Of a stretch of DNA of 64,000 nucleotides, positions 1 through 64,000 are shown in pieces. The position numbers were made by a program, and so were the translations under genes. Where the stretch lies: NCBI GenBank assembly GCA_910576925.1, contig CAJTKB010000002.1:419-64418 (forward strand), given 5' to 3'. The notes below the pieces were generated by a model. That model did no database searches. It worked only from the letters and a program-made list of their open reading frames with translations, and had not been told where the DNA came from. The first letter of the stretch is position 1, and every line of letters starts with the position of its first letter. Source of the stretch: an uncultured Bacilli bacterium. Its GTDB lineage: Bacteria > Bacillota_I > Bacilli_A > RF39 > UBA660.

Positions 1-1542
1 TTTAAATATATTATTATCATAAACACTATCTTCTGTTAATAATAACCTACTATACTTACCAGGATTCAATAAAACTTCCCAATAGGCCTTCACAATACTT
101 TTGTTAACTATTCTCTTTAAACTTCTAGCTCCCTCTCCTATTTTATATGCTTCATCTGCTACAGCATTCAAATATCCATCAGTATAGTCAAATAAAACAT
201 TCAAAGTAGCATATTTATTTTTTTCACTTACTAACACACTATAAGTAGAATCAGTTAAAATAGAACGTAGACTCTCTTTTGTATGTTTAGGTAAGATAAT
301 AATATCAGTAATTCTTGACATAAGTTCTCTAGGCATAAGTCCATATTTTACCAAATCTCCACTACTAACTTCTAAATACATTTCACGTTCTACATTTAAA
401 TTTTTGGCATTGTAATCAAAGCCTATTCTTTTATTATCAAGATTTCTATTTTCAGTCAATTTATCAATCACATTAGTAAAAGCACCTGTTGCAAAAAAGG
501 TTAACTTAGAAGTATCAAAATTATAACTTTGATATTTATATTTTATTGTATAAGTATTTCCTTGAATAAATGCTAACAAACTATTAAGTACTGCTTTACC
601 TCCTATATCAGAATTACTATCGCTTCCTTTTTTATCAATCTCATCAAATACAATAATCCCCCTTTGAGCTTTGTCTAAATCACCATCACAAATACGCAAA
701 AGACCCTCTAAAGCTTTTGTAACACTTTCTCCTTCATATCCACTAGCACTAATATTAGCCATATCTACAATAAACATTGGTACATCTAAATACTTACTAG
801 CAACATCACATAACATAGTTTTACCTGTACCAGTATCTTCTATAATTAAACAAGTACTTTTATTAATAGGATCATCTATTAATCTATTTGTAACAATATT
901 AGTAATTACAAATTGCTTTGCTTCTTCTAGTCCAATTATTCTATCATCAAAATACTTTTTCATCTCTCTAACATCAATATATTTAGATTTGTTATCTGAT
1001 TCAGCCTTTTTTATAACTTCATTATTTTCAACATAAGAATCTTCATAAAAACCACTTAATTGTAATAATTTCTTTCTAACCTCTTCCAAAGTTTTACATT
1101 CTAATAATTCTCTAATATAATTATTATTAACAATTGCATTATTAGAATAATCATTGCCAAGATTAAAACTACTTCCATCTTCTAATTCATCATTATATTT
1201 ATTAAATAAACTCTCAAATTCACTATCTACAATTTTTATAGAATCACTTTCAACTAATAAAATACCAATATAACTTTTCTCACTATATTCTTCAAAATAC
1301 TTTTTCTTATTGCCATTATATTTTTCAGATAATTCGCTCATACTAATTGCAAATGCAACTGGCTTATCAATACTATCATATATATTTTCAATATCTTCTG
1401 CTCTTAAATACTCTTTTCCAGTTTCATCAATAAAACAGTCATCAGCAAATATTCCTTCAACTAACATATCTGGCACAAATATAATTATTCTAGTATTAAT
1501 AATATACTTATTCATCAAAATAGCACAAAATTTTTCTTTCAT
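1..1542 (-). CDS. ClpX-like AAA+ ATPase with a ~260-aa unrecognised N-terminal domain. The start is at 1542 and the 3' end runs off the window edge.
   Basis: Hand translation of the minus strand gives a Walker A (EDTGTGKTM), Walker B (GIIVFDEIDK), the ClpX-like motifs SGYEGESV and FFATGAF, and sensor-2 GARSLKRIV. A GGGGG RBS precedes the ATG. There is no zinc-binding N domain. Confidence 0.6.
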   Translation of the reverse strand, partial: MKEKFCAILMNKYIINTRIIIFVPDMLVEGIFADDCFIDETGKEYLRAEDIENIYDSIDKPVAFAISMSELSEKYNGNKKKYFEEYSEKSYIGILLVESDSIKIVDSEFESLFNKYNDELEDGSSFNLGNDYSNNAIVNNNYIRELLECKTLEEVRKKLLQLSGFYEDSYVENNEVIKKAESDNKSKYIDVREMKKYFDDRIIGLEEAKQFVITNIVTNRLIDDPINKSTCLIIEDTGTGKTMLCDVASKYLDVPMFIVDMANISASGYEGESVTKALEGLLRICDGDLDKAQRGIIVFDEIDKKGSDSNSDIGGKAVLNSLLAFIQGNTYTIKYKYQSYNFDTSKLTFFATGAFTNVIDKLTENRNLDNKRIGFDYNAKNLNVEREMYLEVSSGDLVKYGLMPRELMSRITDIIILPKHTKESLRSILTDSTYSVLVSEKNKYATLNVLFDYTDGYLNAVADEAYKIGEGARSLKRIVNKSIVKAYWEVLLNPGKYSRLLLTEDSVYDNNIFK

Positions 1543-1623
1543 ATAATCCCCCACTTAATTACTAATAGTATAGATAAATTAATCTTACTAGTCAATAATA
1601 TATAAAAAATTAGTGTTTTCACA

Positions 1624-2790
1624 CTAATCTCTTATATACAAGTCTCTTGTATATACTTTATCATACACATCTAAAAGATTCTCTTCCATTCTATTAGCAA
1701 TAATAATATCACAAGTACTTTTAAACTCTTCTAGATTAGAAATAACTTTATACCCTTCAAACATATCACCCTTAAAAGTTGGTTCATAAATTACAACATT
1801 TATATTTTTTTCCTTCAAGTTAACTATAATACTTTGTATCGCACTTGATCTAAAATTATCTGAATTAGCCTTCATTGTAAGCCTATAAACACCTACAATA
1901 CTAGGATTTTTTAAAAGTATCATATCTGTAATATGTCTTTTTCTAGTATCATTTGCTTTTACTATTGCCTCTATTAAATTTTCTGGCACATCTTTATAAT
2001 TAGCTAATAACTGTTTAGTATCTTTTGGAAGACAATATCCTCCATATCCAAAGGAAGGATTATTATAATAATCACCTATTCTTGGATCTAATGATACTCC
2101 ATCGATTATATCCTTAGTATTAAGACCTTTTATCTCAGCATATGTATCAAGTTCATTAAAATAAGCCACTCGAAGAGCTAAAAAAGTATTAGCAAATAAT
2201 TTTACTGCTTCAGCTTCAGTAGAATTCATAAATCTAATAGGAATATCCTTTTTTATTGCACCTTCCTTTAATAAATCAGCAAAAACTTCAGCTCTTTTAC
2301 TTCTTTCTCCTACGATAATTCTAGAAGGATATAAATTATCATATAAAGCACTTCCTTCTCTTAAAAATTCTGGTGAAAACATAATATTTTGAATATTATA
2401 TTTTTCTTTCATTTTTTCTATAAAGCCAACAGGAATAGTAGACTTAACAACAATTGTTGTATCAATATCTAAAAAAATCACCTTCTTAATGATATCCTCA
2501 ACACTAGAAGTATCAAAATAATTTAATACATCATCATAATTAGTAGGCGTACTAATAATTATATAACTAGAACCAAGAAAGGCCTCCTTATAATCAAGAG
2601 TCGCCCTTAAATTCAAGGATTTATTTTTCAAATATTCTTTTATATCCTTATCATCAATTGGTGATACCTTTTTATTTATCATATCAACCTTTTCTTCAAC
2701 TATATCATAGCAAACAACCTCATTATTTTGTGCTAACAATATAGAATTAGAAAGGCCAACATATCCTGTACCTGCTACTGCTATTTTCAT
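1624..2790 (-). CDS. ugd: UDP-glucose 6-dehydrogenase
   Basis: N-terminal Rossmann motif GTGYVGLS. The 388-aa length and the overall pattern fit the UDP-glucose/GDP-mannose dehydrogenase family. Confidence 0.8.
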
Positions 2791-2799
2791 AATTTCTCC

Positions 2800-4335
2800 T
2801 TATCTACTTTTTCTAAATACTTTACCTAAATACTTTTTCAATAAATTTACATAATAATTAAAATTATCTGTCTTATAAAAGATTAATGCTAATATAAAAT
2901 TAGGTATAGTTAAACATAAAATAGTCTTAATAATTAACTGTATATATATATTATCAAAATTAATAAACATAGACAAGTAATAACTTCCACTAGCAATTAT
3001 TATAAAAAGTAAAATATAACCACTAGTTTCTTTAAAATAAGAAATATAATCTCTATCAAACAATTTCTTATATACATACTTTGGATAACTATAACACCAA
3101 AGAGTAAGACCACTAACAATAGTTCCCATAAAAACCCCAGCAAAACCAAATATTTTAAGTAATATATAACTAGCAACTATATTAGTAATAGCTTCAACTA
3201 AAGGAACAAATCTATCCTCATAAAAAATGCCTGCTGACTCTTTAAATACCATATAACTATTACGCATAGACTTCTGAAAATAATTAAATACTAATACAAT
3301 TAATATAAGATGAGCTAAAACATACTCCCTACCCAACCATATAATTATAAAATCATCCATAATTATCAAAATACTAATAGCAGAAAATGAAGCTACCCAA
3401 AAATTTAAAAATCTAATTTTTTTAAAAACAGAATAATTCTTTTTCTTATTATCTTCAACTAATAAATTACCAACACTAGAAGTAACAACACCAATAACTT
3501 GTCCAAACAATATATTAACAGCATTAATAATCAAATAATAATTAGAATACATTCCAACTTGTACAATACCAATGAACTTAGATATTAATATATTATCAGT
3601 ACCATTAACAAAAAAACCACCTATCTTATGAAAAAACAAAGCTCCAACTTTTTTAAATATATCTCTTTTAGTATCATCATCCAAATCTTCTTTTTTATTA
3701 ATAAATGGATACATCATATTAGCAACAACCGATACTACAATATTTTCAATAATTCTCATAATAATTTTAATTAATAAATATAAATAATAATTCTTTGTTT
3801 TAACTAATATTATAGTTTGAAATAAATTTAAAAACGTAAGATAAAGAATATGAATAACATTAACTATATAATTTTTTTGATAAGCATTAATAATCGATCT
3901 TTTATAAGATAAAATATAAGAAAAGAAAATATCAATTACAAATAATATATATACAAAGTTTAAGTTAATATCAACAGTTACATCATTAATCAAATATCCT
4001 AAAAATGGTGTAATAGATAGTCCAACCAGTAATACAATTATTGAAATAATATTATAGCACTTTTTATAAAAATATAATAAAGCGCATATTTTCTTTTTAT
4101 CATTATCAAAAACAGGTTTATATAAATTATATATTATAGCAGAACCTACCCCTAATTCTACTAAACCAAGCATTGATATTATATTGTTAAATAATCCATT
4201 AATACCTAAATACTCCTGTCCTAAAGTTTTAACAAATACAAATTGTGCTATTAATCCAATCAAAATAGTCAAAAAATTTGATATAAAAGATATTAGAATA
4301 TTTTTTATTGAATTTTTAGTCCTCATTTTCTTCAC
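2800..4335 (-). CDS. wzx: polysaccharide flippase (Wzx/MOP family)
   Basis: 511-aa polytopic membrane protein with about 12-14 TM segments, located inside a glycosyltransferase cluster. Confidence 0.7.
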   Translation of the reverse strand: MKKMRTKNSIKNILISFISNFLTILIGLIAQFVFVKTLGQEYLGINGLFNNIISMLGLVELGVGSAIIYNLYKPVFDNDKKKICALLYFYKKCYNIISIIVLLVGLSITPFLGYLINDVTVDINLNFVYILFVIDIFFSYILSYKRSIINAYQKNYIVNVIHILYLTFLNLFQTIILVKTKNYYLYLLIKIIMRIIENIVVSVVANMMYPFINKKEDLDDDTKRDIFKKVGALFFHKIGGFFVNGTDNILISKFIGIVQVGMYSNYYLIINAVNILFGQVIGVVTSSVGNLLVEDNKKKNYSVFKKIRFLNFWVASFSAISILIIMDDFIIIWLGREYVLAHLILIVLVFNYFQKSMRNSYMVFKESAGIFYEDRFVPLVEAITNIVASYILLKIFGFAGVFMGTIVSGLTLWCYSYPKYVYKKLFDRDYISYFKETSGYILLFIIIASGSYYLSMFINFDNIYIQLIIKTILCLTIPNFILALIFYKTDNFNYYVNLLKKYLGKVFRKSR

Positions 4336-5404
4336 CTAATAGACTACGAATATACTTTTCAAACTCTACTAATGATTTATTTAATCCCTTTTCACTAATA
4401 GATTTATTACCTATCTTTGCTATTTCTATTCTCTTTTCGTTATTATCAAATAAATATTTCACATTACTAACCAAAGAATCTACATTAGATATTTCTGATA
4501 TAAGGGCATTATTATTATTAGCATATTCCATAATACCTTGACAATTTGTCGTAACTAAAGTACAACCACAAGCCATTGCCTCCATTCCAGGAAGACCAAA
4601 TCCTTCACTTAAACTACTACATAAAAATACAGCACTATTATTAAGAATATTTATAACCTCATCCTCACTAGCATTTCTCGTATATTTAATCCAACTAGGT
4701 AAGTCTTTAGGTCTCTTAGGACTACCATAAATAGAACAATCCATATCTGGGTATTTTTCCTTTAATTTATATATAGCACTTAATCCATAAATAGAGCCTT
4801 TAACCTTAGCCTTATGATATAAAAGTGCTATTGAATGATTTTTTCTATTTTCAATACTATTTATAATCTTAAATTTATTTAAATCTATCCCATTAGAAAT
4901 TAGTTTACTATCACTATTAGAACTTTCATCGACTATTTTCTTTAACCATTTAGAAATAACAATATTATTCATTCCTAAATTATATGAATTCTTCAAATCA
5001 GCATCTGTTGTTCCACCCCACTTTTCATATCCTTGAATAAAGTAGACTTTTACTCCCTTATTAATAGGAAAATCATAAACATATTTTGCAGTCTCATATG
5101 CCGTTGCTACACTTATATCAGCATTTCTTACTAATCTTTCATCAAAATTATTAACTACTACTTTTTTTATAGACTTATCTAATTTAAACCATTTAGGAGT
5201 AAATAAAACTATTATTTTTCTCAAAAGTAATGCTACACTCTTAGGAATTTTCTTACCATTCTTACCATCTTTACCATCATAATAAATACATACATCATAT
5301 CCATTCTTACATAAATAATTAGCATACTGATATACCATCTTATAACCACCAATAATTCGTAAAAAAACTCCTGGTAAATAGAAATTAATTTTCAACTTCT
5401 TCAC
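4316..5404 (-). CDS. glycosyltransferase family 4
   Basis: Contains the E-x7-E type motif EGFGLPGMEAMACGCTLV, which is typical of GT4. Confidence 0.8.
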   Translation of the reverse strand: MKKLKINFYLPGVFLRIIGGYKMVYQYANYLCKNGYDVCIYYDGKDGKNGKKIPKSVALLLRKIIVLFTPKWFKLDKSIKKVVVNNFDERLVRNADISVATAYETAKYVYDFPINKGVKVYFIQGYEKWGGTTDADLKNSYNLGMNNIVISKWLKKIVDESSNSDSKLISNGIDLNKFKIINSIENRKNHSIALLYHKAKVKGSIYGLSAIYKLKEKYPDMDCSIYGSPKRPKDLPSWIKYTRNASEDEVINILNNSAVFLCSSLSEGFGLPGMEAMACGCTLVTTNCQGIMEYANNNNALISEISNVDSLVSNVKYLFDNNEKRIEIAKIGNKSISEKGLNKSLVEFEKYIRSLLGEENED

Positions 5405-6263
5405 CTTCTTTTTTCAACTCTTCTAACAATATTTTATTAGATTTAAGTAATTGTCGATCTTTAAAAAGAGACTTTTTTCTTTTAGTTTTAGTAATATAGT
5501 TAGTAGAGGAATCTTCATTATGAAATACTACTAACTCATTATCATAAACAGATAATAAATTATTTCTTTTAAGCCTCAAATAAAGAAGTTCTTCTTCACA
5601 ATAAAGAAAAGTTCTATCATCTATACCATCAAATTTATCTATATAATTTCTTGAAAATATCAAACAAGAACCATGCAAAATAACATCAATATTATTGTTT
5701 TTATACTCTCTAGAACTATTCTTTTTCTCACCCTTATAAAACTTATTAAATATCTTATCTAAATAAAGAAAATAAATTATATACCTAATAATTATTCTTA
5801 GTATAATTCTTTTTTCTTCTCTTATAGTAGGCAATTTTTCTCTATAATAACAAATACTATTATCTCTTAAAATTATCTTTGGTCCTAATACAGCAAAATT
5901 GTATTTTTTATATTTTTCTATAATCAAATCACAAAAATTATTACTAATTATGTAGACATCATTATTCATCATAACAATAAAGTCTGCATCTAGCTTATTT
6001 TTAGCATATAAAAATCCAACATTATTACCTCTTGCAAAACCTAAATTTTCTTTATTTATTATTATATGGATATTAGAAAATTCTTTATACTTTTCTTTTA
6101 AAATTTCCCCTGTATTATTAGGAGAATTATTATCTACAACAACTATATCTATTTTATATTTACAATCTAAATTTAATATTGAATCTATACTTTTAAATGT
6201 ATCTTCAATAGTACAGTAATGTAAAATAACAAAAGAAAATTTATACATATTACCACCTCTCAA
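5385..6263 (-). CDS. glycosyltransferase family 2
   Basis: FSFVILHY...DIVVVDNNSPNNT matches a GT2 N-terminus with a DxD region. Confidence 0.75.
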   Translation of the reverse strand: MRGGNMYKFSFVILHYCTIEDTFKSIDSILNLDCKYKIDIVVVDNNSPNNTGEILKEKYKEFSNIHIIINKENLGFARGNNVGFLYAKNKLDADFIVMMNNDVYIISNNFCDLIIEKYKKYNFAVLGPKIILRDNSICYYREKLPTIREEKRIILRIIIRYIIYFLYLDKIFNKFYKGEKKNSSREYKNNNIDVILHGSCLIFSRNYIDKFDGIDDRTFLYCEEELLYLRLKRNNLLSVYDNELVVFHNEDSSTNYITKTKRKKSLFKDRQLLKSNKILLEELKKEGEEVEN

Positions 6264-7347
6264 AAATAGAATTAAATTCTAAAATTGCACGTATTGTTGC
6301 ATCAAATGTACCATTCAATATAAAGAATACCATAAACATACTTAATAGTAAAAGTAGAATTATTAGTAAAACAACAAAATCGTTTCGCCTTAACCTCTCT
6401 CCTAAAATATTAGTAATAGCAATATAATTAATTAATAATATTCCTCTAAATAATCTGACGAATTCATAAGAATAAAAATATAATGGTATTGTAATTAACA
6501 ACAAAATATTTAAAATTATAACAGAGTCCAAAAATTTCACATTTTTGTCTTCTTCTTGACCCTTAAAAAGTTTCTTTAAAAATAGCATTGAAGCTATTGG
6601 AATACACTGTACAATAACAAATAATATAGAAATAATAAATGATTTAGAAACATATTTTCCTGTTAAAAAGTAAGCCTCCATTTTACTTGATGGAATAATA
6701 TAATTAAGCATATTTATAAACAATTTGGAACGCATCAATAAAGTTGCTACTATTGCAATTATAAAGAATAAGATAAAAGTATCCTTAATTTTCTTTTTCT
6801 TAAAAATTGGATACAACAAAAATATGAAATAAATAAAAGCAGATGTATGAAAACCACACGCTATTATATTTAAAATAATATATTTGCTAATATTTTTCTT
6901 AATATTATCATCCTCAAGTAGTAAAAATGTAAGTCCATAGCACACAAAACAAGTTGCTAAAAAGTGTCTTATTTGAACAGCATCAACAAAGAATGGACAA
7001 ATTAAATACATTGAAATTGCCAAACTACGATACTTAGATATTCTTGATAAAGTTAAATATATTATAAAAAGACAAATAAAAGAATAAACAGTTAAAAATT
7101 TTTGATAATTAAATCCTATTTTATAAAAAAACTGACACATAAGCTGAAATAATCCTTCTGTATATGTAAAAGTGGAAGTAATACCATAACTATTGTAAAT
7201 TCTTTCATACATATAATAATCAGCATTATAATAATTATATCCCATTAATATAAACATTAAAGCTAAAATTATAAAAAGTAATAATTTAGATTTTTTATTA
7301 AAAATAGCCAATAAGAAAGGTAATAATATTATTAAATAACTAGTCAT
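6250..7347 (-). CDS. O-antigen/EPS polymerase-like membrane protein (Wzy/EpsG-like)
   Basis: 365-aa polytopic membrane protein sitting between glycosyltransferases in a Wzx locus. Confidence 0.5.
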   Translation of the reverse strand: MTSYLIILLPFLLAIFNKKSKLLLFIILALMFILMGYNYYNADYYMYERIYNSYGITSTFTYTEGLFQLMCQFFYKIGFNYQKFLTVYSFICLFIIYLTLSRISKYRSLAISMYLICPFFVDAVQIRHFLATCFVCYGLTFLLLEDDNIKKNISKYIILNIIACGFHTSAFIYFIFLLYPIFKKKKIKDTFILFFIIAIVATLLMRSKLFINMLNYIIPSSKMEAYFLTGKYVSKSFIISILFVIVQCIPIASMLFLKKLFKGQEEDKNVKFLDSVIILNILLLITIPLYFYSYEFVRLFRGILLINYIAITNILGERLRRNDFVVLLIILLLLLSMFMVFFILNGTFDATIRAILEFNSIFERW

Positions 7348-7363
7348 AATTCCTCCATATTTA

Positions 7364-8227
7364 TTATTTTTTAATAGCTAAATACACTCTTTTTAATAAT
7401 TTCATTTTATATAATGAATATATAACCTTATACTTGATATTATTAGTCATACTTACACTTTTTTTAAAATACATTGTAGCATCTTTGTCTTGTAACATCT
7501 GAAATATTGCAATTCTACAATATATTCTAGCCATATGACTTTTATTCATAATATCACTATACTTATCAGAAATTATAATTAAGGCATCTTCTCCCTTTTT
7601 TGGATTTTTTGTAATACTATCGTTTTGTAAATATACATTATTTAAAACTTTATCTAAATGATAACACTTATACTTACTAGCAAGTCTAATAGCTAAATCC
7701 CAATCCTGAAATCTTGGAAGTTTAGTATCAAATTTAATATTTTCAAATATTTCTCTCTTCCCAAGTATACACTGAGTAGTAATAAAATTCCTATAAAGTA
7801 ATTTATCTAAAATATTATCAGATGCAATATGAGCCTTAGGAACAATAGTACTTTTTTTATTATTTATTCTTTTAAAACTAGAGAATGTCCAAAAAACATT
7901 ATTATTTATCATACAATTGATCTGTTCAGATATTCTATTTTTTTCAGAAGTATCATCGCTATCTTGGAAAGTAATATATTTTCCTTTTGATTTTTCAATA
8001 CCAAAATTTCTAGCTGCATTAGCCCCACTATTTGTATCTAATTTATAATAAACAAGTCTCTCATTATTATATTTTTTTATTACTTCTTCTGTATTATCAG
8101 ATGAACAATCATCAACTATTATAAGCTCTATATTAGAATAACTTTGATTAAGTATAGAATCTATGGCATTTTCTATTATATAACCTCTATTATAAGTAGG
8201 CATTATAACTGATACTAACTCATTCAC
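7364..8227 (-). CDS. glycosyltransferase family 2
   Basis: VSVIMPTYNRGYIIENAIDSILNQSY...LIIVDDCSSDNT is a canonical GT2 pattern. Confidence 0.85.
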   Translation of the reverse strand: MNELVSVIMPTYNRGYIIENAIDSILNQSYSNIELIIVDDCSSDNTEEVIKKYNNERLVYYKLDTNSGANAARNFGIEKSKGKYITFQDSDDTSEKNRISEQINCMINNNVFWTFSSFKRINNKKSTIVPKAHIASDNILDKLLYRNFITTQCILGKREIFENIKFDTKLPRFQDWDLAIRLASKYKCYHLDKVLNNVYLQNDSITKNPKKGEDALIIISDKYSDIMNKSHMARIYCRIAIFQMLQDKDATMYFKKSVSMTNNIKYKVIYSLYKMKLLKRVYLAIKK

Positions 8228-9072
8228 TATCTTTTCCCCACTTTCATTCCAATTATTCTTGCTAGCATATCAAATGGAAATCTAACTAGTACCTTAATAT
8301 TTTTCTCATCGATAGCTCTTTTTAAAACATATGTTGCTAAACTACCTCCAGCCTTATTAGTTCCATATTTATCTAAATAATTATTTTCTTTAAAAAATAT
8401 ACCTGTAAGTCTATATCTATTATATACTTCTTTCAAAGAAAACTTATGAGAATGATAAACAACTGAACTAGCACAATATTTGATTTTATACCCAGCCATA
8501 ATAATCTTATGTGCAATATACATATCTTCATTAGTAGGTAGATTTTTTCTATCATATCCATTAAGCTTATTAAATATATCTCTTCTAATAGCAGAACTGG
8601 CATCAGAAAAGAAAAATGTTTTAAGCCCTAATCTTTCTATATCATCTTTTGAAACTATAAAAGAATCTTTAGGATAATTCTTCTCTCTTGTATATTTTTC
8701 AATTCCATTATCATTAGGAAGTTGTCTAGAATAGGTTGCTACTATATCACTTGTTTCAGTAATATCCTTAGTTAATTCATAAAGCCAATTCTTATCTTTT
8801 ATTATAACATCTTGAGTAATAAAAACCAATATATCAGAAGTACATTTATATGCAGCATTTTCCCTAACTAAGCTATGTGAAAAATCTGTCTTATTAATTT
8901 TTTTATAAGAACAATTATTTTTCTTTAAAAACTCCTCCGTTTTATCACTACTCTCAGTTAAAATATAATTAATTTTATTGATATTAACATTTTCCTGAAA
9001 AAGCAAAGAATTATTTAAACTTTCAATATAACTCGCAGCATTATATAAAGGACATATAATATCTATACTCAT
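8227..9072 (-). CDS. glycosyltransferase (GT2-like)
   Basis: N-terminal IDIICPLYNAASYIE fits a GT-A fold start. The gene sits in the polysaccharide operon. Confidence 0.55.
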   Translation of the reverse strand: MSIDIICPLYNAASYIESLNNSLLFQENVNINKINYILTESSDKTEEFLKKNNCSYKKINKTDFSHSLVRENAAYKCTSDILVFITQDVIIKDKNWLYELTKDITETSDIVATYSRQLPNDNGIEKYTREKNYPKDSFIVSKDDIERLGLKTFFFSDASSAIRRDIFNKLNGYDRKNLPTNEDMYIAHKIIMAGYKIKYCASSVVYHSHKFSLKEVYNRYRLTGIFFKENNYLDKYGTNKAGGSLATYVLKRAIDEKNIKVLVRFPFDMLARIIGMKVGKR

Positions 9073-9158
9073 AAATCTACCTCTTTCTAAAAAAAACTAT
9101 ATGCAAATACTAAATCCGCATATAGTTTTACCATTTTCTTTAGTACTTACTATTTACT

Positions 9159-9821
9159 TTATTTAGCGCCTCTTCCTTGTAATACCGCAATAATTGTTCT
9201 AAAGAAAACTTTAATGTCTAATTTTAAAGATATATTTTTTGCATAGTATGCTTCTAATTCGACTCTCTCTTCATATGTTGTACAACTTCTACCATTGCAA
9301 GCCCACCAACCTGTAAGTCCTGGAAGTACAGATAATACTAAATCCTTCTTATCTTTAAAATATTCAAGTTCTTTTTCCAAAACTGGTCTAGGCCCAATAA
9401 GTGACATTTCGCCTTTTAAGATATTGAAAAGTTGTGGAATTTCATCAAGAGATGTTTTTCTAAGAATTTTACCAAATTTTGTAACTCTTGGATCATTATC
9501 TAATTTATAATTTTTCTTAAACTCTATCATTTGCTCTTCAGTAAAGTATTTAGAAAAATTATCAGCATCACTAACCATTGTTCTAAACTTATAGAGATAT
9601 ATTTCTACTCCATCTTTACCAACTCTCTTATGTTTATAGATAACTGGTCCTTTAGAACTTATCTTTATAAATAATGCTATAACCAAAAATATAGGACTTA
9701 ATATGATTATAGAAACAAATACAATAATAAAATCAATCAATCTTTTAAATTTAACATAAATATCCTTCGAAATTGTAATTTTTTCAGGTACAAGTTCTAA
9801 ACCTAAAGCCTCACTATTCAT
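9159..9821 (-). CDS. initiating sugar phosphotransferase (bacterial sugar transferase family, WbaP/CpsE C-terminal domain type)
   Basis: KRLIDFIIVF...PVIYKHKRVGKDG...FRTM...DEIPQLFNILKGEMSLIGPRP are hallmark motifs of this family. Confidence 0.9.
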   Translation of the reverse strand: MNSEALGLELVPEKITISKDIYVKFKRLIDFIIVFVSIIILSPIFLVIALFIKISSKGPVIYKHKRVGKDGVEIYLYKFRTMVSDADNFSKYFTEEQMIEFKKNYKLDNDPRVTKFGKILRKTSLDEIPQLFNILKGEMSLIGPRPVLEKELEYFKDKKDLVLSVLPGLTGWWACNGRSCTTYEERVELEAYYAKNISLKLDIKVFFRTIIAVLQGRGAK

Positions 9822-10164
9822 CTCTATTCCCCCTTATCAATTAGTGGCTATATTATACCACAAAATTGATAATTTGTAAAGAAAAACAGTAATAATTTAT
9901 TTCATATCAATATTATCACATATCTTTGAAAGTTTTAAAGAACAAAAAATAAACAATAAAATTACACTCAAAACAATTATCGAAAGTATTCCAAATATTT
10001 TAATAATGATAACCTCCTCTATCTGACAACAATATAATTATCATTGTCTTCTACTCTCTACTATTTAAGTATAACATATTTTATAAATTAAAAAACAAAA
10101 TTTTAAAACATTATAAATAAATTTTATATCTATTTATAAAAAAATTTATAGCTATCACTTTTTT

Positions 10165-11145
10165 CTATAACCATACACCAAATATTATTCCTGACATTGC
10201 AAGAACTAGTCCAAATATCCAAAACATTTTTACTATATCTTGCTCTTTCCAACCTAATTTTTCAAAATGATGATGAATAGGAGTCATTAAAAAAACCTTT
10301 CTATGAAATACTTGTACTGCTATTGATTGAATAATAACAGATAAAGTTTCAACAACAAATACACCGGCAACTACTACCAAAGTAAGTTCTCTATGAGTTA
10401 AAATAGCTATGGCACCCATTGTTCCTCCTAAAGTAAGACTACCAGTATCTCCCATAAATATCTTTGCTGGATAAGTATTAAATACTAAAAAACCTAGTAA
10501 ACTTCCACATAAAACTAAAGAAAATATTCCAAGATCCTCATATCCTACCATTAAAGAAATAAGAGCAAAAGCAATAAATGCAATCGCAGAAAGACCACCA
10601 GCTAGTCCATCAAGACCATCAGTCAAATTAACAGCATTACTAGAACCAACTAACACAAGCAAAATAAATATTCCATATATAAAGCCAAGTTCCAAATCAA
10701 TATGAAGTGTTCCAACAGTAAAAGCGGTTTGTCCTCCATTTTTCATATAAATATAGAAAAAAACAATTGCAATTAAGACCTGCATAAATAATTTTTGATA
10801 GGTTGTAAGTCCTTCGTTATTTTTCTTTTTTATTGATAAATAATCATCTAAAAATCCTATTAAAGCATGACCTATAAAAACAATAAATACAATTCCAAGA
10901 TTTGATGTATAAGGAACCTTTTTAGTAACTAAAAGAGAGAGCATAGTTATAAGTGTAGAAAAAATAAAAATTAGTCCCCCCATAGTTGGAGTTCCTTCTT
11001 TTTTTCTATGACTTTCTCCTACAAAGACACTAATTTTTTGACCTATATGCATTTTTTTTAACATTGGTATTAATATAACACCAAGTAAACTAGCAAACAA
11101 AAAGCCAATCATTACTGCAAAAACTGCCTTGGTTAATAATAGCAT
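10165..11145 (-). CDS. mraY: phospho-N-acetylmuramoyl-pentapeptide transferase
   Basis: 326-aa polytopic protein with the DD, NAVNLTDGLDGLA and MGDTGS motifs. Confidence 0.9.
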   Translation of the reverse strand: MLLLTKAVFAVMIGFLFASLLGVILIPMLKKMHIGQKISVFVGESHRKKEGTPTMGGLIFIFSTLITMLSLLVTKKVPYTSNLGIVFIVFIGHALIGFLDDYLSIKKKNNEGLTTYQKLFMQVLIAIVFFYIYMKNGGQTAFTVGTLHIDLELGFIYGIFILLVLVGSSNAVNLTDGLDGLAGGLSAIAFIAFALISLMVGYEDLGIFSLVLCGSLLGFLVFNTYPAKIFMGDTGSLTLGGTMGAIAILTHRELTLVVVAGVFVVETLSVIIQSIAVQVFHRKVFLMTPIHHHFEKLGWKEQDIVKMFWIFGLVLAMSGIIFGVWL

Positions 11146-11233
11146 AAAACCACTCCATTTCTACTTATAGTAGTATAACATATATACTTTCAAGAAAAAA
11201 CTAGAAAAACGTCAATATACATAACTTTACATA

Positions 11234-13141
11234 TTACTCACCTAATAGAAGTCTAACCATAGTTCCTTCTTCAACACTAGTACCAGCTTCTGGTGATTGT
11301 CCAACAACTTTTTCTCCACTACCAGCATATTCAATTGTAAAAGTAGTTAAAGCTTTTTTAGCCTCATCTACGCTCATTCCAACTACATTAGGAACTTTAT
11401 ATACTACTTTATCTGACCATTCAAGATCTTTTTCGATTTGATTTTTTTGTCTCTCAATTCCTAATGCATCAATAATATCTAATAAAATCCTTCTAGCAAT
11501 AGGTGTCGTTGTATAACTTGAAAGCATTGCAGTATGTTTAGGATTATCTATTGCAAGATAAAATACAGCTTCAGGATCATTAGCAGGCACAATTGACATA
11601 AATGACATAATATAATTATTAACTAAATATTGACCATTCTCAACCTTTTGAGCTGTTCCAGTTTTTCCACCTATTCTATAACCATCAATATATGCAGAAC
11701 GTCCTCCTCCTAAAGCTACAACATTCTCAAGAGCTCTTCTCATAATATTAGAGGTCTTTTTACTTATAACTTTTCTAACTAATTTTTTATTATTTTCTTT
11801 TATAACATTTCCTGATTCCTTCTCTAAAATATTTTTCACAACATAAGGAGTATATAAATTCCCACCATTAACAACTGCTGATACTGCTGTTACTTGTTGA
11901 ATTGGAGTAACACTTATTCCTTGACCAAAAGCTGTAGTTGCAAGTTCTATATTACCAACTCTTGATAACGGAAATATTATTCCCTTTCCTTCTCCACTTA
12001 AATCAACTCCTGTTTGAGCACCAAAACCAAATTTATCAAGATAAGAAAATAATCTATCTTTTCCAAGTTCCTGCCCCATTTTTACAAATCCTGGGTTACA
12101 AGAATTTTGAAGAACTTCCATAAAAGTTTGAGCTCCATGTCCACCAGCCTTCCAGCATTTTATTACAGCAGTATCAACTTTAACCTTACCAGCATCATAA
12201 AAATGATCATTATCAAGGTCTACTACTCCTTCCTCAACAGCTGCAGCAGTAGTTATAATCTTTTGAGTGGAACCAGGCTCATACGTTGCCCATATTGGCA
12301 AATTACGGCTTAATACTTCCTGCGAATACTGTTGATAATTATTAGGATCAAAATTAGGCCTACTACTCATTCCATAAATCTCACCAGTATTAGGATTCAT
12401 AACAATAGCAAGAGCCATATCAGGAGAAAACATATCAACAACATTATCAAGCTCCCTTTCTAATGACTGTTGAATATTAATATCAATAGTTAATTGTATA
12501 TCCATTCCATCTTGAGGTTCTAAATAAACATCAGCTAAATCAAGTTTATTACCCTTAGCATCAGAAAAATATTTAATAGCACCACTTTCTCCTGTTAGAT
12601 ATTTATCATACTGAAGTTCAAGTCCAGATAACCCCTGATTATCAATGCCAACATAACCTAAAACGTGTGATAAAAGAGCTCCATATGGATAGTTTCTCTT
12701 AGACTCTTTAACAAGATAAACACCATCTAACTTTAAATCACTTATTTTCTGAGCTATTTCATAACTAAGTCTTCTTCCTTCTGGATGTACTCTTTCAATG
12801 GAAGTAACTTTACTAACATGAGCATACATCTCTTTATAACTAACACCTAAAATCTCTGAAAGTTTTGTAGCAGCATCCTTCTTATCTTTAATTTGATTAG
12901 GTACAACTACAAGAGAAGTTGTAGTTAAGTTATCTGCAAGAACTACTCCATTTCTATCAAGTATTCTCCCTCTATTAGCTTCAACTGGTAAATCTCTACT
13001 CCACAAATCATTCGCAAGAGCAGATAATTTCTTATAATCAAATATTTGAACATAAAATACTTTTAGTATTATTAAAAAAAATGCTAAAAATAGAAAAAGT
13101 ACAAATATTTTAATTCTCTTATCTATATTTTTTAAGAACAT
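11234..13141 (-). CDS. class B penicillin-binding protein (SpoVD/FtsI-like) with a C-terminal PASTA domain
   Basis: STQK (SxxK), SCN (SxN) and KTGT motifs, an N-terminal TM and a C-terminal PASTA-like segment. It lies immediately upstream of mraY. Confidence 0.85.
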   Translation of the reverse strand: MFLKNIDKRIKIFVLFLFLAFFLIILKVFYVQIFDYKKLSALANDLWSRDLPVEANRGRILDRNGVVLADNLTTTSLVVVPNQIKDKKDAATKLSEILGVSYKEMYAHVSKVTSIERVHPEGRRLSYEIAQKISDLKLDGVYLVKESKRNYPYGALLSHVLGYVGIDNQGLSGLELQYDKYLTGESGAIKYFSDAKGNKLDLADVYLEPQDGMDIQLTIDINIQQSLERELDNVVDMFSPDMALAIVMNPNTGEIYGMSSRPNFDPNNYQQYSQEVLSRNLPIWATYEPGSTQKIITTAAAVEEGVVDLDNDHFYDAGKVKVDTAVIKCWKAGGHGAQTFMEVLQNSCNPGFVKMGQELGKDRLFSYLDKFGFGAQTGVDLSGEGKGIIFPLSRVGNIELATTAFGQGISVTPIQQVTAVSAVVNGGNLYTPYVVKNILEKESGNVIKENNKKLVRKVISKKTSNIMRRALENVVALGGGRSAYIDGYRIGGKTGTAQKVENGQYLVNNYIMSFMSIVPANDPEAVFYLAIDNPKHTAMLSSYTTTPIARRILLDIIDALGIERQKNQIEKDLEWSDKVVYKVPNVVGMSVDEAKKALTTFTIEYAGSGEKVVGQSPEAGTSVEEGTMVRLLLGE

Positions 13142-13256
13142 AATATCACCTAATGATAGATATGAACCAAAAACAAAAAAAAGAACATTTATGTAAAAAC
13201 AAAAAGTTCCAAAATTTGCAAAAATTATATTTAATACATATTAAGATTACTAATCT

Positions 13257-13730
13257 TTAATTCTTATATTTTCCTACAGAACTGTTAGATTTAACATAAG
13301 CAGTATTTTTATTTACTTGTTCTAAAACCTTTTTAGTATATAACACTAAATCAGTTTTACCAGTCTCTTCAATTCTTACTAGTTTAGAATTTTCTCTATT
13401 ACTCCTATTTTTTAAATAATAATTATTATGTTGTCTTACCAAAATGTCAAACCTATTTATATAAGTATTATACTTTTCAATTTTTTCTACTAATCTCTTA
13501 CATAAGAAAGAACTATCTGCTTTATCCCTAATATGTGAAAATATATTTTCCAACTCTTTATCTGTAAAACTACTTTTTTCAGGAAGTAAATCTGGAAAAA
13601 CACAACGTATTTGTAAATATAAAATATCATTTATTATTACATTTCTTAACATATTTAAATACTCTTGTCTATCTAAATAGCCTATTTCTGGAAAATCTTT
13701 ATTGTCATTTTCATTCACATTATCATTCAT
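13257..13730 (-). CDS. hypothetical protein
   Basis: ORF only. I recognise no motifs. Confidence 0.35.
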   Translation of the reverse strand: MNDNVNENDNKDFPEIGYLDRQEYLNMLRNVIINDILYLQIRCVFPDLLPEKSSFTDKELENIFSHIRDKADSSFLCKRLVEKIEKYNTYINRFDILVRQHNNYYLKNRSNRENSKLVRIEETGKTDLVLYTKKVLEQVNKNTAYVKSNSSVGKYKN

Positions 13731-13890
13731 TTAATCCCCTCCTTTATACGTTTCAAGATTATAACATAAAAATTGAAAAAGCACAAGATTTTTCTCACAT
13801 TTCCACAATTTCCCAAACAAAAAACTATTAATAAATATTTTTATTAAATTATATATTTATTAATAGCATATTATTATCAGCAAACAAACT

Positions 13891-14136
13891 TTAACATTTT
13901 TCTATTTCAAACTTAACATATTGATTATTTTTCAATGAACTTGCTTCCTGTAAAAGTGTTCTAATCGCATTAATTACTTTGCCATCTTTCCCAATAACCC
14001 TACCAATGTCAGCTTCATTTACTTTAGCTATAAGCACGATAACTCTATCGTCACTTTCATTCATTTCTACTACAACACTATCTGTATAAAAAACGATAGA
14101 TTTAATCAAAAATTCAGCTAATTCTTTTAAACTCAT
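13891..14136 (-). CDS. KH-domain RNA-binding protein (YlqC-like)
   Basis: 81-aa protein with VIGKDGKVINAIRTL (GxxG KH loop). It lies immediately downstream of rpsP, as in other Firmicutes. Confidence 0.7.
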   Translation of the reverse strand: MSLKELAEFLIKSIVFYTDSVVVEMNESDDRVIVLIAKVNEADIGRVIGKDGKVINAIRTLLQEASSLKNNQYVKFEIEKC

Positions 14137-14139
14137 ATA

Positions 14140-14430
14140 TTATTTTACCTTTTTATTTTTAGAGTCAGCAAATTTTTTCATAATTCCAGCTTTACTAAAT
14201 AAATTTCTAACAGTATCAGTTGGAATAGCTCCAGTATTTAACCATTTTAGTGCAACTTCTTCATTTATCTTAGTTTCAGTTTCATCACAAGGATAATAAT
14301 TTCCTATTAACTCTAAATATTCTCCATCTCTTCTTGCACGTGAATCTGTTGCAACTATTCTATATCTAGGATGTCCTTTAGCACCCATTCTTGTTAATCT
14401 TATTTTAACTGCCATATTAAATTCCTCCAT
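14140..14430 (-). CDS. rpsP: 30S ribosomal protein S16
   Basis: [21 protein letters not shown]...[16 protein letters not shown] closely matches the bacterial S16 consensus. Confidence 0.9.
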
Positions 14431-14535
14431 TTCTAAATCAACTATAGAATATCACAACTCAATCTAGCTGTCAACATATTTTGGTTAACACATTTAAAGA
14501 TGCTATTTATCTAATTTCAATACTAAAAAAATAAA

Positions 14536-14997
14536 TCAATTTAAATTATCTGTAGAGCCAAAGCCACCAGTTCTATTTCCTGTAGCATTATCTAAATCTA
14601 CCAGCAAATATTTTTGAAATATTACTTGTCCTATTACATCACCCTTATGAATAACTATTTCTTCATTTTTTATATTATAATATTGAAAATAAAAATGTCC
14701 TTCATTTGTTTCATTATTATAATAATCCTTATCAATTATGCCAACACTATTAGCCATTACAAGTCCCTTTTTAGGTCCACTACTTCTATTCAACAGCATA
14801 TAAAACTCATCATCCATACAATAAGCTTTTAAACCAGTAGGAATTAGTGTTGGTTTTTCACCTAATTTAAACGGTGGTATAACAACATCCTCTGCTGCTT
14901 GAACATCATATGCTGCAGCAAATTTCGTACTCCTAACAGGTAGATTTATTCCTTTATTTTTATACTCTTCTACTATTTCAAAACCTCTTTTTCTCAT
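14536..14997 (-). CDS. dut: dUTP diphosphatase
   Basis: C-terminal motif RTGGFGSTD (dUTPase motif 5). The 153-aa size also fits. Confidence 0.7.
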   Translation of the reverse strand: MRKRGFEIVEEYKNKGINLPVRSTKFAAAYDVQAAEDVVIPPFKLGEKPTLIPTGLKAYCMDDEFYMLLNRSSGPKKGLVMANSVGIIDKDYYNNETNEGHFYFQYYNIKNEEIVIHKGDVIGQVIFQKYLLVDLDNATGNRTGGFGSTDNLN

Positions 14998-15284
14998 ATT
15001 TCTTCTCCTTCAATATCTTATTATTATCTATATATAAAATTTTCTTATTTTCCTTGTTATCCCAAATATATCCTACATAACAGCAAATACTTTTATTTAT
15101 GTATCAAAAATAAAAATCTAGAAAAAGATCAACTAATAGAAAAAAATGGAAAACCAATAAAATCGATATAAACTATTTACATAATGTATACATTTATGAT
15201 ATATTTTAATAGCTAACAGATATCACAATGTTAGCATAATATTTATTTTCTGTTTTCTTTTTTTATATTACTATACTCCTTTTA

Positions 15285-15327
15285 GTGAGTATACTCTATT
15301 AGCCATATGACTAATAGAGTTTTTTTA
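15285..15327 (+). terminator. intrinsic terminator-like hairpin (ACTCTATTAGCC-ATATG-ACTAATAGAGT followed by a T7 run) on the plus strand
   Basis: Perfect 11-bp stem followed by TTTTTTT. A second short hairpin sits just upstream. No plus-strand CDS lies upstream. Confidence 0.5.
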
Positions 15328-15364
15328 ATTAAAAGAAGATTTATATCATATCAATATAAACCTA

Positions 15365-15613
15365 TCATTTTAAAACTACATATATAATATAAGATATAAT
15401 TCCTATAAAAGAAAGAATAGCAATAACCATCAAAATTTTTCTTCTATTATTCCTCTTTTTAAAAATAAATGAATTTTCTTTAAAAAGTTTTTTCCTATCT
15501 CCATATTTTTTTAAATAATTTTTATTAAGAGGATTACTATAATTTAATTCTCCACATCTTAAACAACAACGCTCTTCTTCTTTCATTTCATTACCACATT
15601 TAGGACATTTCAT
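15365..15613 (-). CDS. small zinc-ribbon membrane protein
   Basis: CPKCG...CLRCG gives a Cys4, and there is a C-terminal TM. Confidence 0.4.
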   Translation of the reverse strand: MKCPKCGNEMKEEERCCLRCGELNYSNPLNKNYLKKYGDRKKLFKENSFIFKKRNNRRKILMVIAILSFIGIISYIIYVVLK

Positions 15614-15658
15614 TAGTTATCTCTCCTATTCTCTTTTATTATAACATCTAATATTATT

Positions 15659-18600
15659 TTAGAAAAGAGAGAGTTGATTAGAATCTGGAAGATCTGCAAG
15701 TATACCCATATCACTCATTTTAGCTATCAAGGTTTGTGATACTTTTCCTCTAGTTTGTACATCTTCTTTACTAATAAAGTTACGCTCCTTACGTTCTTTT
15801 ACAATAGTCGCCGCAACAGTAGTACCAAGTCCATCAATAGTAGAAAATGGTGGTATCAATGTATATTCGTCATCCTCTTTTTTTATAAATTTTGTTGCTT
15901 CACTTTTTTCAAGATCGATATTTGCAAACTTTATACCACGACAAACTGCTTCAAGTGCAATCTTCAAAGTTTCTATAATATTAGTTTCTTTATTAGTAGC
16001 TTCAAATCCTTTATTTTGTAAATCATTAAGTCTCTCTCTTATAGCATCTTCTCCTTTAATCATCGCTTCAATATCAAAATCATCAACTCTAATAGAGAAA
16101 AATGCAGCATAATAATTATATGGTTGATAAAGTTTAAACCAAGCTATACGTATAGCACTCATAACATAAGCACAAGCATGAGCCTTAGGAAACATATACT
16201 TAATCTTATGACAAGACTCTATATACCAATCAGGAATATTAGCCTCTTTCATCATTTGAGCCCAATTCTGCCAAGTAGCAGGATCTTTGGAAGGTTTTCC
16301 TTTACGAACAAACTCCATAATTTTAAAAGCAATCTTTGGTTCCATTCCCCAATTCATCAAGCTAACCATAATATCATCACGACAACCAATAACTTCTTTA
16401 AATGGAACTATTCCTTTTTCAATTAACTCTGAGGCATTCCCAGCCCAAACATCAGTTCCGTGAGAAAGTCCCGATATTTTAACAAGTTCGGAGAAAGTTT
16501 TTGGCTTTGTTTCCTGAAGCATTGCAATAACAAACTTAGTACCAAGCTCAGGAAGTCCCAAAGTACCAGTTGGACACATAATTTGCTCTTCAGTAACCCC
16601 CAAAGCTTCAGGACTAGATAAAAGTGAAAACACCTTAGTATCATCCATAGGAATAGTAGTAACATCAACTCCAGACAAATCCTGAAGCATTCTAAGTACT
16701 GTCGGATCATCGTGTCCTAGAATATCTAGTTTTAATACATCTTGATCAATTGCATGATAATCAAAATGAGTAGTACGCCATTCTGCCGTTACTTCATCTG
16801 CTGGAAATTGAAATGGAGTAAAATCAAAGACATCCATATACTTTGGAATAACTACAATTCCCCCTGGATGCTGTCCTGTTGTTCTCTTAACACCAGTACA
16901 ACCAATAGCAAGTCTTTCCACCTCAGCATTCCTAATATCAACTATACCATGCTCTTCAGCCCAACCTCTAACATAACCAAAAGCTGTTTTTTCAGCAACT
17001 GTACCAATAGTACCAGCTCTATAAACATTATCCTCTCCAAACAACACTTTAGTATAAGCATGCGCACTAGCCTGATTATCACCAGAAAAATTAAGATCTA
17101 TATCAGGAACTTTATCACAATTAAATCCCAAGAAAGTGGCAAAAGGCATATCTTGTCCCTCTTTTCCTAACTTCTCACCACATTTTGGACAAATTTTATC
17201 TGGTAAATCATATCCACTAGCAAGTTCTTTTCCATAAGCTACACCATTCTCATCATTAAATTCAGAATATTTACAATTATAACAAAGATAATGAGCTGGA
17301 AGTGCATTAACTTCAGTTATCCCCATCATACAAGCAACAAAACTTGAACCAACTGAACCACGAGAACCAACTAGATATCCCTCATCATTTGAATGTTTAA
17401 CAAGTTTTTGAGAAATCAAATAAATTACATCAAACCCTCCACCAATAATTCCCTTCAATTCGGATTTAATTCTATCTTCTATATTTTGAGGAAGTGGATT
17501 ACCATACATACTATGTGCCTTATCATATACCATATTACGAACAATTTCACTACAATTTTCTATTTTTGGAGAAAAAGGAATACCACCTGTATCAATTATT
17601 ACTTCAATATCTTGAGCCATATCAAGTATTTTATTCGAGTTTTCTATAACTAATTTTTTTATTAAATTTGAATCATCTAAAAATTTAAAATTTTCTAACA
17701 TTTCTTCAGTAGTTCTCAAATGATTACTTGGAATGTCTTTAATTCCATTACGTGCTAGCGGATGCCTTCCTCCACCTGGTACTTTCTGATTTACAATTAT
17801 CTCCCTATAAATTTTATCATCTCTTTTTATATGATGAACATCTCCTGTTGCCACAATAATTTTTCCAGCTTCCTCTGTCGTCCTAATAATCTTTTTAAGA
17901 TGTTCTGAAAGCTCATACTCATTTGTAAAATCATTACTTTGTATTAAATGATTGTAACATTCTAAAGGTTGAACTTCAACATAATCATAAAATCTAATAA
18001 TATTAGTAAGTTCTTCTTCACTTTTACTTCTAGCTTCTCTAAACACTTCAGACTCATAGCAACCACTTCCAATTAAAATACCATTTCTATTTTTTTCAAT
18101 TTCACTTCGAAGAATTCTAGGTGTCTTATAAAGATATTTAGTATTAGCAAGTGATATTAATCTAAACATATTTTTAAGTCCGATCTTATTTAGTGCCAAA
18201 ATATTTATATGATAACTTTTTCCGTATTTATGAATTTCATCTTTACTAACAAGAGTATCAAGTTGATCCATTCTCTCAATATTACGATTATCGAGCTTTT
18301 TTAACATTTTATGAAAAACTAATGCTGTTCCTTCAGCATCATAATCACCTCTATGATGACAATCTTCATCCCAAGGAACATCATATCTTTTAATAATCGC
18401 AGAAAGTGAATGTCTAGAGTAATTATTATCAAGAGTACGTGAAAGCTCTAATGTATCAATTACTGGATTAGTATATTCACCTAAATTATACTTTCTATAG
18501 CACATTTCCAAAAATGAAACATCAAACTTTGCATTGTGAGCCACCATAGGTAAATCCCCAAACCATTCAATAAATCTTTTTATAGCATTTTCTTCATTAT

Positions 18601-20101
18601 CTTTATCTTCTAACATTTCATTAGTAATATTAGTAACATCAGTAATTGTCTGCTTTAACGGATTAGGTGGTTTAATTAATTCATCATATTTTTCAATTAT
18701 TTCCCCATTATGTATTTTAACAGCACCTATTTCTATAATAGAATCAGCTCCACCAGCATTAAATCCAGTAGTCTCAAAATCAAAAACTACATATGTCTGT
18801 TCTAATAAATTCTTATTATTAGGCCTAATTACAATATCAACAGTATCATCAATCAAAGTTAATTCTGTTCCGTATATAACCTTGAATGGTTCTTCTCCAT
18901 CTTTTAATTTCTTATTATGACCTTTAACAAGATTAAAAACATGAGGAAAAGACTGACAACCATTATGATCTGTTATTGCAATACCCTTGTGTCCCCATTT
19001 AATAGCCTGTTTTACCAATTCCTCTTCATCAGCCACACCATCCATTTGACTCATTTTAGTATGAGTATGCAATTCTACTCTTTTTATAGGACTAGTATCA
19101 ACAATTTCCTCCTCCTCATCATGCTCTACTGCCATTATATCTCTCGCATTAAGCACAAGTTCTCTACTAAAAGAATCATCTTTAGTAGCACCTCTAATCT
19201 TTAGCCATTTACCACTTTTTAACTCTTTACAAAGTCTAATATATTCATCATTATCTCTTACAAATACCTTACAATAAATACTATCTGTATAATCAGTAAC
19301 TTTTAAAGTAATAATCTTAAAATCACTTTTACTAGATTCAAAATACTCTACTCCAAATATTTGAGCCTCTACTACTATATTATTATCAACTCCTAAAATT
19401 GTTTTAATTTTTATAGGTTCATCTTTAATAGCAAAGCCTATAATACTATTAGGATCAGTCTCTTTTTTTCTATACTTTTGTTTATCCTTAGAAACATCAT
19501 TATTAACTTGTTGAGTATTAGAATTACTTTCTTTTGAAGAAGAATTTTTCTTAATATTATTTATACTCTCTTTTAAATTTTCCTCTATTTTTTCTTTAAT
19601 AGAATTCTCCTTTTTTAATATAACAGAAATATCTTTTCTAAATCCTAATCTATAAAACTCGCTTTTTATAACTTCCAAAGCCTGATTAAGTTTTAATTCC
19701 TCTACATTATTATCAGCAACTAAAGTGAAATTATCATTTTTTATCTCTAAAGACTCTAAATAAATATTTGGTACAGTTAAAATATCTTTCGCTTTTTTTA
19801 ATACAAAAGGATATAACTCTTTAAATCCTTCAATCTCCATATTTTCAATTTCAAAAGATATTGTAATATTATCAATATCATCAGAAAAATTATACTTTTT
19901 TTCTTCCAATTCTTCCAAAGCCTCAATACAAATAGGCTTATCTTTTTCTATAAATATTTGACAATCTCTTCTTTTATTAAATAATTTTATTTTTATTAAC
20001 CTACAGTCCTCTAGTAAATTATAATGGTCTCTAGTAAAATCAATTCTTTCTAATAATAGTCCCATTTTCTCATCCATTATAATTACCTCCCTGTTATCCA
20101 A
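15659..20101 (-). CDS. polC: DNA polymerase III PolC-type (Gram-positive replicative polymerase)
   Basis: 1480-aa protein with an internal 3'-5' exonuclease domain (VVFDFETTGF, HNAKFDVSFL), a PHP domain and a polymerase core. Confidence 0.95.
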   Translation of the reverse strand: MDNREVIIMDEKMGLLLERIDFTRDHYNLLEDCRLIKIKLFNKRRDCQIFIEKDKPICIEALEELEEKKYNFSDDIDNITISFEIENMEIEGFKELYPFVLKKAKDILTVPNIYLESLEIKNDNFTLVADNNVEELKLNQALEVIKSEFYRLGFRKDISVILKKENSIKEKIEENLKESINNIKKNSSSKESNSNTQQVNNDVSKDKQKYRKKETDPNSIIGFAIKDEPIKIKTILGVDNNIVVEAQIFGVEYFESSKSDFKIITLKVTDYTDSIYCKVFVRDNDEYIRLCKELKSGKWLKIRGATKDDSFSRELVLNARDIMAVEHDEEEEIVDTSPIKRVELHTHTKMSQMDGVADEEELVKQAIKWGHKGIAITDHNGCQSFPHVFNLVKGHNKKLKDGEEPFKVIYGTELTLIDDTVDIVIRPNNKNLLEQTYVVFDFETTGFNAGGADSIIEIGAVKIHNGEIIEKYDELIKPPNPLKQTITDVTNITNEMLEDKDNEENAIKRFIEWFGDLPMVAHNAKFDVSFLEMCYRKYNLGEYTNPVIDTLELSRTLDNNYSRHSLSAIIKRYDVPWDEDCHHRGDYDAEGTALVFHKMLKKLDNRNIERMDQLDTLVSKDEIHKYGKSYHINILALNKIGLKNMFRLISLANTKYLYKTPRILRSEIEKNRNGILIGSGCYESEVFREARSKSEEELTNIIRFYDYVEVQPLECYNHLIQSNDFTNEYELSEHLKKIIRTTEEAGKIIVATGDVHHIKRDDKIYREIIVNQKVPGGGRHPLARNGIKDIPSNHLRTTEEMLENFKFLDDSNLIKKLVIENSNKILDMAQDIEVIIDTGGIPFSPKIENCSEIVRNMVYDKAHSMYGNPLPQNIEDRIKSELKGIIGGGFDVIYLISQKLVKHSNDEGYLVGSRGSVGSSFVACMMGITEVNALPAHYLCYNCKYSEFNDENGVAYGKELASGYDLPDKICPKCGEKLGKEGQDMPFATFLGFNCDKVPDIDLNFSGDNQASAHAYTKVLFGEDNVYRAGTIGTVAEKTAFGYVRGWAEEHGIVDIRNAEVERLAIGCTGVKRTTGQHPGGIVVIPKYMDVFDFTPFQFPADEVTAEWRTTHFDYHAIDQDVLKLDILGHDDPTVLRMLQDLSGVDVTTIPMDDTKVFSLLSSPEALGVTEEQIMCPTGTLGLPELGTKFVIAMLQETKPKTFSELVKISGLSHGTDVWAGNASELIEKGIVPFKEVIGCRDDIMVSLMNWGMEPKIAFKIMEFVRKGKPSKDPATWQNWAQMMKEANIPDWYIESCHKIKYMFPKAHACAYVMSAIRIAWFKLYQPYNYYAAFFSIRVDDFDIEAMIKGEDAIRERLNDLQNKGFEATNKETNIIETLKIALEAVCRGIKFANIDLEKSEATKFIKKEDDEYTLIPPFSTIDGLGTTVAATIVKERKERNFISKEDVQTRGKVSQTLIAKMSDMGILADLPDSNQLSLF

Positions 20102-20987
20102 TCTCTTCTATTTTTATATTAATAGTATTATCCTCTTCCTCATAATTATCATTTTCATCTTCAAAAAAATGCTCATCACAATATTTAATAAATATATATA
20201 AGTTTTTCTTATACAAATATCTATTATCATCTAGTTCTATTAAAATATTTTTATCTATGTTAATTCCATCTTTAGGTAGATATGTATCTATTTCTTCTAT
20301 TCTAACACCTAAGTACATTAAAAAACACAAATATATTTTTGTTTTCAATTTATTATCATTAAGAACATAACTACCACTACCAGTAACTCTTCTTTTAATT
20401 TCACATAAAAGAAAGTCAAGAACTATATCAATTATATTCTTATTATTTAACTCATCCTTAAAATATTCTAAAGATTCCTTTTTATATATATTATAAATTA
20501 TATCAAAAATCGAATCTAAATCAGGTAGGTCTTTACCATAACAAATAACTTTACTCAAAAATTCTTCATACTCTACTACTTTCAATCTAGGATCAACTAT
20601 TAAAACAAGATAATCATCTACTTCTAGTCTTGTAATATTTCTACATTCATTTAATATATTTGTTTTTTCTATATCAAAAATTCTATTTAGTGTAAATTTA
20701 TATTTTGATGCGATTTTTAAACATTCTTTATATTCATTATCGTCCCTCATAATATTATATACTGTATCATCATTTGGAATATAGTTTGTAGGATCCTTTA
20801 AAATATTTACTCTTTCCGTTTGTAATTCACCATATTGTCTCTTATAATTTAGCCATATTTTTTGTTTTTTCTCATTTAAAGCCTTGGATAAAGATTTTCT
20901 AAAAAGTAAATTCCACATTAATATATATTCATTTAAAACAAACTTCAAGTTCATAACAACCACCCTAACTAATCTAATAATAAACAA
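20094..20987 (-). CDS. hypothetical protein. The true start is probably an internal Met around 20955.
   Basis: ORF only. Its 3' end overlaps the polC start by 8 bp. Confidence 0.35.
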   Translation of the reverse strand: MFIIRLVRVVVMNLKFVLNEYILMWNLLFRKSLSKALNEKKQKIWLNYKRQYGELQTERVNILKDPTNYIPNDDTVYNIMRDDNEYKECLKIASKYKFTLNRIFDIEKTNILNECRNITRLEVDDYLVLIVDPRLKVVEYEEFLSKVICYGKDLPDLDSIFDIIYNIYKKESLEYFKDELNNKNIIDIVLDFLLCEIKRRVTGSGSYVLNDNKLKTKIYLCFLMYLGVRIEEIDTYLPKDGINIDKNILIELDDNRYLYKKNLYIFIKYCDEHFFEDENDNYEEEDNTINIKIEEIG

Positions 20988-21013
20988 TTAAAATTTAAAA
21001 GTAAAGCTCTTTT

Positions 21014-21862
21014 CTAAAAACTTTGAACTAAAAAATATACAAGAACTCCAACTAGTGCTATTAAAAGTATTAATAAAAGAATTTTAAATATAGCAGGAAC
21101 TTTCTTTTCTTCTTCAAAACTTGTATCAATATCAAAGTCTTTATCCGATAAATCCATAGATCTTGTATAAAAAGATTGATCCATATCCTTTAAAATTGAC
21201 TTTTCTGGAGTATCTGGTTGATAACTATCCTTCTTATCTTGTACTTTATCTAAGAAATCTTTATCAATCACTTCGATATTAGTATCACTTTTTTGGCTTT
21301 CTATCGCATCCTCTTTATCTGTAGCCATCAAATCACTAAGTAAGTTAACAGAAGTTGCCTGATCTATTTCTCCTTTTAATGTTTTAGAAGTAATTGTATT
21401 AATTAATTCTTTTACAGAATCCTTATCTGGTACAATTTCTTTATTCTTTATCTTTTTATATTTTTCTATTTCTTCTTTTGTTAAAAAGTAATCTTCAAAA
21501 GATGCTTTCTTTTTGTTTTCATTCTTAGGAGGAAGACTTCTCTTAGCTTCTTCAATCGCTGTATTAATATCATATATTCTGTTTCCTCTTTCTTGATATA
21601 AGTAATTAAAATCATCTAGTTCTTTTCTTACAGGTCTATACTCTACAAAATCTGCATAATCCTTTGTCCTCTGATAACTCTCTCTAGTATTAACCTTTCT
21701 AGATTTTAACTCTACAGCATTACTATTTCTAACATCAGTAATTGTAGTATATCTAGCATTATTATCAAGGGAAGTATAAAGTTCTTCATTTTTAGAACTT
21801 CTAGTAGCACCAGTATCACTAATTGATCTATACCTATCCATTCTACTTCCCATACAACTCAC
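21014..21862 (-). CDS. hypothetical membrane-anchored protein with an acidic, Lys-rich soluble domain and a C-terminal TM
   Basis: ORF with a C-terminal hydrophobic helix (AIFKILLLILLIALVGVLVYFLV). Confidence 0.35.
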   Translation of the reverse strand: MSCMGSRMDRYRSISDTGATRSSKNEELYTSLDNNARYTTITDVRNSNAVELKSRKVNTRESYQRTKDYADFVEYRPVRKELDDFNYLYQERGNRIYDINTAIEEAKRSLPPKNENKKKASFEDYFLTKEEIEKYKKIKNKEIVPDKDSVKELINTITSKTLKGEIDQATSVNLLSDLMATDKEDAIESQKSDTNIEVIDKDFLDKVQDKKDSYQPDTPEKSILKDMDQSFYTRSMDLSDKDFDIDTSFEEEKKVPAIFKILLLILLIALVGVLVYFLVQSF

Positions 21863-21976
21863 CTTCCTATATACTTATAAAATAATTTTACCATACATAT
21901 TTATTAATTAGAAGTATAAATTTTCTTTACGACATAGTTTTTTTCTGATAAAATTTAATGGAAGGGAGAATTAATT

Positions 21977-22195
21977 ATGAAAATAAAAGTAAATGAAGAA
22001 GCTTGTATTAGTTGTGGTGCTTGTGAAGCCATTTGTCCAGAAATTTTTGAATTAAATGATGAAAGAATTTCTACTTGTAAAAAAAATGATATTACAAAAG
22101 AAAATGATGAAATAAAAGATAATGTAAGAGAAGCTATGGAATCTTGTCCAACTGGAGCAATAGTAGAAGATAACACTGAAGATGAAAACAAATAA
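21977..22195 (+). CDS. 4Fe-4S ferredoxin
   Basis: CISCGACEAICP ... CPTGAI cluster-binding motifs in a 72-aa protein. Confidence 0.8.
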   Translation: MKIKVNEEACISCGACEAICPEIFELNDERISTCKKNDITKENDEIKDNVREAMESCPTGAIVEDNTEDENK

Positions 22196-22230
22196 AAATA
22201 CTATCAAATTGTAGTATTTTTTTATTACAT
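22196..22230. terminator. bidirectional intrinsic terminator between the convergent ferredoxin and rluB genes
   Basis: AAAATACTA-tcaaattg-TAGTATTTTTTT is a stem flanked by an A-run and a T-run. Confidence 0.55.
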
Positions 22231-22246
22231 AATATTTATAAAAGGA

Positions 22247-22984
22247 TTAATTATGTAAATTAGGATTTTCATCTTTTTTATGGTAAGAATATAGTCTCTT
22301 AACTTCTTTTAAATTAAGCTTTCTATATTCTCCACTTTTTAGATTTTTAACATCTAAAAAAGCAAAATATTCCCTTTTTAGTTTTATAACTGAATGCCCT
22401 AAAGCTTTAAAAATATTCTTAACCTCATGATTATGACCTTCTTTCAAGATCAAAGAAACATAACTAACATTACTACTAAGATCATATTTCTTAACTTTAA
22501 TATATTGAGGATAACATTTAATACCATCTATTACAATACCACCTTTTAAAGATGAAATTTCTTCTTTTGTAATCAAACCTTCAATTTTTGCATAATAACA
22601 TCTTTCTATCTCATTTCTTGGATGCATTAAGATATTAGCAAGTTCTCCATCATTTGTAAGAATTATCGCTCCTGTAGTATCATAATCAAGTCTTCCTACT
22701 GGATATATTCTTTTATCAGTATCTATTAAATCAACTACTGTCTTTCTATTTTTATCATCAACTACACTTGAAACCACACCTCTTGGTTTATTTAATAAAA
22801 AATATACTTTTTCTTCTTTTGTTATACTTTTTCCATCTACAATAATATTATCACTATACTTTGCTTTACTACCAAGTATAGCTACTTTACCATTAATTGT
22901 AACTAAACCTTTCTTTATTAATTCTTCAGCACATCTTCTAGAACAAACACCTGAATTTGCTATAATTTTTTGTACTCTCTCCAT
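22247..22984 (-). CDS. rluB: pseudouridine synthase, RsuA/RluB family, with an S4 domain
   Basis: N-terminal S4 (RVQKIIANSGVCSRR) and the catalytic VGRLDYDTTG motif. Confidence 0.85.
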   Translation of the reverse strand: MERVQKIIANSGVCSRRCAEELIKKGLVTINGKVAILGSKAKYSDNIIVDGKSITKEEKVYFLLNKPRGVVSSVVDDKNRKTVVDLIDTDKRIYPVGRLDYDTTGAIILTNDGELANILMHPRNEIERCYYAKIEGLITKEEISSLKGGIVIDGIKCYPQYIKVKKYDLSSNVSYVSLILKEGHNHEVKNIFKALGHSVIKLKREYFAFLDVKNLKSGEYRKLNLKEVKRLYSYHKKDENPNLHN

Positions 22985-23078
22985 CTAAATCACCAACCAG
23001 CTATATTATATCAAACTTAAAAATATTTTTCTATCACAAATTAAATTTAAACATAAAATACTATGAGGAGGTAAAGTT

Positions 23079-23261
23079 ATGTATAGAACATCTTATAACC
23101 CATATAATCAAAATACTATGTATAGAAGTTCCACCACTACAACTACTGCTAATCAAGGTGGATATTATGATGAAAGAGGTTTTTGGGTGCCTTTTGTAGT
23201 TGGTGGTAAGATACAGTTAGTATCTACCAATATTAAAATGTTAAATAGTTTGTATGTATAA
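23079..23261 (+). pseudogene. 5' half of a small Tyr/Gly-rich host gene, interrupted at about 23210 by prophage insertion. The last ~17 codons are prophage-derived.
   Basis: Strong RBS (GAGGAGG, 8 nt, ATG). The N-terminal sequence MYRTSYNPYNQNTMYRSSTTTTTANQGGYYDERGFWVPFVVGG would continue in frame into the 3' half at 62741. Confidence 0.45.
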
Positions 23262-23286
23262 TATTTACAAGCATTTTTACTTTTTC

Positions 23287-23501
23287 TATACATTAATATT
23301 ATCTGTACATTCAAAGTAAAGATCTGGTAGTCTTATTCCTGTATATTCTTCAAATAGTTTTGGGCTAATGTAATAACTATATTTGCCACCTGGATTTTGA
23401 ATGGCTGTTCCAAAAGGTAACAATCTTCTTTGTAGTCCTATTCTTATAAATTACTCTGTTTTTTTCATAAGCTTAGCTGCTTTTTTTACACTTAATTTCA
23501 T
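23287..23501 (-). pseudogene. 70-codon ORF interrupted by an in-frame TAA after codon 16 (MKLSVKKAAKLMKKTE*FIRIGLQRRLLPFGTAIQNPGGKYSYYISPKLFEEYTGIRLPDLYFECTDNINV)
   Basis: RBS GGAGGTG, 6 nt, then ATG. After the TAA, a protein-like reading frame continues for 53 codons. Confidence 0.3.
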
Positions 23502-23554
23502 TATCTCACCTCCTACTCTACTTAAATAAGTTTTCTCTGAATAGATTTGAAATA

Positions 23555-23980
23555 CTAAACTGTGATCTTATAATCTTTTGTTTTCTTCTCTATTAGTCTT
23601 GCATAGTTTTTAGGAGATGTTAAAACATTTTGATAAGTAGATATTTTTCTTATCTCTTCTAAAAATTCAATTTCTTTATCTGATACATATAATACCCTTT
23701 TATCTGATTTTATTATATTATCAGTACCTAAAATATAATTGATATCAACTTCAAAATAGTTAGCTATTTTTATAAGTACTTCCAATGGTATTGCTCTTTC
23801 TTCTTTTTCATAATGAGAAAGAGAAGTTTTACCTATATTTAATACTTTTGCTAATTCTCTTTGCGTTAAATTATTCTTCTTCCTTAATTCTCTTATTCTT
23901 TGCCCTATTACTGCCATATAATACCTTTTACCTTTCAATAGCATTATAATAGGTAACAATTTGGAGATTTTATAATCCAC
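23555..23980 (-). CDS. XRE-family HTH transcriptional regulator. The likely true start is the internal Met MAVIGQRIRELR.
   Basis: HTH_XRE motif LTQRELAKVLNIGKTSLSHYEKEER. Confidence 0.7.
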   Translation of the reverse strand: MDYKISKLLPIIMLLKGKRYYMAVIGQRIRELRKKNNLTQRELAKVLNIGKTSLSHYEKEERAIPLEVLIKIANYFEVDINYILGTDNIIKSDKRVLYVSDKEIEFLEEIRKISTYQNVLTSPKNYARLIEKKTKDYKITV

Positions 23981-24050
23981 GAATTGGAGAAAATATTTTT
24001 TTCAAACAAAAAACACTATCATCAAATTGATAATAGTGTTTTTTCTTTCA

Positions 24051-24422
24051 TTAACAAGTATTATGATTATTGTCAAACCATATAATATAAAAATGCTCAT
24101 TATCTCTATATCCAATAATTCTAAATTTTTCTGACAATCTCATAGATTGAATTGTAACATCCTTCGATATATTATCTGGTATCCTCATATTGTGCAAAAC
24201 CTCATATCTCATTCCACGGTCTTTTTTTATGTCTTTCCATTCTAATTTTTCAACTTTTTTAGCAAACTTTATAAATTCTTTTAATTCATTTGTATTTAAG
24301 TTATATATAGGATACTTATCATCACACATAGAAAACTTTAATGTACAGGTATTATTATCAGTACTACTATTATTTAACTTATATTTCGGTTGTTGTTTTT
24401 TTACCTTGAAACTATTCTTCAT
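24051..24422 (-). CDS. hypothetical protein, a candidate partner (toxin?) of the upstream Panacea-domain protein
   Basis: 123-aa ORF that overlaps the upstream gene by 11 bp. I recognise no motifs. Confidence 0.4.
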   Translation of the reverse strand: MKNSFKVKKQQPKYKLNNSSTDNNTCTLKFSMCDDKYPIYNLNTNELKEFIKFAKKVEKLEWKDIKKDRGMRYEVLHNMRIPDNISKDVTIQSMRLSEKFRIIGYRDNEHFYIIWFDNNHNTC

Positions 24423-24987
24423 TTAATTTTAATTTAAAAAAATCTCTCATACTTTTTTTAGAAATAATTTTAGTACACATTTCTCCAGGTTGAAAGCCAT
24501 TTCTAGCCTCGATCCAAGGCTTCTCTTGGTGTGTCATATTTTCTAAGTATTTGCCATCATAAATACCAAATGTTTCCCAAATTGAATATAAAAAATCAAC
24601 TAATTCATTGTCGAATAATGGAATTTCATCTTTTGTAGGACTATCAATTACATTAAATCCATACTTTTTATATTTATCATAAATTTCTGGATTAGCTGGT
24701 CCGTGTGCCCAAGCTTGAAAATCTTCATTAAATAATTCTTTTCCATTAATTGCCAAATAATATCCTTGAGCATAGTATAGTATTTTTTGCAATTTTAATG
24801 GAGTTATAGTACTCCCTGAATCCCTATCAACAATATTTAGAAAAAAATTAGCTACACTAAAAACGTCAATTTTGTCTCCTTTTTTCATCTTAAACACTCC
24901 CTTAAATATATATCTTCCTATTCTATTAATAGAATAGCACATTTTTTTGAAAATTAATATACCATTTTTAAACATAATGTCAAGCAC
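24412..24987 (-). CDS. Panacea-domain (DUF4065, SocA/GepA-like) phage-associated protein
   Basis: FSVANFFLN...PLKLQKILYYAQGYYLAINGKELFNEDFQAWAHGPANPEIY matches the DUF4065 consensus. The likely start is the internal MKKGDKIDVF. Confidence 0.65.
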   Translation of the reverse strand: MLDIMFKNGILIFKKMCYSINRIGRYIFKGVFKMKKGDKIDVFSVANFFLNIVDRDSGSTITPLKLQKILYYAQGYYLAINGKELFNEDFQAWAHGPANPEIYDKYKKYGFNVIDSPTKDEIPLFDNELVDFLYSIWETFGIYDGKYLENMTHQEKPWIEARNGFQPGEMCTKIISKKSMRDFFKLKLNEE

Positions 24988-25133
24988 CTCTTTTATTTTT
25001 TATTAATATTTCTTACTTTTTATATAAGTTGTCTATGCCTATTTTTCTATAAAATATATTATTTAGTATGCGCTATTATGTTAAATTCAAAACAAAAAAG
25101 AGACTAATCACATAATGCGACTAGCCTCTTTGA

Positions 25134-26018
25134 TTAATTATTACTTACTTCATATAAATAAGTTGAATATACCCAAACATCACGTCCAGCAATTTTTAAT
25201 TTAGCTGAATTAGTTGGTATATCTATTTCTTGAACAGTATAGATATTATCATTTTTAACATAGCTTGTACCACCTGTTAAAAGCTGGTCGTTTGTAGGAT
25301 TGCCATTTTTATCTACTTCTGTAAAATCACTTGTAGGTAACCAGTGATAATTCTTCACACGTTCATTATAATAATCATCATAACTATTACCTGTAAGTTC
25401 GCAACAACCAAACAAATTACTTGATAATGGACTTTTTAATATATCAACTTTGAATATACCATTGAATTTAACTTTGCTACCTTTAACTAATATCTGGTCT
25501 GGTTCATTTGTAACTTGACTTACGCTATTGCCCATTTTGCTTCTAACCATATTTAAGAACCTTTCCCAGCCCATATCTAAAGTACGATGTGGGCAATATT
25601 TATTTGCATAATCTTGATGCTTAGTTACTTTATCTATACCCCAACCATATCTTTTAAGAATACCTGCAATTAGTTCTGCTGCGTTTTCTTCTGCTTTATT
25701 AAATCTATCTCCTCCAGATTTAGAATAACAAATTTCAATAGCTATACCTTCTCTATTGCCTTTGCCATTGCCATCACCAGAATGCCAAGCATTTCTGTTT
25801 TCAGGTAAACCTTGTACTGCTTCTACATCATCTACTGCATAATGATATGATACTTGACTGCCACCTTGTGCCTGATTTTTATTCATATATTTAATCTCTG
25901 CGTCTGCTGAGGCGTCATTTGCTGTATTATGCACTACTATTCTTGTTGGTCTCATAGAATACGGACTCTTCCAACTGTATAAACTGGAACTCATTAAGTT
26001 TTGTCTTACTTTTACCAT
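25134..26018 (-). CDS. endolysin: N-acetylmuramoyl-L-alanine amidase (Amidase_2/PGRP fold) with a C-terminal cell-wall-binding domain
   Basis: IVVHNTAN...SYHYAVDD...AWHSGDG...KHQDYANKYCP are Amidase_2 zinc-site motifs. Confidence 0.85.
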   Translation of the reverse strand: MVKVRQNLMSSSLYSWKSPYSMRPTRIVVHNTANDASADAEIKYMNKNQAQGGSQVSYHYAVDDVEAVQGLPENRNAWHSGDGNGKGNREGIAIEICYSKSGGDRFNKAEENAAELIAGILKRYGWGIDKVTKHQDYANKYCPHRTLDMGWERFLNMVRSKMGNSVSQVTNEPDQILVKGSKVKFNGIFKVDILKSPLSSNLFGCCELTGNSYDDYYNERVKNYHWLPTSDFTEVDKNGNPTNDQLLTGGTSYVKNDNIYTVQEIDIPTNSAKLKIAGRDVWVYSTYLYEVSNN

Positions 26019-26020
26019 AA

Positions 26021-26290
26021 TTATTCACTCTCCTTATTTATTAAATTTCTAAATGTTTCATATAATCCTGTACTAGCTAAACCACTAAACAAGCCTGTTA
26101 AAATGACTTCTAAACTTATTTGATGAATATTTGATAAAACCGCTAATAATGTTCCTAAAATTCCCATAATTAAAGGAATAAACCTATTTACTTTATTTGA
26201 TGGTATTGCTTCTTTTATAATATAACCTACTCCCAAACAAATACCTAAAATTACTAAATTAATAAAACTTGTTAATTCATTTATATTCAC
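26021..26290 (-). CDS. holin
   Basis: 89-aa protein with two or three TM segments and a charged C-terminus, immediately upstream of the endolysin. Confidence 0.6.
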   Translation of the reverse strand: MNINELTSFINLVILGICLGVGYIIKEAIPSNKVNRFIPLIMGILGTLLAVLSNIHQISLEVILTGLFSGLASTGLYETFRNLINKESE

Positions 26291-26308
26291 AATTTATCAT
26301 CTCTCTTT

Positions 26309-26617
26309 CTATCTATGTGCCTGTTTTAACAGGTAATTTTCTATTTCACTAATAGATTCTGTAACTGGTCCGTTACAACCTTGCTCTTTAAGTCCTTTTA
26401 AACAAGCTAATTGTCCTTTTAGTAATATCGTATTTTCTTCCTTATTCGTCTTACTATCTATTTCTAATTTAGTTATCCTGGTATTAAAATTATCTAATTT
26501 ATCAACTATTTTTGTTTTATACCATTTTAATATAGCTAGAAAGAAAGTACCAATAAGACTTATTAATGCTATTGCGCTTCCTATTTGAGCTAATGTTATT
26601 TTTTCCATTTTAATCAT
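26309..26617 (-). CDS. XhlA-like lysis-associated membrane protein
   Basis: N-terminal TM plus a coiled coil. Its position before the holin matches the PBSX xhlA-xhlB-xlyA arrangement. Confidence 0.45.
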   Translation of the reverse strand: MIKMEKITLAQIGSAIALISLIGTFFLAILKWYKTKIVDKLDNFNTRITKLEIDSKTNKEENTILLKGQLACLKGLKEQGCNGPVTESISEIENYLLKQAHR

Positions 26618-26867
26618 TCCCCTCTATACCATTTTCTAATATTGCTTCATAAGTATTAATATCTAACCACGTACCCCCAAAAATCGTTTTTGAATAAGTT
26701 GGTGGATAATAATTGTTGTCTTCATCAGTAAAACCATTATCATCTTTTAACTTTAAAATATAATTTTCGTGTGCAATTAATTGTATTTGTGTGTGCTCAT
26801 TATTTTTATAATGATATCTTACTGTAACATTTTCTATAAAATTTTCTTTATCTTTATAAGTCCACAT
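26610..26867 (-). CDS. hypothetical phage protein
   Basis: 85-aa ORF in the tail-fiber/lysis region. Confidence 0.3.
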   Translation of the reverse strand: MWTYKDKENFIENVTVRYHYKNNEHTQIQLIAHENYILKLKDDNGFTDEDNNYYPPTYSKTIFGGTWLDINTYEAILENGIEGND

Positions 26868-26877
26868 TTTGATCCTC

Positions 26878-27636
26878 CTAACTAACAGTCCAACCCTTGT
26901 CTGTTGCTATTTGTATTTCTTCTTGATTAAGTTTTGTCAAATTATCTCCTAAAACTAATTTCTGTGTTCTGCAACCTGCAGAAGCAATATCATATATACT
27001 ATTAATTACATTCATTAAACTATCATAGGTTAAGTGGCTAGAAGCTGATAAGTTTAAAGCATAAGCTGTACTATTAGCTGCTGTAGTAGTAAGATAACCT
27101 TTGCCGATGTTTGGAAAACCAATAATATTTTCAAGACTTGTACAATTAGTAAACATATTGTTAATGTTAATTACTTTTTCAGCAGATAAGTTACTTAAAT
27201 TTATATCAGTTAATTTTGTGCAACCAGAAAACATTGCTATCATAGTAGTTATTTCTCTAATATCTGAATCGCTTAAATCTACACTTATTAAACTTGAACA
27301 ATCTGTAAACATATTGGCCATTGTAGTAGACTTACTTAAATCTAAACTTCTTAAATCTAAAATAGCAGCTTGCTTACAACTTCTAAACATATTACTTGTG
27401 TTTGTAGGCTTGCAAATTTTTAATATATCTTCAACTTCATCTAAACGTGAGCTACTATAAAAAAGATATGAACAATCTGCTATGTAATATTGACTTGTAT
27501 TTCCTGATTCACTAGAAATACTATTTATTTCATTATCAAACTCACTAGTTGGAATAGGTCCTGCTGTATTTTTCTTGTTTCTTATAGCAGCCGCTACATC
27601 TATTAAAAAATGTTCTAAACTATCTATTCTAGCCAT
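26878..27636 (-). CDS. BspA-type leucine-rich-repeat protein (putative tail fiber / receptor-binding component)
   Basis: Repeated CxxLxxIxLxxxxxxIxxMFxxC units, for example CSSLISVDLSDS...MFSGCTKLTDINLSNL...MFTNCTSLENI. Confidence 0.7.
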   Translation of the reverse strand: MARIDSLEHFLIDVAAAIRNKKNTAGPIPTSEFDNEINSISSESGNTSQYYIADCSYLFYSSSRLDEVEDILKICKPTNTSNMFRSCKQAAILDLRSLDLSKSTTMANMFTDCSSLISVDLSDSDIREITTMIAMFSGCTKLTDINLSNLSAEKVININNMFTNCTSLENIIGFPNIGKGYLTTTAANSTAYALNLSASSHLTYDSLMNVINSIYDIASAGCRTQKLVLGDNLTKLNQEEIQIATDKGWTVS

Positions 27637-28469
27637 CAGTAACTACCTCCCAACACTTGAACTATATTTTCATCAATATAATTGTTGCAATGTTCTTTTA
27701 TGGCATTTAGATCTTCTTCATTCCAATAGTCGATACCTCTTTGAGGAATGTATCCATCTTTACCATCTATTCCTGCTTCTCCCTGCTCTCCTTTTGGTCC
27801 AACTTCTCCTCTGTCGCCCTTCTCTCCTGGCGGGCCTTGAGGTCCTGGAATACTCTCAATATTCGCTATTTTCTCATTTAAAGATGATATATCTTTTTTG
27901 ACTTCCGTATCATCGTAATTATTTAAATCATCTAACTTTTCTTTATAATCATTTGTAAAGTCATTAGCAGATAAGTCTTTGCCTTCTACCTTCTTTACAT
28001 AGTCATCTAAGTTAATGTTTCCTAAATCAATATTGTCAATTTCTTTTTTTATCAATTCAGGTATTTCATTTAGTCTGTTATTTAATTCTTGCTGATATTG
28101 TTCTAGTTGACTAGGTGTTATCTCTTTAGAGTTTTCAGCATTTTCAATGTAAGAACCATTACTTACATAAAAGCTTTGTGGACTTGGACTAAACCTTTTT
28201 ATTAGTTCATTATCAACTATTTTATAAGCATAAACTCCTAATATTGCTTCTCCTCTTTTTTCTAAAACTTCATAAGGAAACTCACATTGATTATTAAAAA
28301 TAGTCATTTCATATGTTTTATTACTGACTGTAAATAAAGCCTTTTTCACAAAATTATCATCATATTCGGAACTAAATTCAAATAAACATTTTGAAACTTT
28401 ATGTTCCTTTTTGTTTATTACTTCTTTATCTGTTATCTCAATATTATGAGCATTAACTAATACTTTCAT
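27636..28469 (-). CDS. collagen-like repeat tail fiber protein
   Basis: GPQGPPGEKGDRGEVGPKGEQGEAGIDGKDG is a GXY tract of about 14 repeats, from a GC-richer stretch at 27750-27880. Confidence 0.7.
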   Translation of the reverse strand: MKVLVNAHNIEITDKEVINKKEHKVSKCLFEFSSEYDDNFVKKALFTVSNKTYEMTIFNNQCEFPYEVLEKRGEAILGVYAYKIVDNELIKRFSPSPQSFYVSNGSYIENAENSKEITPSQLEQYQQELNNRLNEIPELIKKEIDNIDLGNINLDDYVKKVEGKDLSANDFTNDYKEKLDDLNNYDDTEVKKDISSLNEKIANIESIPGPQGPPGEKGDRGEVGPKGEQGEAGIDGKDGYIPQRGIDYWNEEDLNAIKEHCNNYIDENIVQVLGGSY

Positions 28470-28479
28470 TTAAACACCT

Positions 28480-29220
28480 CTATATCTTTTCAAAAATAAA
28501 TATTGTTCCTTTTTTAATATTTGTGTTATCCGAACATCGTATTTTTATACTATTAATACTATCTATGTTTATTGGTATTAAAGAACTTGCTATCACTTGT
28601 CTTTGTTCTCCTGAATTAAATCTTGTACTTATTTTGTTTGATATCAATCTTCCATTTACTAGATTTAATTGGCATTCGTTATAAGAATAGCCCGTTATAG
28701 ACATTTCTGCTATATCATATCCATTAACAGCAACATAATCTGACTCTGTAGTTATTCCTTGCTGTGCTGTTGCAGTTCCAGAAGAAATTGTTCTTATACT
28801 ATATCCTGAACCAGTTAAATTATTTGGTAGTAAATATAAAATTCTATTTGCATCATATGTTCCTTTCTGAATAGTTTTTATTTTTAGACTTTCACCTTCT
28901 TCTAAAACGACATTAAAATCAATACTATCTGTATCTTCTTCTACTACATATTTCCATTTTTGAGGGATACATTCCTTTAAAGCTATAAGGCTATTATCTA
29001 TGTATGTTTTAACAACCTTATTTTCTATCGAGTTGTTACTTGTATCGCTCATTTCTGTATCAGGGGTTCCTCCAACTGCAACTCTAGAATTTTCATAATC
29101 AACAAAAAGCTTTCCATCCCCACTAACAATTAAATTTCCATCATATATATCAATGTTAGTCAAATCATCAATATTTCTTATCCTTTTAAAATTCACTTTC
29201 GACATTAATATTCCTCCCAT
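28480..29220 (-). CDS. phage tail/baseplate-associated hypothetical protein
   Basis: ORF in the distal tail module. Confidence 0.35.
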   Translation of the reverse strand: MGGILMSKVNFKRIRNIDDLTNIDIYDGNLIVSGDGKLFVDYENSRVAVGGTPDTEMSDTSNNSIENKVVKTYIDNSLIALKECIPQKWKYVVEEDTDSIDFNVVLEEGESLKIKTIQKGTYDANRILYLLPNNLTGSGYSIRTISSGTATAQQGITTESDYVAVNGYDIAEMSITGYSYNECQLNLVNGRLISNKISTRFNSGEQRQVIASSLIPINIDSINSIKIRCSDNTNIKKGTIFIFEKI

Positions 29221-29990
29221 TCAAATTGACTATTTTCATTCCAATTTATATAACTAACAACATTCCAGACATTAAAAAAAGAATTAAAAGCTTTCTCTAA
29301 TAATTCTATATTTTTGTTCCATCTTTCAATATCATTTATACTAATAGGTTTTTGTGCTAGCCCACAATCACTTTTTGCTATATTGTAATGTCCTGTTGTA
29401 GTCCATTCTTTATATATGTATCCAGCTGGTTTATAGAAAAATTCAGCTACATTATTGATGCCTTCCTCAATGTTATCTATATATTGCAAATAAGGTATCT
29501 CATTGATAATCCATTCTTTTTTATTATACTCAAGAAGCATATCTTTACTATTTTTTATTTTTATTTTCTTATATATTGTATCATTTTCGTCTATTGATAT
29601 TACTATCCCATATTTATAAGGAAGTTTATATCTTATATAATTATAATAGTTGTTGAGTTCATTATTTCTTTTTGAATACAAAAGATTGTGATAACCATTA
29701 TAGTCATAAGCGATATATTTAAAATCATTAGTTGATCTTGTTTTGTGACATATATATCCTCCATTGTCTGTAAAAACAAAACTTTTCTTCTTGCTTCCAT
29801 CATCATCAATATCTTGATAAATTTCTCGAGGAAAGCTCAAGTATAGTATTCTCTCACTTAAATCATCATCTATTTTTATATTTCTTAAATACGTTTCTGT
29901 TAAATAAAATTTATTTTTAAATTTATTATGTAGATTTTCAATTTTATTTTCTATTTCATTTAATAGTTCATAGTTTAAATATTCATTCAT
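29205..29990 (-). CDS. phage tail-associated hypothetical protein
   Basis: ORF in the distal tail module. Confidence 0.35.
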   Translation of the reverse strand: MNEYLNYELLNEIENKIENLHNKFKNKFYLTETYLRNIKIDDDLSERILYLSFPREIYQDIDDDGSKKKSFVFTDNGGYICHKTRSTNDFKYIAYDYNGYHNLLYSKRNNELNNYYNYIRYKLPYKYGIVISIDENDTIYKKIKIKNSKDMLLEYNKKEWIINEIPYLQYIDNIEEGINNVAEFFYKPAGYIYKEWTTTGHYNIAKSDCGLAQKPISINDIERWNKNIELLEKAFNSFFNVWNVVSYINWNENSQFEWEEY

Positions 29991-30115
29991 TTAAATCAAC
30001 CTCTGCATTAATTTGTTTATAACCATTATATATAACAAATCCCATTTTCTCTACTTTTTCTATATCCTCTTTTTTAACTTCTATTATTATATTTTCTTTT
30101 ATCATTTTTTGCATA

Positions 30116-31909
30116 TTAATCACCCATTCCTTCAAAACTCCCACTTAAACCACTATCAAAGGTTAAACTATGTTTCGTCATTATTACATCTTTGTACCCA
30201 AATTTAGTTTCTACAGATATGCTATCTCCTGGAACAAAACTAGGATCTCCATTATAGTTTCCTGTAACTTTATATTTTTTGTCTATATTTAAGTAGTAGT
30301 TAGCAGTATCTTGCAACCAATTATTACTAGCATTAAAATATTCTGTAAAGTCTAATGATAAAGTATCTCCTGTTTGTTTATTGTTACTAATAGTTTTTTC
30401 TAATATAGGTGGTGTATCAAAAACAAAGGCATTAAGATGTACTGTTATAACATCTCCTACATTACCAGCAAATTTAATGTAGGCTAACCAGTTATTATAA
30501 TCAATGAGCTCCGCATTTCCATTTCCACTATAGCTAAAAGATTGATTATTGTTATTTCTTGCTATTCTCTTATTAAATTTAAACCATACATATTCTTCAT
30601 TTGATGTCAAAGTATAGGCTTGATTTAATACATCTTCTTGTATAGTTGAAGTCATGTTATAATTGTCTATATCTTTAATTTTAACTTTATTTAGTATGGT
30701 TTTACTTTCGTATTTTACATCCTCTTTTAGTTCTTTTTTTGTTATAGTATCGATAGTTTCTAAATTTATAGAATCAAATACTACTCGATTATTTCTTGAA
30801 ATGCTAAATTTTCTTTGATATTTTTCTCCAACCATATATGAAAAGATAGTTTGTAAATATTTTAATAATTCTGTATGTCTTAAATGCAAATTACCTATAT
30901 TCCCAAATGATAGTTGAAAATCATAACCATATATTTTCTTTAAATACTTATTTAAATCTGTATTAGTCCAATTTGTTCCATTATGATACAAAAAAGTCCC
31001 ATCACTGATTAATGTTAAATTTACAAGTTTTGCCATCAAACTTTGACCATTAAGAGTAGTATTTCCATTTGTATCATTGCTCCAATCTTTTAAATAAAAA
31101 TATCCCATAGAAACATATTCTATTCCATTTTCTTCTGTCAAAGCCCCAATATATGGCTTTATGATACAGTCGTCAGTCAAATATTTAACAAGACCTGTAG
31201 GATTTAGTGGATTGAAAATATTTTCGTAATTACTTAAATTTATTTTACAATCATTAATTGGCGCGCTTGCAAGTAATAAATCTAACTCTTCATTTACTGT
31301 GAAAGATACTAAATCATTGCCTTCATAAATCTGCGAAACTCCAAAATCTATATTTGCTATTCTTAATCTTCTATTTGGATGCTCGATTTTATTAATTTTA
31401 ATCTCTAATGATTTTATAGTAATTTCTTCTTCAAAAATATTTTGGTATATATTTTTAGTGTTATTCTTAATTGGGATTATGAGTGTATTATTGTCCTCAA
31501 ATGTAAAAATAATATCAAAATCTTGTGAAACATTATTTTCAAAGTAAATTGTAATTCCAGAGGATAATATATTTTGATCACTGCTATTCGTTATATTTAA
31601 GGTAGCATCCTCTATATTTTCAAATGTATTCTTACTTATAAGTCCTGCATTATCACCAATTATATTGTAATTTGGAAGAATAAATCCACCATCTAATAGA
31701 GTATAATTTTCTTCTAAGCTAGCATAATTTTTAATTTTTTTAGTAGAACCTAAAAGGTTATCAGGTATACTAATTCTTTCTAGTGGAAAAGAAGTTGTAA
31801 CAATATAATTGCTCATATCTTTTTCATTATAAATCACCTCTACATAACCTTTTATTTCTCTTGTATCAGATTTTATTGCATTTTTAAAACTTTCACTTAC
31901 TGTTTCCAT
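30116..31909 (-). CDS. phage tail protein (Tal/endopeptidase-position tail tip protein)
   Basis: 597 aa, lying second after the tape measure gene. Called by position only. Confidence 0.45.
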   Translation of the reverse strand: METVSESFKNAIKSDTREIKGYVEVIYNEKDMSNYIVTTSFPLERISIPDNLLGSTKKIKNYASLEENYTLLDGGFILPNYNIIGDNAGLISKNTFENIEDATLNITNSSDQNILSSGITIYFENNVSQDFDIIFTFEDNNTLIIPIKNNTKNIYQNIFEEEITIKSLEIKINKIEHPNRRLRIANIDFGVSQIYEGNDLVSFTVNEELDLLLASAPINDCKINLSNYENIFNPLNPTGLVKYLTDDCIIKPYIGALTEENGIEYVSMGYFYLKDWSNDTNGNTTLNGQSLMAKLVNLTLISDGTFLYHNGTNWTNTDLNKYLKKIYGYDFQLSFGNIGNLHLRHTELLKYLQTIFSYMVGEKYQRKFSISRNNRVVFDSINLETIDTITKKELKEDVKYESKTILNKVKIKDIDNYNMTSTIQEDVLNQAYTLTSNEEYVWFKFNKRIARNNNNQSFSYSGNGNAELIDYNNWLAYIKFAGNVGDVITVHLNAFVFDTPPILEKTISNNKQTGDTLSLDFTEYFNASNNWLQDTANYYLNIDKKYKVTGNYNGDPSFVPGDSISVETKFGYKDVIMTKHSLTFDSGLSGSFEGMGD

Positions 31910-31919
31910 TTAAACACCT

Positions 31920-32300
31920 CTAATACTCTATAAAATTCATTGTAGTAGCACTTCTTTTAATAATTTTATAGTTTGTTGGATCAACATATTTTACTTTTCC
32001 ATCGAGTGGTCCAGCATAAACCTTTTTAACTACTCTTTTGCTATGATTGTCAGTAAATTTTAAATAAAAATAGTCTACATCATATAATGACTGTAACAAA
32101 TCTGTTTCTTCGCCAGTTAATCCTGACCAACCACACAAAACTTTTGCTCTATTTCTTCGTACTATATCTCTATGAAGATATCCCAAAGAATCTAAATGAG
32201 ATTTTTCTTCATGTGTGTATGTTGGATTATAATTATCTGATTCTACTGTTGGTAATGCAAACCAATTATTATTATCAAAACTTGCTTCTAAAAATGCCAT
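31920..32300 (-). CDS. phage distal tail-position protein
   Basis: 126-aa ORF immediately after the tape measure gene. Confidence 0.35.
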   Translation of the reverse strand: MAFLEASFDNNNWFALPTVESDNYNPTYTHEEKSHLDSLGYLHRDIVRRNRAKVLCGWSGLTGEETDLLQSLYDVDYFYLKFTDNHSKRVVKKVYAGPLDGKVKYVDPTNYKIIKRSATTMNFIEY

Positions 32301-32304
32301 TTTC

Positions 32305-34719
32305 TCAACTCCTTACAACTGTTGTAGATAGTTGTTGTCTATTTCTTTCATCTTCTAAAGGTTTAAATAATGCTCGTGCTATTTCTGTGGTATCTATGTT
32401 AAGAACTGCACACATATTGGATAAAGATAAAATATTTTTATTTAAATCAATTAATAGACTTATCATTTCATTACTTGCTCCCTCTTCCCTCACTATTTGT
32501 CTGATTAAGTCTTCTGGTGCTTCTAAGTTTCTACCATGTTTCTGATCTCCTAAAATTGCTGCAAATTGTGCATTTGGCGGTATTACTGCTCCTTTAGCAA
32601 GATATGGTATTTGTGGTACAGATATAGTATTAATCAATCCTTTAAATGGTTTTGCTCCTAAAATATCAATATTTTTTATCTTAGTTAATGCTGAATTGAT
32701 ACCCTTAAATGGTATTGTTATTGTTTTATTAATTCCTGAAATTAAACCATTTATCACTAATTTCAATCCATTCAAAATACCATCTTTAATACCATCAAAT
32801 ATTTTTCCACCTGCTGAAAATACATTTTTCACTGCTTGCCAGGCATTAGCGAATGTATCTCTAAACCAAGATGCTACATTATTGCCAAAAATATTCTTAA
32901 TGCTTGACCATAAACTTCCAAAAAAGTTTAAAACGTTATCTTTGAGGCTTTGAATCCCATTAATCAATCCTTGAATAAGATAAGTCCCCATTTCAGCTGC
33001 TAATGTGCTAGGACTATGTATACCAAAAAAATTAAGTATAGCCTTCCATAAAGCGTCAAAAGCTCCTACTACCAAATCAATAGCCGCGGTAATACCTACA
33101 GCCAATCCTTTCATCAAGTCTAGTGTTATTCCAATATAATCAATATTCGCTATATAATCTATTATCGCTGTTATAATTTTACTTCCTAGTTCTCTCCAGT
33201 CAACAGATTGTATTTGCTTTGTTATATGTTCCCATAACTGTTTTGTACCATCACTAAGTTTTTTAGCAACAGATCCCCAATCTATTGCTAAAAGCATTGT
33301 TCCAATACCTGAAATAGCATTCCAGATTGTGTCAAAAATATTAATTGCTAATTGTCCCCACTCAATATTTGTAATAAAATCGCTAATTCCTTTCCCTAAA
33401 TTATTCCAATCTACTGCTTTTATAGCATCAGCAATAGCTCTTGTTATTCCTGTTCCTAATTGGCTGAATTTAGTTCCTAGTAAAGAAAAGTCTAGTTCAT
33501 TAATAAATCCATTAAATACTTGGACTGTATTTTGCATTCCTGCACTGATTTTATCTGTTAATTTCACTATATCAAATGAAACTAAAGCATTATTAATACT
33601 AGAAGCTATTTTTTGACCTACACCAAAAAAATCTCCTTGTGAGATTAATTTTTTGATTTCATTTAGATAATCTAGTAATTTTCCACTTTGCTCTATTTCT
33701 CCACTAAAATCAAGGCTAGGTATTTCTCCTTCACTTGCTCCTCCAGATGTATTGTTTTCATTATCATTTAAATTTTCTATTTCATCTATACTAGATAGAC
33801 CATTCTTAGCACTCTTGGCATTTTTGCCTAAATCTTGATAAGCTTTCGATTGTTCATATATGCTTTTAGCTCCATTTTTCGCTTGTGTAGCTGTTTGCCC
33901 AAATAATCCTGATACAAAAGTTGCTATCTGCCCTGTGATGCTAGATAAAGCAGTCATTAAATTGTTTAACGCTGGAAGGACATAATTATAAATAGGTGCG
34001 AATGCAGTTAATAAATTAACTTTTATTTGATTTAGGCTAGAAGCAAATTGAGAGTTAGAATTTAGCACTCCTATTAGACCACTTGACAATTTACTCAAAC
34101 CTGAGCTTAAAACATTAAAAACCAGTGCCCCTGTTATTAATCCTGTTATTCTCTTACCTAATTGACCAACTTTTTTATTTAAAGAATTTAATTGATTATT
34201 AATTGATTTGAATGGTTTTGTCTTAGAAAAAACTGATAATAAAGTTGTTCCCAATTTCTTTGCTTTTATATTAGCTTTATCTAAACTTTTAGAAAATTCT
34301 TCGCTAGAAGTATCTTTCATTTCATTTTTTAATTCATTAGCCTTCTTTTTAGATGAATCTAATTTACTTTCTGCTAATGCTAATTGCTTTTGTAGTTGTT
34401 TTACTTCCTCTGTGTTTTGTGGACTAAATTTAATATCTTCAATTTTACTAGATAGTTCATTTGCTTTTGATTTTAAGATATCAATTCTTTTTTCTGTTTC
34501 CACTGCATCAGTATCAAACGAATTTATTCTCCTTGCACTTTTATCAGCGCTTGAAGTATCTCCATTTTTTACAAACTTAGAATAATTTGATTGTTCTTGA
34601 TTTATAGAAACATCAATTTCTATTTTCTTTTTTTCTAGTTCTTCTAGTTCTTTTTCTGCTCTTTTCAGTTCTGCTTCAAAGGACTTTAGGCTTGCTGGCG
34701 TTTTGTTTCCTGATGCCAA
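32305..34719 (-). CDS. tail tape measure protein
   Basis: 804 aa with an N-terminal coiled coil, a Gly/Ala/Ile-rich low-complexity C-terminal half and membrane-like segments. Its position follows the chaperone pair. Confidence 0.8.
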   Translation of the reverse strand: MASGNKTPASLKSFEAELKRAEKELEELEKKKIEIDVSINQEQSNYSKFVKNGDTSSADKSARRINSFDTDAVETEKRIDILKSKANELSSKIEDIKFSPQNTEEVKQLQKQLALAESKLDSSKKKANELKNEMKDTSSEEFSKSLDKANIKAKKLGTTLLSVFSKTKPFKSINNQLNSLNKKVGQLGKRITGLITGALVFNVLSSGLSKLSSGLIGVLNSNSQFASSLNQIKVNLLTAFAPIYNYVLPALNNLMTALSSITGQIATFVSGLFGQTATQAKNGAKSIYEQSKAYQDLGKNAKSAKNGLSSIDEIENLNDNENNTSGGASEGEIPSLDFSGEIEQSGKLLDYLNEIKKLISQGDFFGVGQKIASSINNALVSFDIVKLTDKISAGMQNTVQVFNGFINELDFSLLGTKFSQLGTGITRAIADAIKAVDWNNLGKGISDFITNIEWGQLAINIFDTIWNAISGIGTMLLAIDWGSVAKKLSDGTKQLWEHITKQIQSVDWRELGSKIITAIIDYIANIDYIGITLDLMKGLAVGITAAIDLVVGAFDALWKAILNFFGIHSPSTLAAEMGTYLIQGLINGIQSLKDNVLNFFGSLWSSIKNIFGNNVASWFRDTFANAWQAVKNVFSAGGKIFDGIKDGILNGLKLVINGLISGINKTITIPFKGINSALTKIKNIDILGAKPFKGLINTISVPQIPYLAKGAVIPPNAQFAAILGDQKHGRNLEAPEDLIRQIVREEGASNEMISLLIDLNKNILSLSNMCAVLNIDTTEIARALFKPLEDERNRQQLSTTVVRS

Positions 34720-34909
34720 TTCATTTAGTTTACTTTTTAATTTATCAACTTGAATAGTTTGACTTTGTATTTTTTCACATTGTTTACTATATTGTTCAAT
34801 AATCTTTTTTGACTTTTTGCTTACCTCTTCAAAACCTTTGTTAAGTCCAGTTTGATCTATCTTAGTGTTTATTTTTAGTGTATTACCTTCTGCAGCGCAT
34901 CAGCATCAC

Positions 34910-35479
34910 CTACTTTCCTTGATTCCAAAGTTTCATAAAGTTACTGTCATCATCTTCCAACTCTTTTGGAACATAATCTAAATCTAAAATTCTTCTCATA
35001 GTAAACCATGTTTTTCTTTCTTCTTTATCGAGTTTACCTTTATTCTTTTTATCTCTTAAAGATATTAGATAACTAAGAGTACAGTCTTTATCTACATCCA
35101 TAAAGAAAAAAACAAATTTCCACCAATGAAGATACTCAATACTCTCTAGATCAGTATTGTGCGTTTGGTTAATAGCAGAATAAATATATTCTCCATCTTT
35201 ATTAAAAGAATATACTCTTTTTACATTATTAGAAACATCTGAATTTTCTTCCTTTCCACAGTTTAAAAATAATACTCCCTTTCTTATTGCTTCCTCTGTA
35301 TTATTTGGAATACCACCATAAAGCCTTTTTAAAAGAATATAATATTTTTCTTCTAGTGTTAGTCTTTCATCTTCATAAGCCATTATTATTTTTAAACAAT
35401 TTCTAAAATCACTATTTACAGGATATATTTCATTGCCTATTTTGATTTTTGTAGGGAACTTACTTAACAAGACATTCAT
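34910..35479 (-). CDS. tail assembly chaperone-position protein (distal of pair)
   Basis: Called by position between the major tail and tape measure genes. Confidence 0.35.
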   Translation of the reverse strand: MNVLLSKFPTKIKIGNEIYPVNSDFRNCLKIIMAYEDERLTLEEKYYILLKRLYGGIPNNTEEAIRKGVLFLNCGKEENSDVSNNVKRVYSFNKDGEYIYSAINQTHNTDLESIEYLHWWKFVFFFMDVDKDCTLSYLISLRDKKNKGKLDKEERKTWFTMRRILDLDYVPKELEDDDSNFMKLWNQGK

Positions 35480-35480
35480 T

Positions 35481-35936
35481 CTATAATACTTCTTCTTCCT
35501 TATCTAAATACTGATTAACCTTAGAACTTCTGCCCTCTTTAAAATAAGAATTAGCCCATTTTATTAATTCTATATATGGATCAATAGAGTTACTTATCTT
35601 TGAGAAAGTTCCACTAACATTTCCAAAAACTTCATCTGTTACTGTTTTAATTTCCTCTATTGTTTCTAAATAATTATCTAATTTTTCATCTAATTTTTTG
35701 AATATACCTTTATATTTTTCAAATTCTTCTATGTTTTTCAAGTCAAAATTAGGAATATTCTCTAGAGTTCCTATTTGTTTATCTTTTTTTTGTTTTTCTT
35801 CTATTATTTCTACTAAATGCAGATATTTTTTATAAATTATAGGGTCTTCTGGATCAAATGATACTATTCCTATAATATTATCATTCTCATCTACTATATC
35901 CTCTGTTATTTTTGTACTTTTAATTTTTAAAGCCAC
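35481..35936 (-). CDS. tail assembly chaperone-position protein (proximal of pair)
   Basis: Acidic 151-aa protein in the position of lambda G-like chaperones. Confidence 0.35.
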   Translation of the reverse strand: MALKIKSTKITEDIVDENDNIIGIVSFDPEDPIIYKKYLHLVEIIEEKQKKDKQIGTLENIPNFDLKNIEEFEKYKGIFKKLDEKLDNYLETIEEIKTVTDEVFGNVSGTFSKISNSIDPYIELIKWANSYFKEGRSSKVNQYLDKEEEVL

Positions 35937-35984
35937 AATCTCATCTCCTTTTATAATAAATTGAAGAGAGCAATAAGCTCTCTA

Positions 35985-36491
35985 TTATACTGTTTCTGTT
36001 GGCGTGAACACTTTTGTTGCTGGATCAAATGTTCCATGTGTTTTCTTTCCTACCCAGTTAATATCAAATGGAGATCCAAGAGACTTTTGTCCACCTAAAC
36101 TTTTAAGGTCAATTGCCCCTTTCTGCTTAAATGCCCTAAACTTGCCTTCTGAAATCTCATCATACTCTGATATATCAATAAACTCTTCTACAACATCATC
36201 TAGTTCTAAATCGTTATTGTAAATATCATCTAACTTTTGAAATAGTTTACTTTCATATCTACCAATAAATGGATCTACTGTTGTTACATGATTACCTTGA
36301 GTTACCTCTGTTGTAGTTTCTCCTAAGACATTTCTTTTAGATTCTACTTCATTGTTAAGTTCTCTTGATAATTCATCATTATCTTTTCCAATAAGCTCAA
36401 TTTCTTCTGTTTCTCCATTTTTATAAACATATCCTATTAAATGTTTTTCGCGTTTAATCTTTCCTGTGCCTGTTATAGCCATAAACTTCAC
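35985..36491 (-). CDS. major tail protein (by position)
   Basis: 168 aa, lying upstream of the chaperone pair. Confidence 0.4.
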   Translation of the reverse strand: MKFMAITGTGKIKREKHLIGYVYKNGETEEIELIGKDNDELSRELNNEVESKRNVLGETTTEVTQGNHVTTVDPFIGRYESKLFQKLDDIYNNDLELDDVVEEFIDISEYDEISEGKFRAFKQKGAIDLKSLGGQKSLGSPFDINWVGKKTHGTFDPATKVFTPTETV

Positions 36492-36930
36492 TCTCCTTTA
36501 TATAAGTAAATTTGCATTGAATTTGATAACGAGCTTGTTTCATACCATTAAAAACAGAATATAAATATCCACTAGTTTCAACTTCAATTTCTTCTGGTGT
36601 ATATCCAGCTTTTAAATCAGGAAAAACACCATTATCATTATTTTCTTCTATCCAATCACTAAAGTCTTCATAAAAACCACTATTATTAATTTGATTTTGT
36701 ACTTCTTCACTAAAATCAAAGGTACTAGCAACTACAAATATAATTTGTCTTTTACTTGAACCATCTACATATTTAGTAACTATTCTTTTAGAAGGAACAT
36801 CCTCTATCGAAAAACTATTCGATTCTTCATCAAGAAAGTTGATACCTAAATTATTAAGTTTTTTCAAGTAAGGGCAAGTAATTATATAATCTCTTATGCT
36901 ACTTATTAAGTATTTCTTTTCGTTATCCAC
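36454..36930 (-). CDS. tail completion / head-tail joining protein (by position)
   Basis: ORF in the connector module. Confidence 0.3.
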   Translation of the reverse strand: MDNEKKYLISSIRDYIITCPYLKKLNNLGINFLDEESNSFSIEDVPSKRIVTKYVDGSSKRQIIFVVASTFDFSEEVQNQINNSGFYEDFSDWIEENNDNGVFPDLKAGYTPEEIEVETSGYLYSVFNGMKQARYQIQCKFTYIKESEVYGYNRHRKD

Positions 36931-37366
36931 TTTTCCCTCTTGTATTCACGTATTGTTGCACCATAGATACTATTTCTTCACTTTTATCAGCCCACATTCT
37001 ATCAGTCCAAAAAGCTCCCCTTAAAGGTCCATCAGTATAATTTAAATCAACGTTTGTTAATTCCTTCAATGTATTTGGTCTTGACCAAAAACCATAATTA
37101 GGATTATAAAAAGCTCCTTTTTGAGTAATAGGATCTATCATCAATTTGCCATTCCATAAATATAACGCTTGAGGTGATAAATAATGTATATAGTCTATTC
37201 CTATCGAAACGTTAGCTATGAATATTCCTTTATATTTTGGGGTATATGGTTCTGAAAACTCATATATCTTTTCTGTAAAGAATAATTGATTAGCTCCATC
37301 AAAGCCATATTGTTTCTGAAATTCTTTAAAAGACATCATATCAAGTTCTACATATATTTCTTTCAT
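36923..37366 (-). CDS. head-tail joining protein (by position)
   Basis: ORF in the connector module. Confidence 0.3.
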   Translation of the reverse strand: MKEIYVELDMMSFKEFQKQYGFDGANQLFFTEKIYEFSEPYTPKYKGIFIANVSIGIDYIHYLSPQALYLWNGKLMIDPITQKGAFYNPNYGFWSRPNTLKELTNVDLNYTDGPLRGAFWTDRMWADKSEEIVSMVQQYVNTRGKSG

Positions 37367-37707
37367 TAACTGCCACCTATTAGCATAGAATCTAAATCAC
37401 TACCACAACTATAATTATTAATTGTTGTAATGGTGATTACTTCATCATAACTATTTAATTCTGTTATAGTTTCTCTGATATCCTCTGCTACACCTTTCAC
37501 AACTCTATTTTTCTTCTCTATTTTAAAATCATTTGGAATTTTGTCTTTGGGAATAATAATGTTGATAGAGTCATTAGTAACTACACCTTTTCCTGATACA
37601 GATATACCATCTGTTCCGTACCAAAATACACCTTCAATTGTTTTCTTTGGATAAGTACCATCTTTATTTTGCTTTCCAAAAATGGTTATTGTATGTGGAA
37701 AATCCAT
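37366..37707 (-). CDS. head closure protein (by position)
   Basis: ORF in the connector module. Confidence 0.3.
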   Translation of the reverse strand: MDFPHTITIFGKQNKDGTYPKKTIEGVFWYGTDGISVSGKGVVTNDSINIIIPKDKIPNDFKIEKKNRVVKGVAEDIRETITELNSYDEVITITTINNYSCGSDLDSMLIGGS

Positions 37708-38106
37708 TTAAACACCTCTAAATAGCAATTTTTCATCAATATGTTCTTTACATATCCTGTATATATCACTATTTATTTCTTTTTCTGTTTTAATTTGAGC
37801 ATTTTGATATTGCGTGTTATTTGTATAAGATATAGAACGTGGACCAAGCGTTTCACTTACTATTTGTTTATTGCTTGTATCTGCATTTATTACTTTAGTT
37901 TTTAATATCTCTTGATTATATAGAAGTTCTGCAATTAAGCAAGTAGCATCTTTTATATCATCGTTTATATTATCTCTATTTATTCGATTAAGAGTATAAT
38001 ATTTAACTTTGCTACTTGCTTCTTTTGCAATTCTTTTAAAGGCTTTATTTGGTATGACGTTGCTTCTAAAATCATCAATATAGTAATTATAGTCTATATA
38101 TTCCAT
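37708..38106 (-). CDS. head-tail connector protein (by position)
   Basis: ORF in the connector module. Confidence 0.3.
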   Translation of the reverse strand: MEYIDYNYYIDDFRSNVIPNKAFKRIAKEASSKVKYYTLNRINRDNINDDIKDATCLIAELLYNQEILKTKVINADTSNKQIVSETLGPRSISYTNNTQYQNAQIKTEKEINSDIYRICKEHIDEKLLFRGV

Positions 38107-38121
38107 ACCTTTTTCACCTCT

Positions 38122-38439
38122 CTATTTTTTATCTTTTTCAGATGATTTTTTTAGTTCTTCAACTTGTTTTTCAAGTTCTGATACTTTATTTAAAGCTTCT
38201 TCTTTTAATGTTTTTTCAACATTAATTTGTTCTTTTAGTTCTTCAACTTGTTTTTCAAGTTCTGATACTTTATTTAAAGCTTCTTCTTTTAATGTTTTTT
38301 CAACATTAATTTGTTCTTTTAGTTCTTCAACTTGTTTTTCAAGTTCTGATACTTCTCCTTGAAGCCCTATAACTACATTATTATCATTTAAGGGCGTTTT
38401 ACTATTATTAACGCCCATGCCTATAAATGTACTCATCAT
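38122..38439 (-). CDS. coiled-coil repeat protein (capsid decoration / accessory)
   Basis: Three tandem 28-aa repeats of VSELEKQVEELKEQINVEKTLKEEALNK. Confidence 0.5.
   Translation of the reverse strand: MMSTFIGMGVNNSKTPLNDNNVVIGLQGEVSELEKQVEELKEQINVEKTLKEEALNKVSELEKQVEELKEQINVEKTLKEEALNKVSELEKQVEELKKSSEKDKK
38150..38370. repeat. 84-bp tandem repeat of about 2.6 copies inside the CDS at 38122-38439
   Basis: TAGTTCTTCAACTTGTTTTTCAAGTTCTGATACT recurs at about 38152, 38236 and 38320. Confidence 0.8.
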
Positions 38440-38451
38440 TTCACCTCTTTC

Positions 38452-39303
38452 TTAAGCTTTATGAGAACAATAAACACCTGCTAATTTATTCTCATAAACA
38501 TGTGCATATAAATTATTATTACGATATTTAAATACATTATCATCACCATCTTGATCCTCATCTGGTGTAAAGTATTTAATATATTGTTCCATGTGTGATA
38601 CTACTGCACTTCTTTCTACACATAAAAAGTTAATTTCTTTACCATCTTCAGCCTTAACATATCCATATTCTGTTTTACCATCATTTAATTTAATTTTGGT
38701 ATACATTCTAGACTGTGGAATTTCAATAATTTGTGAAAATTTATTTAATACCTCTTTAGACTTATAAGAATCTAAATCACTAACTAATGCTCTATTAGTA
38801 GGTGTAATAAATAAAATTCTGTTTTCTGGATCCACTTCGTCCTCATCCATTTTATTTGTACAAGCACGTAAAGCAGCTATTACACTTGCTCCATCTGTTA
38901 AATTTTCCTCTTTAACACTTATACCTACAACACCAGCTATTTTTGCAATTCTTGCTGCATCAGTTTCAGGAACAACTTTAGTTCTAATAAACTCACTTGA
39001 TAGCTTTGCAAATGGTAATCTTAATGCCTCTACATTATCTAATCTATCAATACGTAAATCTTGTGAACGCTCTTTATCATATTTAATAGTTTCCCATCTA
39101 AATGTTGTAAACCCTTTTGTATAGCCTGTATTTCTGTCAAAATCTCCTAAAGCATCCATATCTAATTTTGCAACTTTTATTTCTCCGTTGTCACCACGTT
39201 TTATTGTTGCTTCATCACCCTCTAAAATAGCAGTTTTTGAAGCCTGTTTGTACACTTTATCTAATAATGGTAGATACTTTGTACTTAACTCAATATTATT
39301 CAT
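38452..39303 (-). CDS. major capsid protein
   Basis: 283 aa, lying after the scaffold gene in the head module. Confidence 0.6.
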   Translation of the reverse strand: MNNIELSTKYLPLLDKVYKQASKTAILEGDEATIKRGDNGEIKVAKLDMDALGDFDRNTGYTKGFTTFRWETIKYDKERSQDLRIDRLDNVEALRLPFAKLSSEFIRTKVVPETDAARIAKIAGVVGISVKEENLTDGASVIAALRACTNKMDEDEVDPENRILFITPTNRALVSDLDSYKSKEVLNKFSQIIEIPQSRMYTKIKLNDGKTEYGYVKAEDGKEINFLCVERSAVVSHMEQYIKYFTPDEDQDGDDNVFKYRNNNLYAHVYENKLAGVYCSHKA

Positions 39304-39320
39304 ATAATATCATTCCTTTC

Positions 39321-39944
39321 TTATTTTTTCTCTTCAGTTAATCCCATAATTTTTAATACATCATCCATAGAACTATCGTTTGTAGGTGCTGTTGGTGTTG
39401 TTGAAAAGCTAGGATTTGCTACATCACTCATAAATGAGTTAGCATCACTTTTCTTTAGTTCTTCTAGCCACTCCTTAGCACCTTGGAAAGATTTAGACTC
39501 TTCATCGTATTTAAAATCTTTTTCGTTAAATTTTGCTATTACTCCAGTCTTAGCCATTTCACTCGAAAATTTAACATCATTAAAAAAAGCATCCATTCTT
39601 TCCTTACGAATACTCTTTTCTTTCTCTGCTTTCTGATTTTCCACTAACTCATTATATTTAGTTTCCCAATCAGTAGCAGATTGTTTGATACTATCAATAT
39701 CCATATCTTTATATGATTGAATCTTCTTATTAGCATCTTCTACTTGTTTTTTAAGATTAGTAATTTCTTCCTTATCTTTGGTAACAAGTTTACCATGTTC
39801 AGCCATAATTGTATCGATTGTTTCATCTTCCAATTCTAAGCCTTTTAAAAATTCACGCATTATATTCTCTCCCTTCGCTTTTTTTCGTGGTCTCGTCCAC
39901 GTGTGAATTAAATATTTGTTAGTCCTAACGTTGCTATACCACAC
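39321..39944 (-). CDS. scaffolding protein
   Basis: Charged coiled-coil 207-aa protein lying between the minor head and capsid genes. Confidence 0.55.
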   Translation of the reverse strand: MWYSNVRTNKYLIHTWTRPRKKAKGENIMREFLKGLELEDETIDTIMAEHGKLVTKDKEEITNLKKQVEDANKKIQSYKDMDIDSIKQSATDWETKYNELVENQKAEKEKSIRKERMDAFFNDVKFSSEMAKTGVIAKFNEKDFKYDEESKSFQGAKEWLEELKKSDANSFMSDVANPSFSTTPTAPTNDSSMDDVLKIMGLTEEKK

Positions 39945-39997
39945 GAAAAAAGCCGATATTTTTTATCGACTTAGTACTTTTATAGTGCTTATAAATT

Positions 39998-40252
39998 TTA
40001 ATAATATTCATTTGGTATTTTTATAGTAGATATCCCAACTATATAATAAAATATTTTAAATTGATTTTGATTCAATTCATTTCTAAACTTTTGAAATTTT
40101 TCCTTAGAATTATATTCTTTCAAGAATTTTTCCATGTTATCATTTATTTTATTATTTAAAGCTATTTTATCAATTTTTTTTGTCTTATTATGCATAAGTT
40201 TATCAACTATATATTTTAATTGCTCATCAGTAAAGTCAAATATTATATTCAT
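39998..40252 (-). CDS. hypothetical phage protein
   Basis: 84-aa ORF. Confidence 0.3.
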   Translation of the reverse strand: MNIIFDFTDEQLKYIVDKLMHNKTKKIDKIALNNKINDNMEKFLKEYNSKEKFQKFRNELNQNQFKIFYYIVGISTIKIPNEYY

Positions 40253-41115
40253 TTCAATACCTCCACATCAATATTGAGTTGATTGTATCCATAATCATCT
40301 ACTACATTATAAGCTTTTAATATTTTATATTTAGTATTAGTGTTAAGTACGGCTTCACTCTCTTCTATATTTTTAGTCACAAAACAATTTGTTCCTTTCT
40401 TTATGTATGTATTTAATTTTACTACATTATCTTTAAAAATGCTATTATCAGTTAAACTTACACTCATAAATCCTTTATTAGTTATTATTTTGCCAATATT
40501 TTCATTTATTTTAGATGAACCGTTTTCAAATTCTTTTTTTGCTCTTTCACGAGATATACTTATGCCAAATTCTTCTTTTAAATAATCCTCTCCTACAAAT
40601 CTAGATGCTTTTACATCACAATCTAATTTGTTTTTAGAAATTACATTCTGCAACATTTCCTTAGTTTTCCTTTGCTCAAAATTCATTTCTAATTCAGAAT
40701 TTCTTAAGCAATTATTTATACCCATAGCATAATCAGTTGCTATAAATCCATTATTATAATCATATAACCTTTCTTCTTGCTCTTTTGTAATATTTTGTTT
40801 TAAAGACATTTCGTTAAACGTATCATTATCAAGCTGATTATAATCATTTTCATTAAATGTCTTTTGATTATCAATTTCTTTTTTATGCTCAATAGGAGTA
40901 GCTAAATCTTCTTTTACTTTCAATTCAGCTTTCTTTTGCTCTAAAGATTTCTTCTTTTGAAATAATTCGTCTATTCTTTTAGCAATATCAATTTGTTTTG
41001 TATTGAATTTTCTGCTTTCTTTCATCGCAGTTGCTAAGTCTTGCCCTTCTTTAATAAAAATACGACGTCCGCCTACTGTACGCCATACGCCACCTATATC
41101 ATCCATTTTTATCAC
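40249..41115 (-). CDS. ADP-ribosyltransferase-like domain protein (head-associated)
   Basis: The C-terminal half has a candidate Arg, an STS-like GFMSVSLT and an acidic EESE pair, resembling the R / S-T-S / E-x-E ART triad. The gene overlaps gp7 by 4 bp. Confidence 0.45.
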   Translation of the reverse strand: MIKMDDIGGVWRTVGGRRIFIKEGQDLATAMKESRKFNTKQIDIAKRIDELFQKKKSLEQKKAELKVKEDLATPIEHKKEIDNQKTFNENDYNQLDNDTFNEMSLKQNITKEQEERLYDYNNGFIATDYAMGINNCLRNSELEMNFEQRKTKEMLQNVISKNKLDCDVKASRFVGEDYLKEEFGISISRERAKKEFENGSSKINENIGKIITNKGFMSVSLTDNSIFKDNVVKLNTYIKKGTNCFVTKNIEESEAVLNTNTKYKILKAYNVVDDYGYNQLNIDVEVLK

Positions 41116-42260
41116 TTCCTTTTGACTACTCGTTCTCTAGCAAAATCTCTATGTAATCCATTATCTTTTAAGAACTTTGTATATCGAGGTAAAAACTTTT
41201 GTTCTTTTTTCTTCCACTTTTTGTAATTTTCTTCATTACCTAGTTGTTTAAAAACATCTTGTTTAGTTCTACATTTTCTTATGTATCTTTCTTTGATTCT
41301 TTGCTGTTCTTCTAACTCTACTTGTATTTTGTTATCTCCATAATCAAAATATTCTGATTTAGGTTTATCTATTCCAATAAAAAATGGCCAAAATTTGTGT
41401 CTACAATTAACTCCTCCGAGTCCTAAAATATCTCCATATCCTGTTGCTTCGTAAAAATTCTCATATTCATCATCAGAACCATCTAACTTATAAATCTTTC
41501 CTTGCCAAGAATAATGATTTGAAAAAGGTACTTTCCCATCTCCTAGTCTAGCTCCTAAATGTGAAGATACTTCTACATATTCAGCACCTAACTCTTTTGT
41601 TATCTGTTCTGCACCTTTATTATGAGTTTGATAGATAGCTGTTAACATATCACGTCTTACTACACTTTCTAAAGTCATTTGATAGATTGTTCTATCTTTT
41701 CTTTTATATGTAGCTCCTTTAATACCATCATCTACCATTTTCTCTATCGCTCTAGTAATTGCAGTATTATAGTCGTATATTCCTGTTCCGATTTCTAATC
41801 TTGCTTGATTTAATGCATTCATATATGCTTTTTTGGTACTTTCTATTGCTTTAGTGTTGATCATTTTAAATATTTCTTTAGTATCAGTATAAGAATTATT
41901 AATTGCGTGATTTATTGTTTTTGATTGTAGCAAAGTATTATAGGCTATATTAATAGCTCCTTTATCGTTTAAAAAATCTATTCTTTCTTTTGAAATACTT
42001 CCATATCCCGCTTCTTTTAATAACCTTTTTATTTCTTTTTCTGATATATAGCTATATTTTGAAATGATTCTAATTGCTTCTTTATCTAATGCTCCTATTT
42101 CTTCTAATTTCTTAAAGTACCAATCCAGACTATTTCTAATTGTTACATCTTCATTTACAGCAAAAAAACTTGCTATCTTAAGTAACAAGTCGTGTTCTAT
42201 ATTTTGATATATTTCTATGATAGGTTGCGCTAGAGCTTTTAATTCTTCATCTGTTTTCAT
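41112..42260 (-). CDS. minor head protein, SPP1 gp7 / Phage_Mu_F family
   Basis: 382 aa, lying after the portal gene. The family pattern fits. Confidence 0.65.
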   Translation of the reverse strand: MKTDEELKALAQPIIEIYQNIEHDLLLKIASFFAVNEDVTIRNSLDWYFKKLEEIGALDKEAIRIISKYSYISEKEIKRLLKEAGYGSISKERIDFLNDKGAINIAYNTLLQSKTINHAINNSYTDTKEIFKMINTKAIESTKKAYMNALNQARLEIGTGIYDYNTAITRAIEKMVDDGIKGATYKRKDRTIYQMTLESVVRRDMLTAIYQTHNKGAEQITKELGAEYVEVSSHLGARLGDGKVPFSNHYSWQGKIYKLDGSDDEYENFYEATGYGDILGLGGVNCRHKFWPFFIGIDKPKSEYFDYGDNKIQVELEEQQRIKERYIRKCRTKQDVFKQLGNEENYKKWKKKEQKFLPRYTKFLKDNGLHRDFARERVVKRK

Positions 42261-42264
42261 CTAA

Positions 42265-43668
42265 CTATTCCTCTTCTTCTAGTGGCTCTTCTTCTTTTTT
42301 AGGACTTCTCTTTTCCATCTTCTTAATAAAAGCTAAAGCTTCTTCTTCGGACCAGTCACGAGTTATCTTAAAATACTCTACTTTATCAATAATATCTTGA
42401 TTTAATTCAAGTTGTGCTTGCTTTTGTAGCATTTCTTTATCTTTTAAAATGCTATCATCCCAAGAAAAAGATGTATCATAGCTATTTGCTACAGGGATAC
42501 CATATAACTTACATAATACATAAATACCATATATTAAATCTTCTATAGCTGTTTGTAAAGAAGTTTGTATATCACTTACTGTAACATAATAATCTTGTTT
42601 AGATGATTCTATTTCTGTTGCGGTCTTAGCAATGTTATCCATTTTGGAAAGAACACCAAAAGAAAGCCCCATTTCACTCTCTGCTTGTCTAAGTAATTCA
42701 TTTAATCCATTAAACAAAGAGGTATCTCTTATTTCTGGGCTAAATACATTCCACTCCTTTTCTGATTCAGAATCTAACATTCTATATAATCGATTTTTAC
42801 CTTTAGGTAACTTAGGCTTACCATTTTTATCAGGTTCAAATAATGATACATCAGCATCAATTGCCAGCTCACTACCCTCATATTCCCATAATGTTCTGGA
42901 AAATTGTTTATCTATTTCTTCTAATGTTCCTATTGCATTATGGAATATTGCAACACCCATAGGACTATTGTTATCAATAGTATTAGCATTTCTCATTGTA
43001 AAGAAACCACCAATTAATCTATCAACATTATCTATTTGTGCTACTTCTTCTAAATCTTTCCACTTCTCAACAGATTTTAAATCTATCTTTGTAGAAAGTA
43101 CTACACCATTTCCTTGCCCTTTATATGCTATGTTTTTAATATGAACTGATGTATCAATCAATTCGTTATATTCAAGTCTTGTATATACATCATTTCCTTT
43201 TGTAAATTGATCTATTATTATTATCCCTAACAATTCACCTGTATCATCGAACTTAAAAGGAATAAACTTATCTCCTTGAATTACTGTAACTTTAATCTTC
43301 CCATTTTCATAAGTTGGTTTAAAAAACATACTACCTTTAGCAATCCCATATTCTGTATATTTTCTTATATTTCTGATAAATCTTTGATATATCTTATCAA
43401 TATTTTTGTCACTGCATGAACTTTTAAATTCAATAGTTACTGCCTTTGATACTTTTTCACATGTAGTTTTAGCAATGTGCAATGATTTCACTTCTTTAGA
43501 TTGCCAAGAAGCATTACCATTAAAAATATCTGACCATATCTTTATTGCATCTAACATTTCTTTTGAAGTTTCTGTATCTAAATTAAAATCAGATATTACT
43601 TTATTGTAATCAAACATGTTCTTCCACCAACCTTTTATTGTATTTACTATTCTATTAATCATCTTCAT
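42265..43668 (-). CDS. portal protein
   Basis: 467 aa, lying directly after the large terminase gene. Confidence 0.75.
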   Translation of the reverse strand: MKMINRIVNTIKGWWKNMFDYNKVISDFNLDTETSKEMLDAIKIWSDIFNGNASWQSKEVKSLHIAKTTCEKVSKAVTIEFKSSCSDKNIDKIYQRFIRNIRKYTEYGIAKGSMFFKPTYENGKIKVTVIQGDKFIPFKFDDTGELLGIIIIDQFTKGNDVYTRLEYNELIDTSVHIKNIAYKGQGNGVVLSTKIDLKSVEKWKDLEEVAQIDNVDRLIGGFFTMRNANTIDNNSPMGVAIFHNAIGTLEEIDKQFSRTLWEYEGSELAIDADVSLFEPDKNGKPKLPKGKNRLYRMLDSESEKEWNVFSPEIRDTSLFNGLNELLRQAESEMGLSFGVLSKMDNIAKTATEIESSKQDYYVTVSDIQTSLQTAIEDLIYGIYVLCKLYGIPVANSYDTSFSWDDSILKDKEMLQKQAQLELNQDIIDKVEYFKITRDWSEEEALAFIKKMEKRSPKKEEEPLEEEE

Positions 43669-45037
43669 CTACCTCATTACTATCATCAGATATTTTCAAC
43701 ATTGGAAGTAATCTTTTGATAATTCTCCATAATCCCATAATTGAATATCTTTCCGCATCACAACAATGGTCATCCTTTTTTATTGGTACTTCTCTACCTT
43801 TATCTAATAAGTCCTCATCATATTTATATAGATATTTCTCTTCAATTAAATGTTTTTGTTTAGGAGATAAAAAAAGACGTCTGAATGACAATAATTTTTG
43901 GACTCTACTAATTCCTAAATCAACATCATTTTTAGCATCTTTTATTTTTGTATCTGAACATACTCTCTTTATTTCTTCTGCTAGACCTTTAGCAGATGGA
44001 TCTATATATGCTGTAGTAACTTTAAGTCCTGTTTCTACTTCTATTTTATCTTTGAAATCTTTAAAGTCTTTAGCATATTCACTTGGACTTTTTTGTTTAC
44101 CTTCATCTCTACCACTATGATAATATTCGTCAACACCTCTAACACACTTATCTGCATAATCAAAACCAAAGCATTCATAAGTTGTAGCATTCATCTGTCC
44201 ATAATCGACACCTATTATCAAGGTGTTCATATTCTTTAAATTTTCCTTAGTTATTTCTTTTATATGTTCATCTTCATTAAACATATAATAAATAACTTCA
44301 TCTATTCCTATACATAATCCTAGCCATAACCATTGATACATCTTAAAATCTAAATTCTTTAGTATTTCTGCTGATTCTATCAGCTTTCTACCTAACCAAG
44401 ACTGTGGAACATCTCTATAATCAGTATGAATATGAATACAATCAGGACGCTGTATCATTTTTTCTAACCATTTCATAATAGGTGCTTTAGAATTTTTAGG
44501 AGGATTAAAGTAATACTCCATAACAAAGTTATCATCATTACCACGAATAAAAGTTGCTTCTATATTCTGCAACTCATCCTCTCCATCACCCTTATCAAAA
44601 AATTCTGTTAACTCGTCTATTTCTACTAATACAATAGGTCTATCTTCATCTATCATACCTTTAGTATCATCTATCGAATCATTTCCTGTGAAATAAATAG
44701 TATTTCCAGTTGGCTTATAAGTTATTTGCATTGGACTTACAGTTATCTTAAAATCCTTTTTATTTAATCCTAATCTAGTAATAGCCCTCTTGCATTCTGC
44801 AAATACTGTTTTTTTTAACTTATTATGAAACTTTCTCATAACTACAACTGAGCCTGGTTTTTTGTCTATTATGGTTCTGACCGCCTTTAATCCACCCCGA
44901 CTTGATTTTGTTCCTGCACGTCCGCTTGTATATATTTGATGAGTATCAATATTGTCATTAAAATTAGGATAATATTTTGGAATAATTAAATCACTCAACT
45001 TAATTGTTTTTTTGTTTTTAAAATTTAGGCAAGTCAT
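43655..45037 (-). CDS. terminase large subunit
   Basis: Walker A-like TSGRAGTKSS near the N-terminus, acidic nuclease-half motifs and a 460-aa length. Confidence 0.85.
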   Translation of the reverse strand: MTCLNFKNKKTIKLSDLIIPKYYPNFNDNIDTHQIYTSGRAGTKSSRGGLKAVRTIIDKKPGSVVVMRKFHNKLKKTVFAECKRAITRLGLNKKDFKITVSPMQITYKPTGNTIYFTGNDSIDDTKGMIDEDRPIVLVEIDELTEFFDKGDGEDELQNIEATFIRGNDDNFVMEYYFNPPKNSKAPIMKWLEKMIQRPDCIHIHTDYRDVPQSWLGRKLIESAEILKNLDFKMYQWLWLGLCIGIDEVIYYMFNEDEHIKEITKENLKNMNTLIIGVDYGQMNATTYECFGFDYADKCVRGVDEYYHSGRDEGKQKSPSEYAKDFKDFKDKIEVETGLKVTTAYIDPSAKGLAEEIKRVCSDTKIKDAKNDVDLGISRVQKLLSFRRLFLSPKQKHLIEEKYLYKYDEDLLDKGREVPIKKDDHCCDAERYSIMGLWRIIKRLLPMLKISDDSNEVDEDD

Positions 45038-45458
45038 CTACTATCATTACTCCATCTTCTTTATCATCATCTTCTTTTATATCAACTTTATCACGCCATT
45101 TTTTAGGCTGCCTATTCTTTAGCCAAAAAATTAAAGCCGTGGAATCTGGTGTAATATGCATTTCTTCTGTAATATCCACAATAATACCATCCTTAGTAAC
45201 CTTCTGTTTTTTTAAAGTTTCAGTATACCCTAAAGCCTTTTTTAACAATGCATTTTCTACTTCATAATCAATTATATCTTTATTCTTTTTTATGGTGTCC
45301 GAAATGTCCGAATACTCCCTTTTGTACTTACTTAGAGTAGACCTCGATACCTTCATATTTTTGGCTATCTGTTTGTCAGTGAGACCATCTCTAGCCCAGC
45401 CTTTTAGCAAAGTCAAACCATCATCAGATAACCAGTAATCAACTTTGCTGTTCGCCAT
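45018..45458 (-). CDS. terminase small subunit
   Basis: HTH (LTDKQIAKNMKVSRSTLSKY) in a 146-aa protein upstream of the large subunit gene. Confidence 0.65.
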   Translation of the reverse strand: MANSKVDYWLSDDGLTLLKGWARDGLTDKQIAKNMKVSRSTLSKYKREYSDISDTIKKNKDIIDYEVENALLKKALGYTETLKKQKVTKDGIIVDITEEMHITPDSTALIFWLKNRQPKKWRDKVDIKEDDDKEDGVMIVDDLPKF

Positions 45459-45460
45459 AA

Positions 45461-45655
45461 CTACTCACCAGCTTTATTTGTTTTTTTATCAATAATTTTC
45501 TCAACAAACTTTAGCTTATGTTTATTGTTGCCCACTAGTATTTTGTATCTTTCTTCTGACACTTCGAATTCATCTCCCTCTTTTGGAATTATTCTTAATT
45601 CATTATCAACTATATTATTTTGTATGTACTCATTTGTTGCTCTTACTTTTATCAT
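45461..45655 (-). CDS. hypothetical phage protein
   Basis: 64-aa ORF before the terminase small subunit gene. Confidence 0.3.
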   Translation of the reverse strand: MIKVRATNEYIQNNIVDNELRIIPKEGDEFEVSEERYKILVGNNKHKLKFVEKIIDKKTNKAGE

Positions 45656-45857
45656 AATATCATCCTTTCTGATTTGGTTTCTTTGGTTGCAGAGAATAGA
45701 ATTGCACTATTATCTTTAGCAATGCAAGCTAATGTGTTACTGTTACACTACTCTGCGATAAAACAAAAAGAGCATTTCTACTCTCTATAAAGTGAATATG
45801 TGTTTTTTATGAGAATTCTGTAATTTCTCACAATATAATTATCTCAAAAAAAACGTG

Positions 45858-46307
45858 TCATTTAGTGTCATCTTTATAAATATCTCTTTTTTTCTTATTT
45901 CTTTTATAAATCCTCTGACATTGTTCCTTTGAATAATGTACCATTTTAGATATGCTATGCCAAGTATATTTTTTAGGACTAACTTCTTTGTAATAAACTA
46001 TCAACTGTTCTACTTCTTCATACTTACCTAAAATTTTCAACTCATTATCAATCCAGTTCATCAAATTTATTTTTTTATTATGAATATATTCTAGTGTGTT
46101 ATCTATCTGTAATATATCTTCTGTTTCAACATATTTTAGCATTTTGTCTACTCTTTTACCTCCATCTACTCTTTCTAAAGTAGTATCTGTTGACTGAGGA
46201 TTAACGATAGATAGCAAACTTTCTTTTTCTTGCAACCAGTAATTATATTCATTTTCTAGTTGTTCTAGATTTTTATTAGCTTCTTTAAGTGTCATCTTAT
46301 TCACCAA
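45858..46307 (-). CDS. putative late-gene transcriptional regulator (ArpU/RinA-like)
   Basis: 149-aa protein at the end of the early region, immediately before the noncoding gap that precedes the packaging genes. Confidence 0.3.
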   Translation of the reverse strand: MVNKMTLKEANKNLEQLENEYNYWLQEKESLLSIVNPQSTDTTLERVDGGKRVDKMLKYVETEDILQIDNTLEYIHNKKINLMNWIDNELKILGKYEEVEQLIVYYKEVSPKKYTWHSISKMVHYSKEQCQRIYKRNKKKRDIYKDDTK

Positions 46308-46695
46308 CCAGTTCTTTTAATTCTTCTTCAGTGTATATTCTATACTTATACTTTGATTGTAGCTGTTTTTCTTTTTTATATATTTCTGCTAATAACATTT
46401 TTCTATTATCTGATTGAATAAGTTTATCCTTATGTTGCCCTAACGTCAATAATAGTTTCCCTTTATTTTTTATATTTCTTCTTTCTTTGCGAAGATTTGT
46501 AATAAGTGATACTATTCTATACCTTTGATTAGTTGTTAAATGATTGTTTTCTATAAAATGATATATATCACTTAGTTTAGTATCTATTTCTGATTCCTCT
46601 TTAGGTATTTTGTTGCATTCTTCATCTATTTCATCTAATAATTTAATTGCATTTTTTAAATTTTCTATTACGTTCATTATCTCCCCTTTCTTCAA
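46297..46695 (-). CDS. hypothetical phage protein
   Basis: ORF. Confidence 0.3.
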   Translation of the reverse strand: MKKGEIMNVIENLKNAIKLLDEIDEECNKIPKEESEIDTKLSDIYHFIENNHLTTNQRYRIVSLITNLRKERRNIKNKGKLLLTLGQHKDKLIQSDNRKMLLAEIYKKEKQLQSKYKYRIYTEEELKELVGE

Positions 46696-46703
46696 CCGTA
46701 ACC

Positions 46704-46892
46704 CTATTTCCCTAAATCAATGCTTCTTCTAACTATTTCTTGCCATAAATGGTCCTTCTGACTTTCTTTCAAGTTTATATTCTTGTATAAATTTTCTTTT
46801 ATAGCTCTTTTCTCTTTATTGTTAGAAGTAGCATATTGTTTTATGTAGTTGTTTAACCAATATTTTTTAAAATCTGCATAATATTCATTCAT
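46704..46892 (-). CDS. hypothetical phage protein
   Basis: ORF. Confidence 0.25.
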   Translation of the reverse strand: MNEYYADFKKYWLNNYIKQYATSNNKEKRAIKENLYKNINLKESQKDHLWQEIVRRSIDLGK

Positions 46893-47260
46893 TTTAAGTC
46901 CTTTTTTATCTTATTTACTTCTCTTACTAATTCGTTAACTTTGTCTATTATGACTGTGTCGTGTTTACTTAATTGACATTGCTTACCGTCTTTAACAACA
47001 TAGTAATTTCCTATATTTTCAACAATTTCTACTTCTTCTATATCCTTATCTTCTTCTGTTATTTCTACTTCTGTATTTAAAACAGCGGAATATTGCTCAT
47101 TTCTATGAGCTAAAAACTTTTTATTATATATTCCTGGATTACCCTCTTCATAATATCCTCCATAAGCTTCATAATAAACATATACTTTATCTTCGTATTT
47201 AATTCTCTTTGGCACTTCTTTATTGTTTGCTATATTTACTAATATATCTATTATTTTCAT
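46889..47260 (-). CDS. hypothetical phage protein
   Basis: ORF. Confidence 0.3.
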   Translation of the reverse strand: MKIIDILVNIANNKEVPKRIKYEDKVYVYYEAYGGYYEEGNPGIYNKKFLAHRNEQYSAVLNTEVEITEEDKDIEEVEIVENIGNYYVVKDGKQCQLSKHDTVIIDKVNELVREVNKIKKDLK

Positions 47261-47514
47261 TTACTTACCTCCTCATTGCAAAATCTATTATACTCAACTA
47301 CTTTAATTTTATATTTATAATCACCACTTGTGCATATCATTTGTCCTGATGATGTATAACAATACTTTAAAACTCCAGTATTTCCGTTTATGTCTGTATA
47401 ATTGTAAAAGCAATGTGCTTGTGGATCATCTAAACTACAACCTGTTGTACCAAACAATATAATTATTAATGCTATTATTATTGTTATAATTGTTATTACT
47501 TTTTTATTTTTCAT
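47257..47514 (-). CDS. prophage lipoprotein
   Basis: Signal peptide plus lipobox (MKNKKVITIITIIIALIIILFGTTGC). Confidence 0.55.
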   Translation of the reverse strand: MKNKKVITIITIIIALIIILFGTTGCSLDDPQAHCFYNYTDINGNTGVLKYCYTSSGQMICTSGDYKYKIKVVEYNRFCNEEVSK

Positions 47515-47793
47515 TTATTCATCTACTCCTTTATTTAAAATATCTCTTAAATCTCCAACTTCCTTAAATGGTATTGCAGAAACATACTTCTGTAGTCTTT
47601 CGTCTAATATATTAGTTTGCTTTATAGCTTCTTCAATTACTTTGCTTTTCTGTTCTTGCTTTTCTTTGAATTCTTTTGCTATGTTTAATATTTTTCTTGG
47701 TGCATTGTTATCTATACAATTCATTTCATTACAATTACAGTAGTCTTTACTTAATAACAATTCATATTCTTTTAAAAATTCTTCATCAGTCAT
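47515..47793 (-). CDS. hypothetical phage protein
   Basis: ORF. Confidence 0.3.
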   Translation of the reverse strand: MTDEEFLKEYELLLSKDYCNCNEMNCIDNNAPRKILNIAKEFKEKQEQKSKVIEEAIKQTNILDERLQKYVSAIPFKEVGDLRDILNKGVDE

Positions 47794-47800
47794 ATTCTAA

Positions 47801-47992
47801 TCACTCACTTTCTTCATCATCAGGTCCGTATTCATTTAATTGAACATAATTACAAAAACATTCTTGGCTATAAAACATATTCTCAGCCTCTGTGTCAAAA
47901 TATTTTGTTTGGATAAAATTATCTTGGCATACAAAATATGAGTCTATTTCTGTGTTTATTCTTTCGTTGCAATAACTACATTCTTTAATCAT
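47801..47992 (-). CDS. small Cys-rich (zinc-finger-like) phage protein
   Basis: CSYC...C...C pattern. Confidence 0.3.
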   Translation of the reverse strand: MIKECSYCNERINTEIDSYFVCQDNFIQTKYFDTEAENMFYSQECFCNYVQLNEYGPDDEESE

Positions 47993-48030
47993 TACTACCC
48001 TCTACTTTCTCTAAAAATATTACATCATCT

Positions 48031-48339
48031 TTAATCTTTAACATCTGTTATCTCCTCTACACTTAATATTTTTAATACATAATAGAACTTGTCCTTTTCT
48101 GCTCCCCATTCCTCTTTTCCATTTCCAACTTGAACTGTTACTTCACATTTTAATGAAGGACTATTCTTGGAGTAACCATTTCTTAAAATTATTGAAAATT
48201 CTTCTGGTGGCCACCCCCCTGTAGGAGCATATTTGTCAAATCGACTTTGATAATAAACATTTATCTCTCTATATTCCTCTTTCTTCTCTCCAGAAAGAAT
48301 CATATCGAACCATTTCTTTTTAATTGGTAGTGTTAACAT
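48031..48339 (-). CDS. ASCH-domain-like protein
   Basis: LPIKKKWFDMILSGEKKEEYREI resembles the ASCH N-terminal strand pattern. Confidence 0.4.
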   Translation of the reverse strand: MLTLPIKKKWFDMILSGEKKEEYREINVYYQSRFDKYAPTGGWPPEEFSIILRNGYSKNSPSLKCEVTVQVGNGKEEWGAEKDKFYYVLKILSVEEITDVKD

Positions 48340-48342
48340 TAC

Positions 48343-48494
48343 TTGTTGTCCTTTCTTAAAACTTTTAGTTTCTCTTTAGTATTTTCTATCTCCTTTGTTG
48401 TAAATTCTATAATTTCTTCTTGATATATTTTTAAATTCTCTATGTATTTTTCTAGTTGTTCACGTTCTGTTAGATGTCTTATTTCTTCACTCAT
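48343..48494 (-). CDS. small ORF (50 aa, MSEEIRHLTEREQLEKYIENLK...)
   Basis: Hand-translated ORF. Its start overlaps the stop of the upstream small ORF (ATGA). Confidence 0.25.
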
Positions 48495-48670
48495 CTAACT
48501 AACCTCTCTTTATATCTCAAACAACTTTTATCATTATAAAATTCATTTAACGGTAGATTATAACATCTTACTTGATTGTATTTATCTGATGCTACATAAG
48601 CTAATGTTACTATTAGTGCACATAATATTAATCCAATTATAAAAAATATTATCTTTAATTCTTTACTCAT
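48491..48670 (-). CDS. small membrane protein (59 aa, MSKELKIIFFIIGLILCALIVTLAYVAS...)
   Basis: Hand-translated ORF. Its ATG overlaps the stop of the 48667-48963 ORF (ATGA). Confidence 0.3.
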   Translation of the reverse strand: MSKELKIIFFIIGLILCALIVTLAYVASDKYNQVRCYNLPLNEFYNDKSCLRYKERLVR

Positions 48671-48963
48671 AAATAATTCCTTCCATATCTTTTAATAAAA
48701 TCTTCTATTGTTTTATCATAATATCCTAACCAAACTTTCTCTGCTATTTTTTTTAAATATAAATCAAATACTCTGTCAAAATGAACTCCCTTTTTGCTCA
48801 TATTATGCATTTCTGGTCTTAGAAAAACTATTAGTCCATCTTCAATACTTAATTGCCTGTTTCTAGCACCAAAGAACACCTCGTGGCGATGTGAATATAT
48901 TGATGTTCTTTTTATGCTGTAATTATGATTTTTTGGCATTATACAGAATTCTTCTTTAGACAT
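48667..48963 (-). CDS. hypothetical phage protein
   Basis: ORF. Confidence 0.3.
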   Translation of the reverse strand: MSKEEFCIMPKNHNYSIKRTSIYSHRHEVFFGARNRQLSIEDGLIVFLRPEMHNMSKKGVHFDRVFDLYLKKIAEKVWLGYYDKTIEDFIKRYGRNYL

Positions 48964-48973
48964 TTATTCACCT

Positions 48974-49279
48974 CTATTCATTAATAAATCCATTTTTATA
49001 TTCTTCTTTACCTTGACGCCAAACAACTCTTGAAAATTCGTGCATAGTCATCAAAATTCTATACTTGTGATATGCCCAATTCTCAAAAGATGTCTTCTTT
49101 GTATCTATTAATGTGCAATACTTAGCACTATTTAGCATAATCTCGTTCCACCTATCAGCTAAAAGTAAACATTCTTTAGCTAAATCGTATGCTAATTCTA
49201 TATCTTCAGGATTTAATCTATCAAATATCTCTTTTTTATCGTTATATTGTTTTATATCTTCTTGTAGTTGTTCTAACAT
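48974..49279 (-). CDS. hypothetical phage protein
   Basis: ORF. Confidence 0.3.
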   Translation of the reverse strand: MLEQLQEDIKQYNDKKEIFDRLNPEDIELAYDLAKECLLLADRWNEIMLNSAKYCTLIDTKKTSFENWAYHKYRILMTMHEFSRVVWRQGKEEYKNGFINE

Positions 49280-50067
49280 TCTATTTCCTCTATATCATCA
49301 AATGACTCTTCTTCATTATCTTCAAATACTTTTTCTATTGTTTTTTCATAGTAATCATTATAAAAGTTAGCTAGTTCTTCTCTAAACTTTGAAAAATCAT
49401 ACTTTTGATTTTCGTCATCTAATAATTTGGAAGTTAGTGGAGATAAGAATTGTGTGTCTATTCCCATCAGTTGTTGTTTTAAATCACTGTAAGTTTCCAT
49501 ATGCAAATTATTTATTGCTAAAGCTATTTTTATCATTTCAATGCCAGGCAAGATATATCCTCTCTTTTGGTATTTTATCGTTCTATATAATGAACAAATA
49601 GGATATTCTGTTCCAGGATTAAATCTTAACCTTTTTTCAATATTGTCTGTTAAAAAATATTTATCTAAATAGAATTGTCTATTTTTAAAACTGTAAGCTC
49701 CCATACAACAATGAAAATCAAAATAATCAAAAGTTCTCTGTATATTTTTGTTGCAAAATCTTTCATATTTGATTATTTGAATTTTAATTTTTTTCTTATT
49801 CTCTTTTGAATTTTGTTTACGTACAAGTGAATAAGCATTATGAGAAACAACTTTTACTTCAAACTCTAATTTCTTTAGTTCATCTACAATTTTATGTGGA
49901 TTATTTTTGTTAGTACTATAAATATCATAATCATTTATAGGTACGTGATTAAATACTGATACTATTGCTCCACCACAACAATAACAATCATACTTTTCTA
50001 AAACGTTTATTATATCATTATCTAATTCTTTTAATAATCTAGATTTTTGTACTATATATTCTTTCAT
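49273..50067 (-). CDS. candidate nucleotidyltransferase-fold protein
   Basis: CCGGAIVSVFNHVPINDYDIY fits the hG[GS]-x9-13-DhD pattern of Pol-beta-type nucleotidyltransferases. Confidence 0.35.
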   Translation of the reverse strand: MKEYIVQKSRLLKELDNDIINVLEKYDCYCCGGAIVSVFNHVPINDYDIYSTNKNNPHKIVDELKKLEFEVKVVSHNAYSLVRKQNSKENKKKIKIQIIKYERFCNKNIQRTFDYFDFHCCMGAYSFKNRQFYLDKYFLTDNIEKRLRFNPGTEYPICSLYRTIKYQKRGYILPGIEMIKIALAINNLHMETYSDLKQQLMGIDTQFLSPLTSKLLDDENQKYDFSKFREELANFYNDYYEKTIEKVFEDNEEESFDDIEEIEC

Positions 50068-50072
50068 TTTTT

Positions 50073-50693
50073 CTACCTTTCTTTATGTTGATGCATAAAT
50101 TCATAAACTGAATTTAACCCCATATTTTCAAGCAACCAATTTGTTGCATATTCTTTACTTAAATGAGTCTTTTTAACTCTGTTTTCGTAATAATCGTTAT
50201 AAGCTCTATTATGTAGTTCTTCTTCATTTTCATAATTACCTTCAATTAAATAAACATCATATTCTAAAGCTCTAATACCATCTAAAGTATAAGTATCAGT
50301 CGCATATATTAGCTTTTCATTATTCATAAATACTCTTAAGCCCATATTTTCTACATCGTGATATAACTTTATAGGACTTATTTTAAATAGTTCATAATCG
50401 TATAATCTATTAGCCTCTATCACATCAATATTTTGTTTTCTGACGCCTATTTTTACCAAATCATTAACTAGATAGCTCCCTACTGCAAATCGCAATGTTG
50501 GTCTGTTCTTTGCTAGCAATCTAACTGTTCTTTTATTAAAATGGTCCTGATGTATATGTGAGATGAAAACTAATTTTAAATTTTTGATATAAGGAATTAG
50601 CTTTTTATAGCTAATTCCACAGTCAATTGCAATGATGTCATTTACTATTGTGCAATTTCCGTCAGATCCACTATTAATTATTGAGTAACGCAT
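50073..50693 (-). CDS. metallo-beta-lactamase-fold hydrolase
   Basis: ISHIHQDHF matches the HxHxDH motif. Confidence 0.65.
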   Translation of the reverse strand: MRYSIINSGSDGNCTIVNDIIAIDCGISYKKLIPYIKNLKLVFISHIHQDHFNKRTVRLLAKNRPTLRFAVGSYLVNDLVKIGVRKQNIDVIEANRLYDYELFKISPIKLYHDVENMGLRVFMNNEKLIYATDTYTLDGIRALEYDVYLIEGNYENEEELHNRAYNDYYENRVKKTHLSKEYATNWLLENMGLNSVYEFMHQHKER

Positions 50694-51558
50694 TCATATC
50701 TACCTGTTTAGCCTCTGTTTTTTCAATAGTTTGTGTTTCTGTAACATCCTCTTGTTCTATAATTTCAGCATTGTAAATAGTATTATCATTTTCTATATAT
50801 CCTTGTGAGTCAATAGTATTTACTGATACCTCATCACTATTTACTGCACCAAATTGTACTGAATTTAATTTATTTCCGAATAACGTTAGTAGGTTCTTTG
50901 CAAGTTCCTTTACTGTTTTTGTATTGACCATTTTTAAACTTTGAGAATTCCAAGGACTAAATTCAGACTTCCCACTCGGAGAAGTATTTTTAATTTTATC
51001 TAGGTCATTTTTTGTTAAAAATACAGTTGATTCAAAACCATTTGCAAATTTAATATAAGCATAACTTCCTATTACATTTTCATAATCTTGATACCTTTCA
51101 CCCACAAATTCGTGACTTAAATCTCCTGTTACAGGATTAAATGAATATTTATCATTTGTAGTAATAACATTACTATTAAATTTAATTATTTCTCCAGGCT
51201 TAATCATATCTAGTATTTTAAAATACCCCTCTTTTTTTCGACAAATTGTAGGCTTTCCTTTAAAAGGTACTATGTCATAGTCAATACCTGCTTCTAAACC
51301 TAACATTGCCTCTTTTAATACGCCATAAAGCATTTGTAGCTTTCCATTGTTATCAAGCTTCATTAAATCTTGCCTATTAGAAATATAAAATCCTGCACTT
51401 GTTTTAATTCTGTCTATTGTAGTATTTTTTGGAAGTAGTGCTATATTTTGCATTAATACTTTTTCAACTCCTAGCTCAACACCTGATTTATTTGTAATTT
51501 CAACTAAATTATTATTCTTTTGTTGTTGTAAATTTTGTTTATTATTTGCATTGTTCAT
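50674..51558 (-). CDS. phage single-strand annealing recombinase (RecT-like, tentative)
   Basis: The size and position, downstream of a DUF1351-like gene and upstream of an MBL-fold gene, match Firmicutes phage recombination modules. Confidence 0.4.
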   Translation of the reverse strand: MNNANNKQNLQQQKNNNLVEITNKSGVELGVEKVLMQNIALLPKNTTIDRIKTSAGFYISNRQDLMKLDNNGKLQMLYGVLKEAMLGLEAGIDYDIVPFKGKPTICRKKEGYFKILDMIKPGEIIKFNSNVITTNDKYSFNPVTGDLSHEFVGERYQDYENVIGSYAYIKFANGFESTVFLTKNDLDKIKNTSPSGKSEFSPWNSQSLKMVNTKTVKELAKNLLTLFGNKLNSVQFGAVNSDEVSVNTIDSQGYIENDNTIYNAEIIEQEDVTETQTIEKTEAKQVDMNALLNN

Positions 51559-52387
51559 ATTCTATTCCTTCCTCTTTCATAAAATTAACCAATTTAATCA
51601 TTTTGCTTTTTAAACAAGTAGCTTTAAATGTTGCTGTAACAAGTTCTTCTGTTTCTTCTGTCTTTTCAACTTTAGGAGTTTTTAAACATTCATCTATCTT
51701 GTTTAACATAGCTTCATCTGTTAGCTTTTGTTCTTCTTTAGCCTCTTTTTGCTTATTTATTTGTTCTAGTTCTTTATGTCTGTTATTCACTTCTGTAATA
51801 GCTCTAGATACATTTAACTCTTTCTTGTATTCAAGCATTATTTCATCTTCATAATCTTGTGTTTTAATTAAATCCATATCTTCTGCTATTCTATCTATAA
51901 ACATCTTAGCTTGCTCTTTTAATGACTTCATACTAGCTGATAATGTTACATTAATATTTGCTTGATTATAAGTTATAAAATCTATTTCTTTACTTTTTGT
52001 ATATTCTTCAAAATAGTCTTTTACTTCACTTTCTTTTCTATCTTTTAGTTCTTGTTCGACCACGTCAATTTTGTTTTTTAGTATCTTATCTGCTTCATTG
52101 AATTTATTAGAGATGTATTCTTTATAAATATCTTCAAAGTCATTGTAAGGCTTCATAACTTTGTCTTTTACTTCTTTTCTTCGGTTCTCTAATTCTTTAA
52201 ATTGTTTAGTCATTTCAGCTCTAGCTTTTTTAACATCTTTTACTGTATCTTCTGTACAAGCTAGGCTATTAGCTAATTCTACTTTTTTATCTATCTCATC
52301 ACTTATCTTTTTTAAATTTTCTTTGATAATAGGTAACTGTTCAACTATTATTAATTCTTCCATCTTACTTATTCTCCTTTTTTTCAT
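51542..52387 (-). CDS. DUF1351-like coiled-coil phage protein
   Basis: Charged helical 281-aa protein preceding the SSAP gene. Confidence 0.35.
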   Translation of the reverse strand: MKKRRISKMEELIIVEQLPIIKENLKKISDEIDKKVELANSLACTEDTVKDVKKARAEMTKQFKELENRRKEVKDKVMKPYNDFEDIYKEYISNKFNEADKILKNKIDVVEQELKDRKESEVKDYFEEYTKSKEIDFITYNQANINVTLSASMKSLKEQAKMFIDRIAEDMDLIKTQDYEDEIMLEYKKELNVSRAITEVNNRHKELEQINKQKEAKEEQKLTDEAMLNKIDECLKTPKVEKTEETEELVTATFKATCLKSKMIKLVNFMKEEGIEYEQCK

Positions 52388-52616
52388 TGTGTTTAAATTC
52401 TGAATTCCTTATCTTCTTTCTTAAGTCTGCTATTTCTATTTCGTGACATCTAATTATCTCTGCTTTTTGTTTTATGTTTTCTTTTTGAAGTGCTACAACC
52501 TCATTTTGATATTTTTCTATTTTTTCTTTTGCTCTAACTATCTCTTCTAAAGTTGAAATATATTCCAATTGTTCTGTATTCTTCTTCTGTCTATATTTTT
52601 CTATAAAATTAAACAC
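52365..52616 (-). CDS. hypothetical coiled-coil phage protein
   Basis: ORF. Confidence 0.3.
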   Translation of the reverse strand: MFNFIEKYRQKKNTEQLEYISTLEEIVRAKEKIEKYQNEVVALQKENIKQKAEIIRCHEIEIADLRKKIRNSEFKHNEKKENK

Positions 52617-52830
52617 TAGCTAACTCTCCTTTTAAATCGTTTAATTGCATTCTTATTTCTTCTTTTACTTTGTTATCTTCTGTATCTTCTAATATCTCTT
52701 TAACATAAGTTACAAAGTAGTCATATATTTTTAGTTTTATTTCTGACTCTTCTATTTTTTCTTCTAAACTTTGTATACGTTCTTGTTCTGGTGTTAAATA
52801 TATTTCTCCATTTTCATCATCTACGTACAT
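52609..52830 (-). CDS. hypothetical phage protein
   Basis: ORF. Confidence 0.3.
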   Translation of the reverse strand: MYVDDENGEIYLTPEQERIQSLEEKIEESEIKLKIYDYFVTYVKEILEDTEDNKVKEEIRMQLNDLKGELASV

Positions 52831-53021
52831 CTTCTTAACTCCTTCCTTAAGTTATCCTCGAATTCTATTCTTTTACTTCTGTATATAACCTGTCCACACC
52901 AATCACAAATCATTTTGTTTTTAAAATATGGAAATACCCTTTTTCTGCCACAGTTTTTGCATTGAATTTTCAATTTAGCATAGTAATCAGCTTCTCTAGG
53001 CCAATTATCATTTCTTAACAT
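52821..53021 (-). CDS. zinc-ribbon phage protein
   Basis: CKNCG...CDWCG. Confidence 0.35.
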   Translation of the reverse strand: MLRNDNWPREADYYAKLKIQCKNCGRKRVFPYFKNKMICDWCGQVIYRSKRIEFEDNLRKELRRCT

Positions 53022-53494
53022 AATTTTCTTATCCCTTCTATTCTTACTTTTTGTTCTTTCTCATAATACTTGTCATAGAGCTTGTCCAGTCTTTCATAAC
53101 TGTAATTGTCTAAATCTTGATATGTTACCTTTGTACCTTCTTTTGATAACTTCCTTATCAAAGCTTTTATTAGCAAGCATTTCTTATAATGAGTGCTATT
53201 GTATTCATTTAATAGCATTGTTTTATGACATAAGTTACAATCTATTAGATAATCATTTTTAAGTTTTTCTTTTTTATTTAACGTTAATAAGCCATCAACT
53301 AAATCGAATGGACTGGGTATTTTTTTTCTTTTTATTTCATCTTGTAAATATTCATCTAACTTTTTAACAACTTCTTCGCATTTATAATTTTTTAAAACTC
53401 TATACCATTCTTCCGAAACTTCATCTGCCTTAGCCATATTTTGATAATGAACTCTAACTCTATCTAAAAGTTTACAAACCTCTGTATCGTCCAC
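53015..53494 (-). CDS. hypothetical replication-module protein
   Basis: ORF that overlaps the end of the replisome organizer gene. Confidence 0.3.
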   Translation of the reverse strand: MDDTEVCKLLDRVRVHYQNMAKADEVSEEWYRVLKNYKCEEVVKKLDEYLQDEIKRKKIPSPFDLVDGLLTLNKKEKLKNDYLIDCNLCHKTMLLNEYNSTHYKKCLLIKALIRKLSKEGTKVTYQDLDNYSYERLDKLYDKYYEKEQKVRIEGIRKLC

Positions 53495-54299
53495 TTTTTT
53501 TCTCCTCTTCTATTTGTTTTCTTATTTTGTCCCATTTACTAGGTTCTTTTTCTTTATCAAGCTCTTTATTCTGATTTTTTTTATCTCTAAATTTCTTAAT
53601 ATAAGCCTCTGCTTCTTGTAAAGTCCTTACATTAGCTTTCTGCCAATTGTAAATAATTCTATCTATGTAGTTTATATAAAACACACCATTCGTAACACTT
53701 TCAGCAATAGCTAGTTTTATAAGCTCTACTGGATAAGTCCAAGTTTTAATTTTCTCTTTTTCTAACGGAGTAGTAAATCTTCCAAATTCTTTTTCTAAGA
53801 TTTCATTCACCTTTCCAAACGTTTCATTGTCCATATTAGATGTACTAATATTATTAGTAATTACTATACTACTCTCTTCTTTTCTATACTCTTCTATACT
53901 ATTCTCTTCTATACTGGGTTGCCAGTTGGTTGCCAAATGGTTGCCAGGAGTATTTTGGTCTTTTAAATTATAGATTTTTTCATCTACTACAAGTTGTTTT
54001 TTTTCATTAACATACATCGTTGGGTTATATCTATCTTTTCGTATTGTATTGTGTATAAGCCAATGTCTAACAACACATACCTTACTTTCAAATGGTATTA
54101 GATATCTCTTTAATATTAATAGTTTAAAATCGTCTTCTTTAGCTCCTATAACGCGCATAATTGAATTACAATTATCTATGAAGCCATCATCATCTGCTCT
54201 AATATTTAAGTGAAAGTATAATGCTTGTGTTGTTAAAGGCATATCTAGAAAGTCGTCACTATCTGCTATAGTTTTATCAAACATTCGTTTTTGTGCCAT
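53472..54299 (-). CDS. phage replisome organizer (DnaD-like N-terminal domain)
   Basis: MAQKRMFDKTIADSDDFLDMPLTTQALYFHL is the characteristic N-terminus of the phage replisome organizer family. Confidence 0.7.
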   Translation of the reverse strand: MAQKRMFDKTIADSDDFLDMPLTTQALYFHLNIRADDDGFIDNCNSIMRVIGAKEDDFKLLILKRYLIPFESKVCVVRHWLIHNTIRKDRYNPTMYVNEKKQLVVDEKIYNLKDQNTPGNHLATNWQPSIEENSIEEYRKEESSIVITNNISTSNMDNETFGKVNEILEKEFGRFTTPLEKEKIKTWTYPVELIKLAIAESVTNGVFYINYIDRIIYNWQKANVRTLQEAEAYIKKFRDKKNQNKELDKEKEPSKWDKIRKQIEEEKKSGRYRGL

Positions 54300-54327
54300 T
54301 TATACTCTCCTTTACTATATTGTCATA

Positions 54328-54534
54328 TTAATTTTTAAAAACTTCATCGTGATATATCTTACTTGTTAGTTCCTTAATTTTTTCTTCGTATAAATTTAAC
54401 AATTTTCTGTATTTTTCTATTGCAAACGTTTCTACTCTATATCTTTTTAGTTCTGCTTCAAGTATTTTCAGTTTAAGTTTTAATTCTTCATTCTCCTGCT
54501 GTAGTTCTATATTTATTTTTTCTATTTTTTGCAT
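54328..54534 (-). CDS. small coiled-coil phage protein
   Basis: ORF. Confidence 0.3.
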   Translation of the reverse strand: MQKIEKINIELQQENEELKLKLKILEAELKRYRVETFAIEKYRKLLNLYEEKIKELTSKIYHDEVFKN

Positions 54535-54744
54535 AGCATTCCTTTCTTATTCAGGCACTCTATGAAGACTAGAATTTTAGATAAGGAGAATTTATATTTT
54601 TATTATTTAAAGTAACGTGTGCAATAAATATATAATTAATTCTAATCTTCACAGAGTACCCGAATTGTTTTAAATTTTAATTATTCATAATTTCTTCTAA
54701 GAGCTTGTCCATCTCTTCATCTGTTAAATATTCAACTAGTTTAA

Positions 54745-54933
54745 TCATTTCTGCTCTCCTTTAAAGTTTTTAATTTCATAATAAGTACATAATCTGCCCA
54801 TTTTCTTATCACATTTGCTTGATAAGTCATCAAAATTATTTCCACTTGTTGCAATACCTTTGAAAATAATAGATAACAATAAAGTAGTTATTAATGTATA
54901 TTTAACCTTATTCTTTAGTCTTACTTTCTTCAT
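54745..54933 (-). CDS. small secreted Cys-containing peptide
   Basis: Signal-like N-terminus (KYTLITTLLLSIIFKGIA), then a roughly 35-aa mature region with 2 Cys. Confidence 0.35.
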   Translation of the reverse strand: MKKVRLKNKVKYTLITTLLLSIIFKGIATSGNNFDDLSSKCDKKMGRLCTYYEIKNFKGEQK

Positions 54934-55293
54934 TTTGACTCCTTTATTTTTTATCTAAAGTGTGTTATACTTTAGATGTTATTTTTTTTAACAAGGGCTT
55001 TTTCGTAACTGGTTAAGCCCCTTTTTTGTTTGTAATTTTTAAATTGATAATATCTAAATTTTCTTGAATTGATAAAAGATACATTAAATAATCAACCATT
55101 TCTATAGATTTACTATTTAATTCTTTTTTAACTTCTTTTAATTCCATTTTTTACACCTCTCTATATCTTATGTCGTAAAATGTCATTTCTTGTTTTAGTT
55201 TGGTCACTATATACAAATATTCAAAGAATACTTGAATTTTTTTTAATATTGAATAATTCTTGTTTCACTCTCCTTACAGACTTATAATAAAAC

Positions 55294-55683
55294 TTGGAAG
55301 GAGGTATTACTTTGAAATTAAAGCAAGATTGTATTAGAGATACACTTTTGTTCCTTGAAAAAAATATGTCTAGAACTGGTTTCTTTAGTAGTCATTCAAT
55401 TCAATTAGATAATTTTTCAACAGAAGATATTGATTACACCGTTGAAAAATTAAGTGAAGCTGGGTACTTAACTCTTGCCTCAATATATTGTGATGGTCAT
55501 ATTTTAATCAGATGCATAACCTATGATGGGCACCAATTTCTAGATAATATTCGTGATGATAAAGTTTGGGCTAAAACAAAGTTAGTGTTATCAAAATTTT
55601 CATCTACTTCTATGTCATTTGTTCAAGAAGTAGCATCACAAGTTATATCAAATATCATTAGTAACAGTTTATACAAAAAGTAA
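55294..55683 (+). CDS. DUF2513-like phage-associated protein
   Basis: N-terminal LKQDCIRDTLLFLEKN resembles the DUF2513 start (..CIRDILL..E). The gene is oriented against the surrounding early operon. Confidence 0.45.
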   Translation: MEGGITLKLKQDCIRDTLLFLEKNMSRTGFFSSHSIQLDNFSTEDIDYTVEKLSEAGYLTLASIYCDGHILIRCITYDGHQFLDNIRDDKVWAKTKLVLSKFSSTSMSFVQEVASQVISNIISNSLYKK

Positions 55684-55685
55684 AA

Positions 55686-55886
55686 TTATTTAAAATTTGC
55701 TTTTTCTGTATTAATAAATATTTGCTCTGGTAAAACTGTCATTTTCAATTCAATGTGTATAATAGGTTCGACTTCAATTCTTGAAATTGTCCATTTATTA
55801 ACACTATGTGATATATCTAATCCATCAAGTTTAATTTCTGTCTTATCATCTCTGCAATTTAAAAATAATTTATTTAAATCTTCCAT
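55686..55886 (-). CDS. hypothetical small phage protein
   Basis: ORF. Confidence 0.25.
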   Translation of the reverse strand: MEDLNKLFLNCRDDKTEIKLDGLDISHSVNKWTISRIEVEPIIHIELKMTVLPEQIFINTEKANFK

Positions 55887-55894
55887 ACTCTCTC

Positions 55895-56113
55895 CTATTC
55901 TTTTTGCTCATAAAATTTTGTCCAATCTAATCCTAAGATACTGGCTATCCTTTTTGCTAATTTAGGTTTGGGAGTTCTTTTTCCTCTTTCCCACCAAAAT
56001 ATAGCTTGCTGTGTAACTCCTACTTCTTTAGCGAGTTGTGGATAAGTGAAACCTCTATCAATTCTTGCTTGAATTAGCCAATGCCTGACTGGTTCTGTTG
56101 ATCTTCCTGCCAT
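55895..56113 (-). CDS. Cro-like XRE HTH regulator
   Basis: 72 aa with an HTH (FTYPQLAKEVGVTQQAIFWWERGKRTP). It is divergent from the cI-like gene. Confidence 0.6.
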   Translation of the reverse strand: MAGRSTEPVRHWLIQARIDRGFTYPQLAKEVGVTQQAIFWWERGKRTPKPKLAKRIASILGLDWTKFYEQKE

Positions 56114-56368
56114 TTAATCACCTCCTTGATTTCTGTAACTTATTGTTGTATAATTTAGTTGTCTATTTTTTAAATAGATAAAAAACTTATCGTGGTATAA
56201 ATTAAATATTATCTTTCTAAATTACCATTTTATTTTTTTATTAGTGGCAATAAGAAAAAATGAAAAGTATATTTAAAAAAGGATTAAGTTTTTTTAAAAA
56301 TCTTTTTGCTAATGGAATAAGTATTATTATCATAATTAGTAACAATAACACCATTAATAAGAAGTGAC

Positions 56369-56380
56369 CTTGATATCAAG
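56369..56380. promoter_or_regulatory. perfect 12-bp palindrome CTTGATATCAAG in the cro-cI intergenic region, with a partial copy CTTGATATC at 56399-56407. Candidate operator.
   Basis: Read directly from the sequence between the divergent repressor genes. Confidence 0.4.
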
Positions 56381-56566
56381 TTAGTTTACCAGACAGAGCT
56401 TGATATCTTTTTTTATACAACAATTTTTGTAATCTTGCGTATAGCTTGATTACATATTTATCATACAACAAGTTGTTTCTTATGTCAATAAAAAAAAGTA
56501 ATTTAATTATAACGAATTGTTTATAATTGTAATTTTGTTGTATTATAAGCGCAAGGAGGTATCTTT

Positions 56567-56926
56567 ATGTTTGGAGAAAGACTAAAATATTTACGAGAAA
56601 ACAAAAACTTACTTCAAAAAGAATTAGGAGATGCTTTAAATGTTACTTCTCAAACTGTGAGTGGCTGGGAAATTAATAGAACAAAACCAGATTATGATAT
56701 GTTGGTTACTATAGCAAATTTTTTTGAAGTTACTATTGACTATTTATTAGGTAATGAGATGAAAGCAACTAAAATTGAAAATGAATTAAAAGAAAAAGAA
56801 GCGTTGAAACAGTTATTAATAAAAAATGGATATATGAAAGAAAACGAAAATTTAAGCGACGAGGAATTAAATAAGCTTATGAAATTTGTGGTTAATAATA
56901 AAGATATATTGAAAGGAAATAAATAA
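56567..56926 (+). CDS. CI-like XRE-family repressor
   Basis: HTH (LLQKELGDALNVTSQTVSGWE). The RBS is AAGGAGG. It is divergent from the cro-like gene. Confidence 0.7.
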   Translation: MFGERLKYLRENKNLLQKELGDALNVTSQTVSGWEINRTKPDYDMLVTIANFFEVTIDYLLGNEMKATKIENELKEKEALKQLLIKNGYMKENENLSDEELNKLMKFVVNNKDILKGNK

Positions 56927-57726
56927 TGATGATTTCAAAAAAGAAGAATGGATTAAAGTCCTCAAATGCATCAAGTATTGAAGGAAAAAATATTGAAGGC
57001 AGAACGATAATTTCTTCTAAATGGATTATTGATTATTTATTAAAATTAATAGATAATAATCTTAATTGTGAATTATATACTTTTATAGAATTTTTTCCCA
57101 TATATAAAGCAAAAATTAAAAGTTTAATCAAATATAAAGTCTCTGAAATACCCGAAAAGTTTTTAACAAAACCAGATATCAACGTTATTATTGCTTTTAT
57201 TGAATATCTAAAATCTGATATAGACAAAGAATACAAAATGGATATATATGTAAATTTAATTATGAAAAACATAGATGTTAGAAATAAGAAAATAATTCAT
57301 AATTCTTTCTTATCAATTATTAAAGATTTAAATTATAATGATATCTTGCTATTAGATAATTTACGAAAAATAAAAAAAGAAGATATTATAAGCTTAAATG
57401 TAATAGATAACAATTCAAATATTATTGATATATTTAATTGTGAGAAATACTTTACCTTCATAAAACATAATATAAATTTAGATGAGTTGACAATTTCTAT
57501 TAATAACCTAATACGATTAAATTTAATTTCTCTTTTTATGTCATCGCAAAAAAAAGAGAACATTTTAGAAAACTGGATAAATATCTTGCATTCAGAAACA
57601 ATAAAGAACATTTCTAAGGAACAGAAATGTGATTTACAATTTCAAGCAAAGCAAAGTGGTTATATATCATTAACTAATTTAGGAGAGATTATTGCAAATC
57701 TATGTATTATAGAAAATTATATTTAA
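56926..57726 (+). CDS. hypothetical protein translationally coupled to the repressor (candidate superinfection-exclusion / abortive-infection factor)
   Basis: 266-aa ORF whose ATG overlaps the cI stop (TAATG). I recognise no domain. Confidence 0.4.
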   Translation: MMISKKKNGLKSSNASSIEGKNIEGRTIISSKWIIDYLLKLIDNNLNCELYTFIEFFPIYKAKIKSLIKYKVSEIPEKFLTKPDINVIIAFIEYLKSDIDKEYKMDIYVNLIMKNIDVRNKKIIHNSFLSIIKDLNYNDILLLDNLRKIKKEDIISLNVIDNNSNIIDIFNCEKYFTFIKHNINLDELTISINNLIRLNLISLFMSSQKKENILENWINILHSETIKNISKEQKCDLQFQAKQSGYISLTNLGEIIANLCIIENYI

Positions 57727-57792
57727 TATTTCTTACTATAAAAGCACTAAAATGAACTGAACCCCAAAAGTTGGACAGTTTATAAATAGTTT

Positions 57793-58690
57793 CTAATTAA
57801 AGGATTGTAACCTGTAATTTACGGGAGATAGTCCTTTTAATTTTACTTTAATTCTATCATAATTATAATATTTAATATAGTCATCGATTGCTAAAATTAG
57901 TTCATCTATTGTTTTATAACTTTCTTCTTGGTCATAAAACATTTCAGTTTTAAGAAGTCCAAAGAAATTCTCCATCATTCCGTTATCCATGCTGTTTCCT
58001 TTTCTAGACATGCTTTGCTTAATACCTTTATTCTTTAATCGTTGTTGATAAGAAGCATGCTGGTATTGCCAACCTTGATCAGAATGAAATATTAAACCTT
58101 CTAAATTTCTATCATTAAATGCTTTATCTAACATATCATTTATTTGTTCTAGATTTGGAGATTTAGATGTATTGTAAGATACTATTTCACCATTAAATCC
58201 GTCTAGTATTGGTGATAAATAAATCTTTTCTCCACGAAGATTGAATTCAGTAACATCTGTATACCATTTCTGATTTGGTTTAGCTGCAGAGAATTCTCGA
58301 TTAATATAATTATCTGCTATTTTACCAACTGTTCCTTTATATGATGAATATTTTCTTTTGTTTCTTTTTAAAGGTTTTAATCCTAACTTCACCATTATTC
58401 TATAAACTTTCTTGTGATTAACATTATAACCTTGATTTCTAAGTTCTAATGTTATCCTACGATAGCCATATCTTTCTTTATTATTTATAAATATTTCTTT
58501 AATTTTATCAATTATTTCATTATTTTTTTCATCTTTATCTGTTTTAGATAAAGTATAATAATATACTGATTTTGCTAAACCAGATATCTTTAGAAGAATC
58601 TTTAATGAATATGTTAGCCGAAGTTCACTTACAACATTTACTTTTTCTTCTGTTGTTGATTCTTCCTTGCTTGAACAACGGCTCTCAATT
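57793..58690 (-). CDS. IS3-family transposase OrfB (DDE integrase core). The N-terminus extends upstream of the first Met and is expressed by -1 frameshift from orfA.
   Basis: KERYGYRRITLELRNQGYNVNHKKVYRIM upstream of the annotated Met, together with HSDQGWQY, matches the IS3 OrfB pattern. Confidence 0.75.
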
Positions 58691-59144
58691 TTTTTGAGTA
58701 TTCTAGCTCAGCCTTCAAATATAAATTCTCTTCTTGTAATCGTTTTATAGTTTCATCTTTAGTTTCTTTAGATTTTTTCTTCGTTACTTTTGGCATAGTT
58801 GGACGCCCTCGCTTTCGTTCAACTATATTATAACCATTTTCTTTATATTTTGAAATCCAGTTTGATAGCATTCCATGACTAGGTAATCCTAAATCTATAG
58901 AAACTGCCCAGGTAGATTCCCCTTTATTTAAAACTCTATTTATTGCATCTATTTTGAAAGTTAAAGAATATCTTTTATTTTTCTTTTTTTGCACTATCTT
59001 GTATCCATGTCTCTCAATTAATCTAACTAAATATTTCACTCGTCTTGCATCAATTTTATATTCTTGATGAACAGTTTCAAGAGAGACACCTTTTTTTCTT
59101 TTATTATATATTTCAACTTTATCCTCATAACTTAATTTAGACAT
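58638..59144 (-). CDS. IS3-family transposase OrfA (HTH)
   Basis: 168 aa with an HTH and a leucine-zipper-like C-terminus, ending near the slippery site. Confidence 0.75.
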   Translation of the reverse strand: MSKLSYEDKVEIYNKRKKGVSLETVHQEYKIDARRVKYLVRLIERHGYKIVQKKKNKRYSLTFKIDAINRVLNKGESTWAVSIDLGLPSHGMLSNWISKYKENGYNIVERKRGRPTMPKVTKKKSKETKDETIKRLQEENLYLKAELEYSKKLRAVVQARKNQQQKKK

Positions 59145-59552
59145 ATAAAAACCTCGCTTCTATTTTGTCCAAGAAACGGGGTTCATATCAAAAAACTAGT
59201 GCTTTTTACTTTGTTCTATTAACCACTTAATAAATTGTTTGTACACTCCCTGCTTTTTTAAATAATTATAGAATTTATCAAAATTATTCAACTTAATCAC
59301 CCCCTGTTCTATTTTAGATAAATATTTAATATTTTTTGGAAATGATATATAATCGTACTCATCAACTTGTAGTTTTCTGCATTTCTAGCAACTTACAATA
59401 TCATAAAACAAATGAAAATACGTTTTTTTACCTTTAAAGCTTAAAAATAGACCTTCAAAATAAGTGAAGGTAAAAAATTAATGGAAATAATTACAAAAAA
59501 AATAATTAATAAGTTTTGCTATAATTTTTTTAGAATGAAGAGGTTATAGTTT

Positions 59553-60203
59553 ATGAGAATTGTAGTTATTGAAGATAATAAAAGAGTTAACTCATTGATC
59601 TGTGAGTATGTAAATGAAATAGTAAGTAAAAGTTGTTTAGATTATCAATTATTAAATTTTTATAGTTTTAATGATAATCTTAGAAAAATTATTTATAATT
59701 GCGATATTAAAATTTATATTGTAGATTTACAGCTCAATTCTAAAAGTGGATATAATATTTGTAGAGAAATACGAGAAGGAGCTAATGATTGGAAAAGCAT
59801 TATAATTATTTGTTCAGCTTATAATCAAAAAGAAGAAATTATATCTTTAAGACTATCTATTTTTACTTATGTATCCAAACATATTAATTTTAAAAGTAAC
59901 ATCAAAGATAGCATAAATAAAGCTATCCAAATTTTATCTAGTAATAACATTGTAACAATAGATAAAAATACAAAAATATGTATTAATGATATTTGCTATA
60001 TTGAAAAAATTAAACAAACTAAGTATTGTAAAATAGTTACTCTAGATTCTAAAGAATATAAAATAATGAAAACTATTAAAATGTTGAAAAAGGAACTAAA
60101 TTTTAAACAGATAAGAAACTATTTGCTAATTAACGATAATAATATTAGAATAATAGATAAACAGGAGATCACCTTTATAAATAAAATTAGTATTAAATAT
60201 TAG
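59553..60203 (+). CDS. LytTR-family response regulator (REC + LytTR), orphan
   Basis: MRIVVIEDN with the IVDLQL acceptor Asp region, and a C-terminal LytTR pattern (ICYIEK...FKQIRNYLLINDNNI). Confidence 0.6.
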   Translation: MRIVVIEDNKRVNSLICEYVNEIVSKSCLDYQLLNFYSFNDNLRKIIYNCDIKIYIVDLQLNSKSGYNICREIREGANDWKSIIIICSAYNQKEEIISLRLSIFTYVSKHINFKSNIKDSINKAIQILSSNNIVTIDKNTKICINDICYIEKIKQTKYCKIVTLDSKEYKIMKTIKMLKKELNFKQIRNYLLINDNNIRIIDKQEITFINKISIKY

Positions 60204-60218
60204 AAAGGGAATAAAAAT

Positions 60219-61181
60219 ATGAGTACAGAATTAGAACAAAGAAATGAAATAATATTATTTGAAAATCAAGAAGTCAAACTTGAAGTAAATATGCAAGATG
60301 AAACTGTTTGGTTATCTTTAGAACAAATGGCTAGATTGTTTGACAGAGATAAATCAGTAATTTCAAGACATATAAGAAATGTTTTGGAAGAAGAGTGTGA
60401 CAATTCAACTGTTGCAAATTTTGCAACAGTTCAAAAAGAAGGTAATAGAGAAGTTACCCGAGAAATAGAATATTATAATCTGGATGTAATAATTAGTGTA
60501 GGTTATCGTGTTAAAAGCAAAAATGGTATTTTATTTAGAAAATGGGCTAATAAGGTATTAAAAGACTATATGATACAGGGATATTCAATTAATAAGCAAA
60601 GACTTGAATATTTAGAAAAAACAGTTAAGCTAATAGATATTGCTAACCGTGTAGATAGCGAATTAAAAAGTAATGAAGCTAGAGAGATTATTAAAGTTAT
60701 AAATGAATATTCTAATGCTCTAAATTTATTAGATGAATACGACCACAGAACTTTAACTAAACCTAAAGGAACATTAAATAATGATGTAATAATAAAATAT
60801 CAAGATTGCTTGAATATAATTAATCAAATGAAATTCAAGAACGATAGTGATATTTTTGGATTAGAGAGAAACAATGGCTTAGAAAGTATTATAAACAACG
60901 TATTCCAATCATTTATGGAAAACGATGTCTACCCTACCATTGAAGAAAAAGCCTCTAATTTTCTGTATTTAATTGTTAAAAATCACGTATTCATAGATGG
61001 TAACAAAAGAATAGCTGCTACCCTATTTATTTACTTCTTACAATTCTATAATATTCTTTATAAGAATAATAAACAAGTAATAGATAACAACACATTAGTA
61101 GCAATAACGTTATTAATTGCAGAATCTAATCCTAAAGAAAAGCAGATTTTAATTGATTTAATTATGAATTTTCTAAATTAA
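60219..61181 (+). CDS. RhuM-family protein with a C-terminal Doc-type Fic domain
   Basis: NLDVIISVGYRVKSKNGILFRKWANKVLKDY is the RhuM signature. HVFIDGNKRIAATLF matches the Doc/Fic HxFx(D)GNKR motif. Confidence 0.7.
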   Translation: MSTELEQRNEIILFENQEVKLEVNMQDETVWLSLEQMARLFDRDKSVISRHIRNVLEEECDNSTVANFATVQKEGNREVTREIEYYNLDVIISVGYRVKSKNGILFRKWANKVLKDYMIQGYSINKQRLEYLEKTVKLIDIANRVDSELKSNEAREIIKVINEYSNALNLLDEYDHRTLTKPKGTLNNDVIIKYQDCLNIINQMKFKNDSDIFGLERNNGLESIINNVFQSFMENDVYPTIEEKASNFLYLIVKNHVFIDGNKRIAATLFIYFLQFYNILYKNNKQVIDNNTLVAITLLIAESNPKEKQILIDLIMNFLN

Positions 61182-61334
61182 AAAAAGACCTCACACGGCA
61201 ATGTGAAGTCAAATGAAAAACTACTTAGTGACCAAACTAAAACTATAACAAAAATATAGAGTTTTTCTATACAATGTGATAGGAGTTTTTCTATTACATT
61301 GTAGCATATTATTAAATAAAAAGGAAGTGTTACA

Positions 61335-62714
61335 ATGATAAAGAATAATGAAACAATAAACAAAATAATTAGAGTTGCTATATATATACGAGTATCTACG
61401 GAAGAACAAGCCAAACACGGTTACTCACTAGGTTCACAACTAACTAGACTAAAAGAATATTGTAAACAAAAAAGTTATAAAATTATAGAAGTTTATACTG
61501 ACGAAGGAAAATCAGCTAGAAGCAAACTAAAACTAAGAACAGAACTTTTAAGACTAATAGAAGATGTCAAAGCTGGAAAAATAGATAGAATTGTTTTTTG
61601 GAGACTTGATAGATGGTTTAGAAATATTGCTGATTATTACAAGGTCCAAGAAATATTAGAAGCTAATAATGTTGACTGGGAATGTTCTGATGAAGAATAT
61701 AACACTACTACCTCAAACGGACGACTTCATTTAAATATTAAACTATCTATAGCACAAAATGAATCAGATCAAACCTCAGACAGAATTAAGTTTAATTTTG
61801 AAAATATGATTAAAAGTAAAAAAGCAATATGTTGTACTCACTCTTGCCCATTTGGATATAAAGTAGAGGGTGAAAAAGGTAATAAACACGTAGTAAAAGA
61901 TAAAGAAAAAGAAGAAATGGTAAATTTTATTTTTGATACTTATGAGTTGAACAATAACTACAGACAAACAACTATCCTTTTTAATAAAAAATATGGTTAC
62001 TCTACTGATCCTACCATTATTAAAAAGATGTTAAAGAAAACAATTTATTATGGAGAATATAAAGGTGTTACAGATTATACAGAAGCTTATATCACAAAAG
62101 AAAGATGGAATAAAATCCAAGAAATGCTTCCAAATAACGTTAAAAAAAATAAAAATCACGAATATATTTTTTGTGGATTAATTATTTGCAAACATTGTGG
62201 TAGAAAAATGTCAGGAAGTACTAATAGAAGTTATCAGAGATATACTTGCAAAAAGAATAAAGAAGCTAAAGTTTGCCCGAATACCAAACAAATTACACAA
62301 AACAGACTTGAAAATTATTTGTTATTTATTCTTGAAGATTTACAAAAATTAGAAGTAGATTCTATTGCAAAAGAAAAAGAAGATAAAAATACCATTGACA
62401 TAGAAAAAGAAACTAGTAAAATAGATAAAAAAATCAATAGATTAAATGAATTATATATTGAGGGTCATATTTCCAAAGAAAAATACGATAAAGATATAAC
62501 TATATTCCAAAAGCAAAAAACAGAATTTCTTTCTCTAAAAAGAAAAAAGAAGAAAGAAAAAGAGATTATTAATCTCCCTAATGATGCTATAGAACTTTAC
62601 AAAATGCTAAATTCTGAAAACAAAAGAAACTTTTGGAAAAAGTATATAGACTATATAGAATTTGATTATACAAAGGATAATATAGAAGATAGAATAACTA
62701 TAATTTTAAAATGA
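61335..62714 (+). CDS. large serine recombinase (phage integrase/excision recombinase)
   Basis: N-terminal resolvase domain VAIYIRVSTEEQ...GYSLGSQ, a recombinase domain and a zinc ribbon (CKHCGRKMSG...YTCKK). Confidence 0.85.
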   Translation: MIKNNETINKIIRVAIYIRVSTEEQAKHGYSLGSQLTRLKEYCKQKSYKIIEVYTDEGKSARSKLKLRTELLRLIEDVKAGKIDRIVFWRLDRWFRNIADYYKVQEILEANNVDWECSDEEYNTTTSNGRLHLNIKLSIAQNESDQTSDRIKFNFENMIKSKKAICCTHSCPFGYKVEGEKGNKHVVKDKEKEEMVNFIFDTYELNNNYRQTTILFNKKYGYSTDPTIIKKMLKKTIYYGEYKGVTDYTEAYITKERWNKIQEMLPNNVKKNKNHEYIFCGLIICKHCGRKMSGSTNRSYQRYTCKKNKEAKVCPNTKQITQNRLENYLLFILEDLQKLEVDSIAKEKEDKNTIDIEKETSKIDKKINRLNELYIEGHISKEKYDKDITIFQKQKTEFLSLKRKKKKEKEIINLPNDAIELYKMLNSENKRNFWKKYIDYIEFDYTKDNIEDRITIILK

Positions 62715-62890
62715 TGTACTAACTATATCGTACCAGGAGGTCTTGCTGGAGGTGCACTCGGTTATAGTATAGCTAACAATAATTTTTTGAGTAATAACAA
62801 TAACAACAATGGATATTATCCAATGGGGCCAGGACCTAGACCTTGTTGTGGTCAAGGACCAATTTTTGTTACACCATATCCTTGGTATTA
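62715..62890 (+). pseudogene. 3' half of the split small Tyr/Gly/Pro/Cys-rich host gene (…GGLAGGALGYSIANNNFLSNNNNNNGYYPMGPGPRPCCGQGPIFVTPYPWY*). It has no start codon of its own.
   Basis: The open frame begins right at the recombinase TGA. The first in-frame ATG is 37 codons in. The composition matches the 5' half at 23079. Confidence 0.45.
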
Positions 62891-62910
62891 AAAAGTCAAT
62901 TTAGACTTTT

Positions 62911-63996
62911 TTATTTTACTGGAAGTTCAATAAATACATCTGTTCCTTTATTTAATTGGGATTTATAATACATTTTTCCATTATGTAAATTAATAATTTC
63001 CTGTGATAAAGAAACACCTAAACCAGTTCCATTTTCTTTTGTTGTATAAAAGTTTTCTCCAATATGTTTTAGTGTATCTTTACTCATACCTACTCCATTA
63101 TCACTAACTTTTATTACTAATTGATTACTTTTTATATATGCCTTTAATGTTATTTTCATATTTTTCTTTTTTGCTTCTATGCTATTTTTATAAATATTTA
63201 TAAATACTTGTTTTATTCTATTATAATCAAGATCCAAATAAAGTTCATCATCTGGTATTATAAACTCATACTTAATATTATTACTCTTTAATAATGGCAT
63301 TAATTCATCCCTAACATCTTCAAGTAACATACAAATATCTGTATCCTCTTTTGCTACCTTTATCTTAGTATAATCTAGAAAGTCGTCCATTAAAGTAAGA
63401 GTTCTATTTATTTCCTTACTAATAACAGGAATATACTCACTATACTTTTCAGTATCATCATCAAGCATATCTAAATATCCTCGACATACTGCTAAAGGAT
63501 TTTTTACTTCATGAGTCATTTTAAATAATGACTGTTTAATTTCCTTTTCACGATTTAATTCATTTAATGTACTATTATAATTAACAATATTTTCACTTAA
63601 ATCTATGATAAATACTATTAAATATAGAAAAAACGATAAAAGTAGTGAACTAAAGAAAATATAAGTAAAAAGGTCTAAATAATTAGAATTTGGCATAATA
63701 TAAAATATAGTTTGATATATCATAGATAAAATTCTAATTACTAAAAAGCTATTTATAATTTTTCCAACTCTATTACTTTTCTTATTAAATAGTAAAAATG
63801 AAGAAAAATATAATAAATATTCAACAAATAACATAATTATATTAAAGTTAAATCTATAATTATTAAATATAATTAAAATAATAGCAATTGTAATAGAAGT
63901 AATTTTTTTATTTTTTATAAAACTAACAACTAATGGTATTTCAAATAAAAGAGCTGGATAAATCGTTTTAAACATTACTCCATATCTAATAAGCAT
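62911..63996 (-). CDS. sensor histidine kinase with a polytopic membrane N-terminal domain
   Basis: Five or six TM segments, an H-box HEVKNPLAV, and HATPase motifs N (NIYKNSIEA), G1 (DNGVGM) and G2 (GTGLGVS). Confidence 0.8.
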   Translation of the reverse strand: MLIRYGVMFKTIYPALLFEIPLVVSFIKNKKITSITIAIILIIFNNYRFNFNIIMLFVEYLLYFSSFLLFNKKSNRVGKIINSFLVIRILSMIYQTIFYIMPNSNYLDLFTYIFFSSLLLSFFLYLIVFIIDLSENIVNYNSTLNELNREKEIKQSLFKMTHEVKNPLAVCRGYLDMLDDDTEKYSEYIPVISKEINRTLTLMDDFLDYTKIKVAKEDTDICMLLEDVRDELMPLLKSNNIKYEFIIPDDELYLDLDYNRIKQVFINIYKNSIEAKKKNMKITLKAYIKSNQLVIKVSDNGVGMSKDTLKHIGENFYTTKENGTGLGVSLSQEIINLHNGKMYYKSQLNKGTDVFIELPVK

Positions 63997-64000
63997 ATAA

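Follow-up and report, generated by a model that had tools for sequence, protein, structure and literature searches.

The question raised by this locus is whether an orphan response regulator and the RhuM-Doc protein encoded directly behind it form a dedicated regulator-toxin system, or whether they are neighbours for another reason. Both genes belong to a ~38-kb prophage of an uncultured low-GC gut Firmicute, with a cI-like repressor on one side and a large serine integrase on the other. A preliminary description had regarded them as a meaningful pair, the enzyme possibly being gated by phosphorylation of the receiver from a host kinase. Analysis of the window (the whole stretch of DNA, 64,000 nucleotides) and of related loci leads to a different answer: both genes are real, and it is rather probable that the shuffling of cassettes in a cargo slot near the integrase brought them together, and that they are not the parts of a dedicated system.

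The features on which the argument depends are listed here in window coordinates; L001 is a sister prophage, and L007 is another copy of the same prophage.

56567–56926, plus strand: cI-like HTH repressor, which opens the plus-strand lysogeny module (Pfam HTH_3 8e-14, Phage_CI_repr 2.6e-5)
56926–57726, plus strand: Abi_alpha protein, PADLOC candidate PDC-S47 (Pfam Abi_alpha 6e-20; PDC-S47 5e-22)
57754–59190, minus strand: IS3-family insertion sequence (orfA 59144–58638, orfB 58395–57793; Pfam HTH_Tnp_1, rve/rve_2/rve_3)
59196–59291, minus strand: conserved 31-aa ORF with a TTG start and a GGGGG Shine-Dalgarno sequence, divergent from the regulator gene
59396–59525, no strand assigned: regulator promoter region, with a plus-strand extended -10 TGCTATAAT at 59517–59525
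59553–60203, plus strand: intact orphan response regulator of 216 aa (REC+LytTR)
60219–61181, plus strand: RhuM N-terminal (winged-HTH-like) module plus Doc-type Fic domain, 320 aa, PADLOC PDC-S23
61187–61210, minus strand: hairpin after RhuM-Doc, a canonical intrinsic terminator for the minus strand only (T7 tail)
61257–61305, plus strand: tandem repeat (24 bp) and hairpin (15-bp stem) within the leader of int, arms co-varying, conserved in L001
61335–62714, plus strand: large serine integrase, right end of the prophage (Pfam Resolvase 9e-31, Recombinase, Zn_ribbon_recom)
62911–63996, minus strand: histidine kinase (HisKA+HATPase_c) outside the prophage, past the integrase end; the ORF extends beyond the window and has 410 aa in L007

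The list of open reading frames gives both genes exactly the boundaries of the preliminary description (59553–60203 and 60219–61181). The 15-nt gap between them holds an AAAGGGA ribosome-binding site and no terminator. Co-transcription is likely, as had been proposed. The Abi_alpha gene is, by its profile matches, a second defence-type cargo gene in the lysogeny module. Between it and the regulator lies the IS3-family element, overlooked previously, whose terminal repeats are TGAACTGAACCCCAAAAGTTGGACA and TGATATGAACCCCGTTTCTTGGACA. The element is inserted in a bidirectional terminator, the former end of the cI-Abi unit, and occupies its loop (arms AAAGCACTA ... TAGTGCTTTTT). The sister prophage L001, whose repressor is 53% identical to the cI-like repressor described here, is free of the IS, and its homology to the window picks up again at 59191. 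On the integrase side, the stem of the hairpin at 61187–61210 is preserved in L001 via two compensatory pairs. The intergenic region before int has a folding z of -4.74, and the repeat and hairpin at 61257–61305 probably insulate or regulate int. An Rfam scan of 56000–63000 returned nothing credible.

The regulator scores slightly under the Pfam cut-offs for both of its domains (Response_reg 29.6 bits against 30.2, which is 0.6 bits short; LytTR 21.2 bits against 22.6), and several members of its family exceed the LytTR threshold. Its AF2 model (pLDDT 82.6) displays a REC domain followed by an all-beta LytTR domain. A comparison of the model with the PDB gave ComE (4cbv) as the top full-length match (E 2.7e-10), and the LytTR domain of AgrA is matched with a TM of 0.74. 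The receiver residues D58, S88 and K109 are invariant across the family, whose E7/D8 acidic pair is partly degenerate. The phage copy is evidently still under purifying selection, as judged from a dN/dS of 0.19 against the L001 copy, and retains the predicted phospho-acceptor Asp. The REC+LytTR fold and the receiver D, S and K are thus common to this protein and the AgrA/ComE regulators. It differs from them in its length (216 aa versus ~240–250 aa), in the degeneracy of the acidic pair near the N-terminus and in a poorly predicted alpha4 region, and it has neither an adjoining AgrC/ComD-type kinase nor a recognisable secreted-peptide (pheromone) gene.

The second protein matches Virulence_RhuM (PF13310) with 91.6 bits against a cut-off of 33.7 over profile positions 1–73 of 252 only; on this alignment, it has the N-terminal module alone in common with that model. 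The C-terminal domain, for which the preliminary description had called for a Fic/Doc profile search, matches Fic (PF02661) over residues 203–274 with 43.3 bits, the cut-off being 24. The earlier domain calls, REC+LytTR for the first protein and RhuM (here its N-terminal module) plus Fic for the second, are correct. PADLOC distinguishes PDC-S05, comprising RhuM-N with other tails, from PDC-S23, comprising RhuM-N plus Fic, and the match to PDC-S23 is full-length (2.1e-123; residues 7–320 on profile positions 3–324 of 327). The protein also matches the PHROG 'Doc-like toxin' family (9e-17) and scores under the cut-off of TIGR01550 DOC_P1 (34.0 bits against 38.65); by these profiles it is Doc-like and lies outside the curated Doc subfamily. 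The motif HVFIDGNKR had been correctly recognised as Doc-type. It extends from H256 to R264, is invariant in 29 homologues and conforms to HxFx(D/N)(A/G)NKR, in which Lys replaces the second Gly of HxFx(D/E)GNGRxxR. It aligns with the Doc motif in PDB entries 9vzc_A (3.9e-7) and 3k33 (0.19). The AF2 model obtained from 29 close homologues was poor (pLDDT 52.7), and a PDB profile search with the N-terminal module gave no match. P1 Doc shares HxFxDGNKR, the Lys for the second Gly and the absence of a distal Arg, but not the ~200-aa N-terminal RhuM module. Phd-Doc systems include a Phd antitoxin gene, whereas RhuM-Doc here and its sampled homologues go without one: as stated earlier, the prophage has no Phd-like gene, the sole gene immediately upstream of RhuM-Doc being the 216-aa regulator.

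The RhuM-Doc fusion has been known before, as a single-gene family of very large size and high conservation. It has more than 8000 homologues, many at 75–80% identity (up to 89%), annotated as 'virulence protein RhuM/Fic/DOC family protein', and both the fusion and its occurrence in R-M/PrrC loci have been described (Anantharaman et al. 2013, PMC3710099). The protein considered here is no different from the other family members; only its location, as the second gene behind a prophage response regulator, is particular. Three homologues sampled from chromosomal contigs each stand alone, in unrelated surroundings that include neither a regulator nor any small partner that would recur. Among sequenced phages full-length copies are uncommon (1 of 50,697 records). 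A literature search yielded no demonstration of anti-phage activity for PDC-S23 and no paper that mentions it, and the only characterised RhuM-Fic protein found there is BifA (SeseC_01334) of Streptococcus equi subsp. zooepidemicus, reported as a virulence factor that acts on host moesin and whose catalytic His is essential (PMC6529018). Because BifA has the same RhuM-N plus Fic architecture, RhuM-Doc could be regarded as a host-directed virulence effector and the locus as a case of classical lysogenic conversion. This is very improbable, given a neighbourhood with neither signal peptide nor secretion system, a family that is spread across commensal gut MAGs and R-M loci, and a motif of the Doc type. 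The known target of Doc, reportedly identified by Castro-Roa and colleagues in 2013, is bacterial EF-Tu.

Comparison with related prophages reveals that the regulator and RhuM-Doc genes come apart in both directions. The sister prophage L001 retains the regulator (81% identity) and both flanks, with a Bro-N gene in the place of RhuM-Doc. In blastn, the window and L001 are 85% identical over 59191–60266, a span that takes in the upstream region, the regulator gene and 48 nt at the start of the ORF behind it, and 84% identical over 61175–61346, from the end of that ORF across the intergenic region into int, of which 12 nt are included. Between these blocks (60267–61174) there is no homology to L001, which has a 281-aa Bro-N gene there, and the integrases are 34% identical. 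In a second locus (L053), RhuM-Doc (88%) and the integrase (99%) are found behind an unrelated gene, with homology that begins 13 nt before the ATG. The breakpoints from blastn against L001 and L053 define 60267–61174 as the body of a swappable cassette, and since the homology to L053 starts so close to the ATG and the gene upstream is unrelated, the cassette appears to carry no promoter of its own.

All further instances of the pair itself are near-identical copies of a single module. Four of these (L007–L010) represent the same prophage as the window, and both ORFs are full length in every copy; the fifth (L052) is a 93% identical module whose regulator gene carries Q186stop and whose RhuM-Doc gene has frame breaks, although it is a single short-read Logan contig, in which errors are possible. 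In every sampled context, the other relatives of the regulator occur without RhuM-Doc and the other relatives of RhuM-Doc occur without the regulator.

These distributions weigh against the idea of a dedicated module of two genes, with the Doc-like toxin gated through receiver phosphorylation by a host kinase and the regulator acting as a selected transcriptional switch or as an antitoxin-like partner that replaces Phd. Such a module would account for the 15-nt spacing on a common strand with neither a terminator nor a Phd-like gene, for the invariant D58, S88 and K109 and for an apparently promoter-less cassette, the expression of which should depend on the regulator's promoter. It is nevertheless quite improbable, and the comparative data already largely refute it: the pair is confined to one module, it is decoupled by Bro-N in L001 and by an unrelated gene in L053, each gene has relatives without the other in the contexts examined, and both genes are disrupted in L052. 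The proposal of a meaningful pair is not supported. In the sampled contexts the two genes essentially never co-occur beyond copies of the same module, which is an outcome that the preliminary description had itself named as speaking against the pair.

The lesions in L052, together with the IS inserted beside the module, could be taken to indicate that both genes are passive hitch-hikers, devoid of current phage function and heading to decay. We consider this unlikely, as neither ORF is truncated in the window or in any copy of this prophage, the dN/dS of the regulator is low, the catalytic motif is invariant, and the lesions come from the one short-read contig.

The cassette-shuffling interpretation is consistent with what is known of integrase-proximal 'moron' slots, in which lysogeny-strand accessory genes lie between repressor and integrase, a layout common to this prophage. 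The likeness extends to the conserved flanks, the cargo swapped between relatives and the Abi_alpha gene alongside. Unlike in the usual slots, the upstream flank here is an apparently captured regulator gene, and the cargo therefore inherits the regulator's promoter. A gene in the slot between repressor and integrase is not unusual: in Streptococcus satellite phage Javan598 and about 40 related records, a RhuM-family gene directly precedes int. The genes that follow the regulator in phages (RhuM-Doc, Bro-N) have the first ~16 codons and the type of DNA-binding N-domain in common, and a non-random relation between regulator and slot is thus conceivable; the phage-borne regulator loci in the data number only three or four, which makes statistics on the slot thin.

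The regulator family is small, with only 17 clusters (50% identity) at E<=1e-30 among 1.84 billion representatives, and consists mostly of orphans encoded by monocistronic genes on the chromosomes of related uncultured Bacilli and Clostridia. Its contexts include GH94-RR-cotJB-cotJC, cyclophilin / RR-UDG and isolated positions ahead of Tex or FtsX; they are mostly chromosomal and free of kinases, and no kinase was found within about 6 kb of the chromosomal regulators in the contexts examined. An adjoining HATPase_c_5 kinase is present only in L023 and L024, relatives at 29% identity. The phage copies nest inside the family in a neighbour-joining tree, and the regulator was presumably captured by the phage from the host lineage. 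Searches with the regulator (tblastn) and with 59200–62800 (megablast) against 50,697 GenBank phage records gave no match, nor did an IMG/VR scan for the regulator, and a scan of JGI metagenomes gave one irrelevant 27% match only. That a prophage carries a copy of an orphan LytTR regulator of its host is a side story of modest interest.

Two candidate partners of the regulator were considered and are not favoured. The neighbouring HisKA kinase is, as described before, outside the element and on the opposite strand; it lies beyond the integrase end of the prophage and belongs to a different kinase class, and since the nearest paired relatives of the regulator use AgrC-like HATPase_c_5 kinases, it is an unlikely partner. 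A tblastn search across the 64 kb detected no further kinase or regulator homologue, in agreement with the earlier statement that the prophage has no kinase. The integrase was considered since five of the distinct contexts examined have a serine recombinase no more than 1.5 kb from the regulator; a role of the regulator as integrase partner or recombination directionality factor was rejected as the main explanation, as most family members are chromosomal and without a recombinase.

Twelve chromosomal family members have DR(AAGGNCA)-N13/14-DR-N24-TGnTATAAT in common, an arrangement similar to that of AgrA/ComE, with two 9-bp direct repeats of 21-bp period before an extended -10 that lacks a -35. 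The family looks autoregulated from this LytTR-type direct-repeat promoter. The box of the phage copy is rearranged. On the plus strand, upstream of TGCTATAAT, there is one good AAGGT half-site (59466–59472) plus a degenerate second. A fuller LytTR-type box is found on the minus strand, consisting of TTGAAGGTC (59458–59450) and, with a 21-bp period, TTAAAGGTA (59437–59429), followed by N24 and TGATATTGT (59404–59396), and this box (59427–59458) faces away from the regulator gene. It is retained in L001 and L052. With the family PWM it scores 9.7 bits, under the maxima of shuffled windows in a window-wide scan, and is therefore suggestive only. The top PWM matches, at 26419–26390 and at 56393–56364 (the cI-cro spacer, without promoter spacing), were rejected as sites since their scores fall within the shuffled range, and no LytTR-type box was found near cI/cro or int. 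The regulator may control the phage operon. The stretch of the divergent 31-aa ORF is ~93% conserved in a three-way alignment of the window, L001 and L052, with four synonymous and two conservative changes relative to L001. By tblastn, the ORF is restricted to phage-borne modules; no homologue is present beside the chromosomal regulator genes, where unrelated small ORFs are found.

A further explanation is that the phage paralogue of the host orphan regulator eavesdrops on a host kinase signal and switches on the slot cargo, the 31-aa ORF or int, by analogy to the phage-encoded VqmA of vibriophage VP882. The purifying selection on the regulator points in this direction, as do the retention of the regulator and both regulatory flanks while cargo and integrase were swapped, the recurrent proximity of serine recombinases, and the candidate box that faces a conserved small ORF confined to phage modules. 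The L001 slot moreover holds a Bro-N protein, of a family often annotated as antirepressor. This explanation is doubtful, though not negligible: it has no known kinase partner or signal, the box is statistically non-significant and has no counterpart near cI/cro or int, the L052 copy has a nonsense codon, and the absence of homologues from the 50,697 phage records and IMG/VR indicates that it is not a common phage strategy. There is a comparably low chance that the captured regulator and its conserved control flanks form a portable, signal-dependent expression platform beside the integrase, listening to a host kinase and carrying RhuM-Doc or Bro-N as payloads; this platform may drive the phage-specific 31-aa protein in the opposite direction. 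If the regulator does eavesdrop, the lysis-lysogeny decision or exclusion would be tied to host physiology.

According to the preferred interpretation, cassette shuffling, the two genes would constitute a small accessory operon, built from two unrelated and independently mobile parts, in the cargo slot that a temperate phage has beside its integrase. One would be a copy of the lineage-specific host orphan REC+LytTR regulator, the other a promoter-less RhuM-Doc cassette, a self-contained single chain that elsewhere occurs as a solitary gene, listed as an anti-phage or toxin candidate, and is predicted to combine an N-terminal DNA-binding RhuM module with a C-terminal Fic domain of putative Doc-type kinase activity. 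In the lysogen, RhuM-Doc would probably be transcribed through read-through from the regulator promoter; with a promoter-less cassette behind a host-derived regulator gene, gating by the regulator, if there is any, would be incidental and act at the level of transcription. By analogy to P1 Doc, the enzyme would most likely phosphorylate a translation factor or another target upon triggering of the N-terminal module, a putative autoinhibitor, and the lysogen would presumably profit from exclusion or abortive infection. The preliminary description had put forward lysogenic conversion or defence as the general purpose of the cargo, and this fits the picture.

These results keep a spurious 'response-regulator-gated Doc toxin' system out of the catalogues, and provide a clean example of cassette exchange, with mapped breakpoints, in an integrase-proximal cargo slot. 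For phage-host signalling, a lead rather than a result comes from the small LytTR regulator family of uncultured gut Bacilli, whose members are orphans and apparently autoregulated and which has one phage-borne branch. The analysis further places a PDC-S23 gene near Abi_alpha in a prophage lysogeny module, and this position lends circumstantial support to a role of this abundant candidate family in defence or exclusion.

The window has a GC content of about 26% and holds a prophage of approximately 38 kb, most of which lies on the minus strand and runs from the endolysin end through portal, terminase and replication genes to a cro-like gene. The plus strand carries the lysogeny module. The features are as follows.

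10-20 kb: PolC, PBP and MraY genes
25134-26018, minus strand: Amidase_2 endolysin, at one end of the prophage
42-45 kb, minus strand: portal and terminase
55895-56113, minus strand: cro-like gene, at the end of the minus-strand prophage genes
56567-56926, plus strand: cI-like repressor, first in the lysogeny module
56926-57726, plus strand: Abi_alpha (PADLOC phage-defence candidate PDC-S47), after cI
57754-59190, minus strand: IS3-family insertion sequence (orfA/orfB), between Abi_alpha and the regulator upstream region
59196-59291, minus strand: basic 31-aa ORF, MNNFDKFYNYLKKQGVYKQFIKWLIEQSKKH (L001, a related prophage, 7649-7741; L052, a copy of the same module, 2401-2493)
59517-59525: extended -10 of the regulator, within its roughly 360-bp upstream region
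59553-60203, plus strand: regulator gene, in the lysogeny module
60219-61181, plus strand: RhuM-Fic (RhuM-Doc) gene, after the regulator
61187-61210: hairpin with a T-tail on the minus strand only
61257-61305: 24-bp tandem repeat forming a hairpin with a 15-bp stem, about 30 nt upstream of the int start
61335-62714, plus strand: large serine integrase (int), last in the lysogeny module
beyond the integrase, minus strand: HisKA-type kinase

The same prophage is found in a MAG contig (L007, GCA_948686165.1) and in several metagenome contigs. A DUF2513 gene (phrog_585; window 55294-55683) is a further accessory gene around the cI/cro switch besides Abi_alpha, and genes of the defence type are densely packed in the lysogeny region. 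In L001, an RVT_1 reverse transcriptase gene (15127-16263) adjoins the lysis genes and may belong to a diversity-generating retroelement. Past the right end of the window, just beyond the histidine kinase, L007 carries a second element (12819-16963), whose genes encode a 578-aa serine recombinase, a metallo-beta-lactamase-fold protein, a PNPOx-like protein and a Mob_Pre relaxase. Two integrated elements thus flank the kinase, and no regulator gene adjoins it in L007. A tblastn search across the 64 kb returned no other kinase or regulator, and the prophage holds no cognate kinase, as initially proposed.

The identification of the regulator as a REC+LytTR protein is upheld by structural matches. 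Its scores fall just below the Pfam thresholds for Response_reg (29.6 bits against 30.2) and LytTR (21.2 bits against 22.6). The predicted structure (15 family members in the alignment, pLDDT 82.6) displays a receiver fold followed by an all-beta domain; its top full-length PDB match is ComE, and the LytTR domain of AgrA superposes on it with a TM value of 0.74. Residues D58, S88 and K109 are invariant across the family, and the N-terminal acidic pair is kept only in part.

The regulator family is small. Relatives numbered 16 in a word-indexed search and 83 in a profile search. When 1.84 billion cluster representatives were searched exhaustively with HMMER, no more than 17 clusters reached E<=1e-30, and about 13 of these are of a short type (roughly 206-227 aa); beyond the 17, the matches grade into ordinary LytTR regulators of ~240 aa. 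All members come from MAGs of uncultured Bacilli or Clostridia of animal guts. Their contexts are mostly chromosomal and free of kinases: HSP20-GH94-regulator-cotJB-cotJC (22 contigs), ValRS-cyclophilin beside regulator-UDG-like (46 contigs), and isolated copies before Tex or an FtsX transporter. In the nearest kinase-paired relatives (L023 and L024, 29% identity), a gene for an AgrC-like HATPase_c_5 kinase comes next. This pairing indicates that the family goes back to a canonical LytTR two-component system and has since become orphan, and makes the neighbouring HisKA kinase an unlikely partner of the regulator. Both phage copies nest within the chromosomal family in a neighbour-joining tree without support values. 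Three more arrangements, none identical to another, also place family members less than 1.5 kb from a large serine recombinase, in tandem, convergent or divergent orientation (L004/L014, 8001-10222; L016, 8001-11312; L019, 4583-8234), and in L016 the recombinase abuts a Mn-catalase/CotJC-like fragment beside the regulator. Integration at a common hot spot could account for this proximity, and so could a functional connection.

The 320-aa RhuM-Doc protein carries both signatures assigned to it in the preliminary description. Its match to Virulence_RhuM is strong and confined to the first 73 of 252 profile positions, and its Doc-type motif HVFIDGNKR is invariant in homologues. The Fic profile is matched above threshold, the score against the P1 Doc subfamily model stays below its curated cut-off, and further matches are the PHROG 'Doc-like toxin' and one Doc-family PDB chain. 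PADLOC models of the phage-defence candidate PDC-S23 match the protein end to end (2e-123), and the RhuM N-terminal module by itself matches many PDC-S05 models. With at least 8000 homologues in the database search, many of them 75-80% identical and one named 'virulence protein RhuM/Fic/DOC family protein' by NCBI, RhuM-Doc belongs, as an unremarkable member, to a very large family. A fusion of RhuM-like and DOC domains, located in restriction-modification/PrrC loci, was described in 2013 and proposed to be a toxin within layered defence (PMC3710099). BifA of Streptococcus equi subsp. zooepidemicus, a RhuM-Fic member, was investigated as a virulence factor and needs its catalytic His (PMC6529018); that RhuM-Doc is a virulence effector of this type is very improbable. 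We found no experimental test of phage defence by the RhuM-Fic/PDC-S23 family in the literature. The full-length protein is rare among GenBank phages (1 record). Its N-terminal part, a DNA-binding module widespread in the regulatory regions of phages and satellites, occurs in about 70 GenBank phage records, 44 of them Streptococcus satellite-phage and phage records; in Javan598, a RhuM-like gene lies directly upstream of the integrase on the same strand.

Only 15 nt separate the two genes, with a ribosome-binding site and without a terminator, and no Phd-like ORF lies near RhuM-Doc. These observations agree with the preliminary description, which suggested that the pair could be a module gated by phosphorylation from a host kinase. 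Among independent relatives, the one nearest to the regulator (81% identity) occupies the equivalent position in L001, where cI and two small genes precede it and, after 15 nt, a 281-aa Bro-N protein and then a serine integrase follow. The DNA of the window and L001 is 85% identical over 59191-60266, a block that begins at the first base past the insertion sequence, spans the upstream region and the regulator, and stops 48 nt into the next ORF. Homology resumes at 84% over 61175-61346, from the end of the ORF across the intergenic hairpins to the twelfth nucleotide of int; the central 908 nt are unrelated. In L053, another contig, RhuM-Doc (88%) and the same integrase (99%) are preceded by an unrelated protein with no Pfam match, and homology begins 13 nt ahead of the ATG. 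The 14 regulator loci in species-representative genomes all lack RhuM-Doc nearby. On longer contigs, three close homologues of RhuM-Doc each stand alone in unrelated neighbourhoods (among surface proteins; beside an ABC transporter and BacA; after flavodoxin genes), and neither the regulator nor a recurring small partner accompanies any of the three. The pair thus essentially never co-occurs elsewhere, the only other locus with both genes being L052, a 93% identical copy of the same module. The lack of conservation in L001, L053 and the representative genomes makes a dedicated gated-toxin module quite improbable; the annotation was correct and the pairing over-interpreted. L052 carries Q186stop in the regulator, and its RhuM-Doc appears as two tblastn segments in different frames. 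That both genes are non-functional passengers is improbable, and the phage regulator is still constrained (dN/dS 0.19).

The IS3 element is inserted in the loop of a bidirectional terminator hairpin (AAAGCACTA...TAGTGCTTTTT) between Abi_alpha and the regulator upstream region. This hairpin would formerly have ended the cI-Abi_alpha unit, so that the regulator has an upstream region of roughly 360 bp to itself. Transcripts running leftward from the divergent promoter region of the regulator would now enter the transposase genes in sense; orfB (200 aa as listed) begins well downstream of orfA, with an uncalled gap at 58396-58637. The RhuM-Doc cassette has no upstream sequence of its own in the window or in L053, so that read-through from the preceding gene would be the simplest route to its expression. 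The 153-nt spacer ahead of int folds into strong structure (z = -4.74). Against L001, the stem at 61187-61210 is kept by two compensatory changes, and in the 15-bp stem both arms changed together (ATGTG/ACATT against ATAAT/ATTAT). The hairpin at 61257-61305 is conserved despite integrases that are only 34% identical, and is possibly a regulatory element for int. The minus-strand terminators may block late transcripts circling the circularised genome from reaching the lysogeny module.

Twelve chromosomal regulator promoters share two AAGGNCA repeats with a 21-bp period, then N24 and an extended -10 (TGnTATAAT). The layout lies about 30-110 nt upstream of each regulator gene (L012-L025, L041, L046) in unconserved surrounding sequence. 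A repeat pair ahead of an extended -10 is the classical layout of LytTR-activated promoters, which suggests autoregulation; the motif is probably the LytTR box through which this uncharacterised orphan regulator of uncultured gut Bacilli controls its own gene. The box is rearranged in the phage copies, with only one good half-site kept on the strand of the regulator. A fuller box on the opposite strand is correctly spaced to TGATATTGT and directed at the 31-aa ORF, which is divergent from the phage-borne regulator and has a TTG start and a strong GGGGG Shine-Dalgarno sequence. This ORF is conserved across three phage modules, with mainly synonymous changes, and is seen in phage modules only. 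Because shuffled sequence reaches higher maximum scores than the box when the whole window is scanned, it is only a lead, together with the ORF, to a candidate divergent promoter element. A regulator that eavesdrops on signals and controls the slot between cI and int, the small ORF or int is unlikely. The GH94-regulator-cotJ loci carry a different conserved ORF of ~41 aa, divergent from the regulator (L016, L025, L046; in L046 at 5681-5806, minus strand), with the pattern MNxxVxYFFDxEE...IILIVISIFL and a hydrophobic segment at its C-terminal end, and L017, L021 and L041 carry another short conserved ORF, MEFFDILYIIISNDEKSKDNIIK.

The arrangement is best explained, with somewhat better than even confidence, as a cargo slot next to the integrase that contains two accessory genes, each acquired independently. 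The regulator would be a host-derived orphan and RhuM-Doc a cassette complete in itself and lacking a promoter. On the model of P1 Doc, its C-terminal domain would phosphorylate EF-Tu or another such target and halt translation. Whereas P1 Doc is restrained by Phd in trans, the RhuM N-terminal module may supply the trigger or restraint in cis. Should the regulator activate its own promoter, the expression of RhuM-Doc would depend on regulator phosphorylation, as a by-product of where the cassette landed and not as a co-evolved design. Both genes add members to known families, the slot too is of a known type, and the only parts that merit a further look are the phage-borne orphan LytTR regulator and the conserved promoter of its family.
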